Notes under the pieces: generated by a model
Database searches by the model: none
The model's input: the letters and a program-made list of their open reading frames with translations, nothing else
What the model was told of the DNA's origin: nothing
Program-made: the position numbers and the translations under genes
Assembly (NCBI GenBank): GCA_977017575.1
Contig: CDRNVI010000083.1
Span: 372,001-436,000 of the forward strand
Direction of reading: 5' to 3'
Length of the DNA: 64,000 bases
DNA from: Paramoeba atlantica
Taxonomy: Eukaryota; Protista; Discosea
Shown here: in pieces, positions 1 to 64,000 of the stretch
Layout: every line of letters starts with the position of its first letter
Position numbering within the stretch: the first letter of the stretch is position 1

Positions 1-2
1 GT

Positions 3-35
3 GCTTCATCGAAAGTTGTACACTTTCGATGAAGC
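3..35. repeat. Perfect 14-bp inverted repeat (fold-back) made from family A 3' UTR-like sequence
   Basis: gcttcatcgaaagt (3-16) / tgtac / actttcgatgaagc (22-35). cttcatcgaa also occurs in the family A 3' UTR at ~205 and ~26808. Confidence 0.9.
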
Positions 36-59
36 TTCATCGAAGGTCCCCCCTACCCA

Positions 60-102
60 CAAAAAGGGGGTAATAAACAAAAAGGGCATTAGCCCTCATG
101 CC
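60..102. repeat. 1.5 units of the 18-bp repeat AAAAAGGGGGTAATAAAC followed by hairpin flank CATTAGCCCTCATGCC
   Basis: The 43-bp string caaaaagggggtaataaacaaaaagggcattagccctcatgcc is identical to 4975-5017 at the distal end of the long array. Confidence 0.9.
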
Positions 103-250
103 GAGACTAGGGATCACACATCCAGATCTTCCTTCTCAACTGCTTTGCCCAGGATGTAACATTCTTTTGAAAGACGAATCAATATTGCCTTTTTTTTTTG
201 TTCTCTTCATCGAAGGTCCCCACTACCCAACATCATCTGGTATTTTTATC

Positions 251-634
251 TTATGAGCCGTCATTACTGTTTTTTTTTTTGTGTTATCTTGTGTGCTTTT
301 GGCCCGATTTCCGGAGTAACTTCAAAGATTCAGCATTGTAGACTTCCTACCCAATGTTCTTGGGCCATATATATAAACTTTTAGAACTTGATAAAATTGA
401 TAACCATTGCACATACTCAGTTCCACTTTTTATCTATCTTTATCACCAATGACTGTCCTAAGATGTTGCAACGTCTTGAGATTAAAACCAAATCATCATC
501 TAGCATTTTAGCTTATGTGCCGTCATCACTGTTTTTTTTTGTGTGTTATCTTGTGTGCTTTTGGCACGATTTCCGGAGTAACTTCAAAGATTCAGCATTG
601 CAGACTTCCTACCCAATGTTCTTGGGCCATATAT
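251..634 (-). repeat. ~120-bp imperfect direct repeat covering the ORF end and 3' UTR of family A (251-372 and 513-634)
   Basis: Both copies read ttatg(a/t)gccgtcat...tgggccatatat. The same duplication is present in the copy at ~26850-27235. Confidence 0.85.
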
Positions 635-3600
635 TGCCGCAGTTGCGAGAAGATAGTGTATGCGGAGAATTTTTCAATTTCCAATTGGAATGCTTCTCGA
701 GTGTTTTCTACGTCTAGGCCTGCCCTATTTGCCAGTGTCTTGAGGAGTTCCTTAGTTTCCTTGTGAAGAAGACCACAATCTGTTACTGGTATGCAGCGAA
801 AGTATTCTTGGTCCAATCCTTTTTCCTGCACATATTTCCGTTGCTTACGGTCTACCGCATTTTGGAGGAGGGCAACGCTTGTCTGCCGCTTGTAGCTCCC
901 ACAACAAGTGTGCACCACTGTCACATCGTAGAGTATCTCCCCAACATTTGGCCACATTATGGCCAGATCAGGGCCTGAACGAATTCTCCGAGCACGACAA
1001 GGATGATGTTCTGCAGCTTCAGGTGAAATGGAACATTTGCACTTCGTGCAGAAGAAGGAAGAATGAAGGCGTGGTTCTATAGCGCAGGGTACTCCAGCTT
1101 TGGCACAAAGATCGGAAAGGTAGCGCACGATGTGGGAGTGCTTTCTCGTACAGTTCATCCCTGCACATCTTGAACACCCAGCTACATGTGAAATGATTCC
1201 ATGTGGTGTTTCCGTGGCGCCGCATCCTGGACAAGTAATTTCATTCGGCGCACCTTGGAGTGCGATACCAAGCCGCATCATGAGTGTATATCGGAAGAGA
1301 TACGGATTCACGTAATTATTTGTCGCTGCCAAGTGGAGATTTGCTTCTTTTGATCGCTTCATAATGCCCGCAAATCTATCCTTTTGCATCAGTTCTGAAG
1401 CCAGTGTTTCATGTTCTAACTTAATCTGCTTTTTGAAATCAGTACGTGCAGCTTGGCTGGAAATTTTCTTGTGGTTGGCACCTTTCCGCTCTCCCGTGAT
1501 ATCTACTGGAGCGTTAGTGGGTTTAAGTTGCTCATCAATAGATTTACGGGAAATCGCAAAAAGATAGCGTTGCTTCAATATCGTCGATGTTATGCCTAAG
1601 CCGCCCATCTTACATGGTAGAGAAGCTAGTCGGAGGGCTTCATCATCTGCATTGCACCATCGTCTCAACACTTTGTGGATTTCTTTATCAAATACCTCAG
1701 CGAGGGAAAACGTTGCCTCTGGAACGTGCACTCTAAGATGATAATCGTGACGTGGAAGAGTACACCGACGCAGGATTGCTAGCGACAGGTTACTTGGCCC
1801 CATCACCCGCAGACGACGAAAAAGGCATTCATGTTTACTCAGCTTTTCAATCAGTTTATGTTCCACAACTTTCGCACTTCCTATGTATCCACCTAACACT
1901 TTGATGGACTGTTCGCATGTTGTGACGCCAAGCTCCTTGAGGTTGGTTTTATTTAATACTTCGTTTGTGTTTCGGAACCACTCGCATTTTCCGTAGTTTA
2001 TATGTAAATTCAAATCCTGGGTAAGTTCACGTAAATGATGAAAAGCTGCCTCCAGTGACTTTACATTCTTTGAGCTCATTGTAACGTCGTCTTGGTACGC
2101 TCGAATTTTTACTTCGGGATAATTTTTGGAGACCTCCTTCAACGGTTGTTGCAGGAGAGAGCAAAAATAGAGCGATGAAAGTGCTGATCCCTGTCTTACT
2201 CCTGAAGAACTTTCTATAATCGAGTGTAATGCATTATTGGCGAAGAAAAGGAGTTCGGAAGGCTGGCCATATTCTAGATAAAAAAGCCGCATGAAGTGTT
2301 TAAAGATCGGCTCCTTAAGCAGTGATTTCGCTATTTCCGTACGATGTGGCGTATTATAAGCATTCTTGAAATCAACTGTGAGTATAGTGTATCCGTCTTT
2401 TCGTTCCTCTAACAACTCATGCACTATTGACTCACAGGCTCTTTCTTGTAGAATACCCCGTTGGATTGGCTGGAAAAGGGTTTTGAGGGAGCTTTCGTGT
2501 CTGTTTAAGAGAATCGAACCGCATATTTTTAGAATTGTGTCGCCCATTGCAACTGGTCGTATGCCGTTTTGCGGCTTTGCTAGAGCAATTATTCTGCAGC
2601 GTGTCAGTCGTTTACGTACGCTTTCTGCCACATCACCATTTATGACGTCACGAAACATGTGGCAAAGCGCTAGGCAGGATTCCTCATCTTCCACTAAAAG
2701 TCGCATCATGCTTTCGCTGAAGCCTGTTGGTCCCGGCGCTGCTCCTCGAGATAGTTTTTCTGTTGCCACCCGAAGCTCTGATTGCTCAACTACCCCAATT
2801 CGTGGAAAATCTTCTTCTAAACGTTTGGGGGTGGGTCCTGTAGGATGGAGCTCTTTCAACTTGAAAACTTTCTCATGCGGTTCTAGAGATGACTCTCGGT
2901 ATACATTGTCCAAAATCCGTGTTGCTTTACTCAAATTTCCTGCTTTTGCTGCTGTCAGTGCGTTTCTTATTGACCGCTGATCGATTGCAAGTTCTTGACG
3001 TTGTTCTTCACTCAGATTTTGGTCATCTAAGAGCTCGCGGTGTCTACGGCGGTGGGCTGAACTCTGTTTTCTTTTCAAAGTGAGACGAACTGTGGCCAGC
3101 GAATCCCTTGGAGCATCCAGTAATTTGTGCCATATGGCAGTTTTCTCTGATTCTAAAATGGTTTTAGGGTAGTCTCGTACAATGGATCGGAAGATGGCTA
3201 CTACATGAACTCCAAATGATGGATCGATTTGAACGAATGTCGGTAGAGGTTCATAGTCTCGGTTATTCTCGGCGCTTTCTTCTTCTTCGTCTTGATCTTC
3301 ATTCTTCTCGTCCAGGAAATTCCCAATCGCCTTTATCTTATTCAGCTTAACAGCACCTAGCGACCATATTTTAATTCTGTCTGACGGCGGTAAGTGTAGG
3401 ATACCTTGTGGACCCTCTCCTTTCCCCTCCTTATAAGAAATCTGAATCTTTACCATTCCTTTCCGTGAGGATCTTTTTACGACTTCGCCAACGGAGTGAT
3501 ACATCTCTTTATTCCTGCTAAATCCCCATCGCACCTCGCAAGTCGTACCTTTGCCCCATTCTCTAATAATTTGTTGGACTTGGTCAGGGGCTTTTGCGAA

Positions 3601-4053
3601 ACATGGGTTGCTCTTGTTTTCTTCACCGTCTGTCGACATAGAATCCGATTGTGTCGCTTTTTCGTCTTCGGACTTTGAGGCGTTCGATTCATCATTTTCC
3701 GAAGTTTCTATATCGATATTTCCTCGTTCAATTCTGTTTCGCATCGTGTATCTCTTCAACTTGATGAGATTCGAATTCTTCGCTTCTACTTGATCATGAA
3801 TTTCGTGGTCAGCCCAAATTGGAGAAATGTCTTTTCCTGTGCTTTGACTGATAACCCTAATTCGTGGTGTCTTCTTGGGTTTCGGTGCGGTCTCACTTTT
3901 ATTGTAGCTCGGCTCGGTGATTCTGGTGTTCGGAGAAGCTCTACAGCGTCCTTCGCTACAATCATCCTTCCGGGTAGCTTGCAGAAAATTTCCCGATGTC
4001 GCCCCGATGTCGTCCGTGAAGTGTTTTCCAAATCTCGCTTGACGAGCGAACAT
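592..4053 (-). CDS. RT-RLE polyprotein (N-terminal basic/acidic region, beta-rich domain, RT, CCHC knuckle, extra Cys/His finger, PD-(D/E)xK endonuclease)
   Basis: Motifs RGAAPGPTG, GIRPVAMGD, VDFKNAYN, GVRQGSALS, AYQDD, LPCKMGGLG, CPGC...HVAGC..C...HS, GPDLAI...YDVTV...KQRKY. Uninterrupted ORF. Confidence 0.93.
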   Translation of the reverse strand: MFARQARFGKHFTDDIGATSGNFLQATRKDDCSEGRCRASPNTRITEPSYNKSETAPKPKKTPRIRVISQSTGKDISPIWADHEIHDQVEAKNSNLIKLKRYTMRNRIERGNIDIETSENDESNASKSEDEKATQSDSMSTDGEENKSNPCFAKAPDQVQQIIREWGKGTTCEVRWGFSRNKEMYHSVGEVVKRSSRKGMVKIQISYKEGKGEGPQGILHLPPSDRIKIWSLGAVKLNKIKAIGNFLDEKNEDQDEEEESAENNRDYEPLPTFVQIDPSFGVHVVAIFRSIVRDYPKTILESEKTAIWHKLLDAPRDSLATVRLTLKRKQSSAHRRRHRELLDDQNLSEEQRQELAIDQRSIRNALTAAKAGNLSKATRILDNVYRESSLEPHEKVFKLKELHPTGPTPKRLEEDFPRIGVVEQSELRVATEKLSRGAAPGPTGFSESMMRLLVEDEESCLALCHMFRDVINGDVAESVRKRLTRCRIIALAKPQNGIRPVAMGDTILKICGSILLNRHESSLKTLFQPIQRGILQERACESIVHELLEERKDGYTILTVDFKNAYNTPHRTEIAKSLLKEPIFKHFMRLFYLEYGQPSELLFFANNALHSIIESSSGVRQGSALSSLYFCSLLQQPLKEVSKNYPEVKIRAYQDDVTMSSKNVKSLEAAFHHLRELTQDLNLHINYGKCEWFRNTNEVLNKTNLKELGVTTCEQSIKVLGGYIGSAKVVEHKLIEKLSKHECLFRRLRVMGPSNLSLAILRRCTLPRHDYHLRVHVPEATFSLAEVFDKEIHKVLRRWCNADDEALRLASLPCKMGGLGITSTILKQRYLFAISRKSIDEQLKPTNAPVDITGERKGANHKKISSQAARTDFKKQIKLEHETLASELMQKDRFAGIMKRSKEANLHLAATNNYVNPYLFRYTLMMRLGIALQGAPNEITCPGCGATETPHGIISHVAGCSRCAGMNCTRKHSHIVRYLSDLCAKAGVPCAIEPRLHSSFFCTKCKCSISPEAAEHHPCRARRIRSGPDLAIMWPNVGEILYDVTVVHTCCGSYKRQTSVALLQNAVDRKQRKYVQEKGLDQEYFRCIPVTDCGLLHKETKELLKTLANRAGLDVENTREAFQLEIEKFSAYTIFSQLRQYMAQEHWVGSLQC

Positions 4054-4080
4054 GTTTAAGTAATCTCAATAAAAAAAAAT

Positions 4081-4114
4081 CAACAAGGTACAGAAACTGT
4101 ATCTTTATCGTTAA
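4081..4114 (-). other. Spliced-leader exon sequence at the 5' end of element A1
   Basis: Minus strand TTAACGATAAAGATACAGTTTCTGTACCTTGTTG followed by a U-rich 5' UTR and ATG, with no GT donor. Core CAGTTTCTGTAC and terminal TTG match kinetoplastid SLs. Confidence 0.85.
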
Positions 4115-5001
4115 AAAGGGGGTAATAAACAAAAAGGGGGTAATAAACAAAAAGGGGGTAATAAACAAAAAGGGGGTAATAAACAAAAAGGGGGTAATAA
4201 ACAAAAAGGGGGTAATAAACAAAAAGGGGGTAATAAACAAAAAGGGGGTAATAAACAAAAAGGGGGTAATAAACAAAAAGGGGGTAATAAACAAAAAGGG
4301 GGTAATAAACAAAAAGGGGGTAATAAACAAAAAGGGGGTAATAAACAAAAAGGGGGTAATAAACAAAAAGGGGGTAATAAACAAAAAGGGGGTAATAAAC
4401 AAAAAGGGGGTAATAAACAAAAAGGGGGTAATAAACAAAAAGGGGGTAATAAACAAAAAGGGGGTAATAAACAAAAAGGGGGTAATAAACAAAAAGGGGG
4501 TAATAAACAAAAAGGGGGTAATAAACAAAAAGGGGGTAATAAACAAAAAGGGGGTAATAAACAAAAAGGGGGTAATAAACAAAAAGGGGGTAATAAACAA
4601 AAAGGGGGTAATAAACAAAAAGGGGGTAATAAACAAAAAGGGGGTAATAAACAAAAAGGGGGTAATAAACAAAAAGGGGGTAATAAACAAAAAGGGGGTA
4701 ATAAACAAAAAGGGGGTAATAAACAAAAAGGGGGTAATAAACAAAAGGGGGGTAATAAACAAAAAGGGGGTAATAAACAAAAAGGGGGTAATAAACAAAA
4801 AGGGGGTAATAAACAAAAAGGGGGTAATAAACAAAAAGGGGGTAATAAACAAGAAGGGGGTATAAACAAAAAGGGGGTAATAAACAAAAAGGGGGTAATA
4901 AACAAAAAGGGGGTAATAAACAAAAAGAGGGTAATAAACAAAAAGGGGGTAATAAACAAAAAGGGGGTAATAAACAAAAAGGGGGTAATAAACAAAAAGG
5001 G
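4113..5001. repeat. Tandem array of 18-bp AAAAAGGGGGTAATAAAC, ~49 units
   Basis: Directly visible with a few single-base variants. Abuts the SL of A1 and ends in cattagccctcatgcc. Confidence 0.98.
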
Positions 5002-5149
5002 CATTAGCCCTCATGCCATTTTGTATTTGAATAGTCCCTAAGCACATACACATCCGTTAATAACTTTTCTAATGAATTTACGAAATCAATCAATCAGCAG
5101 TCCCAGCCACGTCTATCTGGAATATTTATTTATTTATTTATTTATTTAT

Positions 5150-5174
5150 AACAAAAACAAAGGTCTTAACAAAA
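5150..5174. repeat. Short remnant of the AAAGG(G)TCTT-type repeat
   Basis: aacaaaaacaaaggtcttaacaaaa resembles arrays 58993-59616 and 62787-62844. Joined directly to the 3' end of element C'. Confidence 0.6.
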
Positions 5175-6843
5175 GCCCGTGGAGCGCATATATTATATAC
5201 GCGCCGATTACTATCAAATGTTCACATTCTAATAAACTAATATCCCTTTCTTTTCTTAGGAAGTATTTGAGATGACAAGCTTAAAAACTTGTCTCAGTGT
5301 ATTGGTCGTGAGCTAGAAACTGGCGGAGTTGAGCGTGGAGGATACTTCCTGCCTGTTCCTGGTGGAGTAGCGTAAATGTTTCCATTACGCTGTGTCTCTC
5401 TAGCCCGCAACGGTCCGCAATAGCCCACAGGAGATTTCGAGTGGCGTTGTGCATGGAACCGCAGGACAGAACAGGGATACATTCAAAGCATTCCTTGTTT
5501 ATCATGCCACTGTCAACATAGCGTACACGCTTGCGCTTTATCGCTTCGTTCATGAGGAATGTCGTATTGTGTTTGATATTCGAGGGAGCCAGTTCGTGAA
5601 CTACTGTGAGGTCGTAGTATTTCTCTCCTGAAGCCCATTGAATTGCGAGGTCGGGGCCCGTGCGACGCAGAGTACTTCCAACACATGTCCTGGTATGTTC
5701 CGTTTTGTTTTCAGGGTGGATCGTGGCTGCGCACGCAGAGCACTCATAGTAACTGAACTGACGAGGTTCACGTTCACACGGCAATCCAGCTCGGAGGCAT
5801 AGCTCGTAAAGGTAGCGAACAAGGGCATGATGCTTCGTAGTTACATTGTGTCCTGCACATTTGACGCATCCAGGTATGTGGGTTAGCGCTTCCGAGGAGC
5901 TTAGGAGCTTTTTGCATCCCGGGCATAGCAACGAGTTTGGCAGTTGTGGGTGGCTTATTTTTAGTCGTGACATGATGTTTAGCGTGTAGATGTGCGAAGG
6001 AATGATTTTGCGATTCCCGATAAGCCATTCATAGCTCCCTTTCTTGCTGCAAGCTTTAATCGTCGGAGCCCACTCCTTGTTTTTGAGAAGATTTGTATGG
6101 ATTTCTGTGGCTCTTTTGGTCTCCGTCACCACCTCGTCCTCAGGTGTCTTATGTGATTCCTCCAACGTCCCTGCAGGTGCTGGCGGTTCCATGCGCTGTG
6201 CCATCCGAGCTGAAAAGGATTTTTGATGCTCAAAAACGGCATGTCGCGATGAAGTGTACGCAGCGTTCCGCAAGGGTTCTGTTGCTGGAATACCCAATCC
6301 ACCTTTCTTTAAAGGTAGTCTTGCTATCATTTCTTGCTCTGGACTCAGAGGTCCCAACCACGATGTGACGACATTCTTGATCTCGTGGTCAAATTTTCGC
6401 GCTAGCTCAAGTGAGGCCTCTGGTTTATGTACCCGTACGTGATAACGGTGCCGAACGTTTACGCTGCGCGATAGCAAAAGCAGGGACGCGTTGTTGGCAC
6501 CCATCTTTTTAAGACGTCTGAATATCGTATGGTGTTTTTCCAGCGTTCGAATTAATTCGGATCCTATGCGCTGTTCCTCCCCAACGAATGCACCCAGTAC
6601 TTTAACGACTTCGCTCTCTGTACGCACACCTTCTTCTTTGAGTGTTGATGGAATGGGGGCGTCGCTTTTCCCTTCAAACCAGATGCATTTTTCGTTATTG
6701 AGTTGAATTCCTTTAGTGAGAAGCAGGGTTTGTAACCGGTGGTATGCCGCCTCGACCTCTTTTCCACTAGGAGAAGTGAGGTTGACGTCGTCGACGTAAG
6801 CTAGAACTTTGACGTTTGGAAATTCCTGCGCTATGGTCTCCAA
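5175..6843 (-). mobile_element. 5'-truncated CRE-like element C' (RT from YVDD, CCHC, RLE, 3' UTR)
   Basis: Frame 5281-6843 reads LETIAQEFPNVKVLAYVDD...LPLKKGGLG...CPGC...GPDLAIQW...YYDLTV. The FITPFL N-terminus of the listed ORF is only the translated array. Confidence 0.9.
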
Positions 6844-7004
6844 CAAAAAGGGGGTAATAAACAAAAAGGGGGTAATAAACAAAAAGGGGGTAATAAACAA
6901 AAAGGGGGTAATAAACAAAAAGGGGGTAATAAACAAAAAGGGGGTAATAAACAAAAAGGGGGTAATAAACAAAAAGGGGGTAATAAACAAAAAGGGGGTA
7001 ATAA
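6843..7004. repeat. Tandem array of 18-bp AAAAAGGGGGTAATAAAC, ~9 units
   Basis: Directly visible. Lies at the truncated 5' end of C'. Confidence 0.97.
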
Positions 7005-7934
7005 TCTTTTTATGAGAACCTTTCTTTTTATGTATATATTATCGGAATTACTAATGTGAACACTATTGTGGTATTCTTGATTTATCGTGTATTCAAAATT
7101 CACCGTTAAAGATTTCCTATTTTTTTTTTAACGCACCTCGCTAACGGCATTCAACTGGTATTCACAGGGCCGTTTCATCTCCATCGACCGGTGCCAAGTA
7201 TTTCCTAAATTGAGACATTGCGACCGAACCATTCAGTTCTTGCAATTGCAAAGCGAAATCCTGGTGAATCTTATCGCGTGCCAGTCCACATGCAACTGCA
7301 AGAGCCGACAATAATTCCTTGGTGTTTGGATGCATGGCGCCTCCAGAAAGCATGGGAATGCACAAAAACTGCTGTTTCGGAATTAAGCTCGACACGACGT
7401 ACCGGTTAATCTTACGATTGATAGCGTCTCGCATGAGAATTGCGCCGCTGCGTTTGATGTTGGATTGTGAAAGCTCGTGTATGACGGTAAAATCATAAAA
7501 GATGTCCCCGTCTGCCCAATGGATGACTAAATCTGGCCCGGAATGGTGGAATGAACCAGATCCGCAAGTCCTTTGGTGTGACGCTTTATTTTCACCGTCA
7601 ACAGTGGTACCGCACTTTCCGCAGGTGTATGTCGCGAATTGTCTAGGTTCGAGCTCGCAGGGAATGCCGGCCTTAATACATAGCGCATAGAGTTGACGCA
7701 CCATTCTGTTGTGTTTTGTGGTAGCGTTAATCCCAGAGCATTTAACGCATCCGGACACGTGAGCAATTGCGCTGCTGGAGGTGAGGAGAACGTGGCACCC
7801 AGGACATTGTACCTTCGATGGTAGCAACGGATGCTCTATTCCGAAACGGGGCATTATCGCCAACGTGAAAAGTCGCGAAGGAATGAATTTGGTGCAAGCG
7901 GTGAGCCAATTGTAATTCCCTTTCGCACTGGCCA
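7005..7934 (-). mobile_element. Family C copy 1, 3' part (CCHC, RLE, 3' UTR)
   Basis: SAKGNYNWL...CPGC...SGPDLVIHW...FYDFTV. Continues the 11907-14119 segment across a 6-bp TSD TGGCCA (7929-7934 and 11907-11912); the uninterrupted junction is visible at ~26100-26150. Confidence 0.9.
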
Positions 7935-10900
7935 AGTGGAGCGCATATATTATATACGCGCCGATTACTATCAAATGTGAGACATGTTCACCTTCCCCCC
8001 TTCTCTCAATTTTCAAAGAGAAACTATCCCGAAAATGAAATCTATATAATTTTATAAGCTGACTCAGCTTATAGTGATATTGTGTTTAGAACTTATATAC
8101 TATATTCTTGAGTTTGCGTGCAGCCGTCTAAGTATTTCTTTAGCTGCGCATAAATCCCTAATCCATTAAGCTCCTGAATCGTCAGCTTCATTTCGAGTTC
8201 GACCTGTTTCCTGTTTAGCATGGCCGCGTCTGCTAGCGAGTGTACCAAGTTCTGCGTATTGCGGTGCAAAGCGCCTCCTGCCAGTACGGGTAAACATTGA
8301 AATGAGTCTTCACGAATTAAGTTCGTACGTACATATGTGTTGGACTTTCGCTGCAGCGCGTCATTCATGAGCTGTGTGCATTTCTTTCCACGATTAGACA
8401 TTGAGAGTTCGTGAATAACTGTCAGATCATAGAAGACCGCACCCGTGTTCCAATAGATCACGAGATCGGGGCCAGACCGACAAAGTTTTTTTCCTGCACA
8501 AGTCTTCTGATGTACCAACTGGTTTTCCGGACTGATTGTGGATCGGCAAGCGATGCACTTCCACGTAGAAAAGTTTCTAGGTTCCGTTTCACATGGGATG
8601 CCTGCTTTCACGCATAGACGATGTAAAAATCCGACAAGTGAGTTATGTTTCACGGTCGTATTTATACCTGAACATTGAGCACAGCCTGGGATATGGGTGA
8701 GGGCGTTTCGGTTATTGAGGAGAATACCGCACCCTGGACACAATAGACTGGTAGGTAGATCTGGGTGTTGGGCATTTAGTCGTGGCATAATCGCGAGTTT
8801 GAAGAGATGGGAAGGGATGTACTTCGCGTTGGAAAGGATCCAGTCGCTGTTTCCTTTGAAGGATGTGGCTTGTAGAATGGGCTTAATGTCGGGATCCGTT
8901 TGCAACTCTTTCAATACTTCGACATGATGAATGCTGGTGGAAGCTTTTTCGTCCACTGGTATGACTTTCATTGTCGAGTTCTTAGGAATAGACGGGTGTG
9001 ATGGCACCGCGTTGTCGATCCGAGCTGAAAAAGAGTTTCGGCGCTCAAGAACCGAGTAGCGGGATGCCACATATGCCGTCTCCCTAAGGGGACTGCTCGC
9101 TGTCAAACCCATTCCTCCCTTCTTAACGGGTAATCGTACAATTTTCATTTGATCAGGAGAGAGTGGACCAATCCAAGTCTCTACCACATTTTCAACCTCT
9201 TGATCGAATTGTGATGATGCTTTCTCTGTTGTTTCGGGCGGGTGGACACGAATCAGGTATTGTTGACGAACATTGGCACATTTTGCTAAAAGAATCATCG
9301 ATATATTATTGATGCCCATTCGTTTTAGCCGCCGAAAAGCTGTGACCTGCTTCTCTAGTTGACGCAAAAGTCGTTCACTTATTGTGTTGTTTTCTCCAAT
9401 ATACGCTCCGAGTACTTTGACCGCTTCGTCCTCCGACTTTACACCTTGGGTGCTCAGCGAATTCGGTATGGAATTTCCGGATTTTCCTCTGAACCAAACG
9501 CATTTTGCCTCGGCTAGTTTCACCTGTTTTTCTTCTAGGAGACCTTTGAGCCTAAAGAATGCTTTCTCCAGTTCGGTTGAATCTCGAGACACTAACGTTA
9601 TATCGTCAATGTATGCATTTATTTCAATACCTGGAAATTCGGAGGCCAGTGTCTCGAGTATTGGTTGACAGAATACGCAAAAGTAAAGACTAGCCAGAGC
9701 GGACCCTTGCCGTACACCTGCTGAGCTCATTATAATGTCCGTCAGGCTGCCATCGGAGCCATAAAATAAAAGTTCGGAAGCATTTGAATATTCGGCCGCA
9801 AAGAACCTTTGAAAGGGTTTCAGTGTAGCGAAAGCAAAAACGCACTTTGCAATTTCCTCTCGTGAGGGTGAGTTGAATGCATTTTGCATATCCACAGTCA
9901 GGATTGAGTGTCCGTCAAGCCAGCGGTCCCGCAACTTGTGTACGATTCGTTCGCACCCCGCTTGAGAGAATACGCCTTGTTGCATTGGTGCAAAGAGGGG
10001 TTCCAGTGACTTTTCGTATCTTTGCAGCAGAATTATTCCAGCTAATTTGCTAAATATTTCTCCAATAGCTACTGGGCGTACTCCCCCGTTGGGCTTGTCG
10101 ATGGCTACGAGTCTTGCCCGATTTAGACGCTGTAGAACTTGTCTAGATAGGAATCCGTTGATCAGATCGCTCATCATGTGACAAAGACTATTGCAACATG
10201 GCTCGTCGTCTATGAGAAGTCTAACGATGCTGTCGGTCGTACCTGTAGGCCCAGGGCTCACACCTTTTGCCAGTCGTCTACTTGCACATCTTAATTCTTG
10301 TACGGCTATTCCTGCGATAATCGGTGCATCTTCCGGAACTTTGAAATTGCAGTTTTGTTCTGGATGAAGTGCACGTAGTTTTTGGACTTTTTCTTGATCA
10401 GTCAACGTGCTCTTCTGAAAAGAACAGTCCAAAATCCTTGAAGCCTTCGATGTACAGTTTTCTAGCACCAAACGAGTGGCCCGTTTGATTGCTCGCTTGT
10501 CCTCATGAAAAAACTCGTCTTCTGGTTGATTGTGTTCAACTGTCTCTTGTTGTATGGGTCTTCGCCGCCGTTGTCTACTATTGGCTTGACGCACAGAAGC
10601 TAATGAAAGTTTCATTGCAGACAAAACTTTATTCCAAATTTGATTTCTTTGTACGTAGTCGCTTTCTGCATAGATGTGCATGATGTCCCTGTATATGGCA
10701 ATCACACTGGAGATAAAATCAGGACTAATGGTTTTCGCGGTTGGAATTGGGAGATGGTCTACGTCTGCAGCTCCTGTGTCCAGCTTAAGCGCTCTGGCCT
10801 TTTTAACATGTGTTTCTTCGCGGGTCTCAATAGGAAGGTTCTCGTCAATGGCTGGAGGAGCTCTGTACCAACGGATCTGATATACACGGATATTTTCTTG

Positions 10901-11906
10901 CGGAGGAAGAAAACCTGGAAAACTTTCTTCTGCACGATGGCCGAACAGACCTTTATAGCTCAAATGTAGTTTCGACGCCCCGGTCCGATTCGCGGATCGT
11001 GTTACGGTTCCTTCGGAGATGTTCAAGGCGGTTTGTTTATCGAATGTCCACGCCACTGTGCATTTGGTTCCTTTTTTTATTGAAGAACAAGACTTCTGTA
11101 TGCGCTCGAAAGGAATGGGGAATTCGGTGTCTGGATTTATCGATTTTATGATGCCACCGATGTGGTTGTCTTGTTCCGGATTTCCTTCGCTATAAAGTAT
11201 GCTGATGACTTGATTTGTTGTTTCAGTTGGTTTGTCCTTTTCTTGTGTGTCTGGCGTGATGCAGTCGTAGAACTCGGTGTTACTTCCATACTCCTTGGTT
11301 TTGGGGCCCGGAGTCGTGCTAATTACCTGTATTTCGCTCGATGTGTCAGGTCGGAAACCTTCGTCGCCGTTGGGCGCAATTTCGCCGTACTGAATCGGTT
11401 CGTTGTTTTGTACGCGTCCGTTTTCCTGGACGTTCTTTGTACTCTTGTTGTGCTCGTTTTCCTTTTGGATGATAGCATCCTGCAGAACTTTAGCCTTCTT
11501 ACGGTAACTGTCCATGGCAACGGCCGACGGATTTAACGGTCGTAAAACGAGTTCATCCAGAGTAGTGGGATCTTTTGGTGGAGGGGTGGCCGCCTGAGCG
11601 TACGTTGGTTCCTTGCTCCAGTTCGTAAATGCTGTGTTCCGAGCGGTGTTCGTTCTTATTTTGATGCATCCTTCTGGGTGACGAATGGTTGGGCTCTCGT
11701 CTTGCGACACTTTGTCAGCTCTTGTCTGAAGAAGGTTGAGTTGTTTGTTTCGCCGATTGAAGAAATTTGAAGACAGCAGTGCGTTCTTAATTGTGACTTT
11801 GCAGTCACTTTTCGGCAGTGGGGTCGGCGATCGACGCATCGACGGAGGAGGAGATTGTGGACACTCAGATGGCGTTGATGGTGGTGACTCAGATGGCGTT
11901 GATGGT
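7935..11906 (-). mobile_element. Family B copy 1, slightly 5'-truncated, inserted in C1
   Basis: Flanked by the TGGCCA duplication. Near-identical to B2 pieces at 26316-26707, 28065-30510 and 45777-47738. The 5' junction carries a 24-bp stutter. Confidence 0.92.
8093..11839 (-). CDS. RT-RLE polyprotein of family B (uninterrupted; true start is upstream, as in B2 at 47738)
   Basis: KGVSPGPTG, GVRPVAIGE, VDMQNAFN, GVRQGSALAS, AYIDD, LPVKKGGMG, CPGC...HIPGC..C...HN, SGPDLVIYW...YDLTV. Confidence 0.9.
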   Translation of the reverse strand: MRRSPTPLPKSDCKVTIKNALLSSNFFNRRNKQLNLLQTRADKVSQDESPTIRHPEGCIKIRTNTARNTAFTNWSKEPTYAQAATPPPKDPTTLDELVLRPLNPSAVAMDSYRKKAKVLQDAIIQKENEHNKSTKNVQENGRVQNNEPIQYGEIAPNGDEGFRPDTSSEIQVISTTPGPKTKEYGSNTEFYDCITPDTQEKDKPTETTNQVISILYSEGNPEQDNHIGGIIKSINPDTEFPIPFERIQKSCSSIKKGTKCTVAWTFDKQTALNISEGTVTRSANRTGASKLHLSYKGLFGHRAEESFPGFLPPQENIRVYQIRWYRAPPAIDENLPIETREETHVKKARALKLDTGAADVDHLPIPTAKTISPDFISSVIAIYRDIMHIYAESDYVQRNQIWNKVLSAMKLSLASVRQANSRQRRRRPIQQETVEHNQPEDEFFHEDKRAIKRATRLVLENCTSKASRILDCSFQKSTLTDQEKVQKLRALHPEQNCNFKVPEDAPIIAGIAVQELRCASRRLAKGVSPGPTGTTDSIVRLLIDDEPCCNSLCHMMSDLINGFLSRQVLQRLNRARLVAIDKPNGGVRPVAIGEIFSKLAGIILLQRYEKSLEPLFAPMQQGVFSQAGCERIVHKLRDRWLDGHSILTVDMQNAFNSPSREEIAKCVFAFATLKPFQRFFAAEYSNASELLFYGSDGSLTDIIMSSAGVRQGSALASLYFCVFCQPILETLASEFPGIEINAYIDDITLVSRDSTELEKAFFRLKGLLEEKQVKLAEAKCVWFRGKSGNSIPNSLSTQGVKSEDEAVKVLGAYIGENNTISERLLRQLEKQVTAFRRLKRMGINNISMILLAKCANVRQQYLIRVHPPETTEKASSQFDQEVENVVETWIGPLSPDQMKIVRLPVKKGGMGLTASSPLRETAYVASRYSVLERRNSFSARIDNAVPSHPSIPKNSTMKVIPVDEKASTSIHHVEVLKELQTDPDIKPILQATSFKGNSDWILSNAKYIPSHLFKLAIMPRLNAQHPDLPTSLLCPGCGILLNNRNALTHIPGCAQCSGINTTVKHNSLVGFLHRLCVKAGIPCETEPRNFSTWKCIACRSTISPENQLVHQKTCAGKKLCRSGPDLVIYWNTGAVFYDLTVIHELSMSNRGKKCTQLMNDALQRKSNTYVRTNLIREDSFQCLPVLAGGALHRNTQNLVHSLADAAMLNRKQVELEMKLTIQELNGLGIYAQLKKYLDGCTQTQEYSI

Positions 11907-14119
11907 TGGCCACACGAATGATATCAGCCTGACCCTTGTCTTTCATCAAAGACTCGCGCACTGCATTGTGGTGGACTTCTTCCGTAACCGCTTCATCAGT
12001 GAGAGGTCGTTGGCTGGAGAGCGAGTTCAGCGCTGGCAAATCCATTAGAGTAGCGGGAGCTGAAAGATGAATTGGTCGCTCCATAGCTGCTCGTTTGGAT
12101 TTGAAGAACGCTGCTTCGCGAATCGGTTCAGTTGGGGTGAGCCCGAGTCCTCCTTTCTTCAGTGGTAGCCTCATCCATGATATTTGGTCTTCGTTGAGGT
12201 TCCCGAACCATGAACATAGCGTGTTTGCCACCTGGGAATCAAACTGCCGACTGAGTTCCAAAGACGCATCAGGATGATGCACGCGTATGTCGTACCTGTG
12301 ACGCATATTCACGCAGTGCGATAGTAAAACGATAGAGACGTTGCTGGCCCCCATGTGCTGTAGGCGCCGGAAAGCTGCTTGATGCTTCACAACTTTTTGG
12401 ACTAATTTTTCGCTAACGCTTTCTTTCTCTCCGACGAAGGCCCCCAAAATGTTGGTAGCCCGGCTTTCGGATAAAACTCCCGCCTCCTGCAAGACGTGCG
12501 GAATGGGGATTCTTTCGATGCCTTCAAACCAGGCGCATTTTGTTGGGGATAATTCCACTAGCTTAGCAGTCAATAAAACTCGAAGACGGTTGTAAGCGTT
12601 GGCAATTAGTTCTGAGTCCTTTGATGCGAAGCTGATGTCGTCGATGTAGGCGTATATGCGAAGTGCCGGGAATTCTGAAGCAACGATCTCTAAAATTGGT
12701 TGCATAAACGCGCAGAACATAATCGTGGACAACGGCGACCCCTGCCTCACCCCGGCTGAACTTTTCAAGGTGGCTCCAAGATTGCCGTTGCTCCCGTAAT
12801 AAAGAAGTTCTGATGGACTGGAGTATTCGGCATTAAAGAGACGCTGAAAGGGGCGGAGACCATGGAATCCGAACACGGCTCTTGCAATTTCATCCCTGGC
12901 TGGTGAATTGAAGGCGTTTCTGAGATCAATAGCCAGAATGGCGCATCCCTCTGTGTATTTCTCGTTAAGCTTATGCACGACATGCTCGCAGCCAGACTTT
13001 ATCATAACACCAAACTGATAAGGCGCAAAGAGCGGGACAAGCTGTTTCTCGTGCCGCTGCAGAAGGACGATTTCGGCAAGCTTCAACCAGACCTCCCCCA
13101 CAGCGATTGGACGAATTCCGTTTCCAGGTTTGGGAATCGCTACAAGTCGCGCTCTCTTCACGCGTTTCATTACTTCTTCAGACAGTGATCCATTAATCAG
13201 GTCGGTAATCATGTGACACAAACTTAACGAGCACACCTCGTCGTCTAACAGGATGCGCAAAATTGAATCCGTTGTGCCTGTTGGTCCTGGCGCCGCCCCT
13301 TTGGCCATGCGTCTTCCGGCCTCCCGAAGCTCGACAGGCGTAATACACGCTGTCATCGGAGCATCTTGCGGGAGGCGAAATGTGGTGGGGAGATCTGGAT
13401 GCAAAGCACGAAGTTTTTCAATGGTTTCCGAGTCGCTGAGTGTTCGTGGTGTAATTTCCTGGTAATAACTCGGGACGCTTTGGAAACACACCCGTCTAAT
13501 GCCAGACTAGTTGCTTTCTTGATGGCCCGTTTGTCATCTATAAGACGTGGTCCGTTGGCGGTGGAGGTGTGTCCGTTTTGAGATTCGCCGTCTTGCAATG
13601 ACGAAAAATCGCGCGGGCGACGTCGACGTCGTTTCGCCGTTGCCTTCCGAATTGTGGCAAGAGAATATTTCATGGCTGATAACGTTCGATGCCATATGCG
13701 GTTCCTTTGTGGGTATGGGGATTCTGCGTAATCTCGAACGATGTCTCGGTAAATTGCAACTACGCAAGGAATGAATTCCGGTGCAACTGATCGCAGAGTA
13801 GGCATGGGCTCAAGATCTAGGTCGTTTTCTGTGTGTTGATAATTAACGCGAAGCGCCCGGTTAATTCTTTCTTCAGACCGGCAGCTTTTTATACTTCCAG
13901 GATCACTTTCCTGATGTGTGTTATTTTCCCACACGATCTTAAAGACGCGAACGTTTGCTTGCGGGGGAATATGACCAGTGAAGGTTGTTCCGATCTTGTG
14001 TCCCACAATCCCCACATACTCCATGGTCCATTTGTTCAAGTGCTTTCTTTTCTGCGACGCTTTAACGATTCCTTGTGATACGTTGAGGCTTGGCGAACAA
14101 TCAAAGCTCCAAGCCAAAA
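11907..14119 (-). pseudogene. Family C copy 1, 5' part (5'-truncated, frameshift near 13470)
   Basis: ORFs 13353-14231 and 11656-13491 overlap in different frames at the KASRV/QEITPRTLS junction. RT motifs GAAPGPTG, IDLRNAFN, GVRQGSPLS, AYIDD. Confidence 0.87.
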
Positions 14120-14210
14120 TAATAAACAAAAAGGGGGTAATAAACAAAAAGGGGGTAATAAACAAAAAGGGGGTAATAAACAAAAAGGGGGTAATAAACA
14201 AAAAGGGGGT
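14118..14210. repeat. Tandem array of 18-bp AAAAAGGGGGTAATAAAC, ~5 units
   Basis: Directly visible at the truncated 5' end of C1. Confidence 0.96.
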
Positions 14211-14283
14211 AGAACATAAACTTGATGTCATTTTTTTTGGTACGTAACGTGCGGTAGGTTCAAGGTTCTCCCTTAAGCCTTCA

Positions 14284-15038
14284 TTTTTTTTTTTTTTTTT
14301 TTTTTACATATAAAAAATCCTCTCTTTTTATGTATATATTATCGGAATTACTAATGTGAACACTATTGTGGTATTCTTGATTTATCGTGTATTCAAAATT
14401 CACCGTTAAAGATTTCCTATTTTTTTTTTAACGCACCTCGCTAACGGCATTCAACTGGTATTCACAGGGCCGTTTCATCTCCATCGACCGGTGCCAAGTA
14501 TTTCCTAAATTGAGACATTGCGACCGAACCATTCAGTTCTTGCAATTGCAAAGCGAAATCCTGGTGAATCTTATCGCGTGCCAGTCCACATGCATCTGCA
14601 AGAGCCGACAATAATTCCTTGGTGTTTGGATGCATGGCGCCTCCAGAAAGCATGGGAATGCACAAAAACTGCTGTTTCGGAATTAAGCTCGACACGACGT
14701 ACCGGTTAATCTTACGCTTGATAGCGTCTCGCATGAGAATTGCGCCGCTGCGTTTGATGTTGGATTGTGAAAGCTCGTGTATGACGGTAAAATCATAAAA
14801 GATGTCCCCGTCTGCCCAATGGATGACTAAATCTGGCCCGGAATGGTGGAATGAACCAGATCCGCAAGTCCTTTGGTGTGACGCTTTATTTTCACCGTCA
14901 ACAGTGGTACCGCACTTTCCGCAGGTGTATGTCGCGAATTGTCTAGGTTCGAGCTCGCAGGGAATGCCGGCCTTAATACATAGCGCATAGAGTTGACGCA
15001 CCATTCTGTTGTGTTTTGTGGTAGCGTTAATCCCAGAG
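14284..15038 (-). mobile_element. Family C copy 3, 3' part with poly(A)
   Basis: Near-identical to 7025-7740, with T-run 14284-14305. Resumes the 25932-26277 fragment across the 8-bp duplication TCCCAGAG. Confidence 0.9.
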
Positions 15039-15098
15039 ACGAAGTGAGAACTTCCGCAATGGCATTGTCAAAATTGAACGTTAATGCCTCAGTCGCAG

Positions 15099-16984
15099 TT
15101 TTTTTTTTTTTTTTTTTTTTATGAATCGCGGCATTGCCTCTATATTTTGACCCAGTAGACGAACCAAGTACATAGTAGGTCCATTGGGGGGTATACGAAT
15201 TTAAAACAAGCAATCAAATTAGCAAATCTTTTTATTTCCACAGAAGTATATTTTCTTTTTCTTTTTTCTCAGCCCAAAACTAGCAATTCAATCTCCCCTA
15301 GGTATATGATGATGATGATGTATTGGGCCTTTTGACTCCGAAAAGTTATGGCCCCTCAACTCCCCAAACGGGCAGTCCGAATACGTCTTGCGACGTATCC
15401 GGAGAGCCAGCCATAGCAAGCTACGGCTGACCTCCGCTTGGAGAGGAGTTAGGTTACAGCTAGGGAGGTGGGGTGCGCTATACCCCTGCGCCTTAGGTAA
15501 TGCAAATAAGGCGCCCCTTGACCAAAAAAAAACCACTCTATCTTTTGAGGGTGGATAAAAAAAAAACACAAACACATTCCAAAGATTAGCCCGAATGGCA
15601 CCCACCCTAGTTTCTTAGTACCTTGTTATATTCGGTACCGGGCGGTGCCACCCATTCTACGTTGCCAGAATGATATCCACCCTAATTATTTAGTGCCTCG
15701 TTTTACTGGCACCGGGTAGTGTCATCCATATTGTCTTCGTTGTGCTCACCCTAGTTCTTTAGCGTCTTGTTATGCGACGCCGGGTGAGTTAGCTCGGGAA
15801 GCTGGGATCGCTAAGTCCCATCATCCGACATAAGCCGGATGCCCTGACATAACCCCTAGGTATATACGACAAACAAGACACAGTAAAAATAAAAACAAGC
15901 AATCCAGGCCCAATCCATTCGCGCGTTCCGGACCGGGTCTTTCGACCACTCCACGGCCTGACTTGTGAACCCGTCCCTTGCTATACGGGAGGGCGCAGGC
16001 GCGGGCCTGTGTCGACAGCGACACGGTCGCGAAACAGGATGCTGGCCGACGGGGAGGAGATTCACTGCCCGTGTACTACCTCACTTGGGGTACCTAGCCC
16101 TCGCGGGCTAGGCGTGAGCATAGACTCTGTCGACCCGACCAGCACCCGTCCTGGATACCATGGCGTCTTCGTGCTGAAATAGGACTGTCAGTAGAGGCTT
16201 AAGCCTCTACCAAAGGATCCGCTGGGTCCTCTACGCGGATGCGCGAAACCATCATCCTGGCTTGAGAACGCATTAGCGTCACGTTCAGATCTGTTAGGAG
16301 ATCGTTTCGCGCTTGGTGTCGTGAAAGGAGCCCTTTGAATGCATTCGCCCGTTGGGTTCCGATGTCCCGGAGTAACGCTAGCGCACTCTCGCTCCAGGAA
16401 CCAAAGGATTCCACCACCATCGCTGTGAAGAGGTGTCCTGCTTTTTCTGCTTCTTGTCGCTGTCGCGCCTTGGTCTCCGCGAAGTGCTCGGCAAAAGACC
16501 CCGGGGTCACCCAGCTAGCATTGTGGACTGAGTCCAAATACTTTGTTTGCTGTGCGTGAGTGACCGCAAAATCTAGGACCATGCCTTGCGCTAAAGATCC
16601 TTTGGCGATGGAGGCATTTGGCAGAAATACGTCTGCTGGTCTCGTGAGAGCCCCCCCAGGACCCCGATTTCCCAAACTCTTCTCTCTCTGTGGCGCCAGG
16701 AAGGCTCTGCTGCAGAACGATGTAAATTGTTGGGCCAGAGCGTTGTGCCGTGAGATGATACCATGGCCGTTCTTGCAGAGCAAAGCGTGCTCTCCATTCT
16801 TGAGCAAGGGAAGGGTGCACCCGTCAGCTGGGCAAGGCCGATCTTCGGGGAAGACGTCCATGCCTAGCCACCAGCGTGTTAGGGTACGAAACTCCGTGTG
16901 GGTGAAAGCGTAGCCTCTGGTCTTGGAGGGAGTTGCGAAAGCCCAGTTTCCGGCCCCTTTTCCGGACTGCGAGATCCATCGCAG
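15099..16984 (-). mobile_element. Family D2 3' fragment (CCHC, RLE, structured 3' UTR, poly(A)) carrying a 545-bp insertion
   Basis: RWISQSGKGAGNW...CPADGC...HALLC...HN...RPADVFL...LDFAV...ESFGSW (ORF 16199-16861 and upstream frame). T-run 15099-15120. Confidence 0.88.
15308..15852 (-). mobile_element. Non-coding, highly structured retroelement with (CAT)n tail (SINE-like or isolated LINE 3' UTR)
   Basis: Flanked by the 13-bp TSD CCCCTAGGTATAT (15295-15307 and 15853-15865); the empty site is seen at 54040-54060. Tail is catcatcatcatcat on the minus strand. Related copies at 60945-61433 and 63453-63941. Confidence 0.85.
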
Positions 16985-17071
16985 TTTTTTTTTTTCTTTT
17001 TTTTTTTTTTATTGTTCCCCAACTTTGTGACCAACAACGCCCCGATACGAGATAGATAACTTACCAAATCC

Positions 17072-17678
17072 TTTTTTTTTTTTTTTTTTTTTTTGAACCT
17101 AGATCTTGTTTACATTACAACCGGTTAATAATTTCACCTTTGTGCTTTCCCTCTAATAATTTCACCGGTGCTCGCTGTTTCCCGTCGCTGTCTAGGCGTT
17201 TGGTTTTTTTTTTTTGGGGGGGGGAGTAGTATTGATTCTAATGTTTATATCTATGTTTCGAACTTTCCACCACTTAAAACCTTTCACCCTACTTCCTTCC
17301 TTCCCCTACTTCCTTCCCCTCACCGCACTCACTTCCCTTCCCCCACTTACGCCCTACCGACTGACGCGTCCCTACTGACCGGCTCGTCCGCACTGTGGCC
17401 CATGTGGTCCAGGACCTCCGCTCCCACCCCGTTAGCAGTATAAGATACTTTGAGTTGCTGTACGAGGGTGGGAGACTTAGAGGAGACGAAACGCATAGCC
17501 GCCGTCACGCCGAGGGCAAAAAGCGGGAAGAGGGACATGGCGGGACGGACGCGGGGACAAGGAGAAACGACGCCCGAGCCCATCGGTCTGGACCTCTGCC
17601 CCGACCCCGTGAGCAAGTATACAATACTTTGGGCTGCTGGCACGGGGGTGGGGGACGCAAGAAACGTTAAAAGAAAAG
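17072..17678 (-). other. Orphan poly(A)-tailed cDNA segment with two imperfectly repeated hairpins
   Basis: Bounded by T-runs 17072-17094 and 17679-17703, with no credible ORF. Repeats at ~17418-17480 and ~17597-17656. Confidence 0.55.
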
Positions 17679-18850
17679 TTTTTTTTTTTTTTTTTTTTTT
17701 TTTGCAATTAATAAGGGGGGAGAAGTATGAATCGCGGCATTGCCTCTATATTTTGACCCAGTAGACGAACCAAGTAGGTCCATTGGGGGGGGTATACGAG
17801 TTGAAAACAAACAATCAAATTAGCAATTCTTTTTCTGTCCACAGATGTACCTTTTTTCTCAGCCCAAAACTAGCAATTTAGTCTCCCCTAAGTATATACT
17901 ACAAACAAGAAAAACAGTAAAAATTAAAACAAGCAATCCATGCCCAATCCATTCGCGCGTTCCGGACCGGGTCTTTCGACCTCTCCACGGCCTGACTTGT
18001 GAACCCTTCCCTTGCTATACGGGAGGGCGCAGGCGCGGGCCTGTGTCGACAGCGACACGGTCACGAAACAGGATGCTGGCCGACGGGGAGGAGATTCACT
18101 ACCCGTGTACTACCTCACTTGGGGTACCTAGCCCTCGCGGGCTAGGCGTGAGTATAGACTCTGTCGACCCGACCAGCACCCGTCCTGGATACCATGGCGT
18201 CTTCGTGCTGAAATAGGACTGTCAGTCCGAATCCCTACCTATCTCACCTTGGGGTACCTCACTCACGAAGGCGAGGCGTGAGAATAGGCACTGTAGGCTC
18301 GATCGCTCCTGCCGGTCCGCAGCTGGCACGATTTGGTGTGGTGTCAGAGGGTGCCTCGTTCAGTAAAGCGAGACTGGCATGGATATCCACGTCTGCCATG
18401 CGTCTTACAAGCATTCGTGCCTGAGACCGCATGAGCGTAACGTTCATGTCCTGGAGAAGAAAAAACATTGACGCTTGCTCGGACATATCACCCTTACATG
18501 CTGCGGCTCTTTTTCCCGCGATCTTCTTCAGCATATGGAGGGACGTCGGGCTCCATGATCCGTACGATTCCACTACCATGGCGGTGAAATCATGTCCGGC
18601 CTCTATAGCCTCTTGCCTTTGTCCACGCTTGTGGTTCGTTGCATATTTCTCTGCGAAGGCCCCTGCAGCTACCATGCCAGCAGAACGGACCAGGTCCGTA
18701 TATTTCTGTTGCTGGACGTGGGTCACCGCAAAATCAAAGACAAGGCCTTTACCGAGCGTGTAGCTCGGAAGGAACACATCCCCTGGTCTTGTGAGTGCCC
18801 CCCCTGGACCTCTGTTGCCGAGGCTGTGCTCCCTTTTCGGAGACAAATTG

Positions 18851-18853
<3 letters not shown>
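17679..18853 (-). mobile_element. Family D1 3' fragment (RLE + 3' UTR + poly(A))
   Basis: Matches D1 from KANLSPKRE to the 3' UTR. T-run 17679-17703. Confidence 0.92.
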
Positions 18854-18881
<28 letters not shown>

Positions 18882-19971
18882 GTAGACGAACCAAGTAGGT
18901 CCATTGGGGGGGGTATACGAGTTGAAAACAAACAATCAAATTAGCAATTCTTTTTCTGTCCACAGATGTACCTTTTTTCTTAGCCCAAAACTAGCAATTT
19001 AGTCTCCCCTAAGTATATACTACAAACAAGAAAAACAGTAAAAATTAAAACAAGCAATCCATGCCCAATCCATTCGCGCGTTCCGGACCGGGTCTTTCGA
19101 CCTCTCCACGGCCTGACTTGTGAACCCTTCCCTTGCTATACGGGAGGGCGCAGGCGCGGGCCTGTGTCGACAGCGACACGGTCACGAAACAGGATGCTGG
19201 CCGACGGGGAGGAGATTCACTACCCGTGTACTACCTCACTTGGGGTACCTAGCCCTCGCGGGCTAGGCGTGAGTATAGACTCTGTCGACCCGACCAGCAC
19301 CCGTCCTGGATACCATGGCGTCTTCGTGCTGAAATAGGACTGTCAGTCCGAATCCCTACCTATCTCACCTTGGGGTACCTCACTCACGAAGGCGAGGCGT
19401 GAGAATAGGCACTGTAGGCTCGATCGCTCCTGCCGGTCCGCAGCTGGCACGATTTGGTGTGGTGTCAGAGGGTGCCTCGTTCAGTAAAGCGAGACTGGCA
19501 TGGATATCCACGTCTGCCATGCGTCTTACAAGCATTCGTGCCTGAGACCGCATGAGCGTAACGTTCATGTCCTGGAGAAGAAAAAACATTGACGCTTGCT
19601 CGGACATATCACCCTTACATGCTGCGGCTCTTTTTCCCGCGATCTTCTTCAGCATATGGAGGGACGTCGGGCTCCATGATCCGTACGATTCCACTACCAT
19701 GGCGGTGAAATCATGTCCGGCCTCTATAGCCTCTTGCCTTTGTCCACGCTTGTGGTTCGTTGCATATTTCTCTGCGAAGGCCCCTGCAGCTACCATGCCA
19801 GCAGAACGGACCAGGTCCGTATATTTCTGTTGCTGGACGTGGGTCACCGCAAAATCAAAGACAAGGCCTTTACCGAGCGTGTAGCTCGGAAGGAACACAT
19901 CCCCTGGTCTTGTGAGTGCCCCCCCTGGACCTCTGTTGCCGAGGCTGTGCTCCCTTTTCGGAGACAAATTG

Positions 19972-19974
<3 letters not shown>
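18854..19974 (-). mobile_element. Family D1 3' fragment, second head-to-tail copy
   Basis: Same 5' breakpoint (ttggcc then T-run) as the previous unit. Poly(A) is attached at ...ggttcgtctac. Confidence 0.92.
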
Positions 19975-20003
<29 letters not shown>

Positions 20004-23000
20004 GTAGACGAACCAAGTAGGTCCATTGGGGGGGGTATACGAGTTGAAAACAAACAATCAAATTAGCAATTCTTTTTCTGTCCACAGATGTACCTTTTTT
20101 CTTAGCCCAAAACTAGCAATTTAGTCTCCCCTAAGTATATACTACAAACAAGAAAAACAGTAAAAATTAAAACAAGCAATCCATGCCCAATCCATTCGCG
20201 CGTTCCGGACCGGGTCTTTCGACCTCTCCACGGCCTGACTTGTGAACCCTTCCCTTGCTATACGGGAGGGCGCAGGCGCGGGCCTGTGTCGACAGCGACA
20301 CGGTCACGAAACAGGATGCTGGCCGACGGGGAGGAGATTCACTACCCGTGTACTACCTCACTTGGGGTACCTAGCCCTCGCGGGCTAGGCGTGAGTATAG
20401 ACTCTGTCGACCCGACCAGCACCCGTCCTGGATACCATGGCGTCTTCGTGCTGAAATAGGACTGTCAGTCCGAATCCCTACCTATCTCACCTTGGGGTAC
20501 CTCACTCACGAAGGCGAGGCGTGAGAATAGGCACTGTAGGCTCGATCGCTCCTGCCGGTCCGCAGCTGGCACGATTTGGTGTGGTGTCAGAGGGTGCCTC
20601 GTTCAGTAAAGCGAGACTGGCATGGATATCCACGTCTGCCATGCGTCTTACAAGCATTCGTGCCTGAGACCGCATGAGCGTAACGTTCATGTCCTGGAGA
20701 AGAAAAAACATTGACGCTTGCTCGGACATATCACCCTTACATGCTGCGGCTCTTTTTCCCGCGATCTTCTTCAGCATATGGAGGGACGTCGGGCTCCATG
20801 ATCCGTACGATTCCACTACCATGGCGGTGAAATCATGTCCGGCCTCTATAGCCTCTTGCCTTTGTCCACGCTTGTGGTTCGTTGCATATTTCTCTGCGAA
20901 GGCCCCTGCAGCTACCATGCCAGCAGAACGGACCAGGTCCGTATATTTCTGTTGCTGGACGTGGGTCACCGCAAAATCAAAGACAAGGCCTTTACCGAGC
21001 GTGTAGCTCGGAAGGAACACATCCCCTGGTCTTGTGAGTGCCCCCCCTGGACCTCTGTTGCCGAGGCTGTGCTCCCTTTTCGGAGACAAATTGGCCTTTT
21101 GACAAACGTCAAAGAACTGGAGGGCCAAGGCATTATGCCTCGCAGAGATCCCGTAGTCGTGTTTACAGACCAATGCGTGGTCTCCTTGTGGTCCCATCGG
21201 AAGCGTGCAGCCTGAGACGGGACAGGGGTGTGTTTCTGGATATACTTTTTGTCCTAGCCACCAGGTGCACAGGGTGCGGAACTCCGTTTTAGTAAAGGCG
21301 TGCCCCTTTTCCCTGGAGGGCGTGACAAACAGCCAGTCACCTGCCCCTTTTCCAGATTGAGATATCCAACGTGCCCTCGTTTGAGGATCAGCTTTCTGAT
21401 ATGCATCGGTGTACTCGCGGGAAGAAATTGCACGGCTGAGCACCTTTTGGCGTGCGACTCGGTCGTTGGAAGATGAAAACTCGTGGTCGAGTTTCGTTTG
21501 TTCAAAGTAAGGGGTCGTCGTGTCTCCGGGTGGTGCTACGGGAAGATTCGCCGGGAGAGGTCGTTTTGATCCACGGAGACCCAGTACTTTTTTGAGGTGA
21601 GAGAGAGAGGAAGCGTGCTGAGGGGAAATTAGACCGGTTTTCTCTTCCAGGACGCTGGTGCCCGCTCGTGAATTGACGTCCAGTACTGCATCAGCAAAAT
21701 CTTTTGCGTCGAGGGAGTTCCAGTTGTCCTTATCCGCTGCGAAAGAGACTGAGGAAACGTACGCCGATGAGGCATGCATCGCTGAAGAGCGCAGCCCGAA
21801 TCCACCGTAAGATTTTGGACGTTGTACTTGTGCGGCAGCATCTTCATTTAAAGGACATATAGAGCGTTCCGTGGTATGTAGTATTGCTGTGTCAAGTTCT
21901 TCGCATAACTCATGGACGGAATTGGTGGGTGTGGTTCTAAGAGAATATGCCATTTGGCTGAAACCAGCACACTGTCGGATGAGTGCGAGGGAAACTTGCG
22001 GGTCTTCCATGTATTCGATCGCGGCTAGGGATTCTTCAGCAGGCAACAGGGTGTGTTCACGGAGAAATTCTGTGCAGAAATCAGTCGTTCCTACAGGGCT
22101 ACCTAAAATTGAAAAATTTCCCTCGCTTGTCTTTTTAGTCGTCGGGATGTTGCCGAAGCTGTCCAGGTGTTCGGCGGATTCAGGATGTGTGATCGCCTCG
22201 CACTTGTTGGCGTTTAGGAAGATGCCCCACTGTGGGCCGACTCGTTCGATGATGTCTAAAGCTCGTCTGACGTCTTGAGCCTTCCCCCCGAGAATGCCGT
22301 CATCCAAATACCACAGATTAAGCTTAAGAAGACCAGGAAGTTGTCGATCTATCTCGGTAGTAACCAGTTGCATGACGAGGGAAAAAAGTAAAGGACCCAA
22401 CGGATCCCCTTGTTGCACACCCTCCTTTGAAGAAATCTGACGGAAACCGTAAGTGAGAATACTCTCGGTGGTGTAACACCATTCAACCCACGGGGAGAGC
22501 TCCGGGAAGTGCTCCCTCGTAAGTGCAGCAAAGGCAGTTCTTGAGATGTTGTTAAAGGCATTTCGCAGATCCACTTTACATAGCGTGAAATCAGAACTTC
22601 CCGCCTGAGAGGCCATCACGTGCCTACACAGGTGGATCAGGCGTTCGGCCCCTGCAGGTGTTGCGACTCCGTATTGATGAGGCCAGAGTAGTTTGCTTGC
22701 CTTTTCCTTTACTGCGGAGCAGGCCGCTTTGCTCACAAGTCGCCTTATTGTTTCGCCGGCAGCAATAGGACGGACATCATTTTCTCCTTTTTCTAAGGCA
22801 CATAGTCTGGCGCCGCCGAAGAACTTCTGGACTTGGAGACAACCTTTCCCGGACAGCAAGAGGTTCATGACTTCCTTGAGATAGAAAAGCGGCTGTACCT
22901 TGTCATCAGGGTGTGCTGCTAAGGCGCTCTGGAGATGCTCAGGGCGGAGGCCCATGGTGCCAGCCGATGTTCCGCGCCGGAAACTGCGTAGTGCCTTTTC

Positions 23001-23998
23001 AACTTCGCCTTCGGATAGATGTAAAGGCTCTCCTTCTATGGGTCGGAATGTGACGGAAGATGATAAAGGCAATCTACCTGGGTGCTTCGATTGGAGTTTT
23101 TCGTAAGTTTCTTCGGATTCAGGTGCCATCGGTGCTGCTGTAAGGGCTGCCATCGCACGGGAAAACTCCCCTTGTCTGGCCAGCCACTCGACTCGTTTCG
23201 CCGCCTTGCCGGACTCGTCCACTTCCTCATCGTCGCTCCTCTCCCGCTTCTTTACCATTTGCGCAACAGATTCGTTCCACAGTGCCGCGTATTCCCTGGA
23301 TTCCCAGCGATCCATGCGTTGGCTCGTTTTCGTGGTATAGGACGAATTTCCTTTTCGTCCCCCTCTTTTGGGCGCGGGCAGGACACATTTTGGGAGCATC
23401 GCTAAGCGTGTCCAGGCCTCAACCGAGTTCTCTCTAACCACTGCAGCCATTGTTTGAGTCAAAACAGAGGCCCACTGTTGTCTGCATCGGAATGGTACAT
23501 CTTTGCATGTGTTGATGGCGTAAGAGCAGACACAATCAAGAGACGGGAGCGAATCCTTGTAAATTTGGGAAATGGAAGCCTCTTCGGTTTCTGGCTCACA
23601 GGTTAGCGACGAGGTGTAAGAGCCCAAGGAGTCTTGACATTTTTCCTCATGGGAAGCTTTTTTATTGTGATCATAGTGCTTGCCGCATGAGGGGCATAAG
23701 AAACGTCCTTCTTTTTCCCACCATTCCGAAGGCACAGTATCGCTATGTTGGCTTGCGACGTGATGGTAGTAGGCCTGCCACTTCCCTCCGTGTGATGCGG
23801 TGCTCCAGTTGCACACTTCGACTGGACAGGTGCGACGTCTCATTGTGTCTCGTCTAGCTGGTTGGCGAGTCTTGGAATCTTTACTAACCCCTCTCTCGAA
23901 AATTTTGGGCGTCGACTTTTGGCTAGAAAGAGGGCTTTTTCGTGGGAGAAGCCTCGCTGTGGCCATGGAATGTGGTTCGTACCGCTCTGGGGTTTGGC
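19975..23998 (-). mobile_element. Family D1 near-full-length CRE-like element (no SL, probably 5'-truncated)
   Basis: Long ORF, 3' UTR and T-run 19975-20003. The 5' end is fused to the poly(A) of the upstream retrocopy. Confidence 0.92.
20502..23966 (-). CDS. Zinc-finger-RT-RLE polyprotein (family D1)
   Basis: CPVEVC...HHVASQH and FLCPSCGKH...HEEKC fingers; VRPIAAGE, VDLRNAFN, GVQQGDPLGPLLF, WYLDD; CPVSGC...HALVC...HN; RPGDVFL...FDFAV...ESYGSW. The start Met (MATARL) is uncertain; the poly-K upstream is translated poly(A). Confidence 0.88.
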   Translation of the reverse strand: MATARLLPRKSPLSSQKSTPKIFERGVSKDSKTRQPARRDTMRRRTCPVEVCNWSTASHGGKWQAYYHHVASQHSDTVPSEWWEKEGRFLCPSCGKHYDHNKKASHEEKCQDSLGSYTSSLTCEPETEEASISQIYKDSLPSLDCVCSYAINTCKDVPFRCRQQWASVLTQTMAAVVRENSVEAWTRLAMLPKCVLPAPKRGGRKGNSSYTTKTSQRMDRWESREYAALWNESVAQMVKKRERSDDEEVDESGKAAKRVEWLARQGEFSRAMAALTAAPMAPESEETYEKLQSKHPGRLPLSSSVTFRPIEGEPLHLSEGEVEKALRSFRRGTSAGTMGLRPEHLQSALAAHPDDKVQPLFYLKEVMNLLLSGKGCLQVQKFFGGARLCALEKGENDVRPIAAGETIRRLVSKAACSAVKEKASKLLWPHQYGVATPAGAERLIHLCRHVMASQAGSSDFTLCKVDLRNAFNNISRTAFAALTREHFPELSPWVEWCYTTESILTYGFRQISSKEGVQQGDPLGPLLFSLVMQLVTTEIDRQLPGLLKLNLWYLDDGILGGKAQDVRRALDIIERVGPQWGIFLNANKCEAITHPESAEHLDSFGNIPTTKKTSEGNFSILGSPVGTTDFCTEFLREHTLLPAEESLAAIEYMEDPQVSLALIRQCAGFSQMAYSLRTTPTNSVHELCEELDTAILHTTERSICPLNEDAAAQVQRPKSYGGFGLRSSAMHASSAYVSSVSFAADKDNWNSLDAKDFADAVLDVNSRAGTSVLEEKTGLISPQHASSLSHLKKVLGLRGSKRPLPANLPVAPPGDTTTPYFEQTKLDHEFSSSNDRVARQKVLSRAISSREYTDAYQKADPQTRARWISQSGKGAGDWLFVTPSREKGHAFTKTEFRTLCTWWLGQKVYPETHPCPVSGCTLPMGPQGDHALVCKHDYGISARHNALALQFFDVCQKANLSPKREHSLGNRGPGGALTRPGDVFLPSYTLGKGLVFDFAVTHVQQQKYTDLVRSAGMVAAGAFAEKYATNHKRGQRQEAIEAGHDFTAMVVESYGSWSPTSLHMLKKIAGKRAAACKGDMSEQASMFFLLQDMNVTLMRSQARMLVRRMADVDIHASLALLNEAPSDTTPNRASCGPAGAIEPTVPILTPRLRE

Positions 23999-24117
23999 TT
24001 TTTTTTTTTTTTTTTTTTTTTAAGTCTTTTTTTTTTACGTGACTCGATAAGTTCATCTCGCACATCAACTTCTTATCGACTTTACATCACAACTTGCGGG
24101 AGGACGCAGACTAGTCC

Positions 24118-25872
24118 TCACGTTTCTCTTAGCTTTCCGTGAGCGCGAAGATTGCTCATCCGGAAGTTGACGAAACCCAGCCGAGCTGAAAGGAGGTTTG
24201 GGCGCTCGAGGCCAGAAATCACAACCTGCGGATAAGACACCAACACGCTTCGCGCAGACAAGTCCTCATGGCACGTTTCCCGTAGCTTTCCGTGAGCGCG
24301 AAGATTACTCATCCGGAAGTTGACGAAACCAAGCCAAGCTGAAAGGAGGTTTGGGCGCTCGAGGTCAGAAATCACAACCTGCGGATAAGAAACCAACACG
24401 CTTCGCGCAGACAAGTCCTCATGGCACGTTTCCCGTAGCTTTCCGTGAGCGCGAAGATTACTCATCCGGAAGTTGACGAAACCCAGCCGAGCTGAAAGGA
24501 GGTTTGGGCGCTCGAGGCCAGAAATCACAACCTGCGGATAAGAAACCAACACGCTTCGCGCAGACAAGTCCTCATGGCACGTCTCCCGTAGCTTTCCGTG
24601 AGCGCGAAGATTACTCATCCGGAAGTTGACGAAACCCAGCCGAGCTGAAAGGAGGTTTGGGCGCTCGAGGCCAGAAATCACAACCTGCGGATAAGAAACC
24701 AACACGCTTCGCGCAGACAAGTCCTCATGGCACGTTTCCCGTAGCTTTCCGTGAGCGCGAAGATTGCTCATCCGGAAGTTGACGAAACCAAGCCAAGCTG
24801 AAAGGAGGTTTGGGCGCTCGAGGTCAGAAATCACAACCTGCGGATAAGAAACCAACACGCTTCGCGCAGACAAGTCCTCATGGCACGTTTCCCGTAGCTT
24901 TCCGTGAGCGCGAAGATTACTCATCCGGAAGTTGACGAAACCCAGCCGAGCTGAAAGGAGGTTTGGGCGCTCGAGGCCAGAAATCACAACCTGCGGATAA
25001 GAAACCAACACGCTTCGCGCAGACAAGTCCTCATGGCACGTCTCCCGTAGCTTTCCGTGAGCGCGAAGATTACTCATCCGGAAGTTGACGAAACCCAGCC
25101 GAGCTGAAAGGAGGTTTGGGCGCTCGAGGCCAGAAATCACAACCTGCGGATAAGAAACCAACACGCTTCGCGCAGACAAGTCCTCATGGCACGTTTCCCG
25201 TAGCTTTCCGTGAGCGCGAAGATTGCTCATCCGGAAGTTGACGAAACCCAGCCGAGCTGAAAGGAGGTTTGGGCGCTCGAGGCCAGAAATCACAACCTGC
25301 GGATAAGAAACCAACACGCTTCGCGCAGACAAGTCCTCATGGCACGTTTCCCGTAGCTTTCCGTGAGCGCGAAGATTGCTCATCCGGAAGTTGACGAAAC
25401 CCAGCCGAGCTGAAAGGAGGTTTGGGCGCTCGAGGCCAGAAATCACAACCTGCGGATAAGAAACCAACACGCTTCGCGCAGACAAGTCCTCATGGCACGT
25501 TTCCCGTAGCTTTCCGTGAGCGCGAAGATTACGCATCCGGAAGTTGACGAAACCCAGCCGAGCTGAAAGGAGGTTTGGGCGCTCGAGGCCAGAAATCACA
25601 ACCTGCGGATAAGAAACCAACACGCTTCGCGCAGACAAGTCCTCATGGCACGTTTCCCGTAGCTTTCCGTGAGCGCGAAGATTGCTCATCCGGAAGTTGA
25701 CGAAACCCAGCCGAGCTGAAAGGAGGTTTGGGCGCTCGAGGCCAGAAATCACAACCTGCGGATAAGACAACGACACGCTTCGCGCAGACATGTCCTCATG
25801 GCACGTTTCCCGTAGCTTTCCGGGAGCCTTTCTCCTCTTTCGAATGATGGGGCGCGTGCCCCCGGCAGACAT
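24118..25872 (-). CDS. 584-aa protein composed of ~11 copies of a 51-aa repeat; function unknown
   Basis: MSAGGTRPIIRKRRKAP followed by (GKLRETCHEDLSARSVLVSYPQVVISGLERPNLLSARLGFVNFRMSNLRAH)n. It is the only minus-strand frame open through the repeat, and ATG lies 24 nt after the SL. The upstream part of the listed 716-aa ORF is family C sequence plus SL. Confidence 0.55.
   Translation of the reverse strand: MSAGGTRPIIRKRRKAPGKLRETCHEDMSARSVSLSYPQVVISGLERPNLLSARLGFVNFRMSNLRAHGKLRETCHEDLSARSVLVSYPQVVISGLERPNLLSARLGFVNFRMRNLRAHGKLRETCHEDLSARSVLVSYPQVVISGLERPNLLSARLGFVNFRMSNLRAHGKLRETCHEDLSARSVLVSYPQVVISGLERPNLLSARLGFVNFRMSNLRAHGKLRETCHEDLSARSVLVSYPQVVISGLERPNLLSARLGFVNFRMSNLRAHGKLRETCHEDLSARSVLVSYPQVVISGLERPNLLSARLGFVNFRMSNLRAHGKLRETCHEDLSARSVLVSYPQVVISDLERPNLLSAWLGFVNFRMSNLRAHGKLRETCHEDLSARSVLVSYPQVVISGLERPNLLSARLGFVNFRMSNLRAHGKLRETCHEDLSARSVLVSYPQVVISGLERPNLLSARLGFVNFRMSNLRAHGKLRETCHEDLSARSVLVSYPQVVISDLERPNLLSAWLGFVNFRMSNLRAHGKLRETCHEDLSARSVLVSYPQVVISGLERPNLLSARLGFVNFRMSNLRAHGKLRET
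24122..25812. repeat. 153-bp tandem repeat, ~11 units
   Basis: cgtagctttccgtgagcgcg recurs at 24281, 24434 and onward. A variant unit (aagccaag...gaggtcaga) recurs 459 bp apart. Confidence 0.97.
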
Positions 25873-25895
25873 CAGGTTTAAAAACTTAAAAAAAA

Positions 25896-25931
25896 CAACA
25901 AGGTACAGAAACTGTATCTTTATCGTTAAAG
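25896..25931 (-). other. Spliced-leader exon sequence (36 nt)
   Basis: Minus strand CTTTAACGATAAAGATACAGTTTCTGTACCTTGTTG, followed by a T-rich UTR and not GT. Confidence 0.87.
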
Positions 25932-26277
25932 TCCCAGAGCATTTAACGCATCCGGACACGTGAGCAATTGCGCTGCTGGAGGTGAGGAGAACGTGGCACC
26001 CAGGACATTGTACCTTCGATGGTAGCAACGGATGCTCTATTCCGAAACGGGGCATTATCGCCAACGTGAAAAGTCGCGAAGGAATGAATTTGGTGCAAGC
26101 GGTGAGCCAATTGTAATTCCCTTTCGCACTGGCCACACGAATGATATCAGCCTGACCCTTGTCTTTCATCAAAGACTCGCGCACTGCATTGTGGTGGACT
26201 TCTTCCGTAACCGCTTCATCAGTGAGAGGTCGTTGGCTGGAGAGCGAGTTCAGCGCTGGCAAATCCATTAGAGTAGC
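25932..26277 (-). mobile_element. Family C copy 3, internal fragment upstream of the 10.9-kb insertion
   Basis: MDLPALNSL...ADIIRVASAKGNYNW...CVKCSG. Matches 11907-12055 joined to 7730-7934. Confidence 0.88.
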
Positions 26278-26304
26278 ATAAAAATCCTTTTATGACTAAA
26301 ATAT

Positions 26305-26707
26305 CTTTTTTTTTTGCCCGTGGAGCGCATATATTATATACGCGCCGATTACTATCAAATGTGAGACATGTTCACCTTCCCCCCTTCTCTCAATTTTCAA
26401 AGAGAAACTATCCCGAAAATGAGATCTATATAATTTTATAAGCTGATTCAGCTTATAGTGATATTGTGTTTAGAACTTATATACTATATTCTTGAGTTTG
26501 CGTGCAGCCGTCTAAGTATTTCTTTAGCTGCGCATAAATCCCTAATCCATTAAGCTCCTGAATCGTCAGCTTCATTTCGAGTTCGACCTGTTTCCTGTTT
26601 AGCATGGCCGCGTCTGCTAGCGAGTGTACCAAGTTCTGCGTATTGCGGTGCAAAGCGCCTCCTGCCAGTACGGGTAAACATTGAAATGAGTCTTCACGAA
26701 TTAAGTT
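26305..26707 (-). mobile_element. Family B copy 2, 3' end with poly(A)
   Basis: NLIREDSFQCL...TQEYSI stop, 3' UTR, T-run 26305-26315. Continues 28065 across the TSD ATTAAGTT. Confidence 0.9.
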
Positions 26708-28064
26708 ACTCCACGAGCCAAAAGACTCGACAACCATGGCCGTGAACCCTAGTTGTGCTTCTTCTTTTTTTTTTTTTTTTTTTTTTTTAGGTCCTCGCCG
26801 GTGTTCTCTTCATCGAAGGTCCCCACTACCCAACATCATCTGGTATTTTTATCTTATGAGCCGTCATTACTGTTTTTTTTTGTGTTATCTTGTGTGCTTT
26901 TGGCCCGATTTCCGGAGTAACTTCAAAGATTCAGCATTGTAGACTTCCTACCCAATGTTCTTGGGCCATATATATAAACTTTTAGAACTTGATAAAATTG
27001 ATAACCATTGCACATACTCAGTTCCACTTTTTACCTATCTTTATCACCAATGTCTGTCCTAAGATGTTGCAACGTCTTGAGATTAAAACCAAATCATCAT
27101 CTAGCATTTTAGCTTATGTGCCGTCATCACTGTTTTTTTTTTGTGTGTTATCTTGTGTGCTTTTGGCACGATTTCCGGAGTAACTTCAAAGATTCAGCAT
27201 TGCAGACTTCCTACCCAATGTTCTTGGGCCATATATTGCCGCAGTTGCGAGAAGATAGTGTATGCGGAGAATTTTTCAATTTCCAATTGGAATGCTTCTC
27301 GAGTGTTTTCTACGTCTAGGCCTGCCCTATTTGCCAGTGTCTTGAGGAGTTCCTTAGTTTCCTTGTGAAGAAGACCACAATCTGTTACTGGTATGCAGCG
27401 AAAGTATTCTTGGTCCAATCCTTTTTCCTGCACATATTTCCGTTGCTTACGGTCTACCGCATTTTGGAGGAGGGCAACGCTTGTCTGCCGCTTGTAGCTC
27501 CCACAACAAGTGTGCACCACTGTCACATCGTAGAGTATCTCCCCAACATTTGGCCACATTATGGCCAGATCAGGGCCTGAACGAATTCTCCGAGCACGAC
27601 AAGGATGATGTTCTGCAGCTTCAGGTGAAATGGAACATTTGCACTTCGTGCAGAAGAAGGAAGAATGAAGGCGTGGTTCTATAGCGCAGGGTACTCCAGC
27701 TTTGGCACAAAGATCGGAAAGGTAGCGCACGATGTGGGAGTGCTTTCTCGTACAGTTCATCCCTGCACATCTTGAACACCCAGCTACATGTGAAATGATT
27801 CCATGTGGTGTTTCCGTGGCGCCGCATCCTGGACAAGTAATTTCATTCGGCGCACCTTGGAGTGCGATACCAAGCCGCATCATGAGTGTATATCGGAAGA
27901 GATACGGATTCACGTAATTATTTGTCGCTGCCAAGTGGAGATTTGCTTTTTTGATCGCTTCATAATGCCCGCAAATCTATCCTTTTGCATCAGTTCTGAA
28001 GCCAGTGTTTCATGTTCTAACTTAATCTGCTTTTTGAAATCAGTACGTGCGGCTTGGCTGGAGG
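26708..28064 (-). mobile_element. Composite insertion: family A 3' fragment + poly(A) + 57-nt D-type RLE fragment
   Basis: 8-bp TSD ATTAAGTT at 26700-26707 and 28065-28072. 26789-28060 matches A1; T-run 26765-26788; 26708-26764 encodes EAQLGFTAMVVESFGSWS. Confidence 0.87.
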
Positions 28065-30510
28065 ATTAAGTTCGTACGTACATATGTGTTGGACTTTCGC
28101 TGCAGCGCGTCATTCATGAGCTGTGTGCATTTCTTTCCACGATTAGACATTGAGAGTTCGTGAATAACTGTCAGATCATAGAAGACCGCACCCATGTTCC
28201 AATAGATCACGAGATCGGGGCCAGACCGACAAAGTTTTTTTCCTGCACAAGTCTTCTGATGTACCAACTGGTTTTCCGGACTGATTGTGGATCGGCAAGC
28301 GATGCACTTCCACGTAGAAAAGTTTCTAGGTTCCGTTTCACATGGGATGCCTGCTTTCACGCATAGACGATGTAAAAATCCGACAAGTGAGTTATGTTTC
28401 ACGGTCGTATTTATACCTGAACATTGAGCACAGCCTGGGATATGGGTGAGGGCGTTTCGGTTATTGAGGAGAATACCGCACCCTGGACACAATAGACTGG
28501 TAGGTAGATCTGGGTGTTGGGCATTTAGTCGTGGCATAATCGCGAGTTTGAAGAGATGGGAAGGGATGTACTTCGCGTTGGAAAGGATCCAGTCGCTGTT
28601 TCCTTTGAAGGATGTGGCTTGTAGAATGGGCTTAATGTCGGGATCCGTTTGCAACTCTTTCAATACTTCGACATGATGAATGCTGGTGGAAGCTTTTTCG
28701 TCCACTGGTATGACTTTCATTGTCGAGTTCTTAGGAATAGACGGGTGTGATGGCACCGCGTTGTCGATCCGAGCTGAAAAAGAGTTTCGGCGCTCAAGAA
28801 CCGAGTAGCGGGATGCCACATATGCCGTCTCCCTAAGGGGACTGCTCGCTGTCAAACCCATTCCTCCCTTCTTAACGGGTAATCGTACAATTTTCATTTG
28901 ATCAGGAGAGAGTGGACCAATCCAAGTCTCTACCACATTTTCAACCTCTTGATCGAATTGTGATGATGCTTTCTCTGTTGTTTCGGGCGGGTGGACACGA
29001 ATCAGGTATTGTTGACGAACATTGGCACATTTTGCTAAAAGAATCATCGATATATTATTGATGCCCATTCGTTTTAGCCGCCGAAAAGCTGTGACCTGCT
29101 TCTCTAGTTGACGCAAAAGTCGTTCACTTATTGTGTTGTTTTCTCCAATATACGCTCCGAGTACTTTGACCGCTTCGTCCTCCGACTTTACACCTTGGGT
29201 GCTCAGCGAATTCGGTATGGAATTTCCGGATTTTCCTCTGAACCAAACGCATTTTGCCTCGGCTAGTTTCACCTGTTTTTCTTCTAGGAGACCTTTGAGC
29301 CTAAAGAATGCTTTCTCCAGTTCGGTTGAATCTCGAGACACTAACGTTATATCGTCAATGTATGCATTTATTTCAATACCTGGAAATTCGGAGGCCAGTG
29401 TCTCGAGTATTGGTTGACAGAATACGCAAAAGTAAAGACTAGCCAGAGCGGACCCTTGCCGTACACCTGCTGAGCTCATTATAATGTCCGTCAGGCTGCC
29501 ATCGGAGCCATAAAATAAAAGTTCGGAAGCATTTGAATATTCGGCCGCAAAGAACCTTTGAAAGGGTTTCAGTGTAGCGAAAGCAAAAACGCACTTTGCA
29601 ATTTCCTCTCGTGAGGGTGAGTTGAATGCATTTTGCATATCCACAGTCAGGATTGAGTGTCCGTCAAGCCAGCGGTCCCGCAACTTGTGTACGATTCGTT
29701 CGCACCCCGCTTGAGAGAATACGCCTTGTTGCATTGGTGCAAAGAGGGGTTCCAGTGACTTTTCGTATCTTTGCAGCAGAATTATTCCAGCTAATTTGCT
29801 AAATATTTCTCCAATAGCTACTGGGCGTACTCCCCCGTTGGGCTTGTCGATGGCTACGAGTCTTGCCCGATTTAGACGCTGTAGAACTTGTCTAGATAGG
29901 AATCCGTTGATCAGATCGCTCATCATGTGACAAAGACTATTGCAACATGGCTCGTCGTCTATGAGAAGTCTAACGATGCTGTCGGTCGTACCTGTAGGCC
30001 CAGGGCTCACACCTTTTGACAGTCGTCTACTTGCACATCTTAATTCTTGTACGGCTATTCCTGCGATAATCGGTGCATCTTCCGGAACTTTGAAATTGCA
30101 GTTTTGTTCTGGATGAAGTGCACGTAGTTTTTGGACTTTTTCTTGATCAGTCAACGTGCTCTTCTGAAAAGAACAGTCCAAAATCCTTGAAGCCTTCGAT
30201 GTACAGTTTTCTAGCACCAAACGAGTGGCCCGTTTGATTGCTCGCTTGTCCTCATGAAAAAACTCGTCTTCTGGTTGATTGTGTTCAACTGTCTCTTGTT
30301 GTATGGGTCTTCGCCGCCGTTGTCTACTATTGGCTTGACGCACAGAAGCTAATGAAAGTTTCATTGCAGACAAAACTTTATTCCAAATTTGATTTCTTTG
30401 TACGTAGTCGCTTTCTGCATAGATGTGCATGATGTCCCTGTATATGGCAATCACACTGGAGATAAAATCAGGACTAATGGTTTTCGCGGTTGGAATTGGG
30501 AGATGGTCTA
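28065..30510 (-). mobile_element. Family B copy 2, central part (RT to RLE)
   Basis: Near-identical to 8320-10765 (DHLPIPT...YVRTNLI). Confidence 0.93.
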
Positions 30511-31539
30511 ATAATAATAATAATAACAAAAGACTATACACATGCAACTTTCAACGTACACTCTCCTTAGCGCACTGAAACATCTATCCACATCACGAAT
30601 AGGCCAAACCGCGGATTATGCGAATGGAGGTAGGAGACCTATCCTCTTTTGCAATTAGGAGAAAACGTGTACAAACGAGCACAAGCAAACCAGAACAATC
30701 TTACAATTAGCCATTTTCAGCTCAATATTTCACCATCGATATTCAACGCGGTACCAAGGGTTAAGCAGTGCGCAAGTTCTTGCCTTCATTGCCGCGTCAT
30801 ATGCCCGAAGAGCAACTCAGCGCCAACTTGTTCTCTGCTTGCCAAATAAACCACCGTATACTATCAATATTACGTACCCCACTCAGTGTTTTCGATGAGT
30901 ACGGATATTTAGCAATGAAATATACATAAATGCTCCAGAATATTATTAACGCGTTGATAAATAAATGTACCAAGAGGACATAACACTCCTGAAAATAAGC
31001 GTTCCAGATTAATGCGCAAAGTTATACACAGCAAATTTCGATTACATATAGCGGCTTTTCTTCACAAAAATGGGGGCATTCGTCAGTCTACCCCGTGATG
31101 TCTTGTACTGAGAAAACGTTACTGGATCCCCGGTATTAGCTTCTGGGTTGAGTGAACGAGCAATCCTGACTGTGCTGCCTTCTTCTGTATTTTTCAGTTT
31201 CCCTTTTTTCATATTCACTTTGTGTGGAGATTTTTCTTGGAGATCATGCTCCCTTTTTTGACCGTGATTAGATTTGTTTCCCTCCCTTTGCGTGTGAATG
31301 ACGCATGAAAAACGACGTGCAGCTGTTCTCTGTGCTTTGCGTGCTATTTCATCAGCTTTTTCATTGAAGGAATTCCCGCAGTGTGCCCGCACTTTAATAA
31401 CGTAGAGACTACTATCTGTACAACGCTCTTTAATTGCTCCTTGTATCTGCGTGAGTAGGTCAGCATTTGGCATGCCACCGTATCCAATGATTGAAAAACG
31501 AACCCTAACATTATGATACCAGTCCCATACATAATGAGA
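30509..31539 (-). mobile_element. APE-2 element 3' part: end of RNase H, 3' UTR, (TTA)6 tail
   Basis: Frame SHYVWDWYHNVR...MPNADLL...KVRAHCGNSFNEKADEIARK continues HTDSHYV at 41279-41300. (taa)n at 30509-30526. Confidence 0.85.
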
Positions 31540-34500
31540 TCAAGTTTTTTGTAAGATCAAGTTTTTTGTAAGATCAAGTTTTTTGTAAGATCAAGTTTTT
31601 TGTAAGATCAAGTTTTTTGTAAGATCAAGTTTTTTGTAAGATCAAGTTTTTTGTAAGATCAAGTTTTTTGTAAGATCAAGTTTTTTGTAAGATCAAGTTT
31701 TTTGTAAGATCAAGTTTTTTGTAAGATCAAGTTTTTTGTAAGATCAAGTTTTTTGTAAGATCAAGTTTTTTGTAAGATCAAGTTTTTTGTAAGATCAAGT
31801 TTTTTGTAAGATCAAGTTTTTTGTAAGATCAAGTTTTTTGTAAGATCAAGTTTTTTGTAAGATCAAGTTTTTTGTAAGATCAAGTTTTTTGTAAGATCAA
31901 GTTTTTTGTAAGATCAAGTTTTTTGTAAGATCAAGTTTTTTGTAAGATCAAGTTTTTTGTAAGATCAAGTTTTTTGTAAGATCAAGTTTTTTGTAAGATC
32001 AAGTTTTTTGTAAGATCAAGTTTTTTGTAAGATCAAGTTTTTTGTAAGATCAAGTTTTTTGTAAGATCAAGTTTTTTGTAAGATCAAGTTTTTTGTAAGA
32101 TCAAGTTTTTTGTAAGATCAAGTTTTTTGTAAGATCAAGTTTTTTGTAAGATCAAGTTTTTTGTAAGATCAAGTTTTTTGTAAGATCAAGTTTTTTGTAA
32201 GATCAAGTTTTTTGTAAGATCAAGTTTTTTGTAAGATCAAGTTTTTTGTAAGATCAAGTTTTTTGTAAGATCAAGTTTTTTGTAAGATCAAGTTTTTTGT
32301 AAGATCAAGTTTTTTGTAAGATCAAGTTTTTTGTAAGATCAAGTTTTTTGTAAGATCAAGTTTTTTGTAAGATCAAGTTTTTTGTAAGATCAAGTTTTTT
32401 GTAAGATCAAGTTTTTTGTAAGATCAAGTTTTTTGTAAGATCAAGTTTTTTGTAAGATCAAGTTTTTGTAAGATCAAGTTTTTTGTAAGATCAAGTTTTT
32501 TGTAAGATCAAGTTTTTTGTAAGATCAAGTTTTTTGTAAGATCAAGTTTTTTGTAAGATCAAGTTTTGTAAGATCAAGTTTTTTGTAAGATCAAGTTTTT
32601 TGTAAGATCAAGTTTTTTGTAAGATCAAGTTTTTTGTAAGATCAAGTTTTTTGTAAGATCAAGTTTTTTGTAAGATCAAGTTTTTTGTAAGATCAAGTTT
32701 TTTGTAAGATCAAGTTTTTTGTAAGATCAAGTTTTTTGTAAGATCAAGTTTTTTGTAAGATCAAGTTTTTTGTAAGATCAAGTTTTTTGTAAGATCAAGT
32801 TTTTTGTAAGATCAAGTTTTTTGTAAGATCAAGTTTTTTGTAAGATCAAGTTTTTTGTAAGATCAAGTTTTTTGTAAGATCAAGTTTTTTGTAAGATCAA
32901 GTTTTTTGTAAGATCAAGTTTTTTGTAAGATCAAGTTTTTTGTAAGATCAAGTTTTTTGTAAGATCAAGTTTTTTGTAAGATCAAGTTTTTTGTAAGATC
33001 AAGTTTTTTGTAAGATCAAGTTTTTTGTAAGATCAAGTTTTTTGTAAGATCAAGTTTTTTGTAAGGTCAAGTTTTTTGTAAGATCAAGTTTTTTGTAAGA
33101 TCAAGTTTTTTGTAAGATCAAGTTTTTTGTAAGATCAAGTTTTTTGTAAGATCAAGTTTTTTGTAAGATCAAGTTTTTTGTAAGATCAAGTTTTTTGTAA
33201 GATCAAGTTTTTTGTAAGATCAAGTTTTTTGTAAGATCAAGTTTTTTGTAAGATCAAGTTTTTTGTAAGATCAAGTTTTTTGTAAAGATCAAGTTTTTTG
33301 TAAGATCAAGTTTTTTGTAAGATCAAGTTTTTTGTAAGATCAAGTTTTTTGTAAGATCAAGTTTTTTGTAAGATCAAGTTTTTTGTAAGATCAAGTTTTT
33401 TGTAAGATCAAGTTTTTTGTAAGATCAAGTTTTTTGTAAGATCAAGTTTTTTGTAAGATCAAGTTTTTTGTAAGATCAAGTTTTTTGTAAGATCAAGTTT
33501 TTTGTAAGATCAAGTTTTTTGTAAGATCAAGTTTTTTGTAAGATCAAGTTTTTTGTAAGATCAAGTTTTTTGTAAGATCAAGTTTTTTGTAAGATCAAGT
33601 TTTTTGTAAGATCAAGTTTTTTGTAAGATCAAGTTTTTTGTAAGATCAAGTTTTTTGTAAGATCAAGTTTTTTGTAAGATCAAGTTTTTTGTAAGATCAA
33701 GTTTTTTGTAAGATCAAGTTTTTTGTAAGATCAAGTTTTTTGTAAGATCAAGTTTTTTGTAAGATCAAGTTTTTTGTAAGATCAAGTTTTTTGTAAGATC
33801 AAGTTTTTTGTAAGATCAAGTTTTTTGTAAGATCAAGTTTTTTGTAAGATCAAGTTTTTTGTAAGATCAAGTTTTTTGTAAGATCAAGTTTTTTGTAAGA
33901 TCAAGTTTTTTGTAAGATCAAGTTTTTTGTAAGATCAAGTTTTTTGTAAGATCAAGTTTTTTGTAAGATCAAGTTTTTTGTAAGATCAAGTTTTTTGTAA
34001 GATCAAGTTTTTTGTAAGATCAAGTTTTTTGTAAGATCAAGTTTTTTGTAAGATCAAGTTTTTTGTAAGATCAAGTTTTTTGTAAGATCAAGTTTTTTGT
34101 AAGATCAAGTTTTTTGTAAGATCAAGTTTTTTGTAAGATCAAGTTTTTTGTAAGATCAAGTTTTTTGTAAGATCAAGTTTTTTGTAAGATCAAGTTTTTT
34201 GTAAGATCAAGTTTTTTGTAAGATCAAGTTTTTTGTAAGATCAAGTTTTTTGTAAGATCAAGTTTTTTGTAAGATCAAGTTTTTTGTAAGATCAAGTTTT
34301 TTGTAAGATCAAGTTTTTTGTAAGATCAAGTTTTTTGTAAGATCAAGTTTTTTGTAAGATCAAGTTTTTTGTAAGATCAAGTTTTTTGTAAGATCAAGTT
34401 TTTTGTAAGATCAAGTTTTTTGTAAGATCAAGTTTTTTGTAAGATCAAGTTTTTTGTAAGATCAAGTTTTTTGTAAGATCAAGTTTTTTGTAAGATCAAG

Positions 34501-36978
34501 TTTTTTGTAAGATCAAGTTTTTTGTAAGATCAAGTTTTTTGTAAGATCAAGTTTTTTGTAAGATCAAGTTTTTTGTAAGATCAAGTTTTTTGTAAGATCA
34601 AGTTTTTTGTAAGATCAAGTTTTTTGTAAGATCAAGTTTTTTGTAAGATCAAGTTTTTTGTAAGATCAAGTTTTTTGTAAGATCAAGTTTTTTGTAAGAT
34701 CAAGTTTTTTGTAAGATCAAGTTTTTTGTAAGATCAAGTTTTTTGTAAGATCAAGTTTTTTGTAAGATCAAGTTTTTTGTAAGATCAAGTTTTTTGTAAG
34801 ATCAAGTTTTTTGTAAGATCAAGTTTTTTGTAAGATCAAGTTTTTTGTAAGATCAAGTTTTTTGTAAGATCAAGTTTTTTGTAAGATCAAGTTTTTTGTA
34901 AGATCAAGTTTTTTGTAAGATCAAGTTTTTTGTAAGATCAAGTTTTTTGTAAGATCAAGTTTTTTGTAAGATCAAGTTTTTTGTAAGATCAAGTTTTTTG
35001 TAAGATCAAGTTTTTTGTAAGATCAAGTTTTTTGTAAGATCAAGTTTTTTGTAAGATCAAGTTTTTTGTAAGATCAAGTTTTTTGTAAGATCAAGTTTTT
35101 TGTAAGATCAAGTTTTTTGTAAGATCAAGTTTTTTGTAAGATCAAGTTTTTTGTAAGATCAAGTTTTTTGTAAGATCAAGTTTTTTGTAAGATCAAGTTT
35201 TTTGTAAGATCAAGTTTTTTGTAAGATCAAGTTTTTTGTAAGATCAAGTTTTTTGTAAGATCAAGTTTTTTGTAAGATCAAGTTTTTTGTAAGATCAAGT
35301 TTTTTGTAAGATCAAGTTTTTTGTAAGATCAAGTTTTTTGTAAGATCAAGTTTTTTGTAAGATCAAGTTTTTTGTAAGATCAAGTTTTTTGTAAGATCAA
35401 GTTTTTTGTAAGATCAAGTTTTTTGTAAGATCAAGTTTTTTGTAAGATCAAGTTTTTTGTAAGATCAAGTTTTTTGTAAGATCAAGTTTTTTGTAAGATC
35501 AAGTTTTTTGTAAGATCAAGTTTTTTGTAAGATCAAGTTTTTTGTAAGATCAAGTTTTTTGTAAGATCAAGTTTTTTGTAAGATCAAGTTTTTTGTAAGA
35601 TCAAGTTTTTTGTAAGATCAAGTTTTTTGTAAGATCAAGTTTTTTGTAAGATCAAGTTTTTTGTAAGATCAAGTTTTTTGTAAGATCAAGTTTTTTGTAA
35701 GATCAAGTTTTTTGTAAGATCAAGTTTTTTGTAAGATCAAGTTTTTTGTAAGATCAAGTTTTTTGTAAGATCAAGTTTTTTGTAAGATCAAGTTTTTTGT
35801 AAGATCAAGTTTTTTGTAAGATCAAGTTTTTTGTAAGATCAAGTTTTTTGTAAGATCAAGTTTTTTGTAAGATCAAGTTTTTTGTAAGATCAAGTTTTTT
35901 GTAAGATCAAGTTTTTTGTAAGATCAAGTTTTTTGTAAGATCAAGTTTTTTGTAAGATCAAGTTTTTTGTAAGATCAAGTTTTTTGTAAGATCAAGTTTT
36001 TTGTAAGATCAAGTTTTTTGTAAGATCAAGTTTTTTGTAAGATCAAGTTTTTTGTAAGATCAAGTTTTTTGTAAGATCAAGTTTTTTGTAAGATCAAGTT
36101 TTTTGTAAGATCAAGTTTTTTCTAAGATCAAGTTTTTTGTAAGATCAAGTTTTTTGTAAGATCAAGTTTTTTGTAAGATCAAGTTTTTTGTAAGATGAAG
36201 TTTTTTGTAAGATCAAGTTTTTTGTAAGATCAAGTTTTTTGTAAGATCAAGTTTTTTGTAAGATCAAGTTTTTTGTAAGATCAAGTTTTTTGTAAGATCA
36301 AGTTTTTTGTAAGATCAAGTTTTTTGTAAGATCAAGTTTTTTGTAAGATCAAGTTTTTTGTAAGATCAAGTTTTTTGTAAGATCAAGTTTTTTGTAAGAT
36401 CAAGTTTTTTGTAAGATCAAGTTTTTTGTAAGATCAAGTTTTTTGTAAGATCAAGTTTTTTGTAAGATCAAGTTTTTTGTAAGATCAAGTTTTTTGTAAG
36501 ATCAAGTTTTTTGTAAGATCAAGTTTTTTGTAAGATCAAGTTTTTTGTAAGATCAAGTTTTTTGTAAGATCAAGTTTTTTGTAAGATCAAGTTTTTTGTA
36601 AGATCAAGTTTTTTGTAAGATCAAGTTTTTTGTAAAGATCAAGTTTTTTGTAAAGATCAAGTTTTTTGTAAAGATCAAGTTTTTTGTAAAGATCAAGTTT
36701 TTTGTAAAGATCAAGTTTTTTGTAAAGATCAAGTTTTTTGTAAAGATCAAGTTTTTTGTAAAGATCAAGTTTTTTGTAAAGATCAAGTTTTTTGTAAAGA
36801 TCAAGTTTTTTGTAAAGATCAAGTTTTTTGTAAAGATCAAGTTTTTTGTAAAGATCAAGTTTTTTGTAAAGATCAAGTTTTTTGTAAAGATCAAGTTTTT
36901 TGTAAAGATCAAGTTTTTTGTAAAGATCAAGTTTTTTGTAAAGATCAAGTTTTTTGTAAAGATCAAGTTTTTTGTAAA
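31540..36978. repeat. Tandem array of 17-bp AAGATCAAGTTTTTTGT, ~320 units; the ~19 units next to APE-1 are an 18-bp variant with an extra A
   Basis: Directly visible and highly homogeneous. Rare variants are mostly length changes in the T or A runs. Confidence 0.98.
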
Positions 36979-39900
36979 TTTATTTACAAAATGGCGGATG
37001 CTTCCGGTGCACGCATGCCCACTGCTATTATGAATCTTCTTGCGTGTTCCAAGCTTGATCGGGGGATTCTTTTCCGTCCTGCGAAGGGTGGAACGGAATC
37101 TGCTAAACTCCGCGCGAGGTCGTTAGGACACATTATGCGACTGCTTTGTTTAGGCGCTAAGCTTGCGGTGGTTTGGAGGTACGCGGATTCATCGAACTAC
37201 AGTGTGTGGGAGGGGGTAGTAGAGAGTTGGGTGCCGAGCCGCTGGCGTGTTCGCTACGCTCAGTGTTCGCGATTTACGCTTCCGTTCCCTCCATGTAGTC
37301 CTCACATCGTCCTCTGTGCTGCTCGGGTTTGTGCGCCTAAGCGTAGACGTCGTTTCAAAAAGCGCTCTCGCAAATACAGGGCACAGTCTGGCAAACGTGC
37401 TCTCCGTGACTTGGTGGGCCCTGGGGGCCCCGCTGTGAAGAGAATGTTGAGTGTGGGAACCTTGAACGTGACTACTCTTAAGCTGAAAGGTGAAGACGAG
37501 TTTAGCCTACGAAAGTGCGGACACCTTTGCGAAGTACTTGCCTTCATTGGTCTGAAGGGAATAAATATTCTTGGCCTGCAGGAAACGCGATTCAGATTCC
37601 CATCTTCTGAAAAGTCGGATGTCCTTCACCGCAAAGTACAATATCGGAACGCAGAGTTTCACTTGAACCTCATTCCAGCGCGCGCAAAGGATGCATACAA
37701 TGGAATGGGATTCGTCAGCACTTTTCCCTTGTCCAAGGTATCTAAAATCAGTGAAAGGATTATGTCGGGTGAATTTGAGATGGAGGAAGGAGTCGCAACA
37801 GTTATTAACGTATATTCTCCTACACGCGATTCTAAGGACGTCGAGGTTACGGAGTTCTACGGAGAACTCGAACGTTGCTGCTTGAGAATAAGGGAAAGCA
37901 ACCCGCGTCGCCCATTAATTGTGCTGGGCGACTTTAATGCACCTTTGACACATATAACAAATAAGGATCTAGATCCCATTGCGGCCGCCCGTCTTAAAGG
38001 ACTTTCTTGTTCTATAGACTGTAAGTCTGCGCACAGTCTTTGTCCAAGTAGTCGGAAATGGACATGCGAATTACCAAACAAAGCTTTAAGGCAGTTAGAT
38101 CACATATTTATTTGTAGCAGATTTGCATCGGCAGTTCAACGACACAAAGTGATCAAGGCACCCATTCCTACTACTCACTGTTGTGTTATAGCCAGAATTA
38201 AAATTAAATGGCGAGTCAGTGATCCCAAAACGAATACGAATCAGCTCTCGTGGATTTCTCTTCGAAATAGTGAGGATAGGAAGAATTTCATCAATAAAGT
38301 TCACGACCAATATCGAGCAACCTCGAACTCTTGTCGACCATGGGGCGCTCTCGCACAATATATGAAAAATGCTGTAAAAACTTTCAAAAAACCGACGAAA
38401 CGAAATTTGAACAAAGAAGCTGTAAAGGACTCAAAAATACATGATTTGCGCGGTTTATACCACAAGAGCAGAAACAAAAAGGTGTTCAACGCTCTCGTAA
38501 AGGAGAATAAAGAGGAAGTTGAAGAGATTATTTCTGACGAATGCTTGGAGATTGAAAAACAGCTTCGTAAAAACCATTCAAACCCATGGAGAACGATTCG
38601 AAAGATATGCGGGCAATATCGTGATACCTTTAGCACGAACGGAAGCTCACGAAATGATAAACTTAACGAAATTCGATCGTACTTCATGAAATTTAGTGGC
38701 GCTGATGATGGAGATCCAAATCTTAGCTTTGAACTGCTGCCGCCGCCGTTAGTACCAATATCTGATGCAGCATTTACAAGCGAGGAGTTAAGCACATCTT
38801 TAGAACATTTCAGAAGAGGAAAAACACCGGGAAGTGACGGAATACCAATGGAAGCCCTTCAAGCTATAGCGGCCCACCCTGATCTGAGATCGCATCTCCT
38901 GAATATAATCAACCAGGTACACGAAACGGGAGTCACAGAGGAAGCCTGGCGCAACACTCTTCAAATACCCATCCCAAAGAAAGGAGACCTCACTAACATT
39001 GAGAATTGGCGGCCTATATGCGTAGTAAATAGCGTAGTTAAGCTCATGAATCATATGATACTCTCCCGCATTAGACCCAACATTGAAAAGTCTCTTCGGG
39101 GTAACCAGTATGGGTTTCGACCTAACCGAGCGACTTCTGGAGCTCAGATTATCATGAACGAAATAAAAACCAAAGCATTCAGAGGACAAGGCCTTTCTGT
39201 AGCTTTTATAGACTTTGCTAAAGCATTTCCTTCGGTATCGTTCGCTGCTATTAAAGCTAGTTTGCATGCATTTCGAGTACGTCCATGTCTTTCTAAGATG
39301 ATAATGTCTATATACGATGAGCTGAAAGGCACTGTACGAACTTCTATTGGAATCACGAAACCTTTCCCTATCACTACAGGAATACTCCAAGGTGATGTAT
39401 TGGCGCCTTATCTGTTCGTTATGGTGTTAGATAGAATTCTCAATAAAGCACTTGATGGAAAATCAGACGGGGTTCTTCTCAGCTCTAGGGGTACAAGAAA
39501 GCGGGGTCTTCATGAAAAGCGCCTGAGTGACATTGAGTATGCGGACGATATAGCGTTATTTAGTGACACGAAGAGTGGTTTGACAAATATGATAGACAAT
39601 GTAGCTGAAGAGTCACGCAAAGCTAATCTGAAACTAGCCGTCGGAGCAAACAAGACAGCCTGGTTAACTTTTGGTAAATCTCAAATGAGCAGCGAGAGCC
39701 TGAACAGCAAATTCTCGGGGATGATTCCGAAAGTTACGTCTTACAAACACTTAGGGCATCGGCAGGAAAATGATTTTACATCTACAGTTAAAGATCGTTT
39801 GAAACTAGCTTGGGGATCTCTCTTTCGAATGAATGGTATTTGGTCTTCACCACTTAGCCCGGAGACTAAGCTGCGCCTCTACGATTCAATAGTATATCCG

Positions 39901-41278
39901 GTGCTAAACTTTGGGACAGGTGCACTTTCTATTTCAAAATCCATGCTCCGAAGAATTGACGTTGAAGTTAACAACATGAGAAGAATAGTTTGCCAATGCA
40001 ACAGATTAGATGAATACGGAATGAGCTACCCGAATGCTTCTCTGTATCTTGAAACTGAGCGCTTTTCTACTATACACAAGGTTCAGAGGGCCAAGCTCGT
40101 CGGGCACATGCTGAGGCACTCCAGTGATTTTCAAGAGCTTGTACAGTGGAAACAACGCCCGCATGCACGCAATTTATCTCCAAGCGAGGCTTGCTTCAAG
40201 GATCTTAACATTACACTGGAAGAGGCATTGGTATTTGCGTCAAACCGTGAACACTGGTATCGTCTGACAGAAAAATTGCGACGTGAACTTGAACCGCTCA
40301 TAGAATACGAAAAAATTGGGTCAGCAAAGTGGAAAACTGCTCTTGCCAAAGCTAAAAAACAAAAAAGTCCTTCAGAATTACAGTTCGTTGAAGAATCAAA
40401 TGTGCCTTTTCCAGCCTATAAAGCCATGCAAATATATACCGATGGCTCTGTTCTGCCGATGAAAAATACGAAAGAGATTCGAAGTGGCATAGGTATCGTA
40501 GTTCTAAAACCACGATGCGAACCCTCACGGATATCCATACCATTAGAATCAGACACTATTGAGCGAGTAGAGATCTTAGCTTTTCAGCATGCCCTTCTCC
40601 AACTGCCGTCAAAACCATGCGCTTGTCTATTTCATACAGACTCTTACTATCTATGGGACTTCTTTCACAATCTTCGATATCGGCGGCGAATCGTTGGTTA
40701 CAAGGGGGTTTTAAATGGAGATTTGTTCTCCCAGTTAGACGGAAAATTACGGTCCTTAAAACATGATTTGTACTCAATATATATGTGCAAAGTCAAGGGT
40801 CACTCAGGAAATAAATGGAACGACGAGGCAGATGGGTTAGCACTGATTGCAGCGCGAAAAGTTCCTCGACCGCCTGAGCAGAAAAAGAGAAAAACAAGTA
40901 ATGATTCCAACGCATCACAAATCGACAAATCCTTGGAAAAGCTGATAAAACATAGAACCTTGGAAAAGGGAAAGACGAAAACCAATCCAGCACCCAAGCG
41001 TGGCGCCGAGGCTAAAGTCACGCTGTGCGGGAAGATTGCGAAAACTGGTGGAAAGAGGGCGCCTTCATAGTAAGAGTTGGGCGGAAGATGTGTTTCCACC
41101 AGCAGGTTCGGAATACCCTGAGGAAGAGTTCAGGAAGATAAAGGAAAAGTATTGTGTGAAAGTAAAATAGTAGGCACTATTAAACTCTGAACTGGAAGGC
41201 GAGGGAGTATAAGTTCGGGGGGAAAACATTTAACATTCTAACTGACATATGTCGGTCTTTTGGATTGGATTGGATTGG
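36979..41278 (+). mobile_element. APE-1: full-ORF APE-RT-RNase H non-LTR retrotransposon with (TTGGA)4 tail
   Basis: 1359-aa ORF, ~190-bp 3' UTR, tail ttggattggattggattggat. The 13-bp TSD ATACATAATGAGA (31527-31539 and 41279-41291) encloses both element and array. Confidence 0.93.
36991..41070 (+). CDS. Polyprotein: N-terminal beta-rich domain, AP-like endonuclease, RT, RNase H
   Basis: APE: LNVTTL, LGLQETR, NVYSPT, VLGDFNA, LDHIF. RT: GKTPGSDGI, NWRPI, QYGFRP, IDFAKAFPSV, GILQGDVLAPYLF, YADD. RNase H: IYTDGS, HTDS, KVKGHSGNKWNDEAD. Confidence 0.94.
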   Translation: MADASGARMPTAIMNLLACSKLDRGILFRPAKGGTESAKLRARSLGHIMRLLCLGAKLAVVWRYADSSNYSVWEGVVESWVPSRWRVRYAQCSRFTLPFPPCSPHIVLCAARVCAPKRRRRFKKRSRKYRAQSGKRALRDLVGPGGPAVKRMLSVGTLNVTTLKLKGEDEFSLRKCGHLCEVLAFIGLKGINILGLQETRFRFPSSEKSDVLHRKVQYRNAEFHLNLIPARAKDAYNGMGFVSTFPLSKVSKISERIMSGEFEMEEGVATVINVYSPTRDSKDVEVTEFYGELERCCLRIRESNPRRPLIVLGDFNAPLTHITNKDLDPIAAARLKGLSCSIDCKSAHSLCPSSRKWTCELPNKALRQLDHIFICSRFASAVQRHKVIKAPIPTTHCCVIARIKIKWRVSDPKTNTNQLSWISLRNSEDRKNFINKVHDQYRATSNSCRPWGALAQYMKNAVKTFKKPTKRNLNKEAVKDSKIHDLRGLYHKSRNKKVFNALVKENKEEVEEIISDECLEIEKQLRKNHSNPWRTIRKICGQYRDTFSTNGSSRNDKLNEIRSYFMKFSGADDGDPNLSFELLPPPLVPISDAAFTSEELSTSLEHFRRGKTPGSDGIPMEALQAIAAHPDLRSHLLNIINQVHETGVTEEAWRNTLQIPIPKKGDLTNIENWRPICVVNSVVKLMNHMILSRIRPNIEKSLRGNQYGFRPNRATSGAQIIMNEIKTKAFRGQGLSVAFIDFAKAFPSVSFAAIKASLHAFRVRPCLSKMIMSIYDELKGTVRTSIGITKPFPITTGILQGDVLAPYLFVMVLDRILNKALDGKSDGVLLSSRGTRKRGLHEKRLSDIEYADDIALFSDTKSGLTNMIDNVAEESRKANLKLAVGANKTAWLTFGKSQMSSESLNSKFSGMIPKVTSYKHLGHRQENDFTSTVKDRLKLAWGSLFRMNGIWSSPLSPETKLRLYDSIVYPVLNFGTGALSISKSMLRRIDVEVNNMRRIVCQCNRLDEYGMSYPNASLYLETERFSTIHKVQRAKLVGHMLRHSSDFQELVQWKQRPHARNLSPSEACFKDLNITLEEALVFASNREHWYRLTEKLRRELEPLIEYEKIGSAKWKTALAKAKKQKSPSELQFVEESNVPFPAYKAMQIYTDGSVLPMKNTKEIRSGIGIVVLKPRCEPSRISIPLESDTIERVEILAFQHALLQLPSKPCACLFHTDSYYLWDFFHNLRYRRRIVGYKGVLNGDLFSQLDGKLRSLKHDLYSIYMCKVKGHSGNKWNDEADGLALIAARKVPRPPEQKKRKTSNDSNASQIDKSLEKLIKHRTLEKGKTKTNPAPKRGAEAKVTLCGKIAKTGGKRAPS

Positions 41279-43118
41279 ATACATAATGAGAATCAGTATG
41301 TATAACTGTGTTCCTCGTAGAAGACGAAGCTGCCTGAATGCCTAAAAGAAAGGAGCGAAGTTCAGCCCGATCCGGCGAAGTGCATTCCGGTGGTAAAACG
41401 TGTTGTCTGGTTCTTACACCATTTGAATTAACAATAACTATCCCCGAACCCGCGGCTGGTTTTCCTGCTTCTGAACTGACAGCCCCATCTACGTATATGT
41501 GTTCGGAATCAGCTGAGAGAGGAGAATGGTCCGTGCCTTCTTCAATTCCTTCGAGTACTTTGTAGGTGGTAGTATCTAAGTCCTGGCATACCTTCTTCCA
41601 GGATCTAGAGCCGAAAACCATGTAGGATTTGTGAGATTCAAGATATTCACGCAAAAATTTAACTCTCGACGCCCACCAATCCCGATCTCCCGCTAGGACA
41701 TTGAGATCTTCGACATCTAGTTCCATGTCTTCAGCACATGCCTCTGATAGAGTGGGACGATATTTCTTTCCTGTTGCTTTGCGCCATAGCATTACCGATT
41801 TGAAGGGATTATTGCCGCGGATCAGGTGTCCTAGCATTTGAACTCGGAGGACTCGACATGCGTTAGAAAGTCGCATTCTGTTCCCATATAGTGCATCACA
41901 TGGTGTACCTCTTGTACCATCCCAAGTACGAACCCCGATCGCTAGTCTTCTCATTCGGTTCACTTCACAGTCAATTAAATCAGCGTCTTTTTTTATTAGG
42001 GAAAAGTTTCCACAGCCATACAGCAATAAAGGTGAAACCAGAGATTCGAATAAGTGAAATTTTGTGACAAGCGTGAGGCCTGATTTCCATAATGACTGTA
42101 GGCGATGTGTTGCAGCCCACGCTAAGTTAATTCGGTCTTCAAAGTTTACAATGACACCCTTATTAGTAATTTTCAACCCCAAGTATCGATATTCGGTGAT
42201 TCGAGGCACCAACCCCCCATTCGTTAGAATCAAGTCTCCTTGTGCGTCATTCACTTGACCTACTGTCATCCACGCAGTTTTATTTACACCAATGTTGAGA
42301 CGTAAGTTGACTTTCGCAGCTGTTTGTTCCAGTCTTTCCATAACGCGATTCAAATTAGTAAGAGAGGGACATATGAGCACTAAATCATCCGCGTATGCTA
42401 AATAATTTAGACATTGCGCAGGCTTTCCTTGTCTTTTTGTGCCCGCCCTTCGCAAGATAAGTCCGAACTCATTTTCCTTATACACTTCAGCCATGACTCG
42501 ATCCAGAACCATGAGGAATAGGACAGGGGCCAAAACATCACCTTGAAGTGTGCCACACTGGATCGGAAACGTATCAGTAACTCCGCTTTTGCATCGTACA
42601 ACTGCTTCTGTTTTTTCATACATAGAAATTATCATGCTGCTGAGATGCTGCGGGATGTGAAAGGCTTCCAGTGCAGCACGAATGGAGAAAAAGCTGACTG
42701 AAGGAAATGCCTGACGGAAATCCACGAAGCCTAGCGCAACACCAGGATTCTCACGAGACGCTTTCTGGCACAACTCAATGAGGGTTGCTTGTGCTCCCGT
42801 TGTTGCTCTATTGGGTCGGAATCCGTATTGACAATCACTTAATTGAGCATCCACTGTAGGAAGAATTCGATTTAGTATCATACGGTTCATGAGTTTTGCA
42901 GCGTGCACTATTAGACATATTGGTCTCCAATTGTTCATGTTGCCTAAGTCGCCTTTTTTCGGAACTGGGACTTGGATAACTCGTTTCCATGTCTGTGGCG
43001 CTCTTCCGCTCTCACGAACCATATTAATTAAATGTAGAAGAATAGATTGTATGAACGGATCGCTGTTCAGTACTCGTAAGGCTTCAATTGGAATCGAGTC
43101 AATGCCTGGTGCTTTACC
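41279..43118 (-). mobile_element. APE-2 central part (RT and start of RNase H)
   Basis: GKAPGIDSIP, NWRPI, VDFRQAFPSV, GTLQGDVLAPVLF, YADD, IYVDGA, HTDSHYV. Confidence 0.9.
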
Positions 43119-43912
43119 GTGCAATGTACAGGTTTCAACGCCACAGCGAAGCACAACATGTTGACCAAGTTTCTATATGATCTTTGCATGAAAGCTGGTA
43201 TTCCATGCGAAAGAGAGCCGCGTTCTTTTAGCACGTGGAGTTGTCTAACATGCGGAAATACAGTCGACTACAACAATCAGCATCTCCACCACAAAACATG
43301 CGGAGGACGGCAGTTTCATCGCTCAGGCCCGGATCTTGCGATCTACTGGAACAGTGGCGTGGTGTTCTACGACCTAACTGTGGTGCACGAGCTCGCGCCT
43401 TCCCATCGGAATAAAAAGTGTTCCCAACTCGTGCGAGAAGCTATACAGCGGAAAAATGAAACATATGTCAATAGTGGCATGATTCCGGCGGAAGCTTTTG
43501 AGTGCCTTCCTGTCTTGTCCTGCGGGTCTTTACATAAGAGCACACGGGGCCTAATTAAATCACTGACGGATGTCTGCCTGTTGGATACCCAAAAAACCGA
43601 ACAGGCATTCAAGTTGCTACTCCAAGAGCTGAACGGATCCGAAGTATACGCACAGCTCCGACATTTTTTGGAGCCTCAAGACTATCAGAAAAGCACTATT
43701 CTTTAAGAAATCAAAAGTACAGAAAAGATACAAATTGGAATTATAAAGTCTGCGAAGAGATAGACAAAAATCAGTACTAAAAGTTTATGTAAACTTGAGA
43801 AAGTAAAAAAAAAAAAAAGTATATAAGTTTACGATAAGAAATTTAGGAGACTTTAAAAAAAGAGCGCAAGCTCGTTAGTATTGCCAGGATAAAAAAAAAA
43901 AAAAAAAAAAAA
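43119..43912 (+). mobile_element. CRE-like 3' fragment G (RLE + UTR + poly(A)) inserted in APE-2
   Basis: C..CTGFNATAKHN...SGPDLAIYW...YDLTV; A-runs ~43806 and 43891-43912. A 5-bp TSD TTACC (43114-43118 and 43913-43917) splits DMATG/KAPG of APE-2. Confidence 0.85.
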
Positions 43913-45776
43913 TTACCAGTTGCCATATCTTTAAGAGCAGTCGTCAATTCATTGAGATCAAACGGTCCATCAGATATAGGGATAAACGACTTTGGCGCTT
44001 CCGCAAATTTGATCTTGTTGTCTACCTCCTTTAGTTGCACAGTATTCTGAAAGTGTAATCGCACATTACATAATTGTTCGCTTTTTGTTTTTCCTGGCGG
44101 TCTGAGGCGTGATGAAGTGTGCCCAGTCATCATTTTAACATGTCTCCAAGAAGAACGTTTGTATCTTTGAAAGTTTTGTTGTAGAGACAGGCATTCTTGA
44201 GTGATATTTTCATTCACGGTGATGCTATGTTCTTTTACTAGAGAATCGAACCTCTGCGGACTTTGAGACGTACGGAAAATGTCACGGATTCGCAACTGTG
44301 TAGTAGTTTCATCGTTTGAAGCAAACATGTTTATGTTTTCCTCCTTCGTTGTTTCAGCAGCCATGATAATTGCTTTTTCCAATTTATCCCACAAAATATC
44401 ACTTGGAAATATCACAGGCATTTCGGTTGACATTTTCTGGTTTGGCTCATTTCGTCTTCTTTTCATCCCAACTATCTCCGCATGTTCGGTGTAGTTCTCT
44501 TTCACACGGCGTATGAAGTCCATACATATTTGTGGACCCTTTAACTGATACCACGGTAATCGCAAGCTACCGTCATTTACTGAAGCTTTCCAACGAAACT
44601 TAGTTTTTACTGTTACTATTTGATGTCGAGTCGGCACCGGGGGTTGGAGAACTCTGTGGCCATGTAAGGTAGTGACGAAACGTTTGTTGACAAGAATATG
44701 GTCTAGTTGTTTTACAGTTCCATTTTGAAAAGTATAAGTCCACTTCTTTCTGCTTGGGCAGGATGTATGTGCCGCGCGAGCTCCAAGCTCAGACAGTAAA
44801 TTGGTAAGCCGATGTTGTGCCTTATTTTTACGCATTATTCGCTGACACTTATCTGTCAGTGGCGCATTAAGATCCCCCAGAACAAGTTTTATTTTCGCAT
44901 TACTAAGATTCCATGCATCACGCAGATCATTGCAAAATTTCTCCTTTACGTCATCTTTTGCCACCGCCGTGGGGGCATAAACATTGAATAGCACACCGTG
45001 GAATTTTGGTAAGTCTAGAGTAACCTGTTGGATCCGATCACTGATTCGCGACACAAGAGCAGGCTCAAATAGGCTTAGAATCATGAGTCCACCGTAACCT
45101 TTGATAGCGCCTTGAATATAAACATGAAATACGAACTTTCCATGACGAATTGTCTGATGTGCAATGTTTTGAATGATATCGGTTTGTACACGAGTTTCCT
45201 GAAGGCAACAGAGGGCAAGGCCTCGCTCGACCATGTACGACATAATTTCCCGTAGTCGTGTCGATTTGCGAAGGGAGAAATAATCAGTTCCCTTTAGTTT
45301 CAGGGTAGTGACGTTTAGAGTTGCAAGATGTAGCGTCTTGTTCGTGGCAGTGGGGTTAGATTCCTCGACCGCCGGGGAGCCATTCCGACGGGGAAGTCGC
45401 GCAGAACGGTGCTTCCTACATTTCTTCTTACGGGGGGGTGCCACGCGGCCCGCACAGATCGCTACTCGTGGGTCTATAGGGGGAAAAGGAAACGATACTC
45501 CAGGACAACAGTCATAGCGAATACGCCATAGACCATTTTTGGCCCGAAATTTCGCAGTCCCTTGCCACATCTTTAGCCTTTGAGCAAACGACCAGCGCCA
45601 GACCACAGCGACACGAGACCCCGCACGAATCGTGTTGGACATACTGGTTACCGCACGATCACGGAGTTTTGCTACGCCAAACTTTGACTTTGATGGCCAA
45701 AAATTGACGCCCCGACCTAACCTGGACCGACCAATAAGAGCAACCGGGTCAGAACACCGCTTTCTCTCATTGACCG
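43913..45776 (-). mobile_element. APE-2 5' part (N-terminal domain and AP endonuclease)
   Basis: RGVNFWP...AKLR...RVAVVWRW, LNVTTL, CLQETR, NVYAPT, VLGDLNA, LDHIL; homologous to APE-1. Confidence 0.9.
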
Positions 45777-48046
45777 TGGCTCGTCGTCTATGAGAAGTCT
45801 AACGATGCTGTCGGTCGTACCTGTAGGCCCAGGGCTCACACCTTTTGCCAGTCGTCTACTTGCACATCTTAATTCTTGTACGGCTATTCCTGCGATAATC
45901 GGTGCATCTTCCGGAACTTTGAAATTGCAGTTTTGTTCTGGATGAAGTGCACGTAGTTTTTGGACTTTTTCTTGATCAGTCAACGTGCTCTTCTGAAAAG
46001 AACAGTCCAAAATCCTTGAAGCCTTCGATGTACAGTTTTCTAGCACCAAACGAGTGGCCCGTTTGATTGCTCGCTTGTCCTCATGAAAAAACTCGTCTTC
46101 TGGTTGATTGTGTTCAACTGTCTCTTGTTGTATGGGTCTTCGCCGCCGTTGTCTACTATTGGCTTGACGCACAGAAGCTAATGAAAGTTTCATTGCAGAC
46201 AAAACTTTATTCCAAATTTGATTTCTTTGTACGTAGTCGCTTTCTGCATAGATGTGCATGATGTCCCTGTATATGGCAATCACACTGGAGATAAAATCAG
46301 GACTAATGGTTTTCGCGGTTGGAATTGGGAGATGGTCTACGTCTGCAGCTCCTGTGTCCAGCTTAAGCGCTCTGGCCTTTTTAACATGTGTTTCTTCGCG
46401 GGTCTCAATAGGAAGGTTCTCGTCAATGGCTGGAGGAGCTCTGTACCAACGGATCTGATATACACGGATATTTTCTTGCGGAGGAAGAAAACCTGGAAAA
46501 CTTTCTTCTGCACGATGGCCGAACAGACCTTTATAGCTCAAATGTAGTTTCGACGCCCCGGTCCGATTCGCGGATCGTGTTACGGTTCCTTCGGAGATGT
46601 TCAAGGCGGTTTGTTTATCGAATGTCCACGCCACTGTGCATTTGGTTCCTTTTTTTATTGAAGAACAAGACTTCTGTATGCGCTCGAAAGGAATGGGGAA
46701 TTCGGTGTCTGGATTTATCGATTTTATGATGCCACCGATGTGGTTGTCTTGTTCCGGATTTCCTTCGCTATAAAGTATGCTGATGACTTGATTTGTTGTT
46801 TCGGTTGGTTTGTCCTTTTCTTGTGTGTCTGGCGTGATGCAGTCGTAGAACTCGGTGTTACTTCCATACTCCTTGGTTTTGGGGCCCGGAGTCGTGCTAA
46901 TTACCTGTATTTCGCTCGATGTGTCAGGTCGGAAACCTTCGTCGCCGTTGGGCGCAATTTCGCCGTACTGAATCGGTTCGTTGTTTTGTACGCGTCCGTT
47001 TTCCTGGACGTTCTTTGTACTCTTGTTGTGCTCGTTTTCCTTTTGGATGATAGCATCCTGCAGAACTTTAGCCTTCTTACGGTAACTGTCCATGGCAACG
47101 GCCGACGGATTTAACGGTCGTAAAACGAGTTCATCCAGAGTAGTGGGATCTTTTGGTGGAGGGGTGGCCGCCTGAGCGTACGTTGGTTCCTTTCTCCAGT
47201 TCGTAAATGCTGTGTTCCGAGCGGTGTTCGTTCTTATTTTGATGCATCCTTCTGGGTGACGAATGGTTGGGCTCTCGTCTTGCGACACTTTGTCAGCTCT
47301 TGTCTGAAGAAGGTTGAGTTGTTTGTTTCGCCGATTGAAGAAATTTGAAGACAGCAGTGCGTTCTTAATTGTGACTTTGCAGTCACTTTTCGGCAGTGGG
47401 GTCGGCGATCGACGCATCGACGGAGGAGGAGATTGTGGACACTCAGATGGCGTTGATGGTGGTGATGGCGGCGGTAGTGGCGGCGGAAGTGGCGGTGAAG
47501 TAAGTGACCGCGATGCGGCGGGGACGGGCGATGGAAGAGACGGAGTTTCAGTGGACAAAGTCGTGGGTGGTGAGGGCGGCGGGGGCGGCGGGGGCGGCGA
47601 AGGAGAAGCGCTCGGTTCGGACGGAGCCTCAGGCGGTTTCTCCTCAATTGTTTTCTTCCTGCGACGGGTCGGAGGTAGAGGCTGTACGACGGGAGCTACT
47701 CCCGTTTCTTTCGCCCGGCTCCGCGTGAACATGCCCATGAAAGTGAGAAAGTAATAGAAAATAAATCAACTCAAATCAAATCAACTTCCAATGACCGATC
47801 CACACAAATTGTGCAAATAAATCAACTTCCAATGACCGATCCACACAAATTGTGCAACAACTCCATGGATTTCGTCGAACAATTCCCACGTTGACGTGTC
47901 CGAAGGCACTCTACTTCCTCGAAATCCTCCACGCACTCCGATCGTCGCTTGCGGCGCCCCAGCGCCCAGGTACATAAAAGTGTAGGTTGTCAGAATAAGA
48001 AAAAGAAAATCAACAAGGTACAGAAACTGTATCTTTATCGTTAAAG
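45777..48046 (-). mobile_element. Family B copy 2, 5' part with SL, ~270-nt 5' UTR and Pro-rich N-terminus (ATG 47738)
   Basis: SL 48011-48046, ORF MGMFTRS...PPPPPP...LLIDDEP, near-identical to B1 over the shared region. ~40-bp tandem duplication in the 5' UTR (~47778-47857). Confidence 0.92.
48011..48046 (-). other. Spliced-leader exon sequence (36 nt)
   Basis: Identical to the copy at 25896-25931 and followed by attttcttttt. Confidence 0.87.
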
Positions 48047-50760
48047 AGCAACAGTACATCAGAACTGTACTTTAGCAACAGTACATCAGAACTTAATCCG
48101 ACGTCAGAGCTCAGTTAGAAAATCCCGCAAGAACTGGATGGAGGAAGATGACTCAAAACTGAGCGAGCATGACCGCTTAGAATTAGACATGGACCGCCGT
48201 TCTATTAGCAACGCTTTGCAAGCGGGACGAGCAGGAAATCTAAGCAAAGCAACGCGAATACTAGACAACGTGTATCGAGATTCACCTCTCACGGCAGAAG
48301 AAAAAGCTCAGACACTAAAATCACTTCACCCAAACGGACCCTCACCTCAAGGGACGGACCAAGAGCTACCGAGAATTGCAGTGGTCGAATGCTCCGAATT
48401 GCGCCTAGCGACAGCAAAATTATCCCGAGGTGCATCGCCCGGACCCACTGGTTTTAGCGAATGTATGATGCGGCTCTTAGCAGAAGACGAAGAATCATGC
48501 CTCGCCTTGTGTCATATGTTCCGCGACGTCATCAACGGGGAAATCGCTCACAGTGTACGCAAACGTCTGACTCGTTGCAGAATCATTGCTCTAGCCAAAC
48601 CGAACAACGGCGTAAGACTTGTAGCGATGGGGGATACCATAATTAAAATATGTGGCACAATTCTTCTTCAGCGTCATGAGGCTGCGCTAAAATCGCTCTT
48701 CCAACCTATCCAGCGAGGGATCTTGCAGAAGAATACCTGTGAATCAATTGTACACGAGTTACTTTCTGAGTATGAAGCTGGAAATACGGTGCTCACCATT
48801 GACTTCAAAAACGCGTATAATACACCTCATCGAACAGCAATAGAAAGAGCTCTAACTCAATATCCCATCTTCAAACATTTCATGCGGATTTTTTATTTGG
48901 AATATGGCCAGCCAACCGAACTTCTCTTCTTTGCTAACAACTCGCTGCATTCAGTCATAGAGAGCTCCTCTGGGGTTCGGCAAGGATCCGCGCTGTCATC
49001 GCTTTATTTCTGCGCTGTGTTGCATGGAGCTTTGAAAGAAGTAGCTGATGCTTACCCCGAGGTCACCGTAAGCGCGTACCAGGATGATGTAACGATGAGT
49101 TCTAAAAACGAGGCATCTCTCGAGGTTGCATTCTTGCATTTCAAAGAGCTTACGAGCGATCTGAACTTAGAAATAAATTACCGCAAATGCGAAATTTTTC
49201 AAGGATCCAGGGCATTACACATCAAAGATTCCTCTCTTCGGGAACTTGGGGTTCAAGACTGCGTAGATACAATCAAAGTGCTCGGAGGATACCTAGGCAA
49301 CAACAAAGCCGTAGAACGCAAACTTCTCGAAAAATTGGAGAAGCATAACTGTCTGTTTCGAAGACTCAGCCGCATGGGGCCAAGTAATCTTTCCCTCGCA
49401 ATTTTAAAGCGTTGCACGATACCGCGCCACGATTATCACCTGCGAGTACATAAACCGGGCGCATCACTCCTTCTAGCTCAGACTTTTGACAAAGAGATCT
49501 AACAAGTCTTAAGAAAGTGGTGCGATGCTGACGAAGATGCCTTAGCACTTGCCTCTTTGCCGTGCAAAATGGGAGGATTGGGAATAACCTCCACAGTTCT
49601 GAAACATCGCTATCTTTTTGAAGCTTCCCGTCAATCTATTGATGAGCATTTCAACCCATATGAAGCTCCGATAGAAAACCCTGAGAAGCAACAAAAAGGC
49701 AACAAGACCACAGGGACACAAGGAGTACGCACGGCACTGAAGAAACTAGTCAATGACGAGCACGAAAAACTTGCGGCAGAGCTGAAAACAAAACCACGTT
49801 TCAGTGGAGTTATGAAGCGCTCGAAGGAAGCAAATTTTCATCTCCTCTCGACCAACAACTACGTAAACCCGTACCTCTTCCAGCAAACGCTCAAGATGAG
49901 GCTGGCCGTCAGTCTCCCTTCTTCGAGTAATATCTCCTGTCCTGGATGCGGGGTCAGTGAATCGCCCTCCGGAATATTTCCACACGTTGCAGGTTGCTCG
50001 AAATGTGCTGGGATGAACTGTACGAGAAAACACTCACACATTGTTCGATACCTTTCAAATCTATGTGGAAAAGCTGGACTCCCATGTGCGTTGGAACCGC
50101 GTCTGTATTCATCGTTCTTTTGCACGAAGTGTAAGTGCTCTATTTCACCAGAAGCAGCGGAGAGACACCCATGCAGAGCTCGTCGTATACGTTCGGGCCC
50201 CGATCTGGCCATAATGTGGCCAGATATTGGAGAAGTCCTCTACGATGTCACAGTCGTACACACACTCTGCAGCAGCTACCAGAAACAGTCCAGCAAAGCC
50301 CTTCTAGAGAGTGCCATAGAAAGAAAACATCGAAAATACATAGTGGAGAAAGGAGTGGATCCAAACTATTTTCGATGCATAGCGCTAACTGATTGTGGAA
50401 TGCTGCACGAAAATACGAAGGAGCTGATTAAAGCCCTCTCGAAACGCGCTGACTTAGACCCCAAAGTGATACGGGAAGCCTTCCAATTGGAAAACGAAAA
50501 GTTCGCAGCATACACAATCGTGTCGCAGCTGCGAAATCACATCAAGGGCGAAAAGTGGCTAGGAGGCCTCAGACTCTGAATGTAGTCGGTTTTCGCGACT
50601 CTCCGACAGCACTCCCATCTTATGCCTTTTACTTTACGACCTGTGCCTCCGAAATGTGGTCGTTACGGTAGTTGATCGTGCCGACAGTGCTTACTCTCAC
50701 GCCTTGCTCTTTCGAGTGAGGTTCCCCAACGTGAGGTAGGTAGGATCAGGTTTTTTTTTC
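48047..50760 (+). pseudogene. 5'-truncated family A' CRE-like element with one in-frame TAA (49500-49502)
   Basis: ORFs 48138-49502 and 49557-50579 share a frame and align colinearly with A1 (IDFKNAYN, GVRQGSALS, AYQDD, LPCKMGGLG, GPDLAIMW). Confidence 0.9.
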
Positions 50761-50768
50761 TCGAAAGA

Positions 50769-50828
50769 CTTTACAAAAAGGTTGATCTTTTACAAAAAGG
50801 TTGATCTTTACAAAAATGTTGATCTTTT
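50769..50828. repeat. Three degenerate 18-19 bp units of TTTACAAAAAGGTTGATC
   Basis: Resembles the reverse complement of the 17-bp array (TTACAAAAAACTTGATC). Confidence 0.75.
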
Positions 50829-51044
50829 CAAACTCGTATAACTTCAATGTGATATAAGCCCCTCGGCTAAATTTCCATGCGTAGACTTCTAGATTTTAAC
50901 CCATCTAACCTAAATTTATTCATTACTAACAAAGGAAAAACCACTTAGAAAGCGAGAGCCATCTCACTCTCATCAGAAATAAAAAATAAAAAAAAGTTCC
51001 TCCTGTTAGCGAGTAGTTCTTCCTGTTAGCGAGCGCGCTAACCC

Positions 51045-51295
51045 CACCCGGAACGCGCGGATGGATTGGGCGTGGATTGCTTCCTTTTTTATTATTATTG
51101 TTATCAGAATCATAAATAACTTAAGGCAGGTTGAATTACTAGTTTTGGGCTACAACATGTGAAATTGCTAATTTGATTGCTTGTTTACAAATCATATACC
51201 CCCCCCAATGGACCTTCATGGTTCATGTATTGGGTAATATAGAGGCAATGCCGCGTTTCATACTTCTCCCCCCTTATTAATCGCAAAAAAAAAAG
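51045..51295 (+). mobile_element. Diverged D-type 3' UTR terminal fragment (D5) with short poly(A)
   Basis: ccggaacgcgc...ggattggg...cccccaatggacc...gaggcaatgccgcg...cccccttattaa followed by an A-run, as in the other D 3' UTRs. Confidence 0.8.
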
Positions 51296-51300
51296 TTAAA

Positions 51301-54263
51301 TAAGCATTTACAGGCAGCTCTCCTTACCCACGGAGGCAAGAACACAGACCCACTCGAATCCCTTACGAAGCTCGCTAATCATCTCCTCGCAGGAAAAGCA
51401 CCAAAGGAAGTACAGAGTCACTTTGCGGGAGCCCGACTGTGTGCCCTAGAGAAAGGTGAAAACGACGTTCGCCCAATTGCCGCCGGGGAAACTTTGCGAC
51501 GGTTAGTGAGCAAGGCTGCATGCAACGCAGTCAGGTCCAAGGCTAGAACTCTTTTTGCAGGACGGCAATTTGGTGTGGCTACCCCAGCTGGGAATGAACG
51601 CATTATCCACATGTGCCGCTTGGCCATCTCATCAAACATGGACTGCTCCAACTTTGTACTCTGCAAAGTTGACCTACGGAACGCTTTCAACAACGTGAGC
51701 AGGACTTGTTTTCTTCCTCTAGTCCAAGAGCACTTCCCAGAGCTATTCCCATGGATAAGCTGGTGTTACTCGAACCCCAGCTCGCTCACCTATGGACTCC
51801 GATCACTTTCTTCTGAAGAGGGAGTGCAACAGGGCGACCATTTAGGACCGCTACTCTTCTCGCTAGTGTCCTTAGCGCTCGCAGAAGCAATTGCTCTTCA
51901 GGCTAACCTCTTTGCCCAGTTATGGTACCTCGATGACGGCGTCCTCATTGGACAAGCGCAAGACGTTAGGAACGCCCTCGACACGATTGCCCGAGTAGGT
52001 CCACAATGGGGTTTACATCTTAACATGCCTAAATGTGAGATCGTTACACCCCCGGCATCGGCACACCACGCCTCCGAATTTCCAGATATCCCCTCCAATA
52101 AGATCAATGTCCACGGCAATTTCGACATCCTTGGGAGCCCGGTGGGATCGCCAGAACATTGCTCAGAGTACCTCGAGACACATGCCATAGGCCCCGCGGA
52201 GGACACGCTTGACGCGATAGCCACCATCCGGGACCCACAGGTCGCACTTGCCCTTATCAGACAGTGTGCTGGGTTTTGCAAGATTGTGTACGCTCTGAGA
52301 AGTACACCGCCCCAAGCCATAACCCATCTATGCACCCGACTCGACGGCTTTCTTATGACTGCTACCGAAGCAATAATTTGCCCCCTGGATCGCCACGCGC
52401 GATCTCAGGTACAGCGTTTGAAGCGGCACGGCGGTTTTGGATTAAGGTCCGCAGCGTTGCACGCCACGGCCGCCTACGTATCTTCCGTCGCTTTCTGTGC
52501 GGCCAGAGACTCATGGAACCCCACTGACGCAGATGGATTCGCGGAAGCTGTCAGGGATATCAGCAAGAAGGCCGGAATATCTTTACTTGACTCGCGAGGC
52601 CGTATCCTCACAGCGCCGAACGCCCCTTGCGAAAAAGCAGTTGGCAGCCCTTTCTCCCATAGAAAGAGGAAACGCCCCCTAGGTGTCATCGATCAGCCTC
52701 CCTCGGAGATCTGCCTACCCCTGCGCATAACTTCCCGCACCATGCATACACCTGAGGAAATACACTTTTCTACACCGCTGTACGCCTCGGAGGATTGTGC
52801 TGATACGACCCCCCCGCAATGGTTGAAAGGGAAGATCCCTCGCCAGCGAGACATCAGCTACGCGATCGCGGCCCACGATTTCTCCCAATCATACGAAATG
52901 TCAGATGTGCGGACACGAGCACGATGGATATCTCAGTGCGGTAAAGGGGCAAGCAGCTGGGCTTTTGTAACCCCGTCTAAGGACATGGGGTATTCCTTTA
53001 CCCCTACAGCATTTCGAACCTTGGCCCGTTGGTGGTTAGGGATCGATGTTTACCCTGAAGAAGGGAAGTGTCCTATGCCGAAATGCCCTCTTCCACTCGA
53101 CACAAAAGGGGACCACGCATTGTCTTGCAAGCACGACAACGGAATTATCGCGAGGCACAATGCCGTGGCAGATCAGTTCACGGACCTTTGCAGCAGAGCC
53201 AAACTGGCCCCACAACGGGAGAAAAGTCTTGGCAACAGAGGCCCAGGGGGGGCCCTCACCAGACCTGGCGACGTATACCTGCTCAGTCTTTTCTTGGGGA
53301 ATCCCATCGTGCTTGACTTCGCGGTCACCCATGCTCAGCAACTAAAATATACGGACAAAGTCCGGAACGCTAGCTGGGTAACCGCGGGGTCGTTTGCCGA
53401 GCATTATTCCTCCATGGAGAAGGGCAGGCAGCGCCGGGAAGCCGTTGACGCCGGGTGTGACTTTACGGCCATGGTGGTCGAAAGCTATGGCGCCTGGAGC
53501 CCCAGTGCTTCAGCAGTGATCCGCAAAGTTGGGGAACGTCTCTCACATGCCTCGTGTGGGTTATTGACAGAAGGGGAAGCCACGAGCAGAATCTTTACGG
53601 AGCTGAACGTCACCCTCATGCGCCTTCAGGCGCGCATGATGGTTACTCGTTTACTTCCTGAGGATCCTCTCTCTCCTACGGAGGTGTAAACGTTCGTAAA
53701 CGTCGACCGCGCCCCTTTTGGCACGGGAACACGTTTGCGCCCATGAAGAGCTGGTCGGGATGCTGGTCGAGTCGACAGAGTCTATACTCACGCCTAGCCC
53801 GCGAGGGCTAGGTACCCCAAGTGAGGTAGTACACGGGTAGTGAATCTCCTCCCCGTCGGCCAGCATCCTGTTTCGCGACCGTGTCGCTGTCGACACAGGC
53901 CCGCGCCTGCGCCCTCCCACATAACAAGGGAAGGGTTCACAAGTCAGGCCGTGGAGAGGTCGAAAGACCCGGTCCGGAACGCGCGAATGGATTGGGTCTG
54001 GATTGCTTGTTTTTATTTTTACTGTGTCTTGTTTGTCGTATATACTTAGGGGAGATTGAATTGCTAGTTTTGGGCTGAGAAAAAAGAAAAAGAAAATATA
54101 CTTCTGTGGAAATAAAAAGAATTGCTAATTTGATTGCTTGTTTTAAATTCATATACCCCCCTAATGGACCTACTATGTACTTGGTTCGTCTACTGGGTCA
54201 AAATATAGAGGCAATGCCGCGTTTCATACTTCTCCCCCCTTATTAAAAAAAAAAAAAAAAAAA
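51301..54263 (+). mobile_element. 5'-truncated family D3 element (RT, CCHC, RLE, 3' UTR, poly(A))
   Basis: Frame open from ~51303 to 53689: VRPIAAGE, VDLRNAFN, GVQQGDHLG, WYLDD, RPGDVYL, LDFAV. A-run 54245-54263. Confidence 0.9.
53757..53995 (+). ncRNA. Conserved structured 3' UTR module of D-type elements (representative copy)
   Basis: Enclosing stem gatgctggtcga/tcggccagcatc, CUCAC/GUGAG domain with GCGA tetraloop, and gtgtcg-ctgt-cgacac and ggtc-gaaa-gacc hairpins. Present in D1 (x3), D2, D3 and D4. Structure inferred by eye. Confidence 0.55.
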
Positions 54264-54299
54264 CTTTAACGATAAAGATACAGTTTCTGTACCTTGTTG
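54264..54299 (+). other. Spliced-leader exon sequence (36 nt)
   Basis: CTTTAACGATAAAGATACAGTTTCTGTACCTTGTTG directly after the D3 poly(A), followed by aattatttt and ATG at 54346. Confidence 0.87.
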
Positions 54300-54345
54300 A
54301 ATTATTTTCCTTATTTCACTTTTCTCCAGGTACGCGGTTCCTTCT

Positions 54346-57300
54346 ATGACCAGCCAGAAAAACCTGGGTCTCACGTTGTCACACGACGAACGTTTCGATG
54401 AAGAAGCGCTACCCATGGAATATTACTCCTTTGCCCAGGAAGAGAAATCTCATAACGCTGGAGACTGGGACCAATTCGCCGGGAACGCGCATTTGATTTC
54501 TGGCAGAAGCACGTATAATGAACTCCTTTACACCACCCCTATTCCCGAGAATGTGCCCGAATACTGGACAAGACGAGCTATCATGATAGACGGAGAGAAA
54601 CCCACGCCAGACACGGGGAAGGTAACAGACAATGAGGAGACAAATCACTCCCTCGTCATACGAACAAACATGACACAGCCTCAAGCGAATCCTGACACCA
54701 ACGCTTCACCTGCAACCAAGACTCCGAAACGCAAAACACCGAATTCCACTCCACAATACACCATACAACGTGAATGCCCAGCGGCAGGTTGCACCTGGAA
54801 GACTCCCCCACACGGAGGGCAATGGCAAGCGTTCTACAATCATGTAGCTCACCGACATGGTAAAAATATTTCGACTGATTGGTGGGAAAAGGAAGGTAGA
54901 TTCCTTTGCAAGGATTGCATCCGGCATTACGACAAAAGCAAACAGATCTCTCACCTTAAGCACTGTAAAGGACGAAACCAACCCGTTCGATCACTAACGC
55001 CGCCCATGCCGACGTCTTTTTCGGAGAAAATAAATGAAGAGCATCCAGCTGATCCACTTCCACTTCTTAGCTCAGTTTGTTCACTTCCTTTAAGCACCTG
55101 TAAGGACGTCCCCCATTGCTGCAGATTCTTGTGGGCCAGAATTTTGAGTGAAGCATTAACATCCGCTGTCAAAGAAAACACAGTGCAGGCCTGGACCCTC
55201 CTCGCGATGCTTCCGAAGTGCGTTCTCCCGGCCCCTTACCGTGGCGGTCGTAAAGGGCACACATCGTACTCCACATACGTGGAAAAACGCATGGAGCTCT
55301 GGCTCGGTGGAGACTACCTTCTCCTCTGGGACCAAGCCCTGAAGGATGGCGAGAGAAAACGCTTGAAGTCCAGGAACCCAGAAAGTGACGAAGATAGAGC
55401 GGCAATAAGAGCAGAGCTCTTGGTGCGTCAGGGGGAATTCTCTAGAGGAATGGCCGCCCTATCTGCAGCTCCCATGGCCCCGGACAACGAGGAGACCCTT
55501 GCCAAGCTGTTGGAAAAACACCCAGAGCCCCACGAAAATCCCCTCGAGGAAGATCTACCGCCGATTAAGGGTGCCCCTCTACAGTTGCAAGAAGCAGAGG
55601 TCAGGAATGCGGTTCAAAGCTTTCACAGGGGGTCTTCCGCCGGTACAATGGGCCTCCGTCCTGAGCATCTCCAGTCGGCTATTTTGGAACACGAGGACAA
55701 AAACGTAAGTCCTCTCTCAGCTCTCACACGCCTCGTGAACCACTTACTCGAGGGAAAGGCGCCGCCTGAAGTTCAGCAGTCCTATGCAGGAGCTAGACTT
55801 TGCGCTCTGGAGAAAGGCGAAGACGACGTACGGCCCATTGCGGCGGGCGAAACCCTAAGGCGCCTAGTAAGCAAGGCAGCATGCCGCGCCGTAAAGGAGA
55901 AGGCGGGAACGTTATTCCGTGGACGCCAATACGGTGTTGCCGCATCTGCGGGGTCCGAACGAGTGATTTATCTCTGTCGGAAAACTATGCTCAACAACAT
56001 GGGGAGCGACAAGCTGGTTTTCTGCAAGGTTGATCTGCGAAACGCTTTTAACAACGTCAGCAGACCCGTCTTCGCTCTTCTCACGCGCCTACATTTTCCG
56101 GAACTTTCGCCCTGGGTAGAATGGTGCTACTCAAGTCCGAGTTGCCTCACGTATGGAAACAATTTCATCCCTTCAGCCGAAGGCGTGCAACAAGGTGATC
56201 CTTTAGGCCCACTTTTATTCTCTCTAGTGCTTTCTGAGGTGACGGAAGAGATAGCATCCCGATCAAACCTTGACTCGCAACTGTGGTACCTCGACGATGG
56301 GGTTCTTATGGGAGAGGCTGTGGAGGTCAGAAAGGCGGTGGACGTTTTTTCGGAAGTTGGCCCCCGGTGCGGACTTTTCTTGAATCCTGCGAAAAGTGAA
56401 ATCATAACGCCACCTGCCTCGGCTCATCTCACAACGCTTTTTCCCGAGATCCCAAAGGCGAAAATCCGGCACGACGGGAACTTCGATATCCTTGGGAGCC
56501 CGATCGGGTCGGACGAGCACTGCGCGGAGTTCCTGATGCAGCACGCCATCGACCCAGCACGTGAGACCCTAGCCGCCATAGGTTTAATAGGAGACCCCCA
56601 AGTGGCCAGTGCTCTAATCCGTCAATGCACGGGGTTCTGTCAGATGGTATACGCCCTCCGAACTACACCCCCACAGGCCCTTACCCATCTTTGCTTTTTA
56701 CTAGACGACTCTGTCATGACGGCTGTAGAGTGGGCACTTTTTCCCCTGGACCCCCCCGCACGTGATCAAATACTACGCAGGAAGCGCCACGGAGGCTTCG
56801 GTCTCAGATCGTCGACACTGCACGCAACGGCGGGATACGTTTCATCTGTCGCTCATGCCGCCGACATGGACGACTGGGGCCCCTTGGAAGCTCAAGGATT
56901 TACTACCTCCGTGCAAGACGTAAACGATAAAGCAGGCGCAGCGCTTGTGGACCCATGCACAGGACGCACTCCCAAACAAAACAATCCTCGCACAGATTCT
57001 GATCTACGTCATAGCTTGTCCTCGCAAACAAAACGCCCTCGGCGGACGCAGAATAAAAAGGGATCAGAGAAGACGGCCGAACCGGAGATGATTATCCCTA
57101 GACAGCAACAGCTCAGCCAAGTCATTTCCCAGCAAGAATTTAACACTGCATACGAGAAGGCTGACCCCCGCACACGTGCAAGATGGATATCAGAGTCCGG
57201 AAAAGGTGCCGGGAGCTGGGCTTTCGTGACTCCTTCGCGGACCAAGGGATACGCTTTCACTCCCACAGAGTTCCGTACCTTATCCCGCTGGTGGTTGGGC

Positions 57301-57948
57301 ATGGATGTCTATCCAGAGGATCGACCTTGTCCAGCAAAAGGATGTGACTTACCACTCCTAAAAAATGGGGAACACGCTCTGATGTGTAAGAACGGGCACG
57401 GCCTCATCACCCGCCACAATGCGGTCTGCCAACAGTTCACCTCCTTCTGCAGCAAGGCCAATATGGCTCCGCAAAGGGAAAAAAGTCTCGGAAATCGGGG
57501 ACCTGGAGGAGGTCTCACCAGACCAGGCGATGTTTTTCTTCCCAACTATGAACTGGGAGGTGGCATGGTTCTAGACTTCGCAGTCACCCACGCACAGCAA
57601 TTGAAGTATTTGGACTCAGTCCGTAATGCTAGCTGGGTGGCTGCGGGGTCTTTTGCTGAACACTTCTCTGAAACGAAAGGGAAGCAGCGCCAGGAAGCGG
57701 AAGCAGCTCAGTTACTGTTCACAGCGATGATTGTTGAGTCCTTCGGCTCATGGAGCAGAAGTGCCTTGACGGTCCTGTGGAAGGTGGGAGCGTTACGTGC
57801 CAACGCGTCGAACGGTCTTTTAACAGACACTCAGGCACGAAACATCCTTTTGAAAGAGCTTAATGTCACGTTGATGCGTTCCCAGGCTCGGATGATGGTC
57901 TCCAGGATAGTTGTCAGTGACCCTAACGCCCCCCTTGAAGGCGCTTAG
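54346..57948 (+). CDS. Zinc-finger-RT-RLE polyprotein (family D4)
   Basis: CPAAGC...HVAHRH, FLCKDC...HLKHC, VRPIAAGE, VDLRNAFN, GVQQGDPLGPLLF, WYLDD, CPAKGC...HALMC...HN, RPGDVFL, LDFAV, ESFGSW. Confidence 0.93.
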   Translation: MTSQKNLGLTLSHDERFDEEALPMEYYSFAQEEKSHNAGDWDQFAGNAHLISGRSTYNELLYTTPIPENVPEYWTRRAIMIDGEKPTPDTGKVTDNEETNHSLVIRTNMTQPQANPDTNASPATKTPKRKTPNSTPQYTIQRECPAAGCTWKTPPHGGQWQAFYNHVAHRHGKNISTDWWEKEGRFLCKDCIRHYDKSKQISHLKHCKGRNQPVRSLTPPMPTSFSEKINEEHPADPLPLLSSVCSLPLSTCKDVPHCCRFLWARILSEALTSAVKENTVQAWTLLAMLPKCVLPAPYRGGRKGHTSYSTYVEKRMELWLGGDYLLLWDQALKDGERKRLKSRNPESDEDRAAIRAELLVRQGEFSRGMAALSAAPMAPDNEETLAKLLEKHPEPHENPLEEDLPPIKGAPLQLQEAEVRNAVQSFHRGSSAGTMGLRPEHLQSAILEHEDKNVSPLSALTRLVNHLLEGKAPPEVQQSYAGARLCALEKGEDDVRPIAAGETLRRLVSKAACRAVKEKAGTLFRGRQYGVAASAGSERVIYLCRKTMLNNMGSDKLVFCKVDLRNAFNNVSRPVFALLTRLHFPELSPWVEWCYSSPSCLTYGNNFIPSAEGVQQGDPLGPLLFSLVLSEVTEEIASRSNLDSQLWYLDDGVLMGEAVEVRKAVDVFSEVGPRCGLFLNPAKSEIITPPASAHLTTLFPEIPKAKIRHDGNFDILGSPIGSDEHCAEFLMQHAIDPARETLAAIGLIGDPQVASALIRQCTGFCQMVYALRTTPPQALTHLCFLLDDSVMTAVEWALFPLDPPARDQILRRKRHGGFGLRSSTLHATAGYVSSVAHAADMDDWGPLEAQGFTTSVQDVNDKAGAALVDPCTGRTPKQNNPRTDSDLRHSLSSQTKRPRRTQNKKGSEKTAEPEMIIPRQQQLSQVISQQEFNTAYEKADPRTRARWISESGKGAGSWAFVTPSRTKGYAFTPTEFRTLSRWWLGMDVYPEDRPCPAKGCDLPLLKNGEHALMCKNGHGLITRHNAVCQQFTSFCSKANMAPQREKSLGNRGPGGGLTRPGDVFLPNYELGGGMVLDFAVTHAQQLKYLDSVRNASWVAAGSFAEHFSETKGKQRQEAEAAQLLFTAMIVESFGSWSRSALTVLWKVGALRANASNGLLTDTQARNILLKELNVTLMRSQARMMVSRIVVSDPNAPLEGA

Positions 57949-58992
57949 GGGCATGGCGAAGACGCCATGCGCAGGGCCACATTCCTCTGGCCCGGATGCT
58001 GGTCGAGTCGACAGAGTCTATGCTCACGCCTAGTCCGTCAGGTCTAGGTACCCCAAGTGAGGTAGTACACGGGTAGTGAATCTCCTCCCCGTCGGCCAGC
58101 ATCCTGTTTCTCGACCGTGTCGCTGTCGACACAGGCCCGCGCCTGCGCCCTCCCGTATAACAAGGGAAGGGTCCACAAGTCAGGCCGTGGAGAGGTCGAA
58201 AGACCCGGTCCGGAACGCGCGAATGGTTGAGGAGCCGCCTGCAGGCCGGGTGAGGCGAAGCTGAGGGAGACTTTACCCCCCCTGAAAAGTTGAAAAGTTG
58301 GGTAGGGGAAAGCAGGAAAGTAGGGAGTAAGGTGGGAAAAGTATGCCAAGAGGTGAGAAAGAGGAGAAAGAGAGAGAAAAATTTTCTTTATTTGCATAAA
58401 AACAATATAAAATTGCTAAAAGAAATCCACACCGAGGGGCCGCGCAGGACATAAAAGAAAATAACTATAAAGATGAAATAATAATTTATTTTCACATGAG
58501 TTCACCTATTCATATCATATACATGAAAAGCAAATTGAAACGTATGTAGCTTCTACATCATCTTGACAAAATAGGCCTTTCAAAACAAACAATATAAATT
58601 TATAATATATCACTATGTTAGCGGGTTGCACCCGCCAAACCCGGCGGCTACCTGCCCCTAAGATTCCACAACGGCTACCTACCCCTAAAAGATTCTACAA
58701 GTAAGTAATCAGTAAATATGTAAATTTTCAGAATACATATTGTAGTTTTTATACATGATTCAATTACAACCCCCTTTCGGGGAAAAGAACAGTGAAAATT
58801 ATAACCCCCTTCCGGGGCATTTGACCCGATATTAGCCCCTCGGTTAAATTTCCATGCGTAGACTTCTATTAGTTCCGCGCGGTTGGACTGAAAGGTTAAA
58901 TGTTCAGGAGAAAATTGTAAATCCTTTAACTGGGCAAATTCTCCCAGTGTTGGTTGGTTGGTTGGTTGGTTTCCAACTGGCAAACGACGCGA

Positions 58993-59616
58993 ACCTTTCT
59001 TTTGTTAAGACCCTTTCTTTTGTTAAGACCCTTTCTTTTGTTAAGACCCTTTCTTTTGTTAAGACCCTTTCTTTTGTTAAGACCCTTTCTTTTGTTAAGA
59101 CCCTTTCTTTTGTTAAGACCCTTTCTTTTGTTAAGACCCTTTCTTTTGTTAAGACCCTTTCTTTTGTTAAGACCCTTTCTTTTGTTAAGACCCTTTCTTT
59201 TGTTAAGACCCTTTCTTTTGTTAAGACCCTTTCTTTTGTTAAGACCCTTTCTTTTGTTAACACCCTTTCTTTTGTTAAGACCCTTTCTTTTGTTAAGACC
59301 CTTTCTTTTGTTAAGACCCTTTCTTTTGTTAACACCCTTTCTTTTGTTAAGACCCTTTCTTTTGTTAACACCCTTTCTTTTGTTAAGACCCTTTCTTTTG
59401 TTAAGACCCTTTCTTTTGTTGAGACCCTTTCTTTTGTTAAGACCCTTTCTTTTGTTAAGACCCTTTCTTTTGTTAAGACCCTTTCTTTTGTTAAGACCCT
59501 TTCTTTTGTTAACACCCTTTCTTTTGTTAAGACCCTTTCTTTTGTTAACACCCTTTCTTTTGTTAAGACCCTTTCTTTTGTTAAGACCCTTTCTTTTGTT
59601 AAGACCCTTTCTTTTG
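58993..59616. repeat. Tandem array of 18-bp AAGACCCTTTCTTTTGTT, ~34 units
   Basis: Directly visible, with a recurrent variant AACACCC. Ends in an inverted copy of the unit. Confidence 0.98.
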
Positions 59617-59635
59617 AAAGGGTCTTAGCAAAAGC

Positions 59636-59658
59636 CAACAAGGTACAACAAGGTACAG
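59636..59658 (-). other. 3' part of spliced leader with a 10-nt stutter, joined to one repeat unit
   Basis: Minus strand CTGTACCTTGTTG-TACCTTGTTG-GCTTTTGCTAAGACCCTTTC. Confidence 0.7.
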
Positions 59659-60150
59659 TCTTCATATCACACATATTCATCATTTTGCACGTGCCTCCTT
59701 CTAAAAAAAAGCAAACCTTCTTTCTAAAACAAAGCAACTTCAAAACATTGCCTTTCCCTCATCCTCCGCTGCTAGATAGCGGTGTAATTGGGATAACAGA
59801 GTTGAACCGTTCAATTCTTGAAGCAAAAGAGCAAAATCCTCTAAAATGGACTGTCTGGAGAGTTGACAACGATCTACTAGAGCACCTAGAAGGTTCTTTG
59901 TGTTACTATGCAACGCTCCTCCGGACAATAAAGCCAGGCACTGGAATTTCTCTTTGGCTATCAACCCTGACGAAACGTAACGCTCAAGTTTTTTGTTGGT
60001 CGCTTCCCTCATCATTTTGCACGGTTGTTTGTTCACGTGTGCCTGAGACAATTCCTGGATCACAGTCAAATCGTAGAACACTGTGCCGTCCGCCCAATAA
60101 ACTGCTAGATCCGGCCCTGATCGGTGGATGTTACCATGGCAGCTGCGCTG
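59659..60150 (-). mobile_element. Family F element, 3' part (RLE + UTR)
   Basis: QRSCHGNIHRSGPDLAVYW...YDLTV. Continues 61431-62786 across the 16-bp TSD CATGGCAGCTGCGCTG (60135-60150 and 61431-61446). Confidence 0.87.
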
Positions 60151-60169
60151 CGTCAGAGCATTCGACTTT

Positions 60170-60396
60170 TGTACCAACGGATCTGATATACACGGATATT
60201 TTCTTGCGGAGGAAGAAAACCTGGAAAACTTTCTTCTGCACGATGGCCGAACAGACCTTTATAGCTCAAATGTAGTTTCGACGCCCCGGTCCGATTCGCG
60301 GATCGTGTTACGGTTCCTTCGGAGATGTTCAAGGCGGTTTGTTTATCGAATGTCCACGCCACTGTGCATTTGGTTCCTTTTTTTATTGAAGAACAA
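60170..60396 (-). mobile_element. Internal family B fragment (beta-rich N-terminal domain)
   Basis: Matches 10866-11090 (CSSIKKGTKCTVAW...VYQIRWY). Confidence 0.9.
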
Positions 60397-60946
60397 TTTT
60401 TTTTTTCTTTCTTGTTGTAGTATACAATGGCAGTATACAATGTTGCTGTATACTCAAAATAATAGTTTCACGTGTTTTCCGTTCCTTTATTTATTCACAT
60501 GTTACTCAAAAAAGCAAAACAGTAATAGCCGAATGCTGAAAGCAGCGAAAAAGTGACGACTCAAAGCAGCGAAACGGTGATAACCCAAAGCAGCGAAACA
60601 GTAACAACCAAGAGCTGAAAGCTGCGGAACAATAATCACCAAGCAGCAAAACAAAAATAACCTAAGGCTGAAACCTAACCAAGCAGCGAAACAGTAATCA
60701 CCAAAGGCTGAAAGCAACGAAACATTATTAATCACCAAAGGCTGAAAGCAACGAAACATTATTAACGAAATGTTAAAAGCAGCGAAAATGTAATATTCAG
60801 AGGAGTGTTTAAAGACGGAGTCCTCCTACCCATTTCTCGGTTTCTATATATTGGCGCAATTGAGAGACGACTGCATAGGCTGAATATTTTTCCAGTTCAA
60901 GTTGAAAAGCTTCTCGTACAATCTTGTAATCAACATCAACTTTTGT
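60397..60946 (-). mobile_element. Family A'' 3' end: last ~45 codons and 3' UTR with degenerate TTTCGCTGCTTT repeats
   Basis: Minus strand DVDYKIVREAFQLELEKYSAYAVVSQLRQYIETEKWVGGLRL stop, homologous to the A and A' C-termini. aaagcagcgaaa-like motif repeated ~8 times. Confidence 0.82.
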
Positions 60947-61433
60947 CGAATGATGGGGCGTAGCGACCCCAGCTTCCCTAGCTAACTCACCCGGCGTCGC
61001 ACAACAAGACGCTACATACCTAGGGTGGGTACGATCAAGGTCCCGCGGATGACACTACCCGGTGCCAACAAAACAAGGCACAAAATAACTAGGGTAACGG
61101 TCACCCAGACATCGCAGCGTGAGAATGACACCGCCCGGTACCGGATATAACAAGGTACTAAGAAACTAGGGTGGGTGTCATTCAGCATAATCTTTGGAGT
61201 GTGTTGTGTTTTTCACTTCAAAAGAAGTGTTTTTTCATAAAGAATATTTTCTTGTAGTATATAAAAGGGGATAAAAAAAAGATAAGCTGGCTGCTCGCGC
61301 TCGATCTGGTCAGATCTTCGGATTTGACTTGCGTGCTGCGTGGCACAGCTCCTAGCAAGCGATAAGGGGAGGCTTGTTCTAGGGAGGTAACATCTCCTCG
61401 GAGATATATTGCCTAATTCATCATCATCATCAT
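60945..61433 (+). mobile_element. Second variant of the structured (CAT)5-tailed element
   Basis: The 5' ~250 nt is clearly homologous to the reverse complement of 15580-15830. The 3' part differs and is hairpin-rich (gtcagatc-ttcg-gatttgac). (CAT)5 at 61419-61433. Confidence 0.83.
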
Positions 61434-62786
61434 GGCAGCTGCGCTGGTGTTCTAAGCGCGTTTCCTCTGTTACCGCTGACTGGCAGCTAGCGCACACAAG
61501 GGTGGCAAATTCCCTTGGCTCTTTCTCACAAACCAGACCGCTTTTCAGGCACAAATCGTGAATATAACGGACTAAGGCATTGTGCTTGGTAGTTGCGTTC
61601 ACGCCAGAGCACTTCACGCATCCCGGAATGTGATTCAATGCAGTAACCGATGTTAAAGTGCACTTGCAACCAGGACAAAGTAAATCATTTGGAAGTCGAG
61701 GGTGTTTAAGCGCAAAACGTGGCATTATCGCCAATTTGAATTTGGAACTCGGAACCAGACGCACTTTAGAGGTAATCCAGGAAAATTGCCACTTTTGAGA
61801 TGAAAGCATAATGATGGGAGCGAGGCTTTTATCTTTCAGCAACTCTTCACGGACCCCATTGTGATATTTCTCTTCTGTCACGAACTCATCATTAGGTGGA
61901 TTAATGTCGCAATTATCACTTCCAAGAGGGACCGGAGCGTTCCGTATTTGTGTAGCCCGAGCTGAAGAAGCTTTTCTGTGCTCCAGAGCTGCACTGCGGG
62001 ACGCGTCATAAGAGGCTCCTCTCAACGGTTCCATGGGAGTGATGCCTAAGCCACCTTTGCGAATTGGAAGACGGATCCATGAAATTTGAGTATCTGTCAG
62101 TTGGCCAAACCAGTTTTTGAGGACATCATCTACGCTTGCATCGAACTCCTGTGCCAAATTCAGTGTCGTTTCAGGATCGTGCACTCTAATGTGATAGCGG
62201 TGTCTGACGTTTATGCACTTCGATAGTAATAAGGTAGAAACATTGTTTATGCCCATTTTCTTGAGCCGACGAAATGCAGATTGATGTTTGCTTAATTTCC
62301 CACATAGCTGCTTGTCCACGTGCTGCGTACTACCAATAAAAGCACCAAGCACTTTGGTTGATTCTGAATCTGATTTCACTCCTGCTGAGTCAAGTCTTGC
62401 CGGGATGGGTAATTGCCGTTGTCCCCCAAACCACGCACACTTATGTAATGCCACTTGCAAATTTTGTGTCAGTAGAAGACCCCGCAAACGTTCGAAGGCT
62501 AAGAGGTCCCCATCTCTGGACGCCATGTTGATATCGTCGACAAATGCAAATATCTGCACCCCTGGAAATTCCTCTGCAAGTGTTTCTAGAATCGGTTGCA
62601 ACATGGCGCAGAAATAAAGGGTTGAAAGTGGCGATCCTTGCCGCACCCCCGCCGAGCTTTGAATGGTGCCTGCGAACTTGCCATCTGCCCCGTAAAATAG
62701 CAGTTCAGACGGTTCTGCGTATTCCGCAGTGAAAATGCGTCGGAAAGGACGGAGCGTGGACATTCCAAAAACGCATTTCGCTATCT
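61431..62786 (-). mobile_element. Family F element, 5'-truncated RT/CCHC part
   Basis: GVRQGSPLS, AFVDD, LPIRKGGLG, CPGC...HIPGC..C...HN. Confidence 0.9.
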
Positions 62787-62844
62787 CAAAAAAAACAAAG
62801 GTCTTCAAAAAAACAAAGGTCTTCAAAAAAAAAACAAAGGTCTT
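62787..62844. repeat. Three units of C-A(7-10)-CAAAGGTCTT
   Basis: Directly visible at the truncated 5' end of F. Related to the 58993-59616 unit. Confidence 0.85.
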
Positions 62845-62854
62845 AAATAAGGAA

Positions 62855-64000
62855 TTTTTTTTTTTTTTTTTTTTTTAGTCGATCAATGATTTAGTCTTTT
62901 TTTTTACGACTTTAACGTCTTGTTGTAGTATACAATGGCAGTATACAATGTTGCTGTATACTCAAAATAATAGTTTCACGTGTTTTCCGTTCCTTTATTT
63001 ATTCACATGTTACTCAAAAAAGCAAAACAGTAATAGCCGAATGCTGAAAGCAGCGAAAAAGTGACGACTCAAAGCAGCGAAACGGTGATAACCCAAAGCA
63101 GCGAAACAGTAACAACCAAGAGCTGAAAGCTGCGGAACAATAATCACCAAGCAGCAAAACAAAAATAACCAAAGGCTGAAACCTACCCAAGCAGCGAAAC
63201 AGTAATCACCAAAGGCTGAAAGCAACGAAACATTATTAATCACCAAAGGCTGAAAGCAACGAAACATTATTAACGAAATGTTAAAAGCAGCGAAAATGTA
63301 ATATTCAGAGGAGTGTTTAAAGACGGAGTCCTCCTACCCATTTCTCGGTTTCTATATATTGGCGCAATTGAGAGACGACTGCATAGGCTGAATATTTTTC
63401 CAGTTCAAGTTGAAAAGCTTCTCGTACAATCTTGTAATCAACATCAACTTTTGTCGAATGATGGGGCGTAGCGACCCCAGCTTCCCTAGCTAACTCACCC
63501 GGCGTCGCACAACAAGACGCTACATACCTAGGGTGGGTACGATCAAGGTCCCGCGGATGACACTACCCGGTGCCAACAAAACAAGGCACAAAATAACTAG
63601 GGTAACGGTCACCCAGACATCGCAGCGTGAGAATGACACCGCCCGGTACCGGATATAACAAGGTACTAAGAAACTAGGGTGGGTGTCATTCAGCATAATC
63701 TTTGGAGTGTGTTGTGTTTTTCACTTCAAAAGAAGTGTTTTTTCATAAAGAATATTTTCTTGTAGTATATAAAAGGGGATAAAAAAAAGATAAGCTGGCT
63801 GCTCGCGCTCGATCTGGTCAGATCTTCGGATTTGACTTGCGTGCTGCGTGGCACAGCTCCTAGCAAGCGATAAGGGGAGGCTTGTTCTAGGGAGGTAACA
63901 TCTCCTCGGAGATATATTGCCTAATTCATCATCATCATCATGGCAGCTGCGCTGGTGTTCTAAGCGCGTTTCCTCTGTTACCGCTGACTGGCAGCTAGCG
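62855..64000 (-). mobile_element. Near-identical second copy of the F::(CAT)n element::A'' chimera, with longer 3' UTR and poly(A)
   Basis: 62919-64000 repeats 60411-~61492 with a few SNPs/indels, including both internal junctions. T-run 62855-62876. Confidence 0.9.

Follow-up and report, generated by a model that had tools for sequence, protein, structure and literature searches.

A 10.9-kb block of tailed RNA copies within one target duplication in Paramoeba atlantica, with a proposed origin in serial copying by an R2-like reverse transcriptase

In the window (the whole 64,000-nt stretch of DNA that was analysed), a 10.9-kb block composed of copies of several RNAs lies within a single 8-bp target duplication. 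This block is probably the clearest genomic trace found here of an R2-like reverse transcriptase copying several RNAs serially in one integration, and part of it probably arose by later duplication. The course that we favour, to which we give about an even chance of being correct, is that a D-type, R2-like enzyme carried out a single target-primed integration during which the cDNA moved repeatedly to new poly(A) tails and finished on a spliced-leader mRNA, with later changes following.

Target site and architecture of the block

The block interrupts an element of family C. As the preliminary description had reported, TCCCAGAG was found at both edges (15031-15038 and 25932-25939), and removal of the block restored the reading frame of family C, with the joined flanks reading ..SGCVKCSG|INATTKHN.. 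on the minus strand. An empty paralogous site was found in the same window: a family C paralogue without the insertion (7019-7738|7739-7934, junction 7738|7739, ORF 7162-8016) showed identical sequence with one TCCCAGAG, indicating that the duplication is real and not due to chance. A simple full-length D1 insertion at another locus (L003) also carries a duplication of 8 bp. After the duplication, the target does continue with TTAACG, as described earlier, and the spliced-leader copy starts with CTTTAACG; the match lies outside the junction actually formed, however, and may have arisen by chance. Examined as a target preference, TTAACG gave 30 matches on both strands of the window, which equals the chance frequency, and it was absent at the L003 target. 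The features of the block and its flanks are as follows.

14319-15030, minus strand: host family C element, 3' part, with the end of the restriction-like endonuclease domain and the 3' UTR
15031-15038, minus strand: target duplication copy, downstream in the element sense; 8 bp, CTCTGGGA on the minus strand; one copy at the paralogue (7731-7738); same in L002
15039-15098, minus strand: 60-nt internal ORF fragment of a family-C-like retrotransposon; no poly(A) beside the duplication
15099-15120, minus strand: A22 tail of the D2 piece (A23 in L002)
15121-16984, minus strand: D2 3' part, with the end coding for the restriction-like endonuclease (RLE) and the 3' UTR; 5'-truncated, ORF open; contains the nested 545-bp element
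15308-15852, minus strand: 545-bp repeat element nested in D2, ending in (CAT)n and flanked by a 13-bp duplication of its own, CCCCTAGGTATAT (15295-15307 and 15853-15865)
16985-17010, minus strand: A14-G-A11 tail of the 61-nt orphan (T11-C-T14 in the plus sense)
17011-17071, minus strand: 61-nt orphan, the 3' end of some RNA; no relative in the window or the fetched loci
17072-17094, minus strand: A23 tail of the 584-nt orphan
17095-17678, minus strand: 584-nt orphan; 5' end begins with the spliced-leader-like CTTTTCTTTTAACG; internal C9-A12 at 17204-17224
17679-17703, minus strand: A25 tail of D1 tail copy 1
17704-18853, minus strand: D1 3' tail copy 1 (D1 nt 3313-4460), with the normal 3' end ..ATTAATTGC
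18854-19974, minus strand: A28 and D1 3' tail copy 2; 5' breakpoint as in copy 1, short 3' end ..GGTTCGTCTAC as in the long D1
19975-23998, minus strand: A29 and long D1, without the first 412 nt (spliced leader, 5' UTR and first 124 codons); ORF otherwise open
23999-24021, minus strand: A23 tail of retrocopy X; the parent-like gene in L006 carries other sequence after ..GACTT
24022-25931, minus strand: retrocopy X of a trans-spliced mRNA, with spliced leader, 5' UTR, 11.2 repeats of 153 nt, and a 3' UTR ending ..A10 GACTT
25932-25939, minus strand: target duplication copy, upstream; 8 bp; same in L002
25940-26268, minus strand: host family C element, part upstream of the insertion, reading ..CPGCHV..SGCVKCSG

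In plus coordinates, the order is 60-nt fragment, D2, 61-nt orphan, 584-nt orphan, D1 tail, D1 tail, long D1, and the spliced-leader-headed retrocopy X, all in sense on the minus strand. The preliminary description had counted about eight different RNAs, each joined through a poly(A) in one orientation. The common orientation was confirmed, and seven pieces carry tails of A22-A29, but the 3'-most, 60-nt piece adjoins the duplication without a tail, and the eight pieces represent only six RNA species. No duplication was observed at any of the seven poly(A) junctions. For a structure X-A(n)-Y in general, the product of a jump is identical to that of an insertion of Y into the tail of X with an all-A duplication.

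The 60-nt fragment, extended by 30 nt of parent context from contigs of the sequencing runs, aligned to residues 408-437 of the family C ORF; this context appears as loose ends in the run contigs, and searches for the parents of this fragment and of the D2 piece found neither. The nested 545-bp element entered D2 in an insertion of its own: a sibling D copy near 54050 lacks the interruption, and an X4 contig also skips the element. Contigs 97-99% alike to the 584-nt orphan exist in the sequencing runs. This orphan had no match in Rfam, no parent of either orphan was found in the window or the fetched loci, and the internal C9-A12 suggests that the 584-nt orphan may itself be two pieces.

The long D1 showed 99.6% identity to a full-length D1 in another locus (L001). 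All full D1 copies in L001, L003 and L004 end in ..TTATTAAYTGC, and the short, unusual 3' end shared by copy 2 and the long D1 is absent there. The two 1.1-kb D1 tails start at one common 5' breakpoint. The common ends of both D1 tails are not what independent jumps predict.

The last piece is a genuine copy of a processed mRNA, with a spliced leader at its 5' end and an A23 tail that is not encoded in the parent-like gene of L006. The terminal GACTT was considered as a ninth micro-template and rejected, since A10 GACTT is encoded by the parent-like gene and belongs to the retrocopy's own 3' UTR.

The outer structure of the block is common to two assemblies about 0.1% apart. A contig of the independent assembly (L002) carries the same duplication, the same junction of the spliced-leader-headed X with D1, the same D2-poly(A)-fragment junction, and the D2 segment 15121-16846; it differs by a 3.3-kb internal deletion and by fewer 153-nt repeats (5.2, against 11.2 in the window), so that the interior 16847-20138 is present only in the window's assembly. 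Sequencing reads were examined as k-mer contigs from four runs over 14600-20500. These contigs break at every poly(T) tract and accordingly neither confirm nor deny the block junctions; they do contain the empty-site form of family C, for which paralogues and alleles are indistinguishable. Ten ORFs of the window had no exact match in the protein collection, in which the window's assembly is not indexed.

The candidate enzyme and the proposed course of integration

D1 and D2 are R2-type (RLE) non-LTR retrotransposons by domain content, sequence and predicted structure. A full D1 copy has a single 1278-aa ORF between the spliced leader and the 3' UTR. Its reverse transcriptase domain is of the non-LTR type (Pfam RVT_1, E 1e-17), with R2Bm and R2Tg as the best sequence matches among solved structures, and no Exo_endo_phos domain indicative of an AP-endonuclease was detected in D1 by Pfam. 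The C-terminal CCHC and PD-(D/E)xK region retains invariant C, C, H and C and downstream D/D/H columns in 11 sequences. When the AlphaFold model of this domain (pLDDT 70) was compared with the PDB by Foldseek, the top seven matches were R2 proteins (E 1e-5 to 2e-3), followed by PD-(D/E)xK nucleases. An enzyme of this D1/D2 type was presumably the driver of the block.

Judging from the order and junctions of the pieces, the integration may have proceeded as follows. The D-type enzyme, with its R2-like reverse transcriptase and restriction-like endonuclease, would have made staggered nicks 8 bp apart in the family C element, and cDNA synthesis would have started on a tail-less RNA end, which may have been the 60-nt fragment from a C-like element or else the end of a D2 transcript that had read through. 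From within its donor RNA, the cDNA would then have moved to the poly(A) tail of another RNA, several times, with the oligo(dT) cDNA end made at an A run of the donor re-pairing with the acceptor tail. The templates would have followed in the order D2, 61-nt RNA end, 584-nt RNA, D1 tail, long D1, and mature trans-spliced mRNA, the last being copied through to its spliced-leader 5' end, where the cDNA would have been joined to the upstream target. At later stages, the 545-bp element would have entered, making a duplication of its own, one D1 tail unit would have been duplicated in tandem, and the other allele would have lost 3.3 kb and had its 153-nt array shortened.

Several observations favour one event. 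The junctions between pieces lack duplications while the nested 545-bp insertion shows one of 13 bp, which argues for a single integration, and pieces of about 60 nt (the 60-nt fragment and the 61-nt orphan) are unlikely as free-standing insertions, which favours one chain. With the single outer duplication, the tail-less first piece, the spliced-leader end, and the 8-bp size shared with the L003 duplication, the earlier proposal of one integration with serial template jumps ending at a cap fits the data best, although in details that differ from that proposal. The main difference concerns the jumps themselves, for which R2-style end-to-end transfer had been suggested. Only the last template, X, was copied to its true 5' end, the spliced leader. 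In the two donors whose breakpoints could be compared with a parent, both of them D1, the cDNA had instead left directly after internal A runs of two and four, at AA|GCC (D1 nt 413) and AAAA|GGCC (nt 3313), suggesting copy-choice switching onto poly(A) tails rather than end-to-end jumping from RNA 5' ends.

At poly(A)|leader joints in other loci, fillers of 0-4 nt were found (none, CT, GC, CTTA, GATA). The formation of chains through a spliced-leader-specific nick was also considered and found to be unsupported, because these fillers vary and the internal pieces of the block carry no leader.

Alternative origins of the chain

Enlargement of a smaller original chain at the DNA level is rather probable, and it would modify the favoured integration without replacing it. 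Unequal crossing-over between the tail of the long D1 and tail copy 1 would have generated copy 2, and similar exchanges would have acted in the 153-nt array. Copy 2 indeed combines the 5' junction of copy 1 with the 3' junction of the long D1, and the A runs concerned are of 28 and 29; the three D1 tails differ at one position in 1093 nt; and the short 3' end is the one missing from the three other full D1 copies. Since the two short tails share both breakpoints and differ from each other at one base, one of them is probably a tandem duplicate. The unequal repeat numbers of the two alleles in the 153-nt array and the tandem amplification of a piece-plus-tail unit in another locus (L007) point in the same direction. 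An identical picture would nevertheless be given by one D1 RNA copied twice with switching at the same A4 run, and an X4 contig has a poly(A) 3 nt from the short D1 3' end, suggesting that a cluster of alternative poly(A) sites may exist. Either way, a later tandem duplication or the re-copying of one RNA is probably a simpler source of one D1 tail than an independent jump.

An unlikely alternative is that a head-to-tail array already existing elsewhere was transcribed as one long RNA and reverse-transcribed in one pass, with at most one real switch, onto the spliced-leader-headed mRNA. Polycistronic transcription in such organisms would yield one long RNA, and head-to-tail chains joined poly(A)-to-5' without duplications are common in the genome (L001, L007), so that a ready-made chain could have been copied; the composite unit in L007, with at least three poly(A)-joined pieces, repeats every 4.47 kb. 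The tail-less 60-nt end beside the A22 of D2 also resembles a read-through end from a junction of D2 with a truncated element. However, no block junction recurred in the seven fetched loci, which cover little of the genome, and a single junction-type ORF, on one contig, was present in the D1 protein cluster. In addition, the block starts exactly at the spliced leader, followed by a normal mRNA 5' UTR. An RNA with this start would hardly be obtained by read-through of an array. Copying of an array would, moreover, merely shift the origin of the chain to another locus.

Stepwise accretion appeared somewhat less likely still. In this case, the spliced-leader-headed retrocopy would have inserted first, creating the 8-bp duplication, and later elements would each have entered the preceding piece at its poly(A) tail or 3' border, leaving invisible all-A duplications and an end product structurally identical to that of jumps. 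In L003, the nick for the D1 insertion fell precisely on the 3' border of an A20 tract, and CT starts, found in 3/6 distinct pieces and likewise at both known D-type duplications, could reflect a nick preference. Against this, at least six successive insertions into one 25-bp target would be required, the tail-less 60-nt fragment would have to fall exactly between a tail and the old duplication, and the duplication directly adjoins the last piece, with no residual A run between them. Nicking at a tail edge with the usual 8-bp stagger would duplicate CTCTGGGA again. Stepwise addition on the 5' side would be expected to give further CTCTGGGA copies, of which there are none. The sole demonstrable secondary insertion, that of the 545-bp element, landed elsewhere and made a 13-bp duplication. 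The preliminary description had named intermediate alleles and internal target duplications as signs of stepwise insertion. There are no target duplications between pieces, and the one other allele, L002, was rejected as an intermediate, since its breakpoints fall within pieces and have a filler between them.

An assembly artefact, in which 16847-20138 (the orphans and D1 tails) was mis-joined or over-expanded, is very improbable: although this segment is missing from L002 and its junctions were not shown to be bridged by any run contig, D1 and D2 are both colinear with their families across the L002 breakpoints in the window, A23-A29 joints between unrelated unique sequences are not invented by assemblers, and the L002 breakpoints, within the D1 3' UTR and the D2 ORF and joined by 15 nt of partly templated filler, indicate a deletion from the longer form.

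Implications and comparison with known systems

Template jumping by R2-type reverse transcriptases has been well studied in vitro and is applied in sequencing and genome-writing tools, and its cellular role is still doubted. Many tailed RNA copies in one target duplication would show such jumping in vivo at high multiplicity, with poly(A) tails as preferred landing sites and a capped spliced-leader end able to terminate the reaction. More tentatively, and with less confidence than we place in the single integration, we suggest that switching onto poly(A) tails may be routine in vivo for this R2-like family, that at least six RNAs, cellular as well as element-derived, can be strung in one integration into a cDNA exceeding 10 kb, and that the same activity may build the many head-to-tail chains, composite tandem units and mosaic ORFs of this genome, for which it offers a simple origin. 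If true, genomes would be built here in a way undescribed for any retrotransposon. D1, whose 1278-aa ORF is intact, is a natural candidate enzyme for assaying tail-directed switching.

HeT-A/TART of Drosophila and GilM/GilT of Giardia form head-to-tail terminal arrays that grow by addition to chromosome ends. The block is similar in that each poly(A) abuts the next, often truncated, 5' end in one orientation and without duplications between units. Unlike those arrays, it is an internal chain bounded by an 8-bp target duplication inside an ORF whose paralogous site is intact.

CRE1/CRE2, SLACS and CZAR are RLE retrotransposons of trypanosomatids, restricted to a single position within spliced-leader RNA genes. 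D1 shares with them a single ORF with a reverse transcriptase and a C-terminal CCHC/restriction-like endonuclease region, as well as a host with a kinetoplastid-type spliced leader, and no named CRE, SLACS or CZAR sequences were returned by the sequence searches. D1 and the block differ from them in their sites, the block lying in the family C ORF and D1 after A20 and CTTATTTA in L003 or between unrelated flanks in L004, and the leader at the 5' end of the element is complete, as trans-splicing would give.

Template switching by LINEs yields bipartite and tripartite chimeric retrocopies, of the type described by Buzdin and Gogvadze, among them U6-L1 in mammals and WEIRD/Mg-SINE/MGL in Magnaporthe (PMC2104539). 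Like the block, they comprise different RNAs in one orientation within one target duplication and reflect switching of the reverse transcriptase at preferred donor sites, but they consist of two or three directly fused parts with a single 3' poly(A) and derive from APE-type LINEs (PMC2104539). The block instead has eight pieces from six RNA species, each with its own 22-29-nt tail except the first-copied, no direct fusion with a single 3' poly(A), a likely RLE-type enzyme, and a spliced-leader cap end.

To our knowledge, no genomic product of many such jumps has been reported for the R2-like clade. The Bombyx R2 reverse transcriptase performs end-to-end and serial template jumping in vitro, which depends on the pairing of one or two 3' cDNA nucleotides with the 3' end of the acceptor and proceeds from the 5' end of the donor after non-templated addition (PMC8594491, PMC8857657). 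The block resembles these products in that an R2-like reverse transcriptase appears to have joined the cDNAs of separate RNAs into one product, and it differs from them in that the cDNA left both donors comparable with a parent at internal sites, after A runs, and landed in every case on a poly(A) tail.

Target site and composition of the block

The window is densely packed with non-LTR retrotransposons, and host mRNAs bear a spliced leader (SL) of the kinetoplastid/diplonemid type; CTTTAACGATAAAGATACAGTTTCTGTACCTTGTTG has 4 genomic copies in the window against 0.08 expected. The chain of RNA copies (the block) carries TCCCAGAG at both edges (15031-15038 and 25932-25939), and its flanks, joined on the minus strand, read ..SGCVKCSG/INATTKHN..; the retroelement interrupted there belongs to family C, and the site lies within the CCHC region of its endonuclease domain. 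Because an uninterrupted family C paralogue in the window (7019-7738/7739-7934; 99.6-100% identity to the block flanks) has a single TCCCAGAG and a frame open across the site, it is a fact that the insertion was precise and duplicated 8 bp; both the duplication and the restoration of family C by excision had been claimed in the preliminary description, and the paralogous empty site lies at 7738/7739. Beyond the duplication, the target reads TTAACG; its resemblance to SL nucleotides 3-8, pointed out previously, is real, but the motif occurs at chance frequency in the window and plays no part in the joint.

All parts of the block are sense on the minus strand, in agreement with the single orientation first described. 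The "about eight different RNAs" are eight pieces, but from only six RNA species; the pieces are joined through poly(A) at seven joints, but not, as had been stated, without exception, since the 60-nt fragment meets the duplication tail-less.

Pieces of the block, from the 5'-most piece
25931-24022, minus: SL-headed retrocopy X, then A23
23998-20004, minus: D1 without its first 412 nt, then A29
19974-18882, minus: D1 tail (copy 2), then A28
18853-17704, minus: D1 tail (copy 1), then A25
17678-17095, minus: 584-nt orphan, then A23
17071-17011, minus: 61-nt orphan, then A14-G-A11
16984-15121, minus: D2 3' part, then A22
15098-15039, minus: 60-nt fragment adjoining the duplication, no tail

On sequence comparison, X is a true processed copy. 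Its parent-like gene (L006) encodes the X repeats and the 3' UTR as far as ..A10 GACTT and continues differently thereafter; therefore, only the A23 of X is tail. This gene lies within a 9.77-kb unit present in at least 3 repeats (L006 1-21416, a contig named as circular), which also carries ORFs with IS1595-type DDE transposase matches and two SL copies. The 60-nt fragment, together with 30 nt of its natural context, aligned with family C ORF residues 408-437, downstream of the reverse transcriptase (RT) core. CTGCGA stands right after the poly(A) run at the start of both the D2 piece (16979-16984) and the 60-nt fragment (15093-15098) on the minus strand; because D2 reads Leu-Arg-Trp where its relatives have Ala-Arg-Trp, the CT opening the D2 piece may represent added nucleotides. 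The D2 piece also holds a 545-bp element (15308-15852) with its own 13-bp duplication, and a sibling D copy is without the element. This repeat element includes three internal units of ~70 nt and terminates in a (CAT)n run whose length is not the same in the two assemblies; it has 81% relatives at 60940-61213 and 63448-63721.

D1 and its truncated copies

Full-length D1 (in L001) comprises the SL, a 5' UTR, a 1278-aa ORF, a 3' UTR and poly(A), and the long D1 of the block is 99.6% identical to it. The RT is of the non-LTR type, with R2 proteins as its nearest solved relatives. In the C-terminal 270 residues the CCHC is invariant and acidic columns are conserved, and the top seven PDB matches of the predicted fold of this domain (pLDDT 70) were R2 proteins, followed by PD-(D/E)xK nucleases. 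L003 contains a simple D1 insertion whose duplication, CTTATTTA, is 8 bp long like that of the block. The called ORFs of the D-family relatives P0005, P0013, P0014, P0011 and P0021 were mosaics, showing for example a stretch of 3' UTR, poly(A) and 35 internal codons joined to the N-terminus of another element, an internal duplication, a restriction-like endonuclease (RLE) fused to an RT thumb, or a fusion to the RNase H of another LINE type.

At its 5' joint, D1 tail copy 2 matches copy 1, and its 3' end is the unusually short one also found in the long D1; in three other full D1 copies the 3' end is normal. With the ends of both neighbours combined in copy 2, A runs of 28 and 29 in copy 2 and the long D1, and a single difference in 1093 nt among the three D1 copies, independent jumps explain the pattern less well than a single unequal exchange or a second copying of one RNA. 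On a larger scale, units of piece plus tail are amplified in tandem in L007 (1-16396, a contig named as circular), where a composite unit of at least 3 poly(A)-joined pieces (A13-15, A21, A20-22) is repeated at least 4 times with a 4.47-kb period.

The same locus in a second assembly

L002, which is the block locus in another assembly or haplotype (base differences ~0.1%), shares with the window the duplication, the X/D1 junction and the D2/fragment junction, and thus corroborates the outer structure of the block only, not its interior. Its block is only 6685 bp, with a shorter X array of 153-nt (51-codon) repeats (5.2 units at L002 9155-9945 versus 11.2 at window 24119-25827) and 15 nt of filler, in part a repeat of adjoining D1 sequence, in place of window 16847-20138; a further 16 nt are lost alongside. 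As the breakpoints fall inside the D1 3' UTR and the D2 ORF, both colinear with their families in the window, L002 is, by its sequence, a deletion derivative. Alleles with intermediate states had been put forward as a sign of stepwise insertion; a shorter allele was found, but these breakpoints rule it out as an intermediate. The 3.3-kb deletion itself (L002 13890-13925 versus window 16847-20165), with its filler (taat-gtttgtag) repeating adjacent sequence, resembles the product of end joining by microhomology or templated insertion. P0042, a member of the D1 protein cluster encoded on L002, is an ORF running from the X 3' UTR through the tail into truncated D1.

K-mer contigs of sequencing runs end at every poly(T) tract. 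Among them were a family C form without the block, identical to the left flank and either allelic or paralogous, as well as the 60-nt fragment in its parent context and L002-like alleles. Two further segments of the window are missing from L002. The first, of 9.7 kb (31543-41278; a 5.4-kb 17-bp array plus a retroelement), is flanked by 17 bp that occur once at L002 3403-3419, which looks like its empty allele. The second (43119-43912) is a 794-bp 5'-truncated RLE-element copy, possibly two pieces, with an A22 end and an internal A14 72 nt earlier; with TTACC on its flanks and no counterpart in L002, it has the appearance of a recent insertion that is still polymorphic.

One event or many, and comparison with known systems

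Because template jumps and insertion into a tail yield identical X-A(n)-Y structures, the case for a single event rests on indirect points. Internal duplications, previously named as a mark of stepwise insertion, were absent from all seven internal joints of the block, and the sole demonstrable secondary insertion has one of 13 bp. The 60- and 61-nt pieces fit better as aborted templates than as free insertions. Both donors whose parents are known were left immediately past A runs (AA/GCC at nt 413 and AAAA/GGCC at nt 3313), which suggests copy-choice switching rather than 5'-end jumping: the growing cDNA would leave its donor at an A run, and its oligo(dT) end would pair with the poly(A) tail of the next RNA. 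The proposal of one integration with serial jumps ending at a cap agrees with the lack of internal duplications and with a chain ending on the SL, but end-to-end jumping fits these two donors less well.

Head-to-tail chains are common in the genome, and the block could have been copied from a pre-existing array; this is unlikely, as no block junction recurs within the small accessible part of the genome, and the chain begins exactly at the SL, where an array read-through transcript would not, so that at least the D1-to-X joint was made on separate RNAs. Stepwise accretion, although its products would resemble those of jumps, is somewhat less likely again: growth on the 5' side predicts extra CTCTGGGA copies, of which the block has none, and growth on the 3' side would require at least 6 successive insertions into ~25-bp tails, among them a tail-less 60-nt fragment exactly at the old duplication with zero A left. 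A misassembled interior is highly improbable.

Chains of this kind were confirmed in L001, L003, L005 and L007. At the poly(A)/SL joints surveyed (L001 2374, 7123, 9898 and 14398; L003 2412; L005 2968; window 54245), the leader begins in different ways (CTTTAACG, CT+CTTTAACG, GATA+CTTTAACG, CTTA+TTTAACG and GC+TAACG), which suggests that nucleotides were added without a template or misread close to the cap.

Unlike CRE, SLACS and CZAR, the D1-type elements are not restricted to SL RNA genes. The R2 RT jumps serially in vitro (PMC8594491), leaving from the donor 5' end (PMC8857657), whereas the two donors of the block with known parents were left after internal A runs. In the genomic template-switch chimeras known so far, two or three parts are fused directly, and APE-type LINEs are their makers (PMC2104539); the block differs from these as a tailed chain of eight poly(A)-joined pieces within one duplication, probably made by an RLE-type element and ending on an SL 5' end.

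Follow-up and report, generated by a model that had tools for sequence, protein, structure and literature searches.

A 64,000-nucleotide stretch of the Paramoeba atlantica genome (hereafter, the window) contains a non-LTR retrotransposon preceded by a 5.4-kb tandem array of 17-bp units. The juxtaposition raises the question of whether the repeats were the target of the element or arrived with it and, in the latter case, how they came to number in the hundreds. It bears on a broader open question, namely how LINEs preserve and restore their 5' ends when reverse transcription is prone to truncation.

Tandem Repeats Finder reported one array (31537–36977, period 17, 319.1 copies, 99% matches), the 319 units being the length as assembled, since short-read contigs collapse the array. 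Next to it stands a LINE 4.3 kb long, with the order APE-RT-RNase H and a (TTGGA)4 tail. Array and LINE together interrupt a second LINE, 'APE-2', in the following arrangement:

31042–31526, minus strand: C-terminal half of the RNase H and ORF end of the host LINE 'APE-2', severed by the insertion
31527–31539, plus strand: 5' copy of the target-site duplication (TSD), ATACATAATGAGA, present once in uninterrupted paralogous host copies
31537–36617, plus strand: distal 5' head, about 299 units, of which nearly all are the 17-mer GATCAAGTTTTTTGTAA and six are singleton variants; reaches the TSD
36618–36978, plus strand: element-proximal head, 19 18-mer units and the last unit, which abuts the leader
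36979–36990, plus strand: 12-nt leader, TTTATTTACAAA, separating the last unit from the ATG
36991–41070, plus strand: single intact LINE ORF of 1359 aa with AP-endonuclease, reverse transcriptase and RNase H
41071–41259, plus strand: 3' untranslated region, conserved in other copies of the LINE
41260–41279, plus strand: (TTGGA)4 tail, its last A overlapping the TSD; identical in six full copies
41279–41291, plus strand: 3' copy of the TSD, ATACATAATGAGA
41292–43154, minus strand: reverse transcriptase and N-terminal half of the RNase H of the host LINE 'APE-2'

The boundaries of the insertion are exact. The 13-bp TSD occurs exactly twice in the window, and none of 100 shuffles contained any match to it. 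In-silico deletion of 31540–41291 joins the two minus-strand host ORFs into one of 792 aa, reading ...HTDSHYVWDWYHN..., and the insertion divides the Pfam RNase_H match of the host, with profile positions 4–76 on one side and 100–139 on the other. The preliminary description of this locus, which had proposed this TSD, a host RNase H frame restored upon removal of the insert, and some 320 units followed by the element it called APE-1 and its tail, was therefore accurate on all three points. At the 5' junction, there are 3 nt of microhomology, the last three bases of the TSD (AGA) also matching the first repeat unit. In Logan contigs from three public runs, the host sequence proceeds from 31212 to 31539 and then directly into ATCAGTATGTATAACTG, which in the window comes after the second copy of the TSD; this empty site, which lacks the array, was seen in paralogous copies of the host element (roughly 8), not at the window locus itself. 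The 1359-aa ORF matched the Pfam profiles Exo_endo_phos (3.3e-08), RVT_1 (4.4e-28) and RNase_H (3.2e-15), and its Atlas neighbours have the identical domain architecture. By its domains, TSDs, simple-repeat tail and 5'-truncated copies, the insertion is an APE-type non-LTR retrotransposon (LINE), a kind that moves by target-primed reverse transcription.

Surveying the 45.7-Mb genome, we found nine young copies of this LINE with 5' ends, all nine of which carry the leader unit, in numbers from 2 to at least 439. At five independent loci, the array lies inside the TSD: the window (13 bp), C18 (10 bp, 439 units), C16 (12 bp, 54 units), C43 (10 bp, 44 units) and C41 (10 bp, 16 units). Arrays are absent from the 3' side of the LINE in all copies; every tail that was located gives way immediately to non-repeat sequence, namely the TSD at five of the loci. 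At 98% identity or more, there are about 16–17 3' ends compared with the 9 5' ends; several copies are full-length (4.3 kb), and one (L020) is truncated and has no head. Diverged subfamilies, at 78%, 76%, 71% and 67% identity, each have their own unit variants (CGAG, CAACC, TTATTAAG), with a period of 18 bp in all, and the 5' terminus falls at a constant phase of the unit across copies and subfamilies. The element was present in none of the RNA runs that were checked for it.

Because the head lies inside the TSD, it enters the genome together with the element. The array is thus a hypervariable 5' head belonging to the LINE itself rather than a satellite that it targeted, and we are nearly certain that it is a family-wide feature carried inside the insertion. 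That a LINE would instead have landed at the edge of a pre-existing tandem repeat is exceedingly improbable, given that five loci have the array within the TSD, that the paralogous empty site has no array and that none follows any 3' tail. The one observation in its favor comes from elsewhere in the window, where a different 18-bp array (4113–5001, 6842–7004 and 14120–14211) flanks three endonuclease-less (RLE-type) LINEs on both sides; from this arrangement, those three look like site-specific insertions. For the LINE studied here, site-specific insertion into a satellite was considered and rejected, every located tail being followed by non-repeat flank and the empty site being free of the array. 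The preliminary claim that the array belonged to the inserted DNA is borne out by these findings, and the genome-wide comparison of copies that it called for places arrays on the 5' side only, with no copy flanked on both sides.

As a family-wide 5' module, the head must be carried in RNA at least in part, as the subfamily-specific unit variants and the constant 5' phase also indicate. Judging from these ends, the RNA of the element probably starts inside the leader unit, at (G)ATCAAG, and the constant phase is compatible with a putative start site in each unit. The leader TTTATTTACAAA and the segment TTTTGTAAA of the last unit could form a weak 9-bp hairpin, which is not significant for this LINE family (z-score of about -1).

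The composition of the array is polar. A census of the window array counted 291 exact 17-mers and 20 exact 18-mers, 19 of the latter forming a single block adjoining the element (36618–36959), in agreement with the earlier account of about 19 proximal 18-bp units and distal 17-bp ones. The same account attributed the variants mostly to homopolymer slips, which is about half right: the six are three homopolymer-length changes and three base substitutions. Variation in unit length is located at the unit junction (GTAAAG, GTAAG, GTAAGG, GTAGG). Each internal unit comprises nucleotides 1–17 of the leader followed by a single junction G, and in four subfamilies, this G is missing where the last unit joins the leader. 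As in the window, the array at C18 has 18-mers beside the element and 17-mers outward to the TSD; 18-mers also adjoin the element at C63, where the distal end is lost at the contig end, and short heads are almost pure 18-mers. The 18-mer, present in all short heads, is the ancestral unit and the 17-mer a derived one.

The explanation that we consider best as a whole, combining an inherited head, growth at its tip and later reshuffling, has in our estimation an even chance of being correct, a figure that reflects its weaker part, the growth. Part of the head would be passed from the parent copy through RNA and then extended at the distal (5') tip by reiterative reverse transcription or, alternatively, by the enzyme jumping back onto the 5'-terminal RNA piece. 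By either route, the terminal unit would be recopied again and again, with the junction type at the RNA tip, 18-mer or 17-mer, being propagated as a long pure block. Once inserted, the array would be rearranged through unequal exchange or slippage during replication. We propose tentatively, at a little short of an even chance, that the head owes its growth chiefly to reiterative reverse transcription. The polarity from proximal 18-mers to 17-mers at the TSD favors such growth at the 5' tip, and the occurrence of all six window variants as singletons is what recopying one constant template would be expected to yield. The location of the unit-length variation at the unit junction, and the missing G where the last unit joins the leader, likewise speak for growth at the tip. 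In one subfamily, the contrast between the single-unit copies L014 and L016-19 and a copy with 33 units (L015) also counts for tip growth because DNA slippage cannot start from one unit. Patterns common to different copies, namely the ordered pattern '17, 8x18' of C16 and C18 and the collinearity of L012 and L013 across about 25 heterogeneous units, appear to show that inheritance through RNA acts as well; the bodies of L012 and L013 are 2.3% different. This pair also shows that heads are able to persist and diverge without regeneration, which counts against tip growth.

Against tip growth stand also features of two long heads. At C18, a motif of about 40 units is duplicated, its two occurrences spaced about 175 units from each other, and '3x18 + GG-junction' islands recur, the usual signature of unequal exchange; the alternating blocks of C63 (133x18, 99x17, 29x18, 18x17) would require several rounds of growth. 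The internal duplication of C18 fits either DNA-level exchange or long jump-backs, and such duplications appear to show that exchange at the DNA level acts too. The same features support the possibility that a short head arrived with the element and was expanded only after insertion, minisatellite-like, through replication slippage and unequal sister-chromatid exchange. This mechanism, which we regard as doubtful but as a serious contender, would also account for the higher-order patterns in the old heads of L012 and L013 and for the 17-mer/18-mer depth ratios that vary among four public samples, and for mouse L1 monomers, unequal crossing-over figures as one of two models (PMC6454616). However, exchange has no polarity and should leave 18-mers at both edges, whereas the distal edge in the window and at C18 is pure 17-mer to the TSD; nor have any of the six variants among the 319 window units spread into clusters. 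Post-insertion expansion is also difficult to reconcile with C63 and C16, whose bodies are only 1–2 substitutions apart but whose heads hold at least 291 and 54 units, respectively, and with L016-19, four segmental duplicates with one unit that all remained at one unit. The window copy has 19 private coding changes, split 11 synonymous to 8 non-synonymous, and its insertion is therefore not datable against its array.

If the source head had been at least as long, wholly transcribed and faithfully copied, with shorter heads arising as 5' truncations or from inner starts, the ordered unit patterns common to loci, the constant 5' phase (as expected from a start site per unit) and the several full-length copies, which imply a reverse transcriptase able to copy the whole element, would all follow. 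Yet no two copies agree in the length of the proximal 18-mer zone (19, about 12, 133, more than 54 and more than 44 units), leaving no single master array as the source, and heads that only shorten would explain neither their own origin nor the subfamily-wide takeover by new unit variants; we consider full inheritance improbable. The reverse transcriptase might act telomerase-like on its own RNA tip, laying down hundreds of units within a single insertion before the cDNA end is attached to the target. Once it had run off the capped 5' end, the enzyme would copy the last 17 nt repeatedly, each time with a single G that was either untemplated or derived from the cap. Unit length would follow from the distance of roughly 18 nt separating the polymerase active site from that of RNase H, a spacing that would leave the 5'-terminal RNA piece as a reusable template. 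Polarity, pure blocks and singletons fit such polar growth, but the C18 duplications and C63 blocks do not fit a single round, and we consider the single-insertion scenario unlikely. If true, it would give the element a self-renewing 5' end guarding it against terminal erosion. The preliminary description had inferred hundreds-fold copying onto the cDNA 3' end or else a short seed that expanded afterwards; that the array arrived with the insertion stands, and the copying in one event is a conjecture, considering the family-wide module, the common patterns and the C18 duplication. The short seed may yet prove correct, as may transcripts that already include the long array, which that description named as a refutation.

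It is very improbable that the array, although real, owes its 319 units to inflation or mis-estimation by the assembler. Scaled to the approximately 8-copy host element, public short-read depth does give several-fold fewer units than the assembly holds (by k-mer depth, roughly 80–215 17-mer units genome-wide versus about 820), and the long array of C63 ends a contig; but contig depth is no copy number, two long arrays sit within contigs, between unique flanks and TSDs, and position-specific singletons and higher-order patterns are not expected from a collapsed or inflated consensus. The 17-mer/18-mer k-mer depth ratio was 2.6, 1.1, 4.2 and 12 in the four public samples. These differences and the depth mismatch may reflect library bias, strain differences or instability at the DNA level.

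The closest known case is the 5' monomer array of mouse L1Md (A, Tf, Gf), in which tandem 5' units also lie inside the insertion, vary in number between copies and are of types that track subfamilies. Up to 50 monomers have been reported, and the array is thought to be extended upstream by a mechanism that 'remains unclear', the models being cDNA second-strand priming and unequal crossing-over (PMC6454616). Here, the units measure 17–18 bp rather than about 200 bp, and a head can contain at least 439 of them; the element has a single ORF and no tether, its last unit lying 12 nt from the ATG. The mouse monomers are repeated promoters, whereas any promoter role of these units is putative, and the host transcribes polycistronically and trans-splices. 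The heads are an extreme miniature of the mouse L1 repeated promoters and could help to show how such heads grow, offering 17–18-bp units, exact TSD bounds, young copies that are nearly identical and range from 2 to more than 430 units, the 18-mer versus 17-mer junction as an inbuilt record of the order of growth, and a small genome (45.7 Mb). Should the heads prove to be a product of the reverse transcriptase, an ordinary LINE enzyme would have a new telomerase-like activity; should growth take place in the DNA, the heads would rank with the minisatellites that evolve fastest in association with a mobile element and would supply this genome with new satellites.

Other reverse transcriptases provide partial precedents. 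LINE enzymes build microsatellite 3' tails by slippage, as in eel UnaL2 with (TGTAA)n, and the LINE described here has its (TTGGA)4; in both settings a short terminal template would be reiterated, but tails consist of few short units made at the 3' end, where reverse transcription starts, whereas the head has hundreds of 17–18-nt units where cDNA synthesis finishes. The R2 reverse transcriptase performs end-to-end template jumping, and 5' junctions of R1 and R2 vary. The jumping occurs at the RNA 5' end, and its extra untemplated junction bases are comparable to the junction G and GG variants of this LINE; the known outcomes for R2 and R1 are a single jump or a brief duplication of the target, whereas the arrays here run to hundreds of units. 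Telomerase and Penelope-like elements share with the proposed tip growth the reiterative copying of a short template with realignment and the polar growth of tandem repeats, but our LINE has an ordinary APE-RT-RNase H ORF, its putative template would be its own 5' end, and its arrays, bounded by TSDs, occupy internal positions rather than chromosome ends.

The L1Tc/ingi elements of trypanosomatids have the Pr77 promoter/HDV-like ribozyme as their 5' hallmark (PMC1874656, PMC3185411). They resemble this LINE in their kinetoplastid-type host, in the order APE-RT-RNase H (the clades being compared by domain order alone) and in a 5' end that forms a special module and, here presumably, defines the start of an unspliced transcript. 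The 77-nt hallmark appears to be absent here, judging from a 5' UTR that comprises the 18-bp unit(s) and 12 nt, and a search of window positions 26000–46000 for ribozymes gave no Rfam match at E<=1. Retrogenes of dinoflagellates, likewise trans-splicing organisms, carry relict spliced-leader arrays, that is, short tandem leader-like units at the 5' end of retroposed sequence. The unit and the host spliced-leader core (TAAAGATACAGTTT versus TAAAGATCAAGTTT) share a 14-nt local alignment of marginal significance (p about 0.015); the resemblance was not significant in four other families (sister subfamilies), the units lack the 3' end of the spliced leader, and no true spliced leader was found at the distal ends, which abut the TSD. 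A relict spliced-leader array was rejected on the marginal match, the missing distal leader and the implausibility of hundreds of recycling rounds. Other LINEs in this genome simply begin with the spliced leader, and the unit head represents a second way of building a 5' end in a trans-splicing host.

The 64-kb window contains exactly two copies of the 13-mer ATACATAATGAGA (at 31527 and 41279), and 100 shuffles yielded no match, as expected of the 13-bp target-site duplication (TSD) proposed in the preliminary description. Between its two copies lie, as also described there, a tandem array together with all parts of APE-1, the LINE inserted at this position:

31537-36977, tandem array of period 17, 319 copies as assembled, 99% matches (Tandem Repeats Finder)
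between array and ORF, leader of 12 nt
36991-41070, intact ORF of 1359 aa with AP-endonuclease, reverse transcriptase (RT) and RNase H domains
41260-41279, (TTGGA)4 tail, preceded by the 3' UTR

Deletion of 31540-41291 joins two minus-strand ORFs of the interrupted host LINE, APE-2, into a single 792-aa ORF containing ...HTDSHYVWDWYHN... and reunites both halves of its Pfam RNase_H match, confirming the earlier claim that removal of the insert restores the host frame. Public contigs from three sequencing runs cover 31212-31539 and then continue into ATCAGTATGTATAACTG, the sequence past the second TSD copy; this array-free junction is the empty site in about eight paralogous copies of the host LINE. 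A search for contigs on record that encode the window's ORF returned no match.

We surveyed APE-1 copies across the 45.7-Mb genome assembly (248 contigs, with the window on C83), a check that the preliminary description had proposed. Nine 5' ends are 98-100% identical to APE-1, and a leader unit of 17 or 18 bp (17-mer or 18-mer) lies directly upstream of every one of them, in numbers ranging from two to several hundred.

Tandem leader units at the 5' ends of the nine young APE-1 copies (contig; units as assembled; TSD)
C87; 2 units; no tail found
C40; 4 units; no TSD found
C4; 9 units; no tail found
C41; 16 units; 10 bp
C43; 44 units; 10 bp
C16; 54 units; 12 bp
C63; at least 291 units, array running to the contig end; TSD not visible
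C83 (window); 319 units; 13 bp
C18; 439 units (7.7 kb); 10 bp

In this survey, which covers the nine young copies (98-100% identity), the array lies within the duplication in all five TSD-bounded cases, and wherever a 3' tail was found, the sequence beyond it is non-repeat flank and in no case further units. The assertion that the array is part of the inserted DNA thus holds at five loci and agrees with the array-free paralogous empty site. The distal end of the head, as we call the tandem units at the 5' end of an APE-1-type element, has a constant unit phase (GATCAAG, ATCAAG or TCAAG), with slightly aberrant first bases in two copies. Diverged subfamilies at 78, 76, 71 and 67% identity have units of the form ...GATCGAG..., heterogeneous units, ...GATCAACC...GTAAA and ...GATCAACC...ATTAA, respectively; all four retain the 18-bp period and the 5' phase of APE-1, with unit numbers from 1 (loci L014 and L016-19) to more than 80. 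Because units are present on all nine young copies, inside TSDs and with subfamily variants, the 5.4-kb array is APE-1's own 5' head. Insertion of APE-1 into a targeted satellite is excluded by the TSDs at five loci, the empty site and the lack of 3' arrays. The genome contains approximately 16-17 APE-1 3' ends for nine 5' ends, indicating that ordinary 5'-truncated copies occur too; such copies lie on C109, C47, C19, C48, C17 and C30.

Each internal unit corresponds to leader nucleotides 1-17 (ATCAAGTTTTTTGTAAA) followed by G; at the junction between the last unit and the leader, T (or A) takes the place of this G, likewise in the four subfamilies. Unit length varies at the unit junction, where GTAAAG yields the 18-mer and GTAAG the 17-mer; GTAAGG and GTAGG junctions are found in C18, and changes in the T-run are rare singletons. 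The window array comprises 291 exact 17-mers and 20 exact 18-mers, 19 of the latter forming one block that adjoins the element, in agreement with the reported arrangement of proximal 18-bp and distal 17-bp units. Its six variants are all singletons, three of them homopolymer-length changes, as the preliminary description had said of most, but the other three substitutions. Short heads are nearly pure 18-mers. In the three long heads, 18-mers adjoin the element, and in the window and C18 heads, 17-mers extend outward to the TSD.

Unit order in the three long heads, from the element outward
Window; 19 18-mers, about 300 17-mers
C18; about 12 18-mers, mostly 17-mers after
C63; 133 18-mers, 99 17-mers, 29 18-mers, 18 17-mers, on to the contig end, distal edge hidden

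Taken together with the near-purity of the short heads, the proximal position of 18-mers in long heads implies that the ancestral form is proximal and the derived form distal.

The head arrives as part of the insertion, and some of it is inherited. The best single explanation for the long, pure blocks at the distal ends is, in our view, reiterative reverse transcription at the 5' tip, at a little under even chances. On an RNA with two or more units, cDNA that has reached the 5' end would detach, anneal again one unit inward, and recopy the terminal unit with its junction; each added unit would take the junction type of the RNA tip. The polarity of the heads, with 18-mers proximal and 17-mers distal, favours such growth over unequal exchange, which, with an 18-mer seed, would be expected to retain 18-mers at the two edges alike. 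Pure distal blocks, and the singleton status of all six window-array variants, are expected from recopying one constant template, and the coexistence of single-unit and 33-unit copies within one subfamily argues in the same direction because slippage at the DNA level needs more than one unit to begin.

These points weigh against expansion after insertion, which we regard as rather unlikely. Several patterns favour reshuffling at the DNA level. In C18, a motif of about 40 units is present twice, approximately 175 units apart, and islands of three 18-mers plus a GG-junction recur; the L012 and L013 heads, too, show higher-order patterns. Furthermore, the k-mer depth of 17-mers relative to 18-mers, measured on pure circular k-mer contigs (window 31640-31700), varies strongly among the four public samples of the organism (ratios of about 2.6, 1.1, 4.2 and 12 in runs X1-X4); this could stem from head lengths that differ with strain or culture, or from library bias. 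Inheritance through RNA is favoured by three points: C16 and C18 have in common the ordered pattern of one 17-mer followed by eight 18-mers, a T7 variant lies at a similar offset in both C16 and C41, and the older L012 and L013 heads, which may or may not be independent insertions, are collinear over about 25 heterogeneous units, with bodies 2.3% apart. Full inheritance of the head appears improbable, the least likely of the three explanations. Growth at the tip, post-insertion expansion and full inheritance are not mutually exclusive.

Private substitutions of the window copy number 21-23 in the 4.3-kb body, compared with 3 in the 5.4-kb array, a difference that would seem to indicate later homogenisation of the array. 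We dropped this argument: the private coding changes, 11 synonymous and 8 non-synonymous, bespeak a selected source lineage rather than post-insertion decay, and the array therefore cannot be called younger than the insertion. We likewise set aside a conserved hairpin formed by the last unit with the leader. It is predicted in APE-1, L012, L014 and L022 and is strong in one further family (59585-59650, z = -7.4), but lacks significance in APE-1 itself (z about -1), and L010 and two other families do not have it. Short-read contig depth, scaled on the host element with its approximately eight copies, gives several-fold fewer units than the assembly; given this conflict, and because depth does not equal copy number, k-mer depth was rejected as a check on array length. 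The absolute array lengths are those of the assembly; all other points of the observation are confirmed.

The promoter monomer arrays of mouse L1 are the nearest known kind, sharing with APE-1 tandem 5' units of variable number and subfamily-specific type. Extension of the mouse monomers is thought to occur upstream by an unclear mechanism, with two candidate models, as here (PMC6454616). In contrast to mouse L1, with units of about 200 bp, APE-1 has units of 17-18 bp, reaches copy numbers of 439 or more, has no tether and resides in a host with different transcription biology. An L1Tc/ingi-type 5' end was rejected: APE-1 has no module of Pr77 length, and Rfam detected no ribozyme or other RNA family in the window between 26 and 46 kb. 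Our search of one literature library surfaced no description of short leader arrays at the 5' ends of LINEs or of kinetoplastid elements, only the known work on L1Tc/ingi Pr77.

The host organism has a spliced leader of the kinetoplastid type, ending in ...CAGTTTCTGTAC(C/T)TTGTTG as read from retrocopies. The similarity of the APE-1 unit to the core of this leader is marginal (p ~0.015) and absent from sister families; a spliced-leader origin of the unit is thus a lead only, and the reading of APE-1 heads as relict spliced-leader arrays was rejected. No spliced leader was found at the distal end of any APE-1-clade head. DNA copies of the spliced leader (AACTTTAACGATAAAGATACAGTTTCTGTACCTTGTTG, sometimes 5'-truncated) are located at window 4081-4112 (-) and 54264-54301 (+) and, around position 1480-1520, in loci L072 and L073. 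These sites, which represent retrocopied trans-spliced RNAs, have the leader immediately before a LINE 5' UTR or another transcript, in most cases with a run of 8-20 A residues ahead of it.

Among the tandem repeats of the DNA analysed, 18 bp is the dominant period (39 of about 110 Tandem Repeats Finder rows); in the window, arrays of this period with a related core, AAGAYC...TTTTTGTA, are also carried by several further LINE-like families. One idea is that the period is a ruler set by the spacing between the RT polymerase and RNase H sites, a spacing known from retroviral enzymes; against it, Pfam finds no RNase H domain in the RLE-type elements. An 18-bp array with an unrelated unit, (GTTTATTACCCCCTTTTT)n in minus-strand reading, is present at 4113-5001, 6842-7004 and 14120-14211 (49, 9 and 5 units), separating three RT-only (RLE-type) LINEs of one strand and flanking them on both sides:

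592-4053, element a
5281-6990, element b, 5'-truncated in the RT domain
8093-14231, element c

Both a and b terminate in GGCATGAGGGCTAATGC, after which the array begins in identical phase, and a 44-bp stretch (the GGCATGAGGGCTAATGC 17-mer with 1.5 units) recurs at 5026-4983 and 101-58. The arrangement resembles site-specific insertion of the LINEs into an 18-bp satellite, or else a long SLACS-like TSD. At 62786-62844 (-), three GAAGACCTTTGTTTTTTT units stand 11 nt ahead of the start codon of an RLE-type LINE ORF (61213-62826), which aligns with relatives from mid-RT onward only and sits just past the poly(A) of an upstream copy; this element is either 5'-truncated or internally deleted, yet bears a head. 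Arrays on 5'-truncated LINEs of the window are not safe proof of addition onto cDNA ends: the array on both sides of element b and the 3' junction it has in common with element a fit site-specific insertion, and the element at 61213-62826 may be internally deleted.

A further array, 35 units of 18 bp (CCTTTCTTTTGTTAAGAC) at 58994-59616, ends in a perfect 19-bp hairpin (junction 59585-59650; RNA fold -30.5 kcal/mol, z = -7.4), the sequence past the array being an inverted unit copy; given the lack of a LINE ORF directly after it, this array may belong to a non-autonomous element. In another family, at L063:1437-1691 (-; C41), 14 ACCACTTTTTGTATTAAG units immediately precede an ATG, after which comes an ORF that contains internal repeats of about 120 bp; the APE-1 head of C41 lies 1.1 kb downstream. 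APE-1 3'-end pairs are spaced exactly 7,262 bp apart on both C48 (306127-313984) and C17 (66722-74579), each 3' end lacking query positions 1-32 (of 629 nt), and this spacing suggests a large tandem repeat made of element pieces. Finally, an orphan head of 8.6 17-mer units with no LINE body is located at L071:4811-4957 (C9, 509811-509957), with A13 before it and unrelated sequence after; it contains the AGATGAAG variant, also a singleton in the window array.

Follow-up and report, generated by a model that had tools for sequence, protein, structure and literature searches.

LINE 5′ monomers are, to our knowledge, known mainly from rodents, and their origin is unsettled. The mouse L1Md monomer is about 200 bp long, and mouse L1 monomers have usually been assumed to grow and shrink in place by slippage and unequal exchange. 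Short 3′ repeats of 5–8 nt occur in stringent-type LINEs such as eel UnaL2 and are thought to arise by slippage of the reverse transcriptase (RT). The system nearest to the one described here is the monomer arrays of the mouse L1Md 5′ UTR (PMC6454616; PMC9022269). Template jumping and 5′-junction additions by the RTs of non-LTR elements such as R2 involve a few bases or one extra template (review PMC2881922).

The window analysed here is a stretch of 64,000 nt (G000:C83:372001-436000) of a 45.7-Mb eukaryotic assembly; it is crowded with nested retroelements, many pieces of which recur inside it (Table 1). It contains a LINE preceded by an array of short tandem units, which we designate the head. 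Heads compare with two of the described systems as follows: (i) as in mouse L1Md (PMC6454616; PMC9022269), a variable number of tandem units immediately precedes the ORF in the 5′ region of a full-length LINE, the unit is specific to the subfamily, and a short non-repeated tether stands ahead of the ORF; and (ii) as in R2 (PMC2881922), extra sequence would be gained at the 5′ junction when the enzyme runs out of template, but it comprises hundreds of identical 18-nt units, unlike the R2-type additions. By contrast with the longer L1Md monomers, the units are 17–19 nt long and reach copy numbers in the hundreds, a hairpin immediately before the start codon has its apex at the unit boundary, and heads also exist detached from any LINE or on other elements. 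The 3′ tails of the UnaL2 type resemble heads in being short tandem units tied to one LINE lineage; heads differ from them in lying at the 5′ end of a LINE that has a separate 3′ tail, (TTGGA)n, represented by (TTGGA)4 in the window. We favour the reading, with a probability of about 0.7, that the repeat types are heads, each of a different lineage in a single LINE clade, and were made by the RT through re-copying of the 5′ end. No description of such LINE heads was found in the literature searched, the coverage of which was incomplete, so that the negative result argues only weakly for novelty. Added here are the clade-wide family of co-diverging units, the hairpin, the modularity of whole units, and the reading of the arrays at 50770, 58994, and 62786.

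Table 1. Arrays and neighbouring elements in the window (positions within the window; array calls by Tandem Repeats Finder).
Positions	Strand	Feature	Array call	Remarks
4113..5001	-	GGGGG-containing unit array	49 copies	also 6842-7004 (9 copies) and 14120-14211 (5 copies); head-like, ownerless
31537..36977	+	head of the window's LINE	period 17 nt, 319 copies	~297 distal 17-mers, then 19-20 proximal 18-mers
36991..41070	+	LINE ORF		Pfam: Exo_endo_phos, RVT_1, RNase_H
41260..41290	+	LINE 3′ tail (TTGGA)4, then target-site duplication TACATAATGAG		
48138..50769	+	CRE-like element (reverse transcriptase + restriction-like endonuclease)		3′ UTR cut at 50769
50770..50832	-	three whole units, head of 66%-identity LINE lineage	period 18-19 nt, 3.4 copies	detached from any LINE
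50846..50993	+	short SINE-like repeat, A-rich tail		13 nt filler past 50770 array
58994..59616	+	head-like unit GACCCTTTCTTTTGTTAA	period 18 nt, 34.6 copies, 98% matches	ownerless
59617..59657	-	one inverted unit, then last 13 nt of spliced leader, 10-nt stutter		
60410..62785	-	5′-truncated CRE-like element 'Y'		ORF end with CCHC / restriction-like endonuclease region + 3′ UTR
62786..62844	-	three units, head of 47%-identity LINE lineage	period 18-19 nt, 3.1 copies	fused to CRE-like 5′ truncation point

The arrays of 17–19-nt units described in the initial annotation are real, being recovered by Tandem Repeats Finder both inside and outside 50769–62844. The repeat that it listed at 5150 does carry the unit, but only about 1.4 units are present, at the 3′ end of a CRE-like element and ahead of an (AATA)n tract. 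Several ORFs of the window (1150–1250 residues) have an RT as the sole domain found and a CCHC / restriction-like endonuclease region at their end, and are therefore named CRE-like. For the clade of the window's LINE, the matches in the protein atlas were only to generic endonuclease / RT / RNase H LINE clusters. An 11-bp sequence, TACATAATGAG, is found at 31528–31538 and again at 41280–41290, behind the (TTGGA)4 tail. Because it flanks the array, the LINE, and the tail together, the 5.4-kb array lies within the target-site duplication of the LINE.

A first lead to the owners of the other arrays was a locus (L056) with 33 units of the 50770 type, 10 nt upstream of the start of a LINE ORF that is 66% identical there to the window's LINE; arrays of the 31537 type stand upstream of near-identical LINE copies (L057 and L059). 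With the first 200 residues of the LINE as query, 167 matches of 100% to 30% identity were obtained in the genome, and the upstream DNA was read for 54 of them. A sense-strand array of 16–20-nt units in at least 1.9 copies was present at 42 of the 54 5′ ends, stopping 0–25 nt before the conserved start codon. Single units were present at 6 ends, and at 2 ends the spliced leader was joined in place of the array; the remaining 4 comprised 1 with a partial unit and an inverted array and 3 that were ambiguous. The unit is common to all sampled copies of a lineage and differs between lineages, as in the groups L072 and L078–81; L074, L095–96, L104–105, and L116; and L097, L098, and L100. The 62786 unit type is that of a lineage 47% identical to the window's LINE (L024, L071, L083–85, and L088), and the L017 unit type belongs with the lineage of L076 and L091. 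The suggested association of unit with element family is thus borne out, both by the shared units and by the arrays at most sampled 5′ ends.

The initial annotation had also suggested a family of templates, possibly paralogous template RNAs; in this reading a telomerase-like enzyme would copy a separate RNA for each repeat type. The unit types do form a family, some arrays are located at cDNA ends, and the canonical telomere repeat, sought as (TTAGGG)5, was not found in the assembly. The arrays are nevertheless internal, the one in the window lying inside its 11-bp target-site duplication, and their units are T-rich on the sense strand, unlike telomerase products. All unit types but two are carried by some LINE lineage at its own 5′ end. 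No free-standing locus for a template RNA gene with about 1.5 units was seen among the sampled loci, and the loci with about one unit (L068, L077, L086, L093, L101, and L106) are LINE 5′ ends rather than RNA genes, so that whatever "template" exists is the 5′ end of the LINE RNA itself. The contig ends of C16, C43, and C29 carry GA-rich or complementary 10-nt repeats instead, and head-type arrays were absent from 19 of 20 sampled contig ends, the exception being an 18-nt head-like array at the right end of C40 (L155). A telomerase with separate template RNAs is therefore hardly credible, and the arrays do not call for one. The likeness to telomerase that would persist, if the mechanism proposed below holds, is that an RT repeatedly copies a short stretch of RNA whose ends are defined.

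At least 21 unit types were counted at the 54 sampled 5′ ends, one per LINE lineage, in agreement with the earlier suggestion of one unit per retrotransposon lineage. When the phase is set where the periodicity breaks, the units have a common layout with G first, a T-run, and TAA last: nearly all open with G (GACC, GATC, GAAC, and others), have the T-run at positions 9–13, and end in TAA or similar, and each contains a pyrimidine tract followed by AG. The CAAAA core noted earlier corresponds, on the opposite strand, to the T-run plus G, and the shared TCTT to the unit junction TAA|GA. The mean edit distance among the 21 phased units was 6.8, compared with 9.8 ± 0.15 for composition-matched shuffles, none of 300 of which matched it; the G-start/A-end choice of phase fixes 2 of the 18 positions in this comparison. 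The resemblance noted in the initial annotation is accordingly real, and the homology postulated for the units is upheld by their same position before the start codon across related LINE lineages and by their divergence together with the LINE protein. In a Mantel test with 200-residue N-termini and corrected unit phases, unit edit distance and protein distance were correlated (Spearman r = 0.285), a value reached by 8 of 10,000 permutations, and the mean unit distance over four bins of rising protein distance was 2.3, 4.6, 5.8, and 6.2 edits. A Mantel test on 45 nt of the ORF, with three units mis-phased, gave r = 0.08, which was not significant. The units are thus alike because the LINE lineages are related. 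The head appears to be a tandem reiteration of the element's first 17–19 nt on the sense, T-rich strand that ends before the start codon, and the unit appears to run from the element's first base (G) through the T-run to the TAA. A single 45.7-Mb genome holds at least 21 lineages that each have a miniature 18-nt monomer, with copy numbers from 1 to about 450, and the origin of monomers becomes testable on short, easily synthesised templates.

The unit boundary coincides with a secondary structure. In 19 of the 21 lineages, the T-run…TAA of the last unit pairs with the bases right before the ATG, in a fold at or below the 5% tail of shuffled sequences (mean z −3.4). The 3′ half of the unit is the left arm of this hairpin, and the right arm abuts the ATG. 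The apex falls in every case at the boundary between repeated and unique sequence; the unit therefore consists of a 5–8-nt 5′ overhang and the left arm. The arm sequences vary among lineages, so the pairing has been retained by changes on both arms.

Among copies of the window's LINE with 97–100% identity over the first 200 residues, all in differing flanks, the numbers of units are 2, 4, 10, 16, 44, 55, at least 62, 316, and about 450. Most arrays of this lineage start 0–3 nt from unit base 1. Its small and medium arrays consist of 18-mers; the two giant arrays have 13–20 18-mers beside the ORF and hundreds of 17-mers distally, with no 18-mers at the distal edge. Growth in these two giant arrays is at the distal end, and this polarity fits growth at the 5′ end of the element better than it fits unequal exchange. 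At the end of first-strand synthesis, the RT would re-copy the 5′-terminal ~18 nt by template jumping or realignment.

The chief rival gives the 5′ monomer a function, for example as a promoter or start site or as an acceptor for trans-splicing, and has its copies gained and lost in place by replication slippage and unequal exchange, with no part played by reverse transcription. A trans-splice acceptor would account for the pyrimidine tract and AG in each unit, and a functional monomer for the spliced leader joined at or near the unit in two LINE copies (L070 and L102). In-place growth would likewise suit the homogeneity of the arrays (96–100%), the blocks of variant units in giant ownerless arrays of 22–44 kb, and strand flips within arrays (palindromic, L124). 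It accounts poorly for (i) the polarity of both giant arrays, in which new 17-mers are distal only and old units are missing from the distal edge; (ii) the joining of whole-unit heads to a truncated element to which they are unrelated, and to a 3′ UTR that has been cut; (iii) a unit length kept at 17–19 nt through 21 diverged lineages; and (iv) similar 5′-terminal stutters on spliced-leader-capped copies, for which no promoter is needed. We regard it as unlikely as the sole explanation, though worth serious consideration; in-place growth and re-copying may both be at work.

The arrays at 62786 and 50770 show heads as whole-unit modules on other elements. Both start at unit base 1 and end at a unit boundary. 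On the minus strand, the 62786 array opens with GACC and closes with …TTGA, and an overlap of 2–3 nt joins its units to GATAGCG…, an internal point of the CRE-like element Y; seven other copies of Y (L004–L010) read through this junction. Upstream of the units, the preceding copy's A22 tail is found together with 11 nt of filler. Three units, Y, and A22 make up a block that is present on the contig as three tandem copies with a period of 2508–2513 bp. Since the whole block is tandemly repeated, the joining of the three units to Y was a single event, later triplicated.

The 50770 array, which begins with GATC and finishes with GTAAA on the minus strand, abuts the antisense of the cut 3′ UTR of a CRE-like element; ten other genomic copies of that element (L037–L046) continue beyond the cut point. 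The SINE-like repeat on the other side has nine genomic copies that share the start base and differ in their upstream flanks. The caveat of the initial annotation that the arrays at 50769 and 58993 do not lie upstream of a recognisable 5′ end holds for both. Under the favoured re-copying by the RT, the enzyme may sometimes jump from another RNA onto the head, which would explain both the whole-unit head on the truncated CRE-like element at 62786 and detached heads such as that at 50770.

The 58994 unit has more than 5000 copies in the genome, in arrays that reach 44 kb (C9) and 22 kb (C63) and hold blocks of variant units. With two patterns searched in this assembly, no LINE start was found within 34–38 nt of the unit end, and the sequence past the end of one such array (L123), considered as a possible LINE, was rejected as a mosaic of other repeats. 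Arrays of 22–44 kb and strand flips (L124) resemble ordinary satellite dynamics, and no LINE that owns the 58994 or the 4113 unit type was found in the assembly; both observations count against the favoured reading. Arrays that have lost their LINE probably persist and grow as satellites, and retrotransposon ends can in this way seed large satellites, here of up to 44 kb.

The 58994 array begins near unit base 1 and stops after the T-run. The sequence that follows it matches the spliced leader, the reference for which was taken from 54268–54300; this leader is of the kinetoplastid type, with the terminal sequence …CAGTTTCTGTACCTTGTTG. We read the segment 59617–59657 as reverse-transcribed from a short RNA capped with the spliced leader, with the T-run of the array as primer, and comparable junctions at a T-run or boundary are present at L064 and L120. 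Among 15 distinct ends of 58994-type arrays (16 listed, with one palindromic junction counted on both strands), nine are at the unit boundary (phases 16–18 or 1) and four at the end of the T-run; by a binomial estimate, the chance of 9 of 15 ends falling in 4 of 18 phases is about 0.002. The starts of these arrays are not strongly phased. The T-runs of existing arrays may thus also prime new insertions, as at the right end of the 58994 array.

Such junctions raise the question of whether the arrays are pre-existing satellites used as targets by site-specific elements of the Dong or R2 type. Besides the T-run-primed junctions at 59616 and L064, a 454-bp element inside arrays (L022–24 and L026) and a spliced-leader-tagged element with an array on either side agree with that idea. 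It is very improbable as an account of the heads: the target-site duplication of the LINE is unique DNA and not array, the arrays are confined to the 5′ side of their LINE, and each LINE lineage has a unit type of its own, which pairs with the 5′ UTR of that lineage.

Re-copying of a 5′ end by the RT has a parallel in spliced-leader-tagged sequences. The genome contains 429 matches to the 5′ part of the spliced leader, and the first 100 of them, some of which may be genuine SL RNA genes, were surveyed. Just upstream of approximately 17 of these 100 sites, the leader's first 10–16 nt are partly duplicated in direct orientation; an inverted snap-back copy is present at 3 sites, and approximately 37 come after a poly(A) tract. 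We take this 5′ stutter as a supporting sign of re-copying by the RT. A head-like unit stood upstream of only about 6 of the 100 spliced-leader-tagged 5′ ends; heads on foreign cDNA ends are therefore the exception. A rule that T-rich arrays always precede 5′ ends was also considered and rejected, both on that count and because L061 and L064 have the A-rich strand beside element ends.

A more specific version of the mechanism, which we think doubtful, is that the RT acts in a telomerase-like manner on its own RNA. Once the RT reaches the 5′ end, RNase H would cut about 18 nt behind the polymerase site and free an 18-nt 5′ RNA, which would then be copied repeatedly by end-to-end jumps. In retroviral enzymes the spacing from polymerase to RNase H matches the 17–19-nt period, and it is on this match and the RNase H domain of the window's LINE that the version is based. 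It would explain the 17–19-nt period in 21 lineages, the whole-unit modules, and the heads on foreign cDNA. If true, it would represent a living intermediate between retrotransposon and telomerase chemistry. More generally, if the RT does reiterate its template end, the heads would bear on the evolution of telomerase-type repeat addition from retroelement enzymes, and their lineage specificity makes them a natural case for studying how an RT might build telomere-like repeats from its own RNA end.

The GGGGG-containing unit is the other type that lacks an owner: a search of this assembly for its LINE gave one chance-like match only. Two of its loci have in common an 18-nt hairpin that adjoins the array.

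The 454-bp non-coding element forms head-to-tail tandems at many loci. In the sampled loci L022–24 and L026 it occupies an identical position within heads (tandem 17–19-nt units at the 5′ end of a LINE, just before the start codon) of the lineage 47% identical to the window's LINE. The other tabulated feature is a tandem block on the window's own contig, and a related full-length element lies at the top of the block series.

Coordinates and composition of the repeated features
Feature	Location	Description
454-bp non-coding element	58421–58872; also L018–L035	terminates in ...GTAGACTTCTA
Tandem block, 3 copies	C83:434400–441317 (window 60410–64000 and beyond)	three head units + truncated CRE-like element + A22 + 11 nt filler

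The GGGGG-containing array at 6842–7004 is immediately followed by ~1.5 units of a different LINE head type (7005–7035; ATGAGAACCTTTCTTTTT), that of the L110/L111 lineage. At L124 (C63:452000–452400), a GTTAAC palindrome marks a strand reversal of the repeat within a 22-kb array. In one LINE lineage (L076, L091, and L090), the ancestral start codon is lost and an ATG 45 nt upstream is used instead; the long hairpin, in which the head unit is paired with the old pre-ATG segment, is retained and now extends across the new start.

Among the first 100 listed of 429 genome-wide matches to the 5′ part of the spliced leader, ~17 have the leader's first 10–16 nt partially duplicated in direct orientation immediately upstream, 3 have an inverted snap-back copy, and ~37 are preceded by a poly(A) tract.

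A search of the whole assembly for (TTAGGG)5 returned zero occurrences. In the contig-end sample (L148–L167), (AAGAGGGAGG)n is located at the start of contigs C16 and C43, (AAGAGGAAGA)n at the right end of C43, and (TCTTTCTTCC)n at the left end of C29, with a strand orientation that varies between ends. These terminal repeats are candidate chromosome-end repeats. At 58283–58380 and L064, CRE-like elements with a cut 3′ end are followed not by poly(A) but by irregular GA-rich tracts (GAAGAAAGAG-like), which are similar to the contig-end repeats.

Follow-up and report, generated by a model that had tools for sequence, protein, structure and literature searches.

Within a 64,000-nt stretch of genomic DNA (hereafter the window), the 3' end of a spliced leader (SL) is joined directly to one unit of an 18-nt repeat, and this unit stands inverted beside a long array of the same repeat. 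The locus raises the question of how these pieces came together, and whether an SL next to a repeat unit marks the RNA template from which such arrays were made. The organism is a kinetoplastid, and the initial annotation drew on the telomerase RNA of trypanosomes to propose that a cDNA had run through a U-rich repeat template into the SL. The premise of that comparison, that kinetoplastid telomerase RNA is trans-spliced, is correct (PMC4229120, PMC8643685), and the direct contact between SL sequence and a single unit is likewise borne out by the minus-strand sequence from 59658 to 59616.

Structure of the joint

Read along the minus strand over these positions, the last 13 nt of the SL are followed by a 10-nt SL relic and then by a 20-nt copy of the 18-nt unit. 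The array and the features of the joint, in plus-strand order, are the following.

58994..59616, plus strand: 34.6 copies of the 18-nt repeat AAGACCCTTTCTTTTGTT (TRF: period 18, 98% matches)
59612..59615: TTTT on the plus strand, AAAA on the minus strand; fold-back loop, possibly poly(A)/T-run microhomology
59616..59635, minus strand: GCTTTTGCTAAGACCCTTTC, single inverted unit, U-rich when read along the chain, differing from the array consensus at one position
59636..59645, minus strand: TACCTTGTTG, SL relic, repeating the final 10 nt of the SL
59646..59658, minus strand: CTGTACCTTGTTG, 5'-truncated SL, its last 13 nt, with the exact SL 3' end at the splice-donor position

The 19-mer that had first been recognised as an inverted, one-mismatch copy of the array unit consists of the 18-nt unit and one overlapping base. 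The inverted unit differs from the array consensus at a single base, GCTAAG vs GTTAAG. In the array itself, GTTAAG is found in 28 units, GTTAAC in five, GTTGAG in one and GCTAAG in none. The inverted unit is also the sole copy on the strand opposite to the array, against a chance expectation of 0.01. Since the AAGACCCTTTCTTTTGTT array is T-rich on the plus strand, it is A-rich in the sense of the minus-strand chain. The SL identity of the 13-mer and relic is beyond chance, as the window contains 11 SL-like matches at up to two mismatches, compared with 1.47 expected.

Together with the first array units, the inverted unit can form a hairpin of 19 bp with one mismatch and an A4 loop (-19.3 kcal/mol, z -4.65). 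Such a near-perfect 19-bp palindrome at the end of an array could be the product of a DNA-level rearrangement or an assembly artefact, and no short-read contig independently spans the hairpin joint at 59617-59646. This origin is nevertheless highly improbable. The arms are only 19 bp long and their flanks are unrelated, unlike those of fold-back read artefacts or inverted duplications. A contig from run X1 agrees with the window down to 59647, and a similar joint of T-rich unit and A-rich array is present on another contig of the genome. The contigs were taken from three runs of unknown kind (X1-X3); from the run labelled RNA (X5), nothing was placed on the joint stretch. In three runs, the depth of words of the unit was roughly 200-2000 times that of flanking sequence, varying by run.

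Searches with the joint and its surroundings returned no relatives. A gathering-threshold Rfam scan of the window found no family, and protein searches with the 145-aa ORF of the neighbouring element fragment N and with the ORF spanning UTR, SL, unit and array gave no matches. The literature held no match for the SL or unit sequences, a metagenome scan for the SL-unit joint found none, and an exact look-up of three window ORFs in public assemblies returned no record.

Spliced leader sequences in the genome

Four full SL cDNA copies are found in the window, each heading a reverse transcriptase (RT) element and each without the first two or three SL bases. Four additional loci of the same genome (L001-L004; ENA assembly ERZ24900291) were read, and 17 SL sites were located in 147 kb. 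At seven of the 17, the SL is 5'-truncated to 10-28 nt and has unrelated sequence before it. An SL RNA gene is present on metagenome contig Ga0316204_10168667, 1-100 (L005). Its exon, AACTTTAACGATAAAGATACAGTTTCTGTACCTTGTTG, is identical to the window SL, its intron starts with GTATGAGAAGC, which is of the kinetoplastid type (GTATGAG), and the gene adjoins tRNA-like sequence. This contig also puts the host or a close relative in a public metagenome.

The exon in L005 ends in CTGTACCTTGTTG and continues as GTATGAGAAGCTTCG, while at the joint the 13-mer continues from 59645 as TACCTTGTTGGCTTTTGC. Because the same exon runs into a GTATGAG intron in L005, the unit is not SL intron, and the reservation attached to the initial annotation, that the sequence could be the intron of the SL RNA gene, is removed. 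The 13-mer has the form of an SL-capped cDNA 5' end: it stops at the donor position, is joined to non-SL sequence and is preceded by unrelated sequence.

The same combination of SL and relic is found elsewhere. At 7487-7528 in L001, a full SL is followed by the same 10-nt relic and then by the 5' UTR of an element, and the 23-mer of SL and TACCTTGTTG at the joint is identical to the one heading this UTR. Stacks of SL and partial SL are present in L001, L003 and L004; in L003 and L004 the SL is followed by relic-like pieces of 8-10 nt.

Stacks of relict SLs are reportedly also found in dinoflagellate genes, where Slamovits and Keeling are said to have attributed them in 2008 to the recycling of processed cDNAs. 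As in those genes, retro-copied RNAs here carry at their 5' end a full or partial SL and, after it, an older, truncated one. The dinoflagellate relics, however, start after an AG inside the SL, which reflects re-splicing, whereas the 10-nt relic at the joint follows TG. The AGs of the present SL would leave relics of 16 or 22 nt. The start after TG sets the relic apart from the re-spliced, dinoflagellate type, and slippage or repeated jumps fit it better.

Several other arrangements are present near SL copies. In L003, at 9846-9930, a stack of partial SLs, some without the SL 3' end, is interleaved with ACGAGACG repeats before an element ORF, and looks like RT stuttering between SL and 5' UTR. 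In the window, at 48047-48100 on the minus strand, a 20-nt unit, AGTTCTGATGTACTGTTGCT, is repeated two to three times directly upstream of a full SL copy. This tandem repeat, short and placed at a 5' joint, stands outside the T-rich unit family. Between an RT ORF and an SL copy (minus strand, 25896-25930), positions 24119-25827 contain 11 copies of a 153-nt tandem repeat, each corresponding to 51 aa.

The chain of element pieces around the joint

Upstream of the 13-mer, where more of the SL had been assumed in the initial annotation, lies the 81-nt 3' UTR of N, a CRE-like element fragment. The element pieces on both sides of the joint are the following.

54264..58405, plus strand: P3, a complete SL-headed RT element (RVT_1), with its SL copy at 54264-54299 and its ORF at 54346-57948
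58406..58420: 15-nt filler separating the 3' ends of P3 and W
58421..58993, minus strand: W, the 5'-truncated 3' end of another retroelement (573 nt; 92-99% to L001 17519-18206), the 3'-most chain piece seen
59659..59739, minus strand: 3' UTR of N, 81 nt
59740..60169, minus strand: C-terminal PD...D domain (putative restriction-like endonuclease type) of N, CRE-like and 5'-truncated, with the stop codon at 59742-59740
60170..60396, minus strand: 227-nt fragment of a B-type RT ORF (100% identity), abruptly joined to N at 60170
60410..62785, minus strand: M, a 5'-truncated RT element; a second M copy is at 62918-64000
62786-62844: three AAGACCTTTG(T)n units and poly(A)-tailed scraps before M

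In minus sense, the order of the chain is M, an A-run, the 227-nt RT fragment, N (511 nt in total), the SL 13-mer, the relic, the unit, A4, the array and W. The chain abuts the 3' end of P3 tail to tail, and it runs past 64000. The ORF of N has 145 aa (60177-59740). Its C-terminal PD...D domain, recognised by eye and by paralogy only, has ten paralogues in the window at 32-55% identity, each ending an RT ORF or a truncated fragment. With Pfam, RVT_1 was the only match on the RT ORFs of the window, and a PDB search gave weak RT matches only. The 3' UTR of N has no relatives in the window or in L001-L004.

The 227-nt segment is 100% identical at three places, 60170-60396, 10864-11090 and 46442-46668, the last two being internal in B-type RT ORFs. 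Its source lies about 2.3 kb from the homologous C-terminal region of its own family; at 60170 it runs, out of context, straight into the C-terminal domain of another family. Both 60170 and 60396 are branch points in short-read contigs.

All pieces of the chain are co-oriented, their 3' ends are natural and their 5' ends are truncated at arbitrary points. Three W copies stop at the same base (...GTGTGGATTTCT) and then diverge. As W and M each end at the same base in independent copies, natural RNA 3' ends have been preserved. The array was also considered as a 3' tail of P3, and this was ruled out. The P3 3' UTR, which is collinear with L001 up to the poly(A) point of L001, ends in ...GCATAAAAACAA at 58405, and 58421-58993 is W, in the opposite sense. 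A 41-nt 3' UTR module (...CCATGCGTAGACTTCTA on the plus strand) occurs at 58828-58868, at 50851-50891 and in L002 at about 13076-13114, and is common to element 3' regions that are otherwise unrelated.

The 13-mer, relic and unit are contiguous with the UTR of N, and could be the 3' terminus of the N family itself, acquired through an ancestry in SL genes (CRE/SLACS-like) or as a T-rich motif for the RT. The contrasting account would have N end in ...GATATGAAGA(C) without SL, the SL piece being separate. A weak likeness to the SL further upstream (AA.GAT.AA ... GATA) agrees with a terminus belonging to N, as does the closing of other CRE-like 3' UTRs by T-rich TTAAGAC units. Against it, a contig from X3 matches the window over 59658-60061 and departs from it where the 13-mer starts; its remaining 104 nt, on the left, disagree with the window, which places a segment boundary there. 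None of the six nucleotides immediately before the 13-mer agrees with the SL, the flank of an SL gene would run on into GTATGAG, and SL sequence is found in none of ten paralogous CRE-like 3' UTRs. In addition, the 23-mer is identical to a recent leader of SL and relic at a true 5' end in L001. A comparable layout is seen in L003 at 13300-13460, where a CRE ORF stop is followed by UTR, a truncated SL, a relic-like 9-mer and the next element. Such a 3' terminus of the N family is improbable. The 13-mer, relic and unit are probably not UTR of N, and would be either cDNA of the 5' end of another RNA or short jumps onto the SL. The truncated SLs at other cDNA 5' ends, the identical 23-mer in L001 and the X3 boundary make plausible an RNA in which SL sequence would be followed at once by the unit as the start of the body. 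Within the 147 kb examined, the start of the unit was nowhere found in an AG acceptor context.

Retrotransposons specific to SL genes, CRE1/CRE2, SLACS and CZAR, are known from trypanosomatids. The Diplonema genome paper also lists SLACS-like RTs (PMC10161547). The present elements resemble this group in that SL sequence adjoins the element, and they may also share an RT ORF that lacks an AP endonuclease and ends in a conserved PD...D domain. In contrast, the SL piece here has no SL intron, the elements lie outside SL RNA genes, and the SL copies stand at 5' ends as cDNA of trans-spliced RNA. Neither SL intron nor SL gene flank was found beside elements in the window, and with no intron flank present, the arrangement is not that of a CRE/SLACS element inserted in SL genes.

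Another parallel is found in template-jump chimeric retrocopies. The U6/L1 chimeras of humans are retrocopies of this kind, made by template jumping of a non-LTR RT. Like these, the pieces here share one orientation, start at arbitrary 5' points and keep natural RNA 3' ends, and small abundant RNAs have been captured between element copies. The pieces here differ in being only 10, 13 and 20 nt long and in including SL fragments and 18-nt satellite units, and the chains are long, with arrays in both polarities. The site is read as a chimeric retrocopy joint of a known kind, with unusually short SL and satellite pieces.

With a probability of about one half, the 62-nt stretch (59597-59658) represents several template-switch joints clustered within a minus-sense chain of pieces that were retro-copied from RNA, a chain that abuts P3 tail to tail. 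R2-type RTs are documented to jump serially from the end of one template to the end of the next (PMC8594491, PMC8857657), and we infer that the joints of this chain were made in the same manner. Since a non-LTR RT copies from the 3'-most piece upstream, W would have been copied first. The RT would then have switched to an A-rich repeat transcript, or the array may already have been present as the target and primed the copying. The next switch would have been to a short RNA, probably trans-spliced, with a U-rich unit at the start of its body and SL sequence at its 5' end. A stall and slippage within the SL would have left 13 nt plus the 10-nt duplicate, bounded by TG...TG, before the RT jumped to the 3' end of N, then to a B-type RNA and then to M. 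The terminal T-run of the nascent array strand could have paired with a short A-tail of the unit RNA, and such pairing would account for the A4 loop and the fold-back appearance. As a counterpoint, the nascent T-rich strand would be complementary to the U-rich acceptor only through this assumed A-tail. Twin priming was ruled out, as it gives head-to-head joints and those seen here are tail to tail. Snap-back of the T-rich strand on itself was also ruled out, the strand being without self-complementarity.

Two independent insertions meeting tail to tail would give a similar picture. A satellite array that was already in place, T-rich on the plus strand, would have been nicked in its T-run and would have primed reverse transcription of an RNA ending in ...GCUAAGACCCUUUC-An, either a read-through transcript of N or an SL-unit RNA, and the unit shared by both sides would follow from the abundance of the satellite or its transcript. 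The CTTTT|G junction fits microhomology between poly(A) and a T-run, and the great, run-dependent depth of unit words noted above agrees with such abundance. CRE-like 3' UTRs closed by T-rich TTAAGAC units, singly or in pairs, some with poly(A) and some without it, are known from L003 and after F2, and P3 and W also meet tail to tail. On the other hand, the array should resume past the other side of the insert, beyond the window, and the identity of unit type on the two sides must be put down to coincidence. A search across the window for the duplicated target AAGGGTCTTAG matched only the array itself. Two separate insertions are rather unlikely.

Repeat arrays and the question of a template

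The unit at the joint belongs to a family of related T-rich units of 17-19 nt in the window and the other loci. The family includes AAGACCCTTTCTTTTGTT, AAGACCTTTG(T)n, ATTACCCCCTTTTTGTTT and AGATCAAGTTTTTTGTA, and others in L002 and L004. Three sets of observations concern how these units are placed.

First, arrays can be laid down together with an insertion. At 31525-41291 in the window, a 12-bp target-site duplication, TACATAATGAGA, encloses both a 5.4-kb array and an AP-endonuclease/RT/RNase H element (ORF 36991-41070), which has a (TTGGA)n tail and the array, of 17-nt units, on its 5' side. The inclusion of array and element within one 12-bp duplication is the basis for this statement. A second copy of the same element family, in L003, carries ten units of an 18-nt variant (array 6440-6619).

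Second, some arrays begin with a constant leader. A 16-nt leader, GGCATGAGGGCTAATG, precedes ATTACCCCCTTTTTGTTT-type units at 5002-5017 and at 85-100, both on the minus strand, with unrelated sequence upstream. The leader of these ATTACCCCC arrays is not SL and is the same at two independent joints, with 49 and 1.6 units. From these sequences, the shared leader suggests a discrete RNA 5' end for the ATTACCCCCTTTTTGTTT-type repeat.

Third, units close element 3' ends. T-rich TTAAGAC units stand after several CRE-like 3' UTRs, as after F2 at 5150-5177 on the minus strand and before poly(A) in L003. The unit after the F2 3' UTR has the same phase as the joint unit, within 1 nt. A 'GC' leader shared by N and F2 was considered and is weakened, since GGGCT is UTR in the B/F2 family and only the phase of the unit start is shared. 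In two cases in L004, A-rich arrays follow CRE-like UTRs; in one case there, a single T-rich unit of a different type, followed by A-rich units, lies downstream of a CRE-like UTR. An A-rich 18-nt unit, CATAAAAAGAAAGGTTCT, whose complement resembles the AAGACCCTTTCTTTTGTT unit, closes an F1-type 3' UTR with 1.5 copies at 7005-7032 on the minus strand, and occurs 2.3 times at 14990-15030 in L004.

Repeats at LINE 3' tails, as in eel UnaL2 and the Drosophila I factor, are made by RT slippage at initiation. The likeness lies in short units akin to the element 3' end being reiterated at the insertion joint, as with the TTAAGAC units that close several CRE-like 3' UTRs here. The units here are longer, however, at 17-18 nt, and the arrays reach 319 copies and also stand at 5' joints inside a target-site duplication.

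With these arrays in view, the template proposal of the initial annotation can be considered. It called for a dedicated SL-capped RNA with a U-rich unit immediately after the SL, which an RT would have copied repeatedly into the AAAGGGTCTT arrays, and it took the joint as the best candidate for that template. The SL does directly abut one unit, and kinetoplastid telomerase RNAs offer a precedent (PMC4229120, PMC8643685) in that they are SL-headed, non-coding and carry a tandem-repeat template. Also in its favour are the 5.4-kb array and its element within a 12-bp target-site duplication, the discrete leader shared by the ATTACCCCC arrays, and the homogeneity of each array in one element family, whose unit is 17 nt long at one locus and 18 nt at another. 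The present unit differs from the telomerase RNA precedent in being 18 nt long and U-rich, its arrays are internal and of both polarities, and no link to TERT was seen.

Several features of the locus stand against a dedicated template. The SL is followed by a single unit, and the neighbouring array shares the strand of this unit in the manner of a fold-back, where a product would lie opposite its template; a cDNA running through a repeat into the SL is thus not what the sequence records. No array unit has the complement of the C of the unit, and the C variant itself occurs in no array unit. Polarity is not constant within chains, as T-rich arrays in chain sense (at 4113, 6842, 14120, 31537 and 62786) are found as well as A-rich ones (at 58994, at 16077 and 14990 in L004, and 1.5 units at about 7005-7032). 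The other known leader is not SL, and the SL at the joint is present as 13 + 10 nt only. In addition, the pattern of variant units (18/20 and 28/30) points to duplication of blocks or to copying of a long array, not to unit-by-unit synthesis. Templating in cis of A-rich arrays by an adjacent inverted unit was also examined and is no general rule, fitting one of four A-rich arrays. On sequence grounds, a dedicated template RNA behind the arrays is improbable. What survives of the proposal is that an RNA headed by the unit is plausible; its role as a template is unsupported, given the fold-back, the C variant, the polarity and the leader. The joint is at most a sign that some RNA begins with a repeat unit, and the link to a reiteratively copied, telomerase-like template is conjecture. 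The piece formed by SL and unit is better understood as a passenger, derived from the 5' end of a trans-spliced transcript that contains repeats, than as the machine behind the arrays.

A broader form of the idea may be stated for the genome as a whole. A family of short U-rich RNAs (SL-GC-UUUUGYUAAGACCCUUUC, and another starting with GGCAUGAGGGCUAAUG) might be copied reiteratively by retrotransposon RTs at insertion joints, at this site by copy-back on the unit, to give satellites of 17-18 bp. This would amount to a telomerase-like activity at internal sites, and it is a speculative suggestion with a small chance of being right.

Taken alone, the site is nothing unusual in this genome. Should the SL-unit RNA be no more than a passenger, as in the template-switch reading, the joint is one more trace of very jump-prone reverse transcription in a kinetoplastid genome rich in SL-headed retroelements, a result that is useful for decoding such chains and unsurprising. 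The wider pattern is that of homogeneous 17-18-bp arrays with discrete leaders, co-inserted with elements inside a target-site duplication. This pattern bears on the birth of satellites, and on whether retroelement RTs act in a telomerase-like manner away from chromosome ends.
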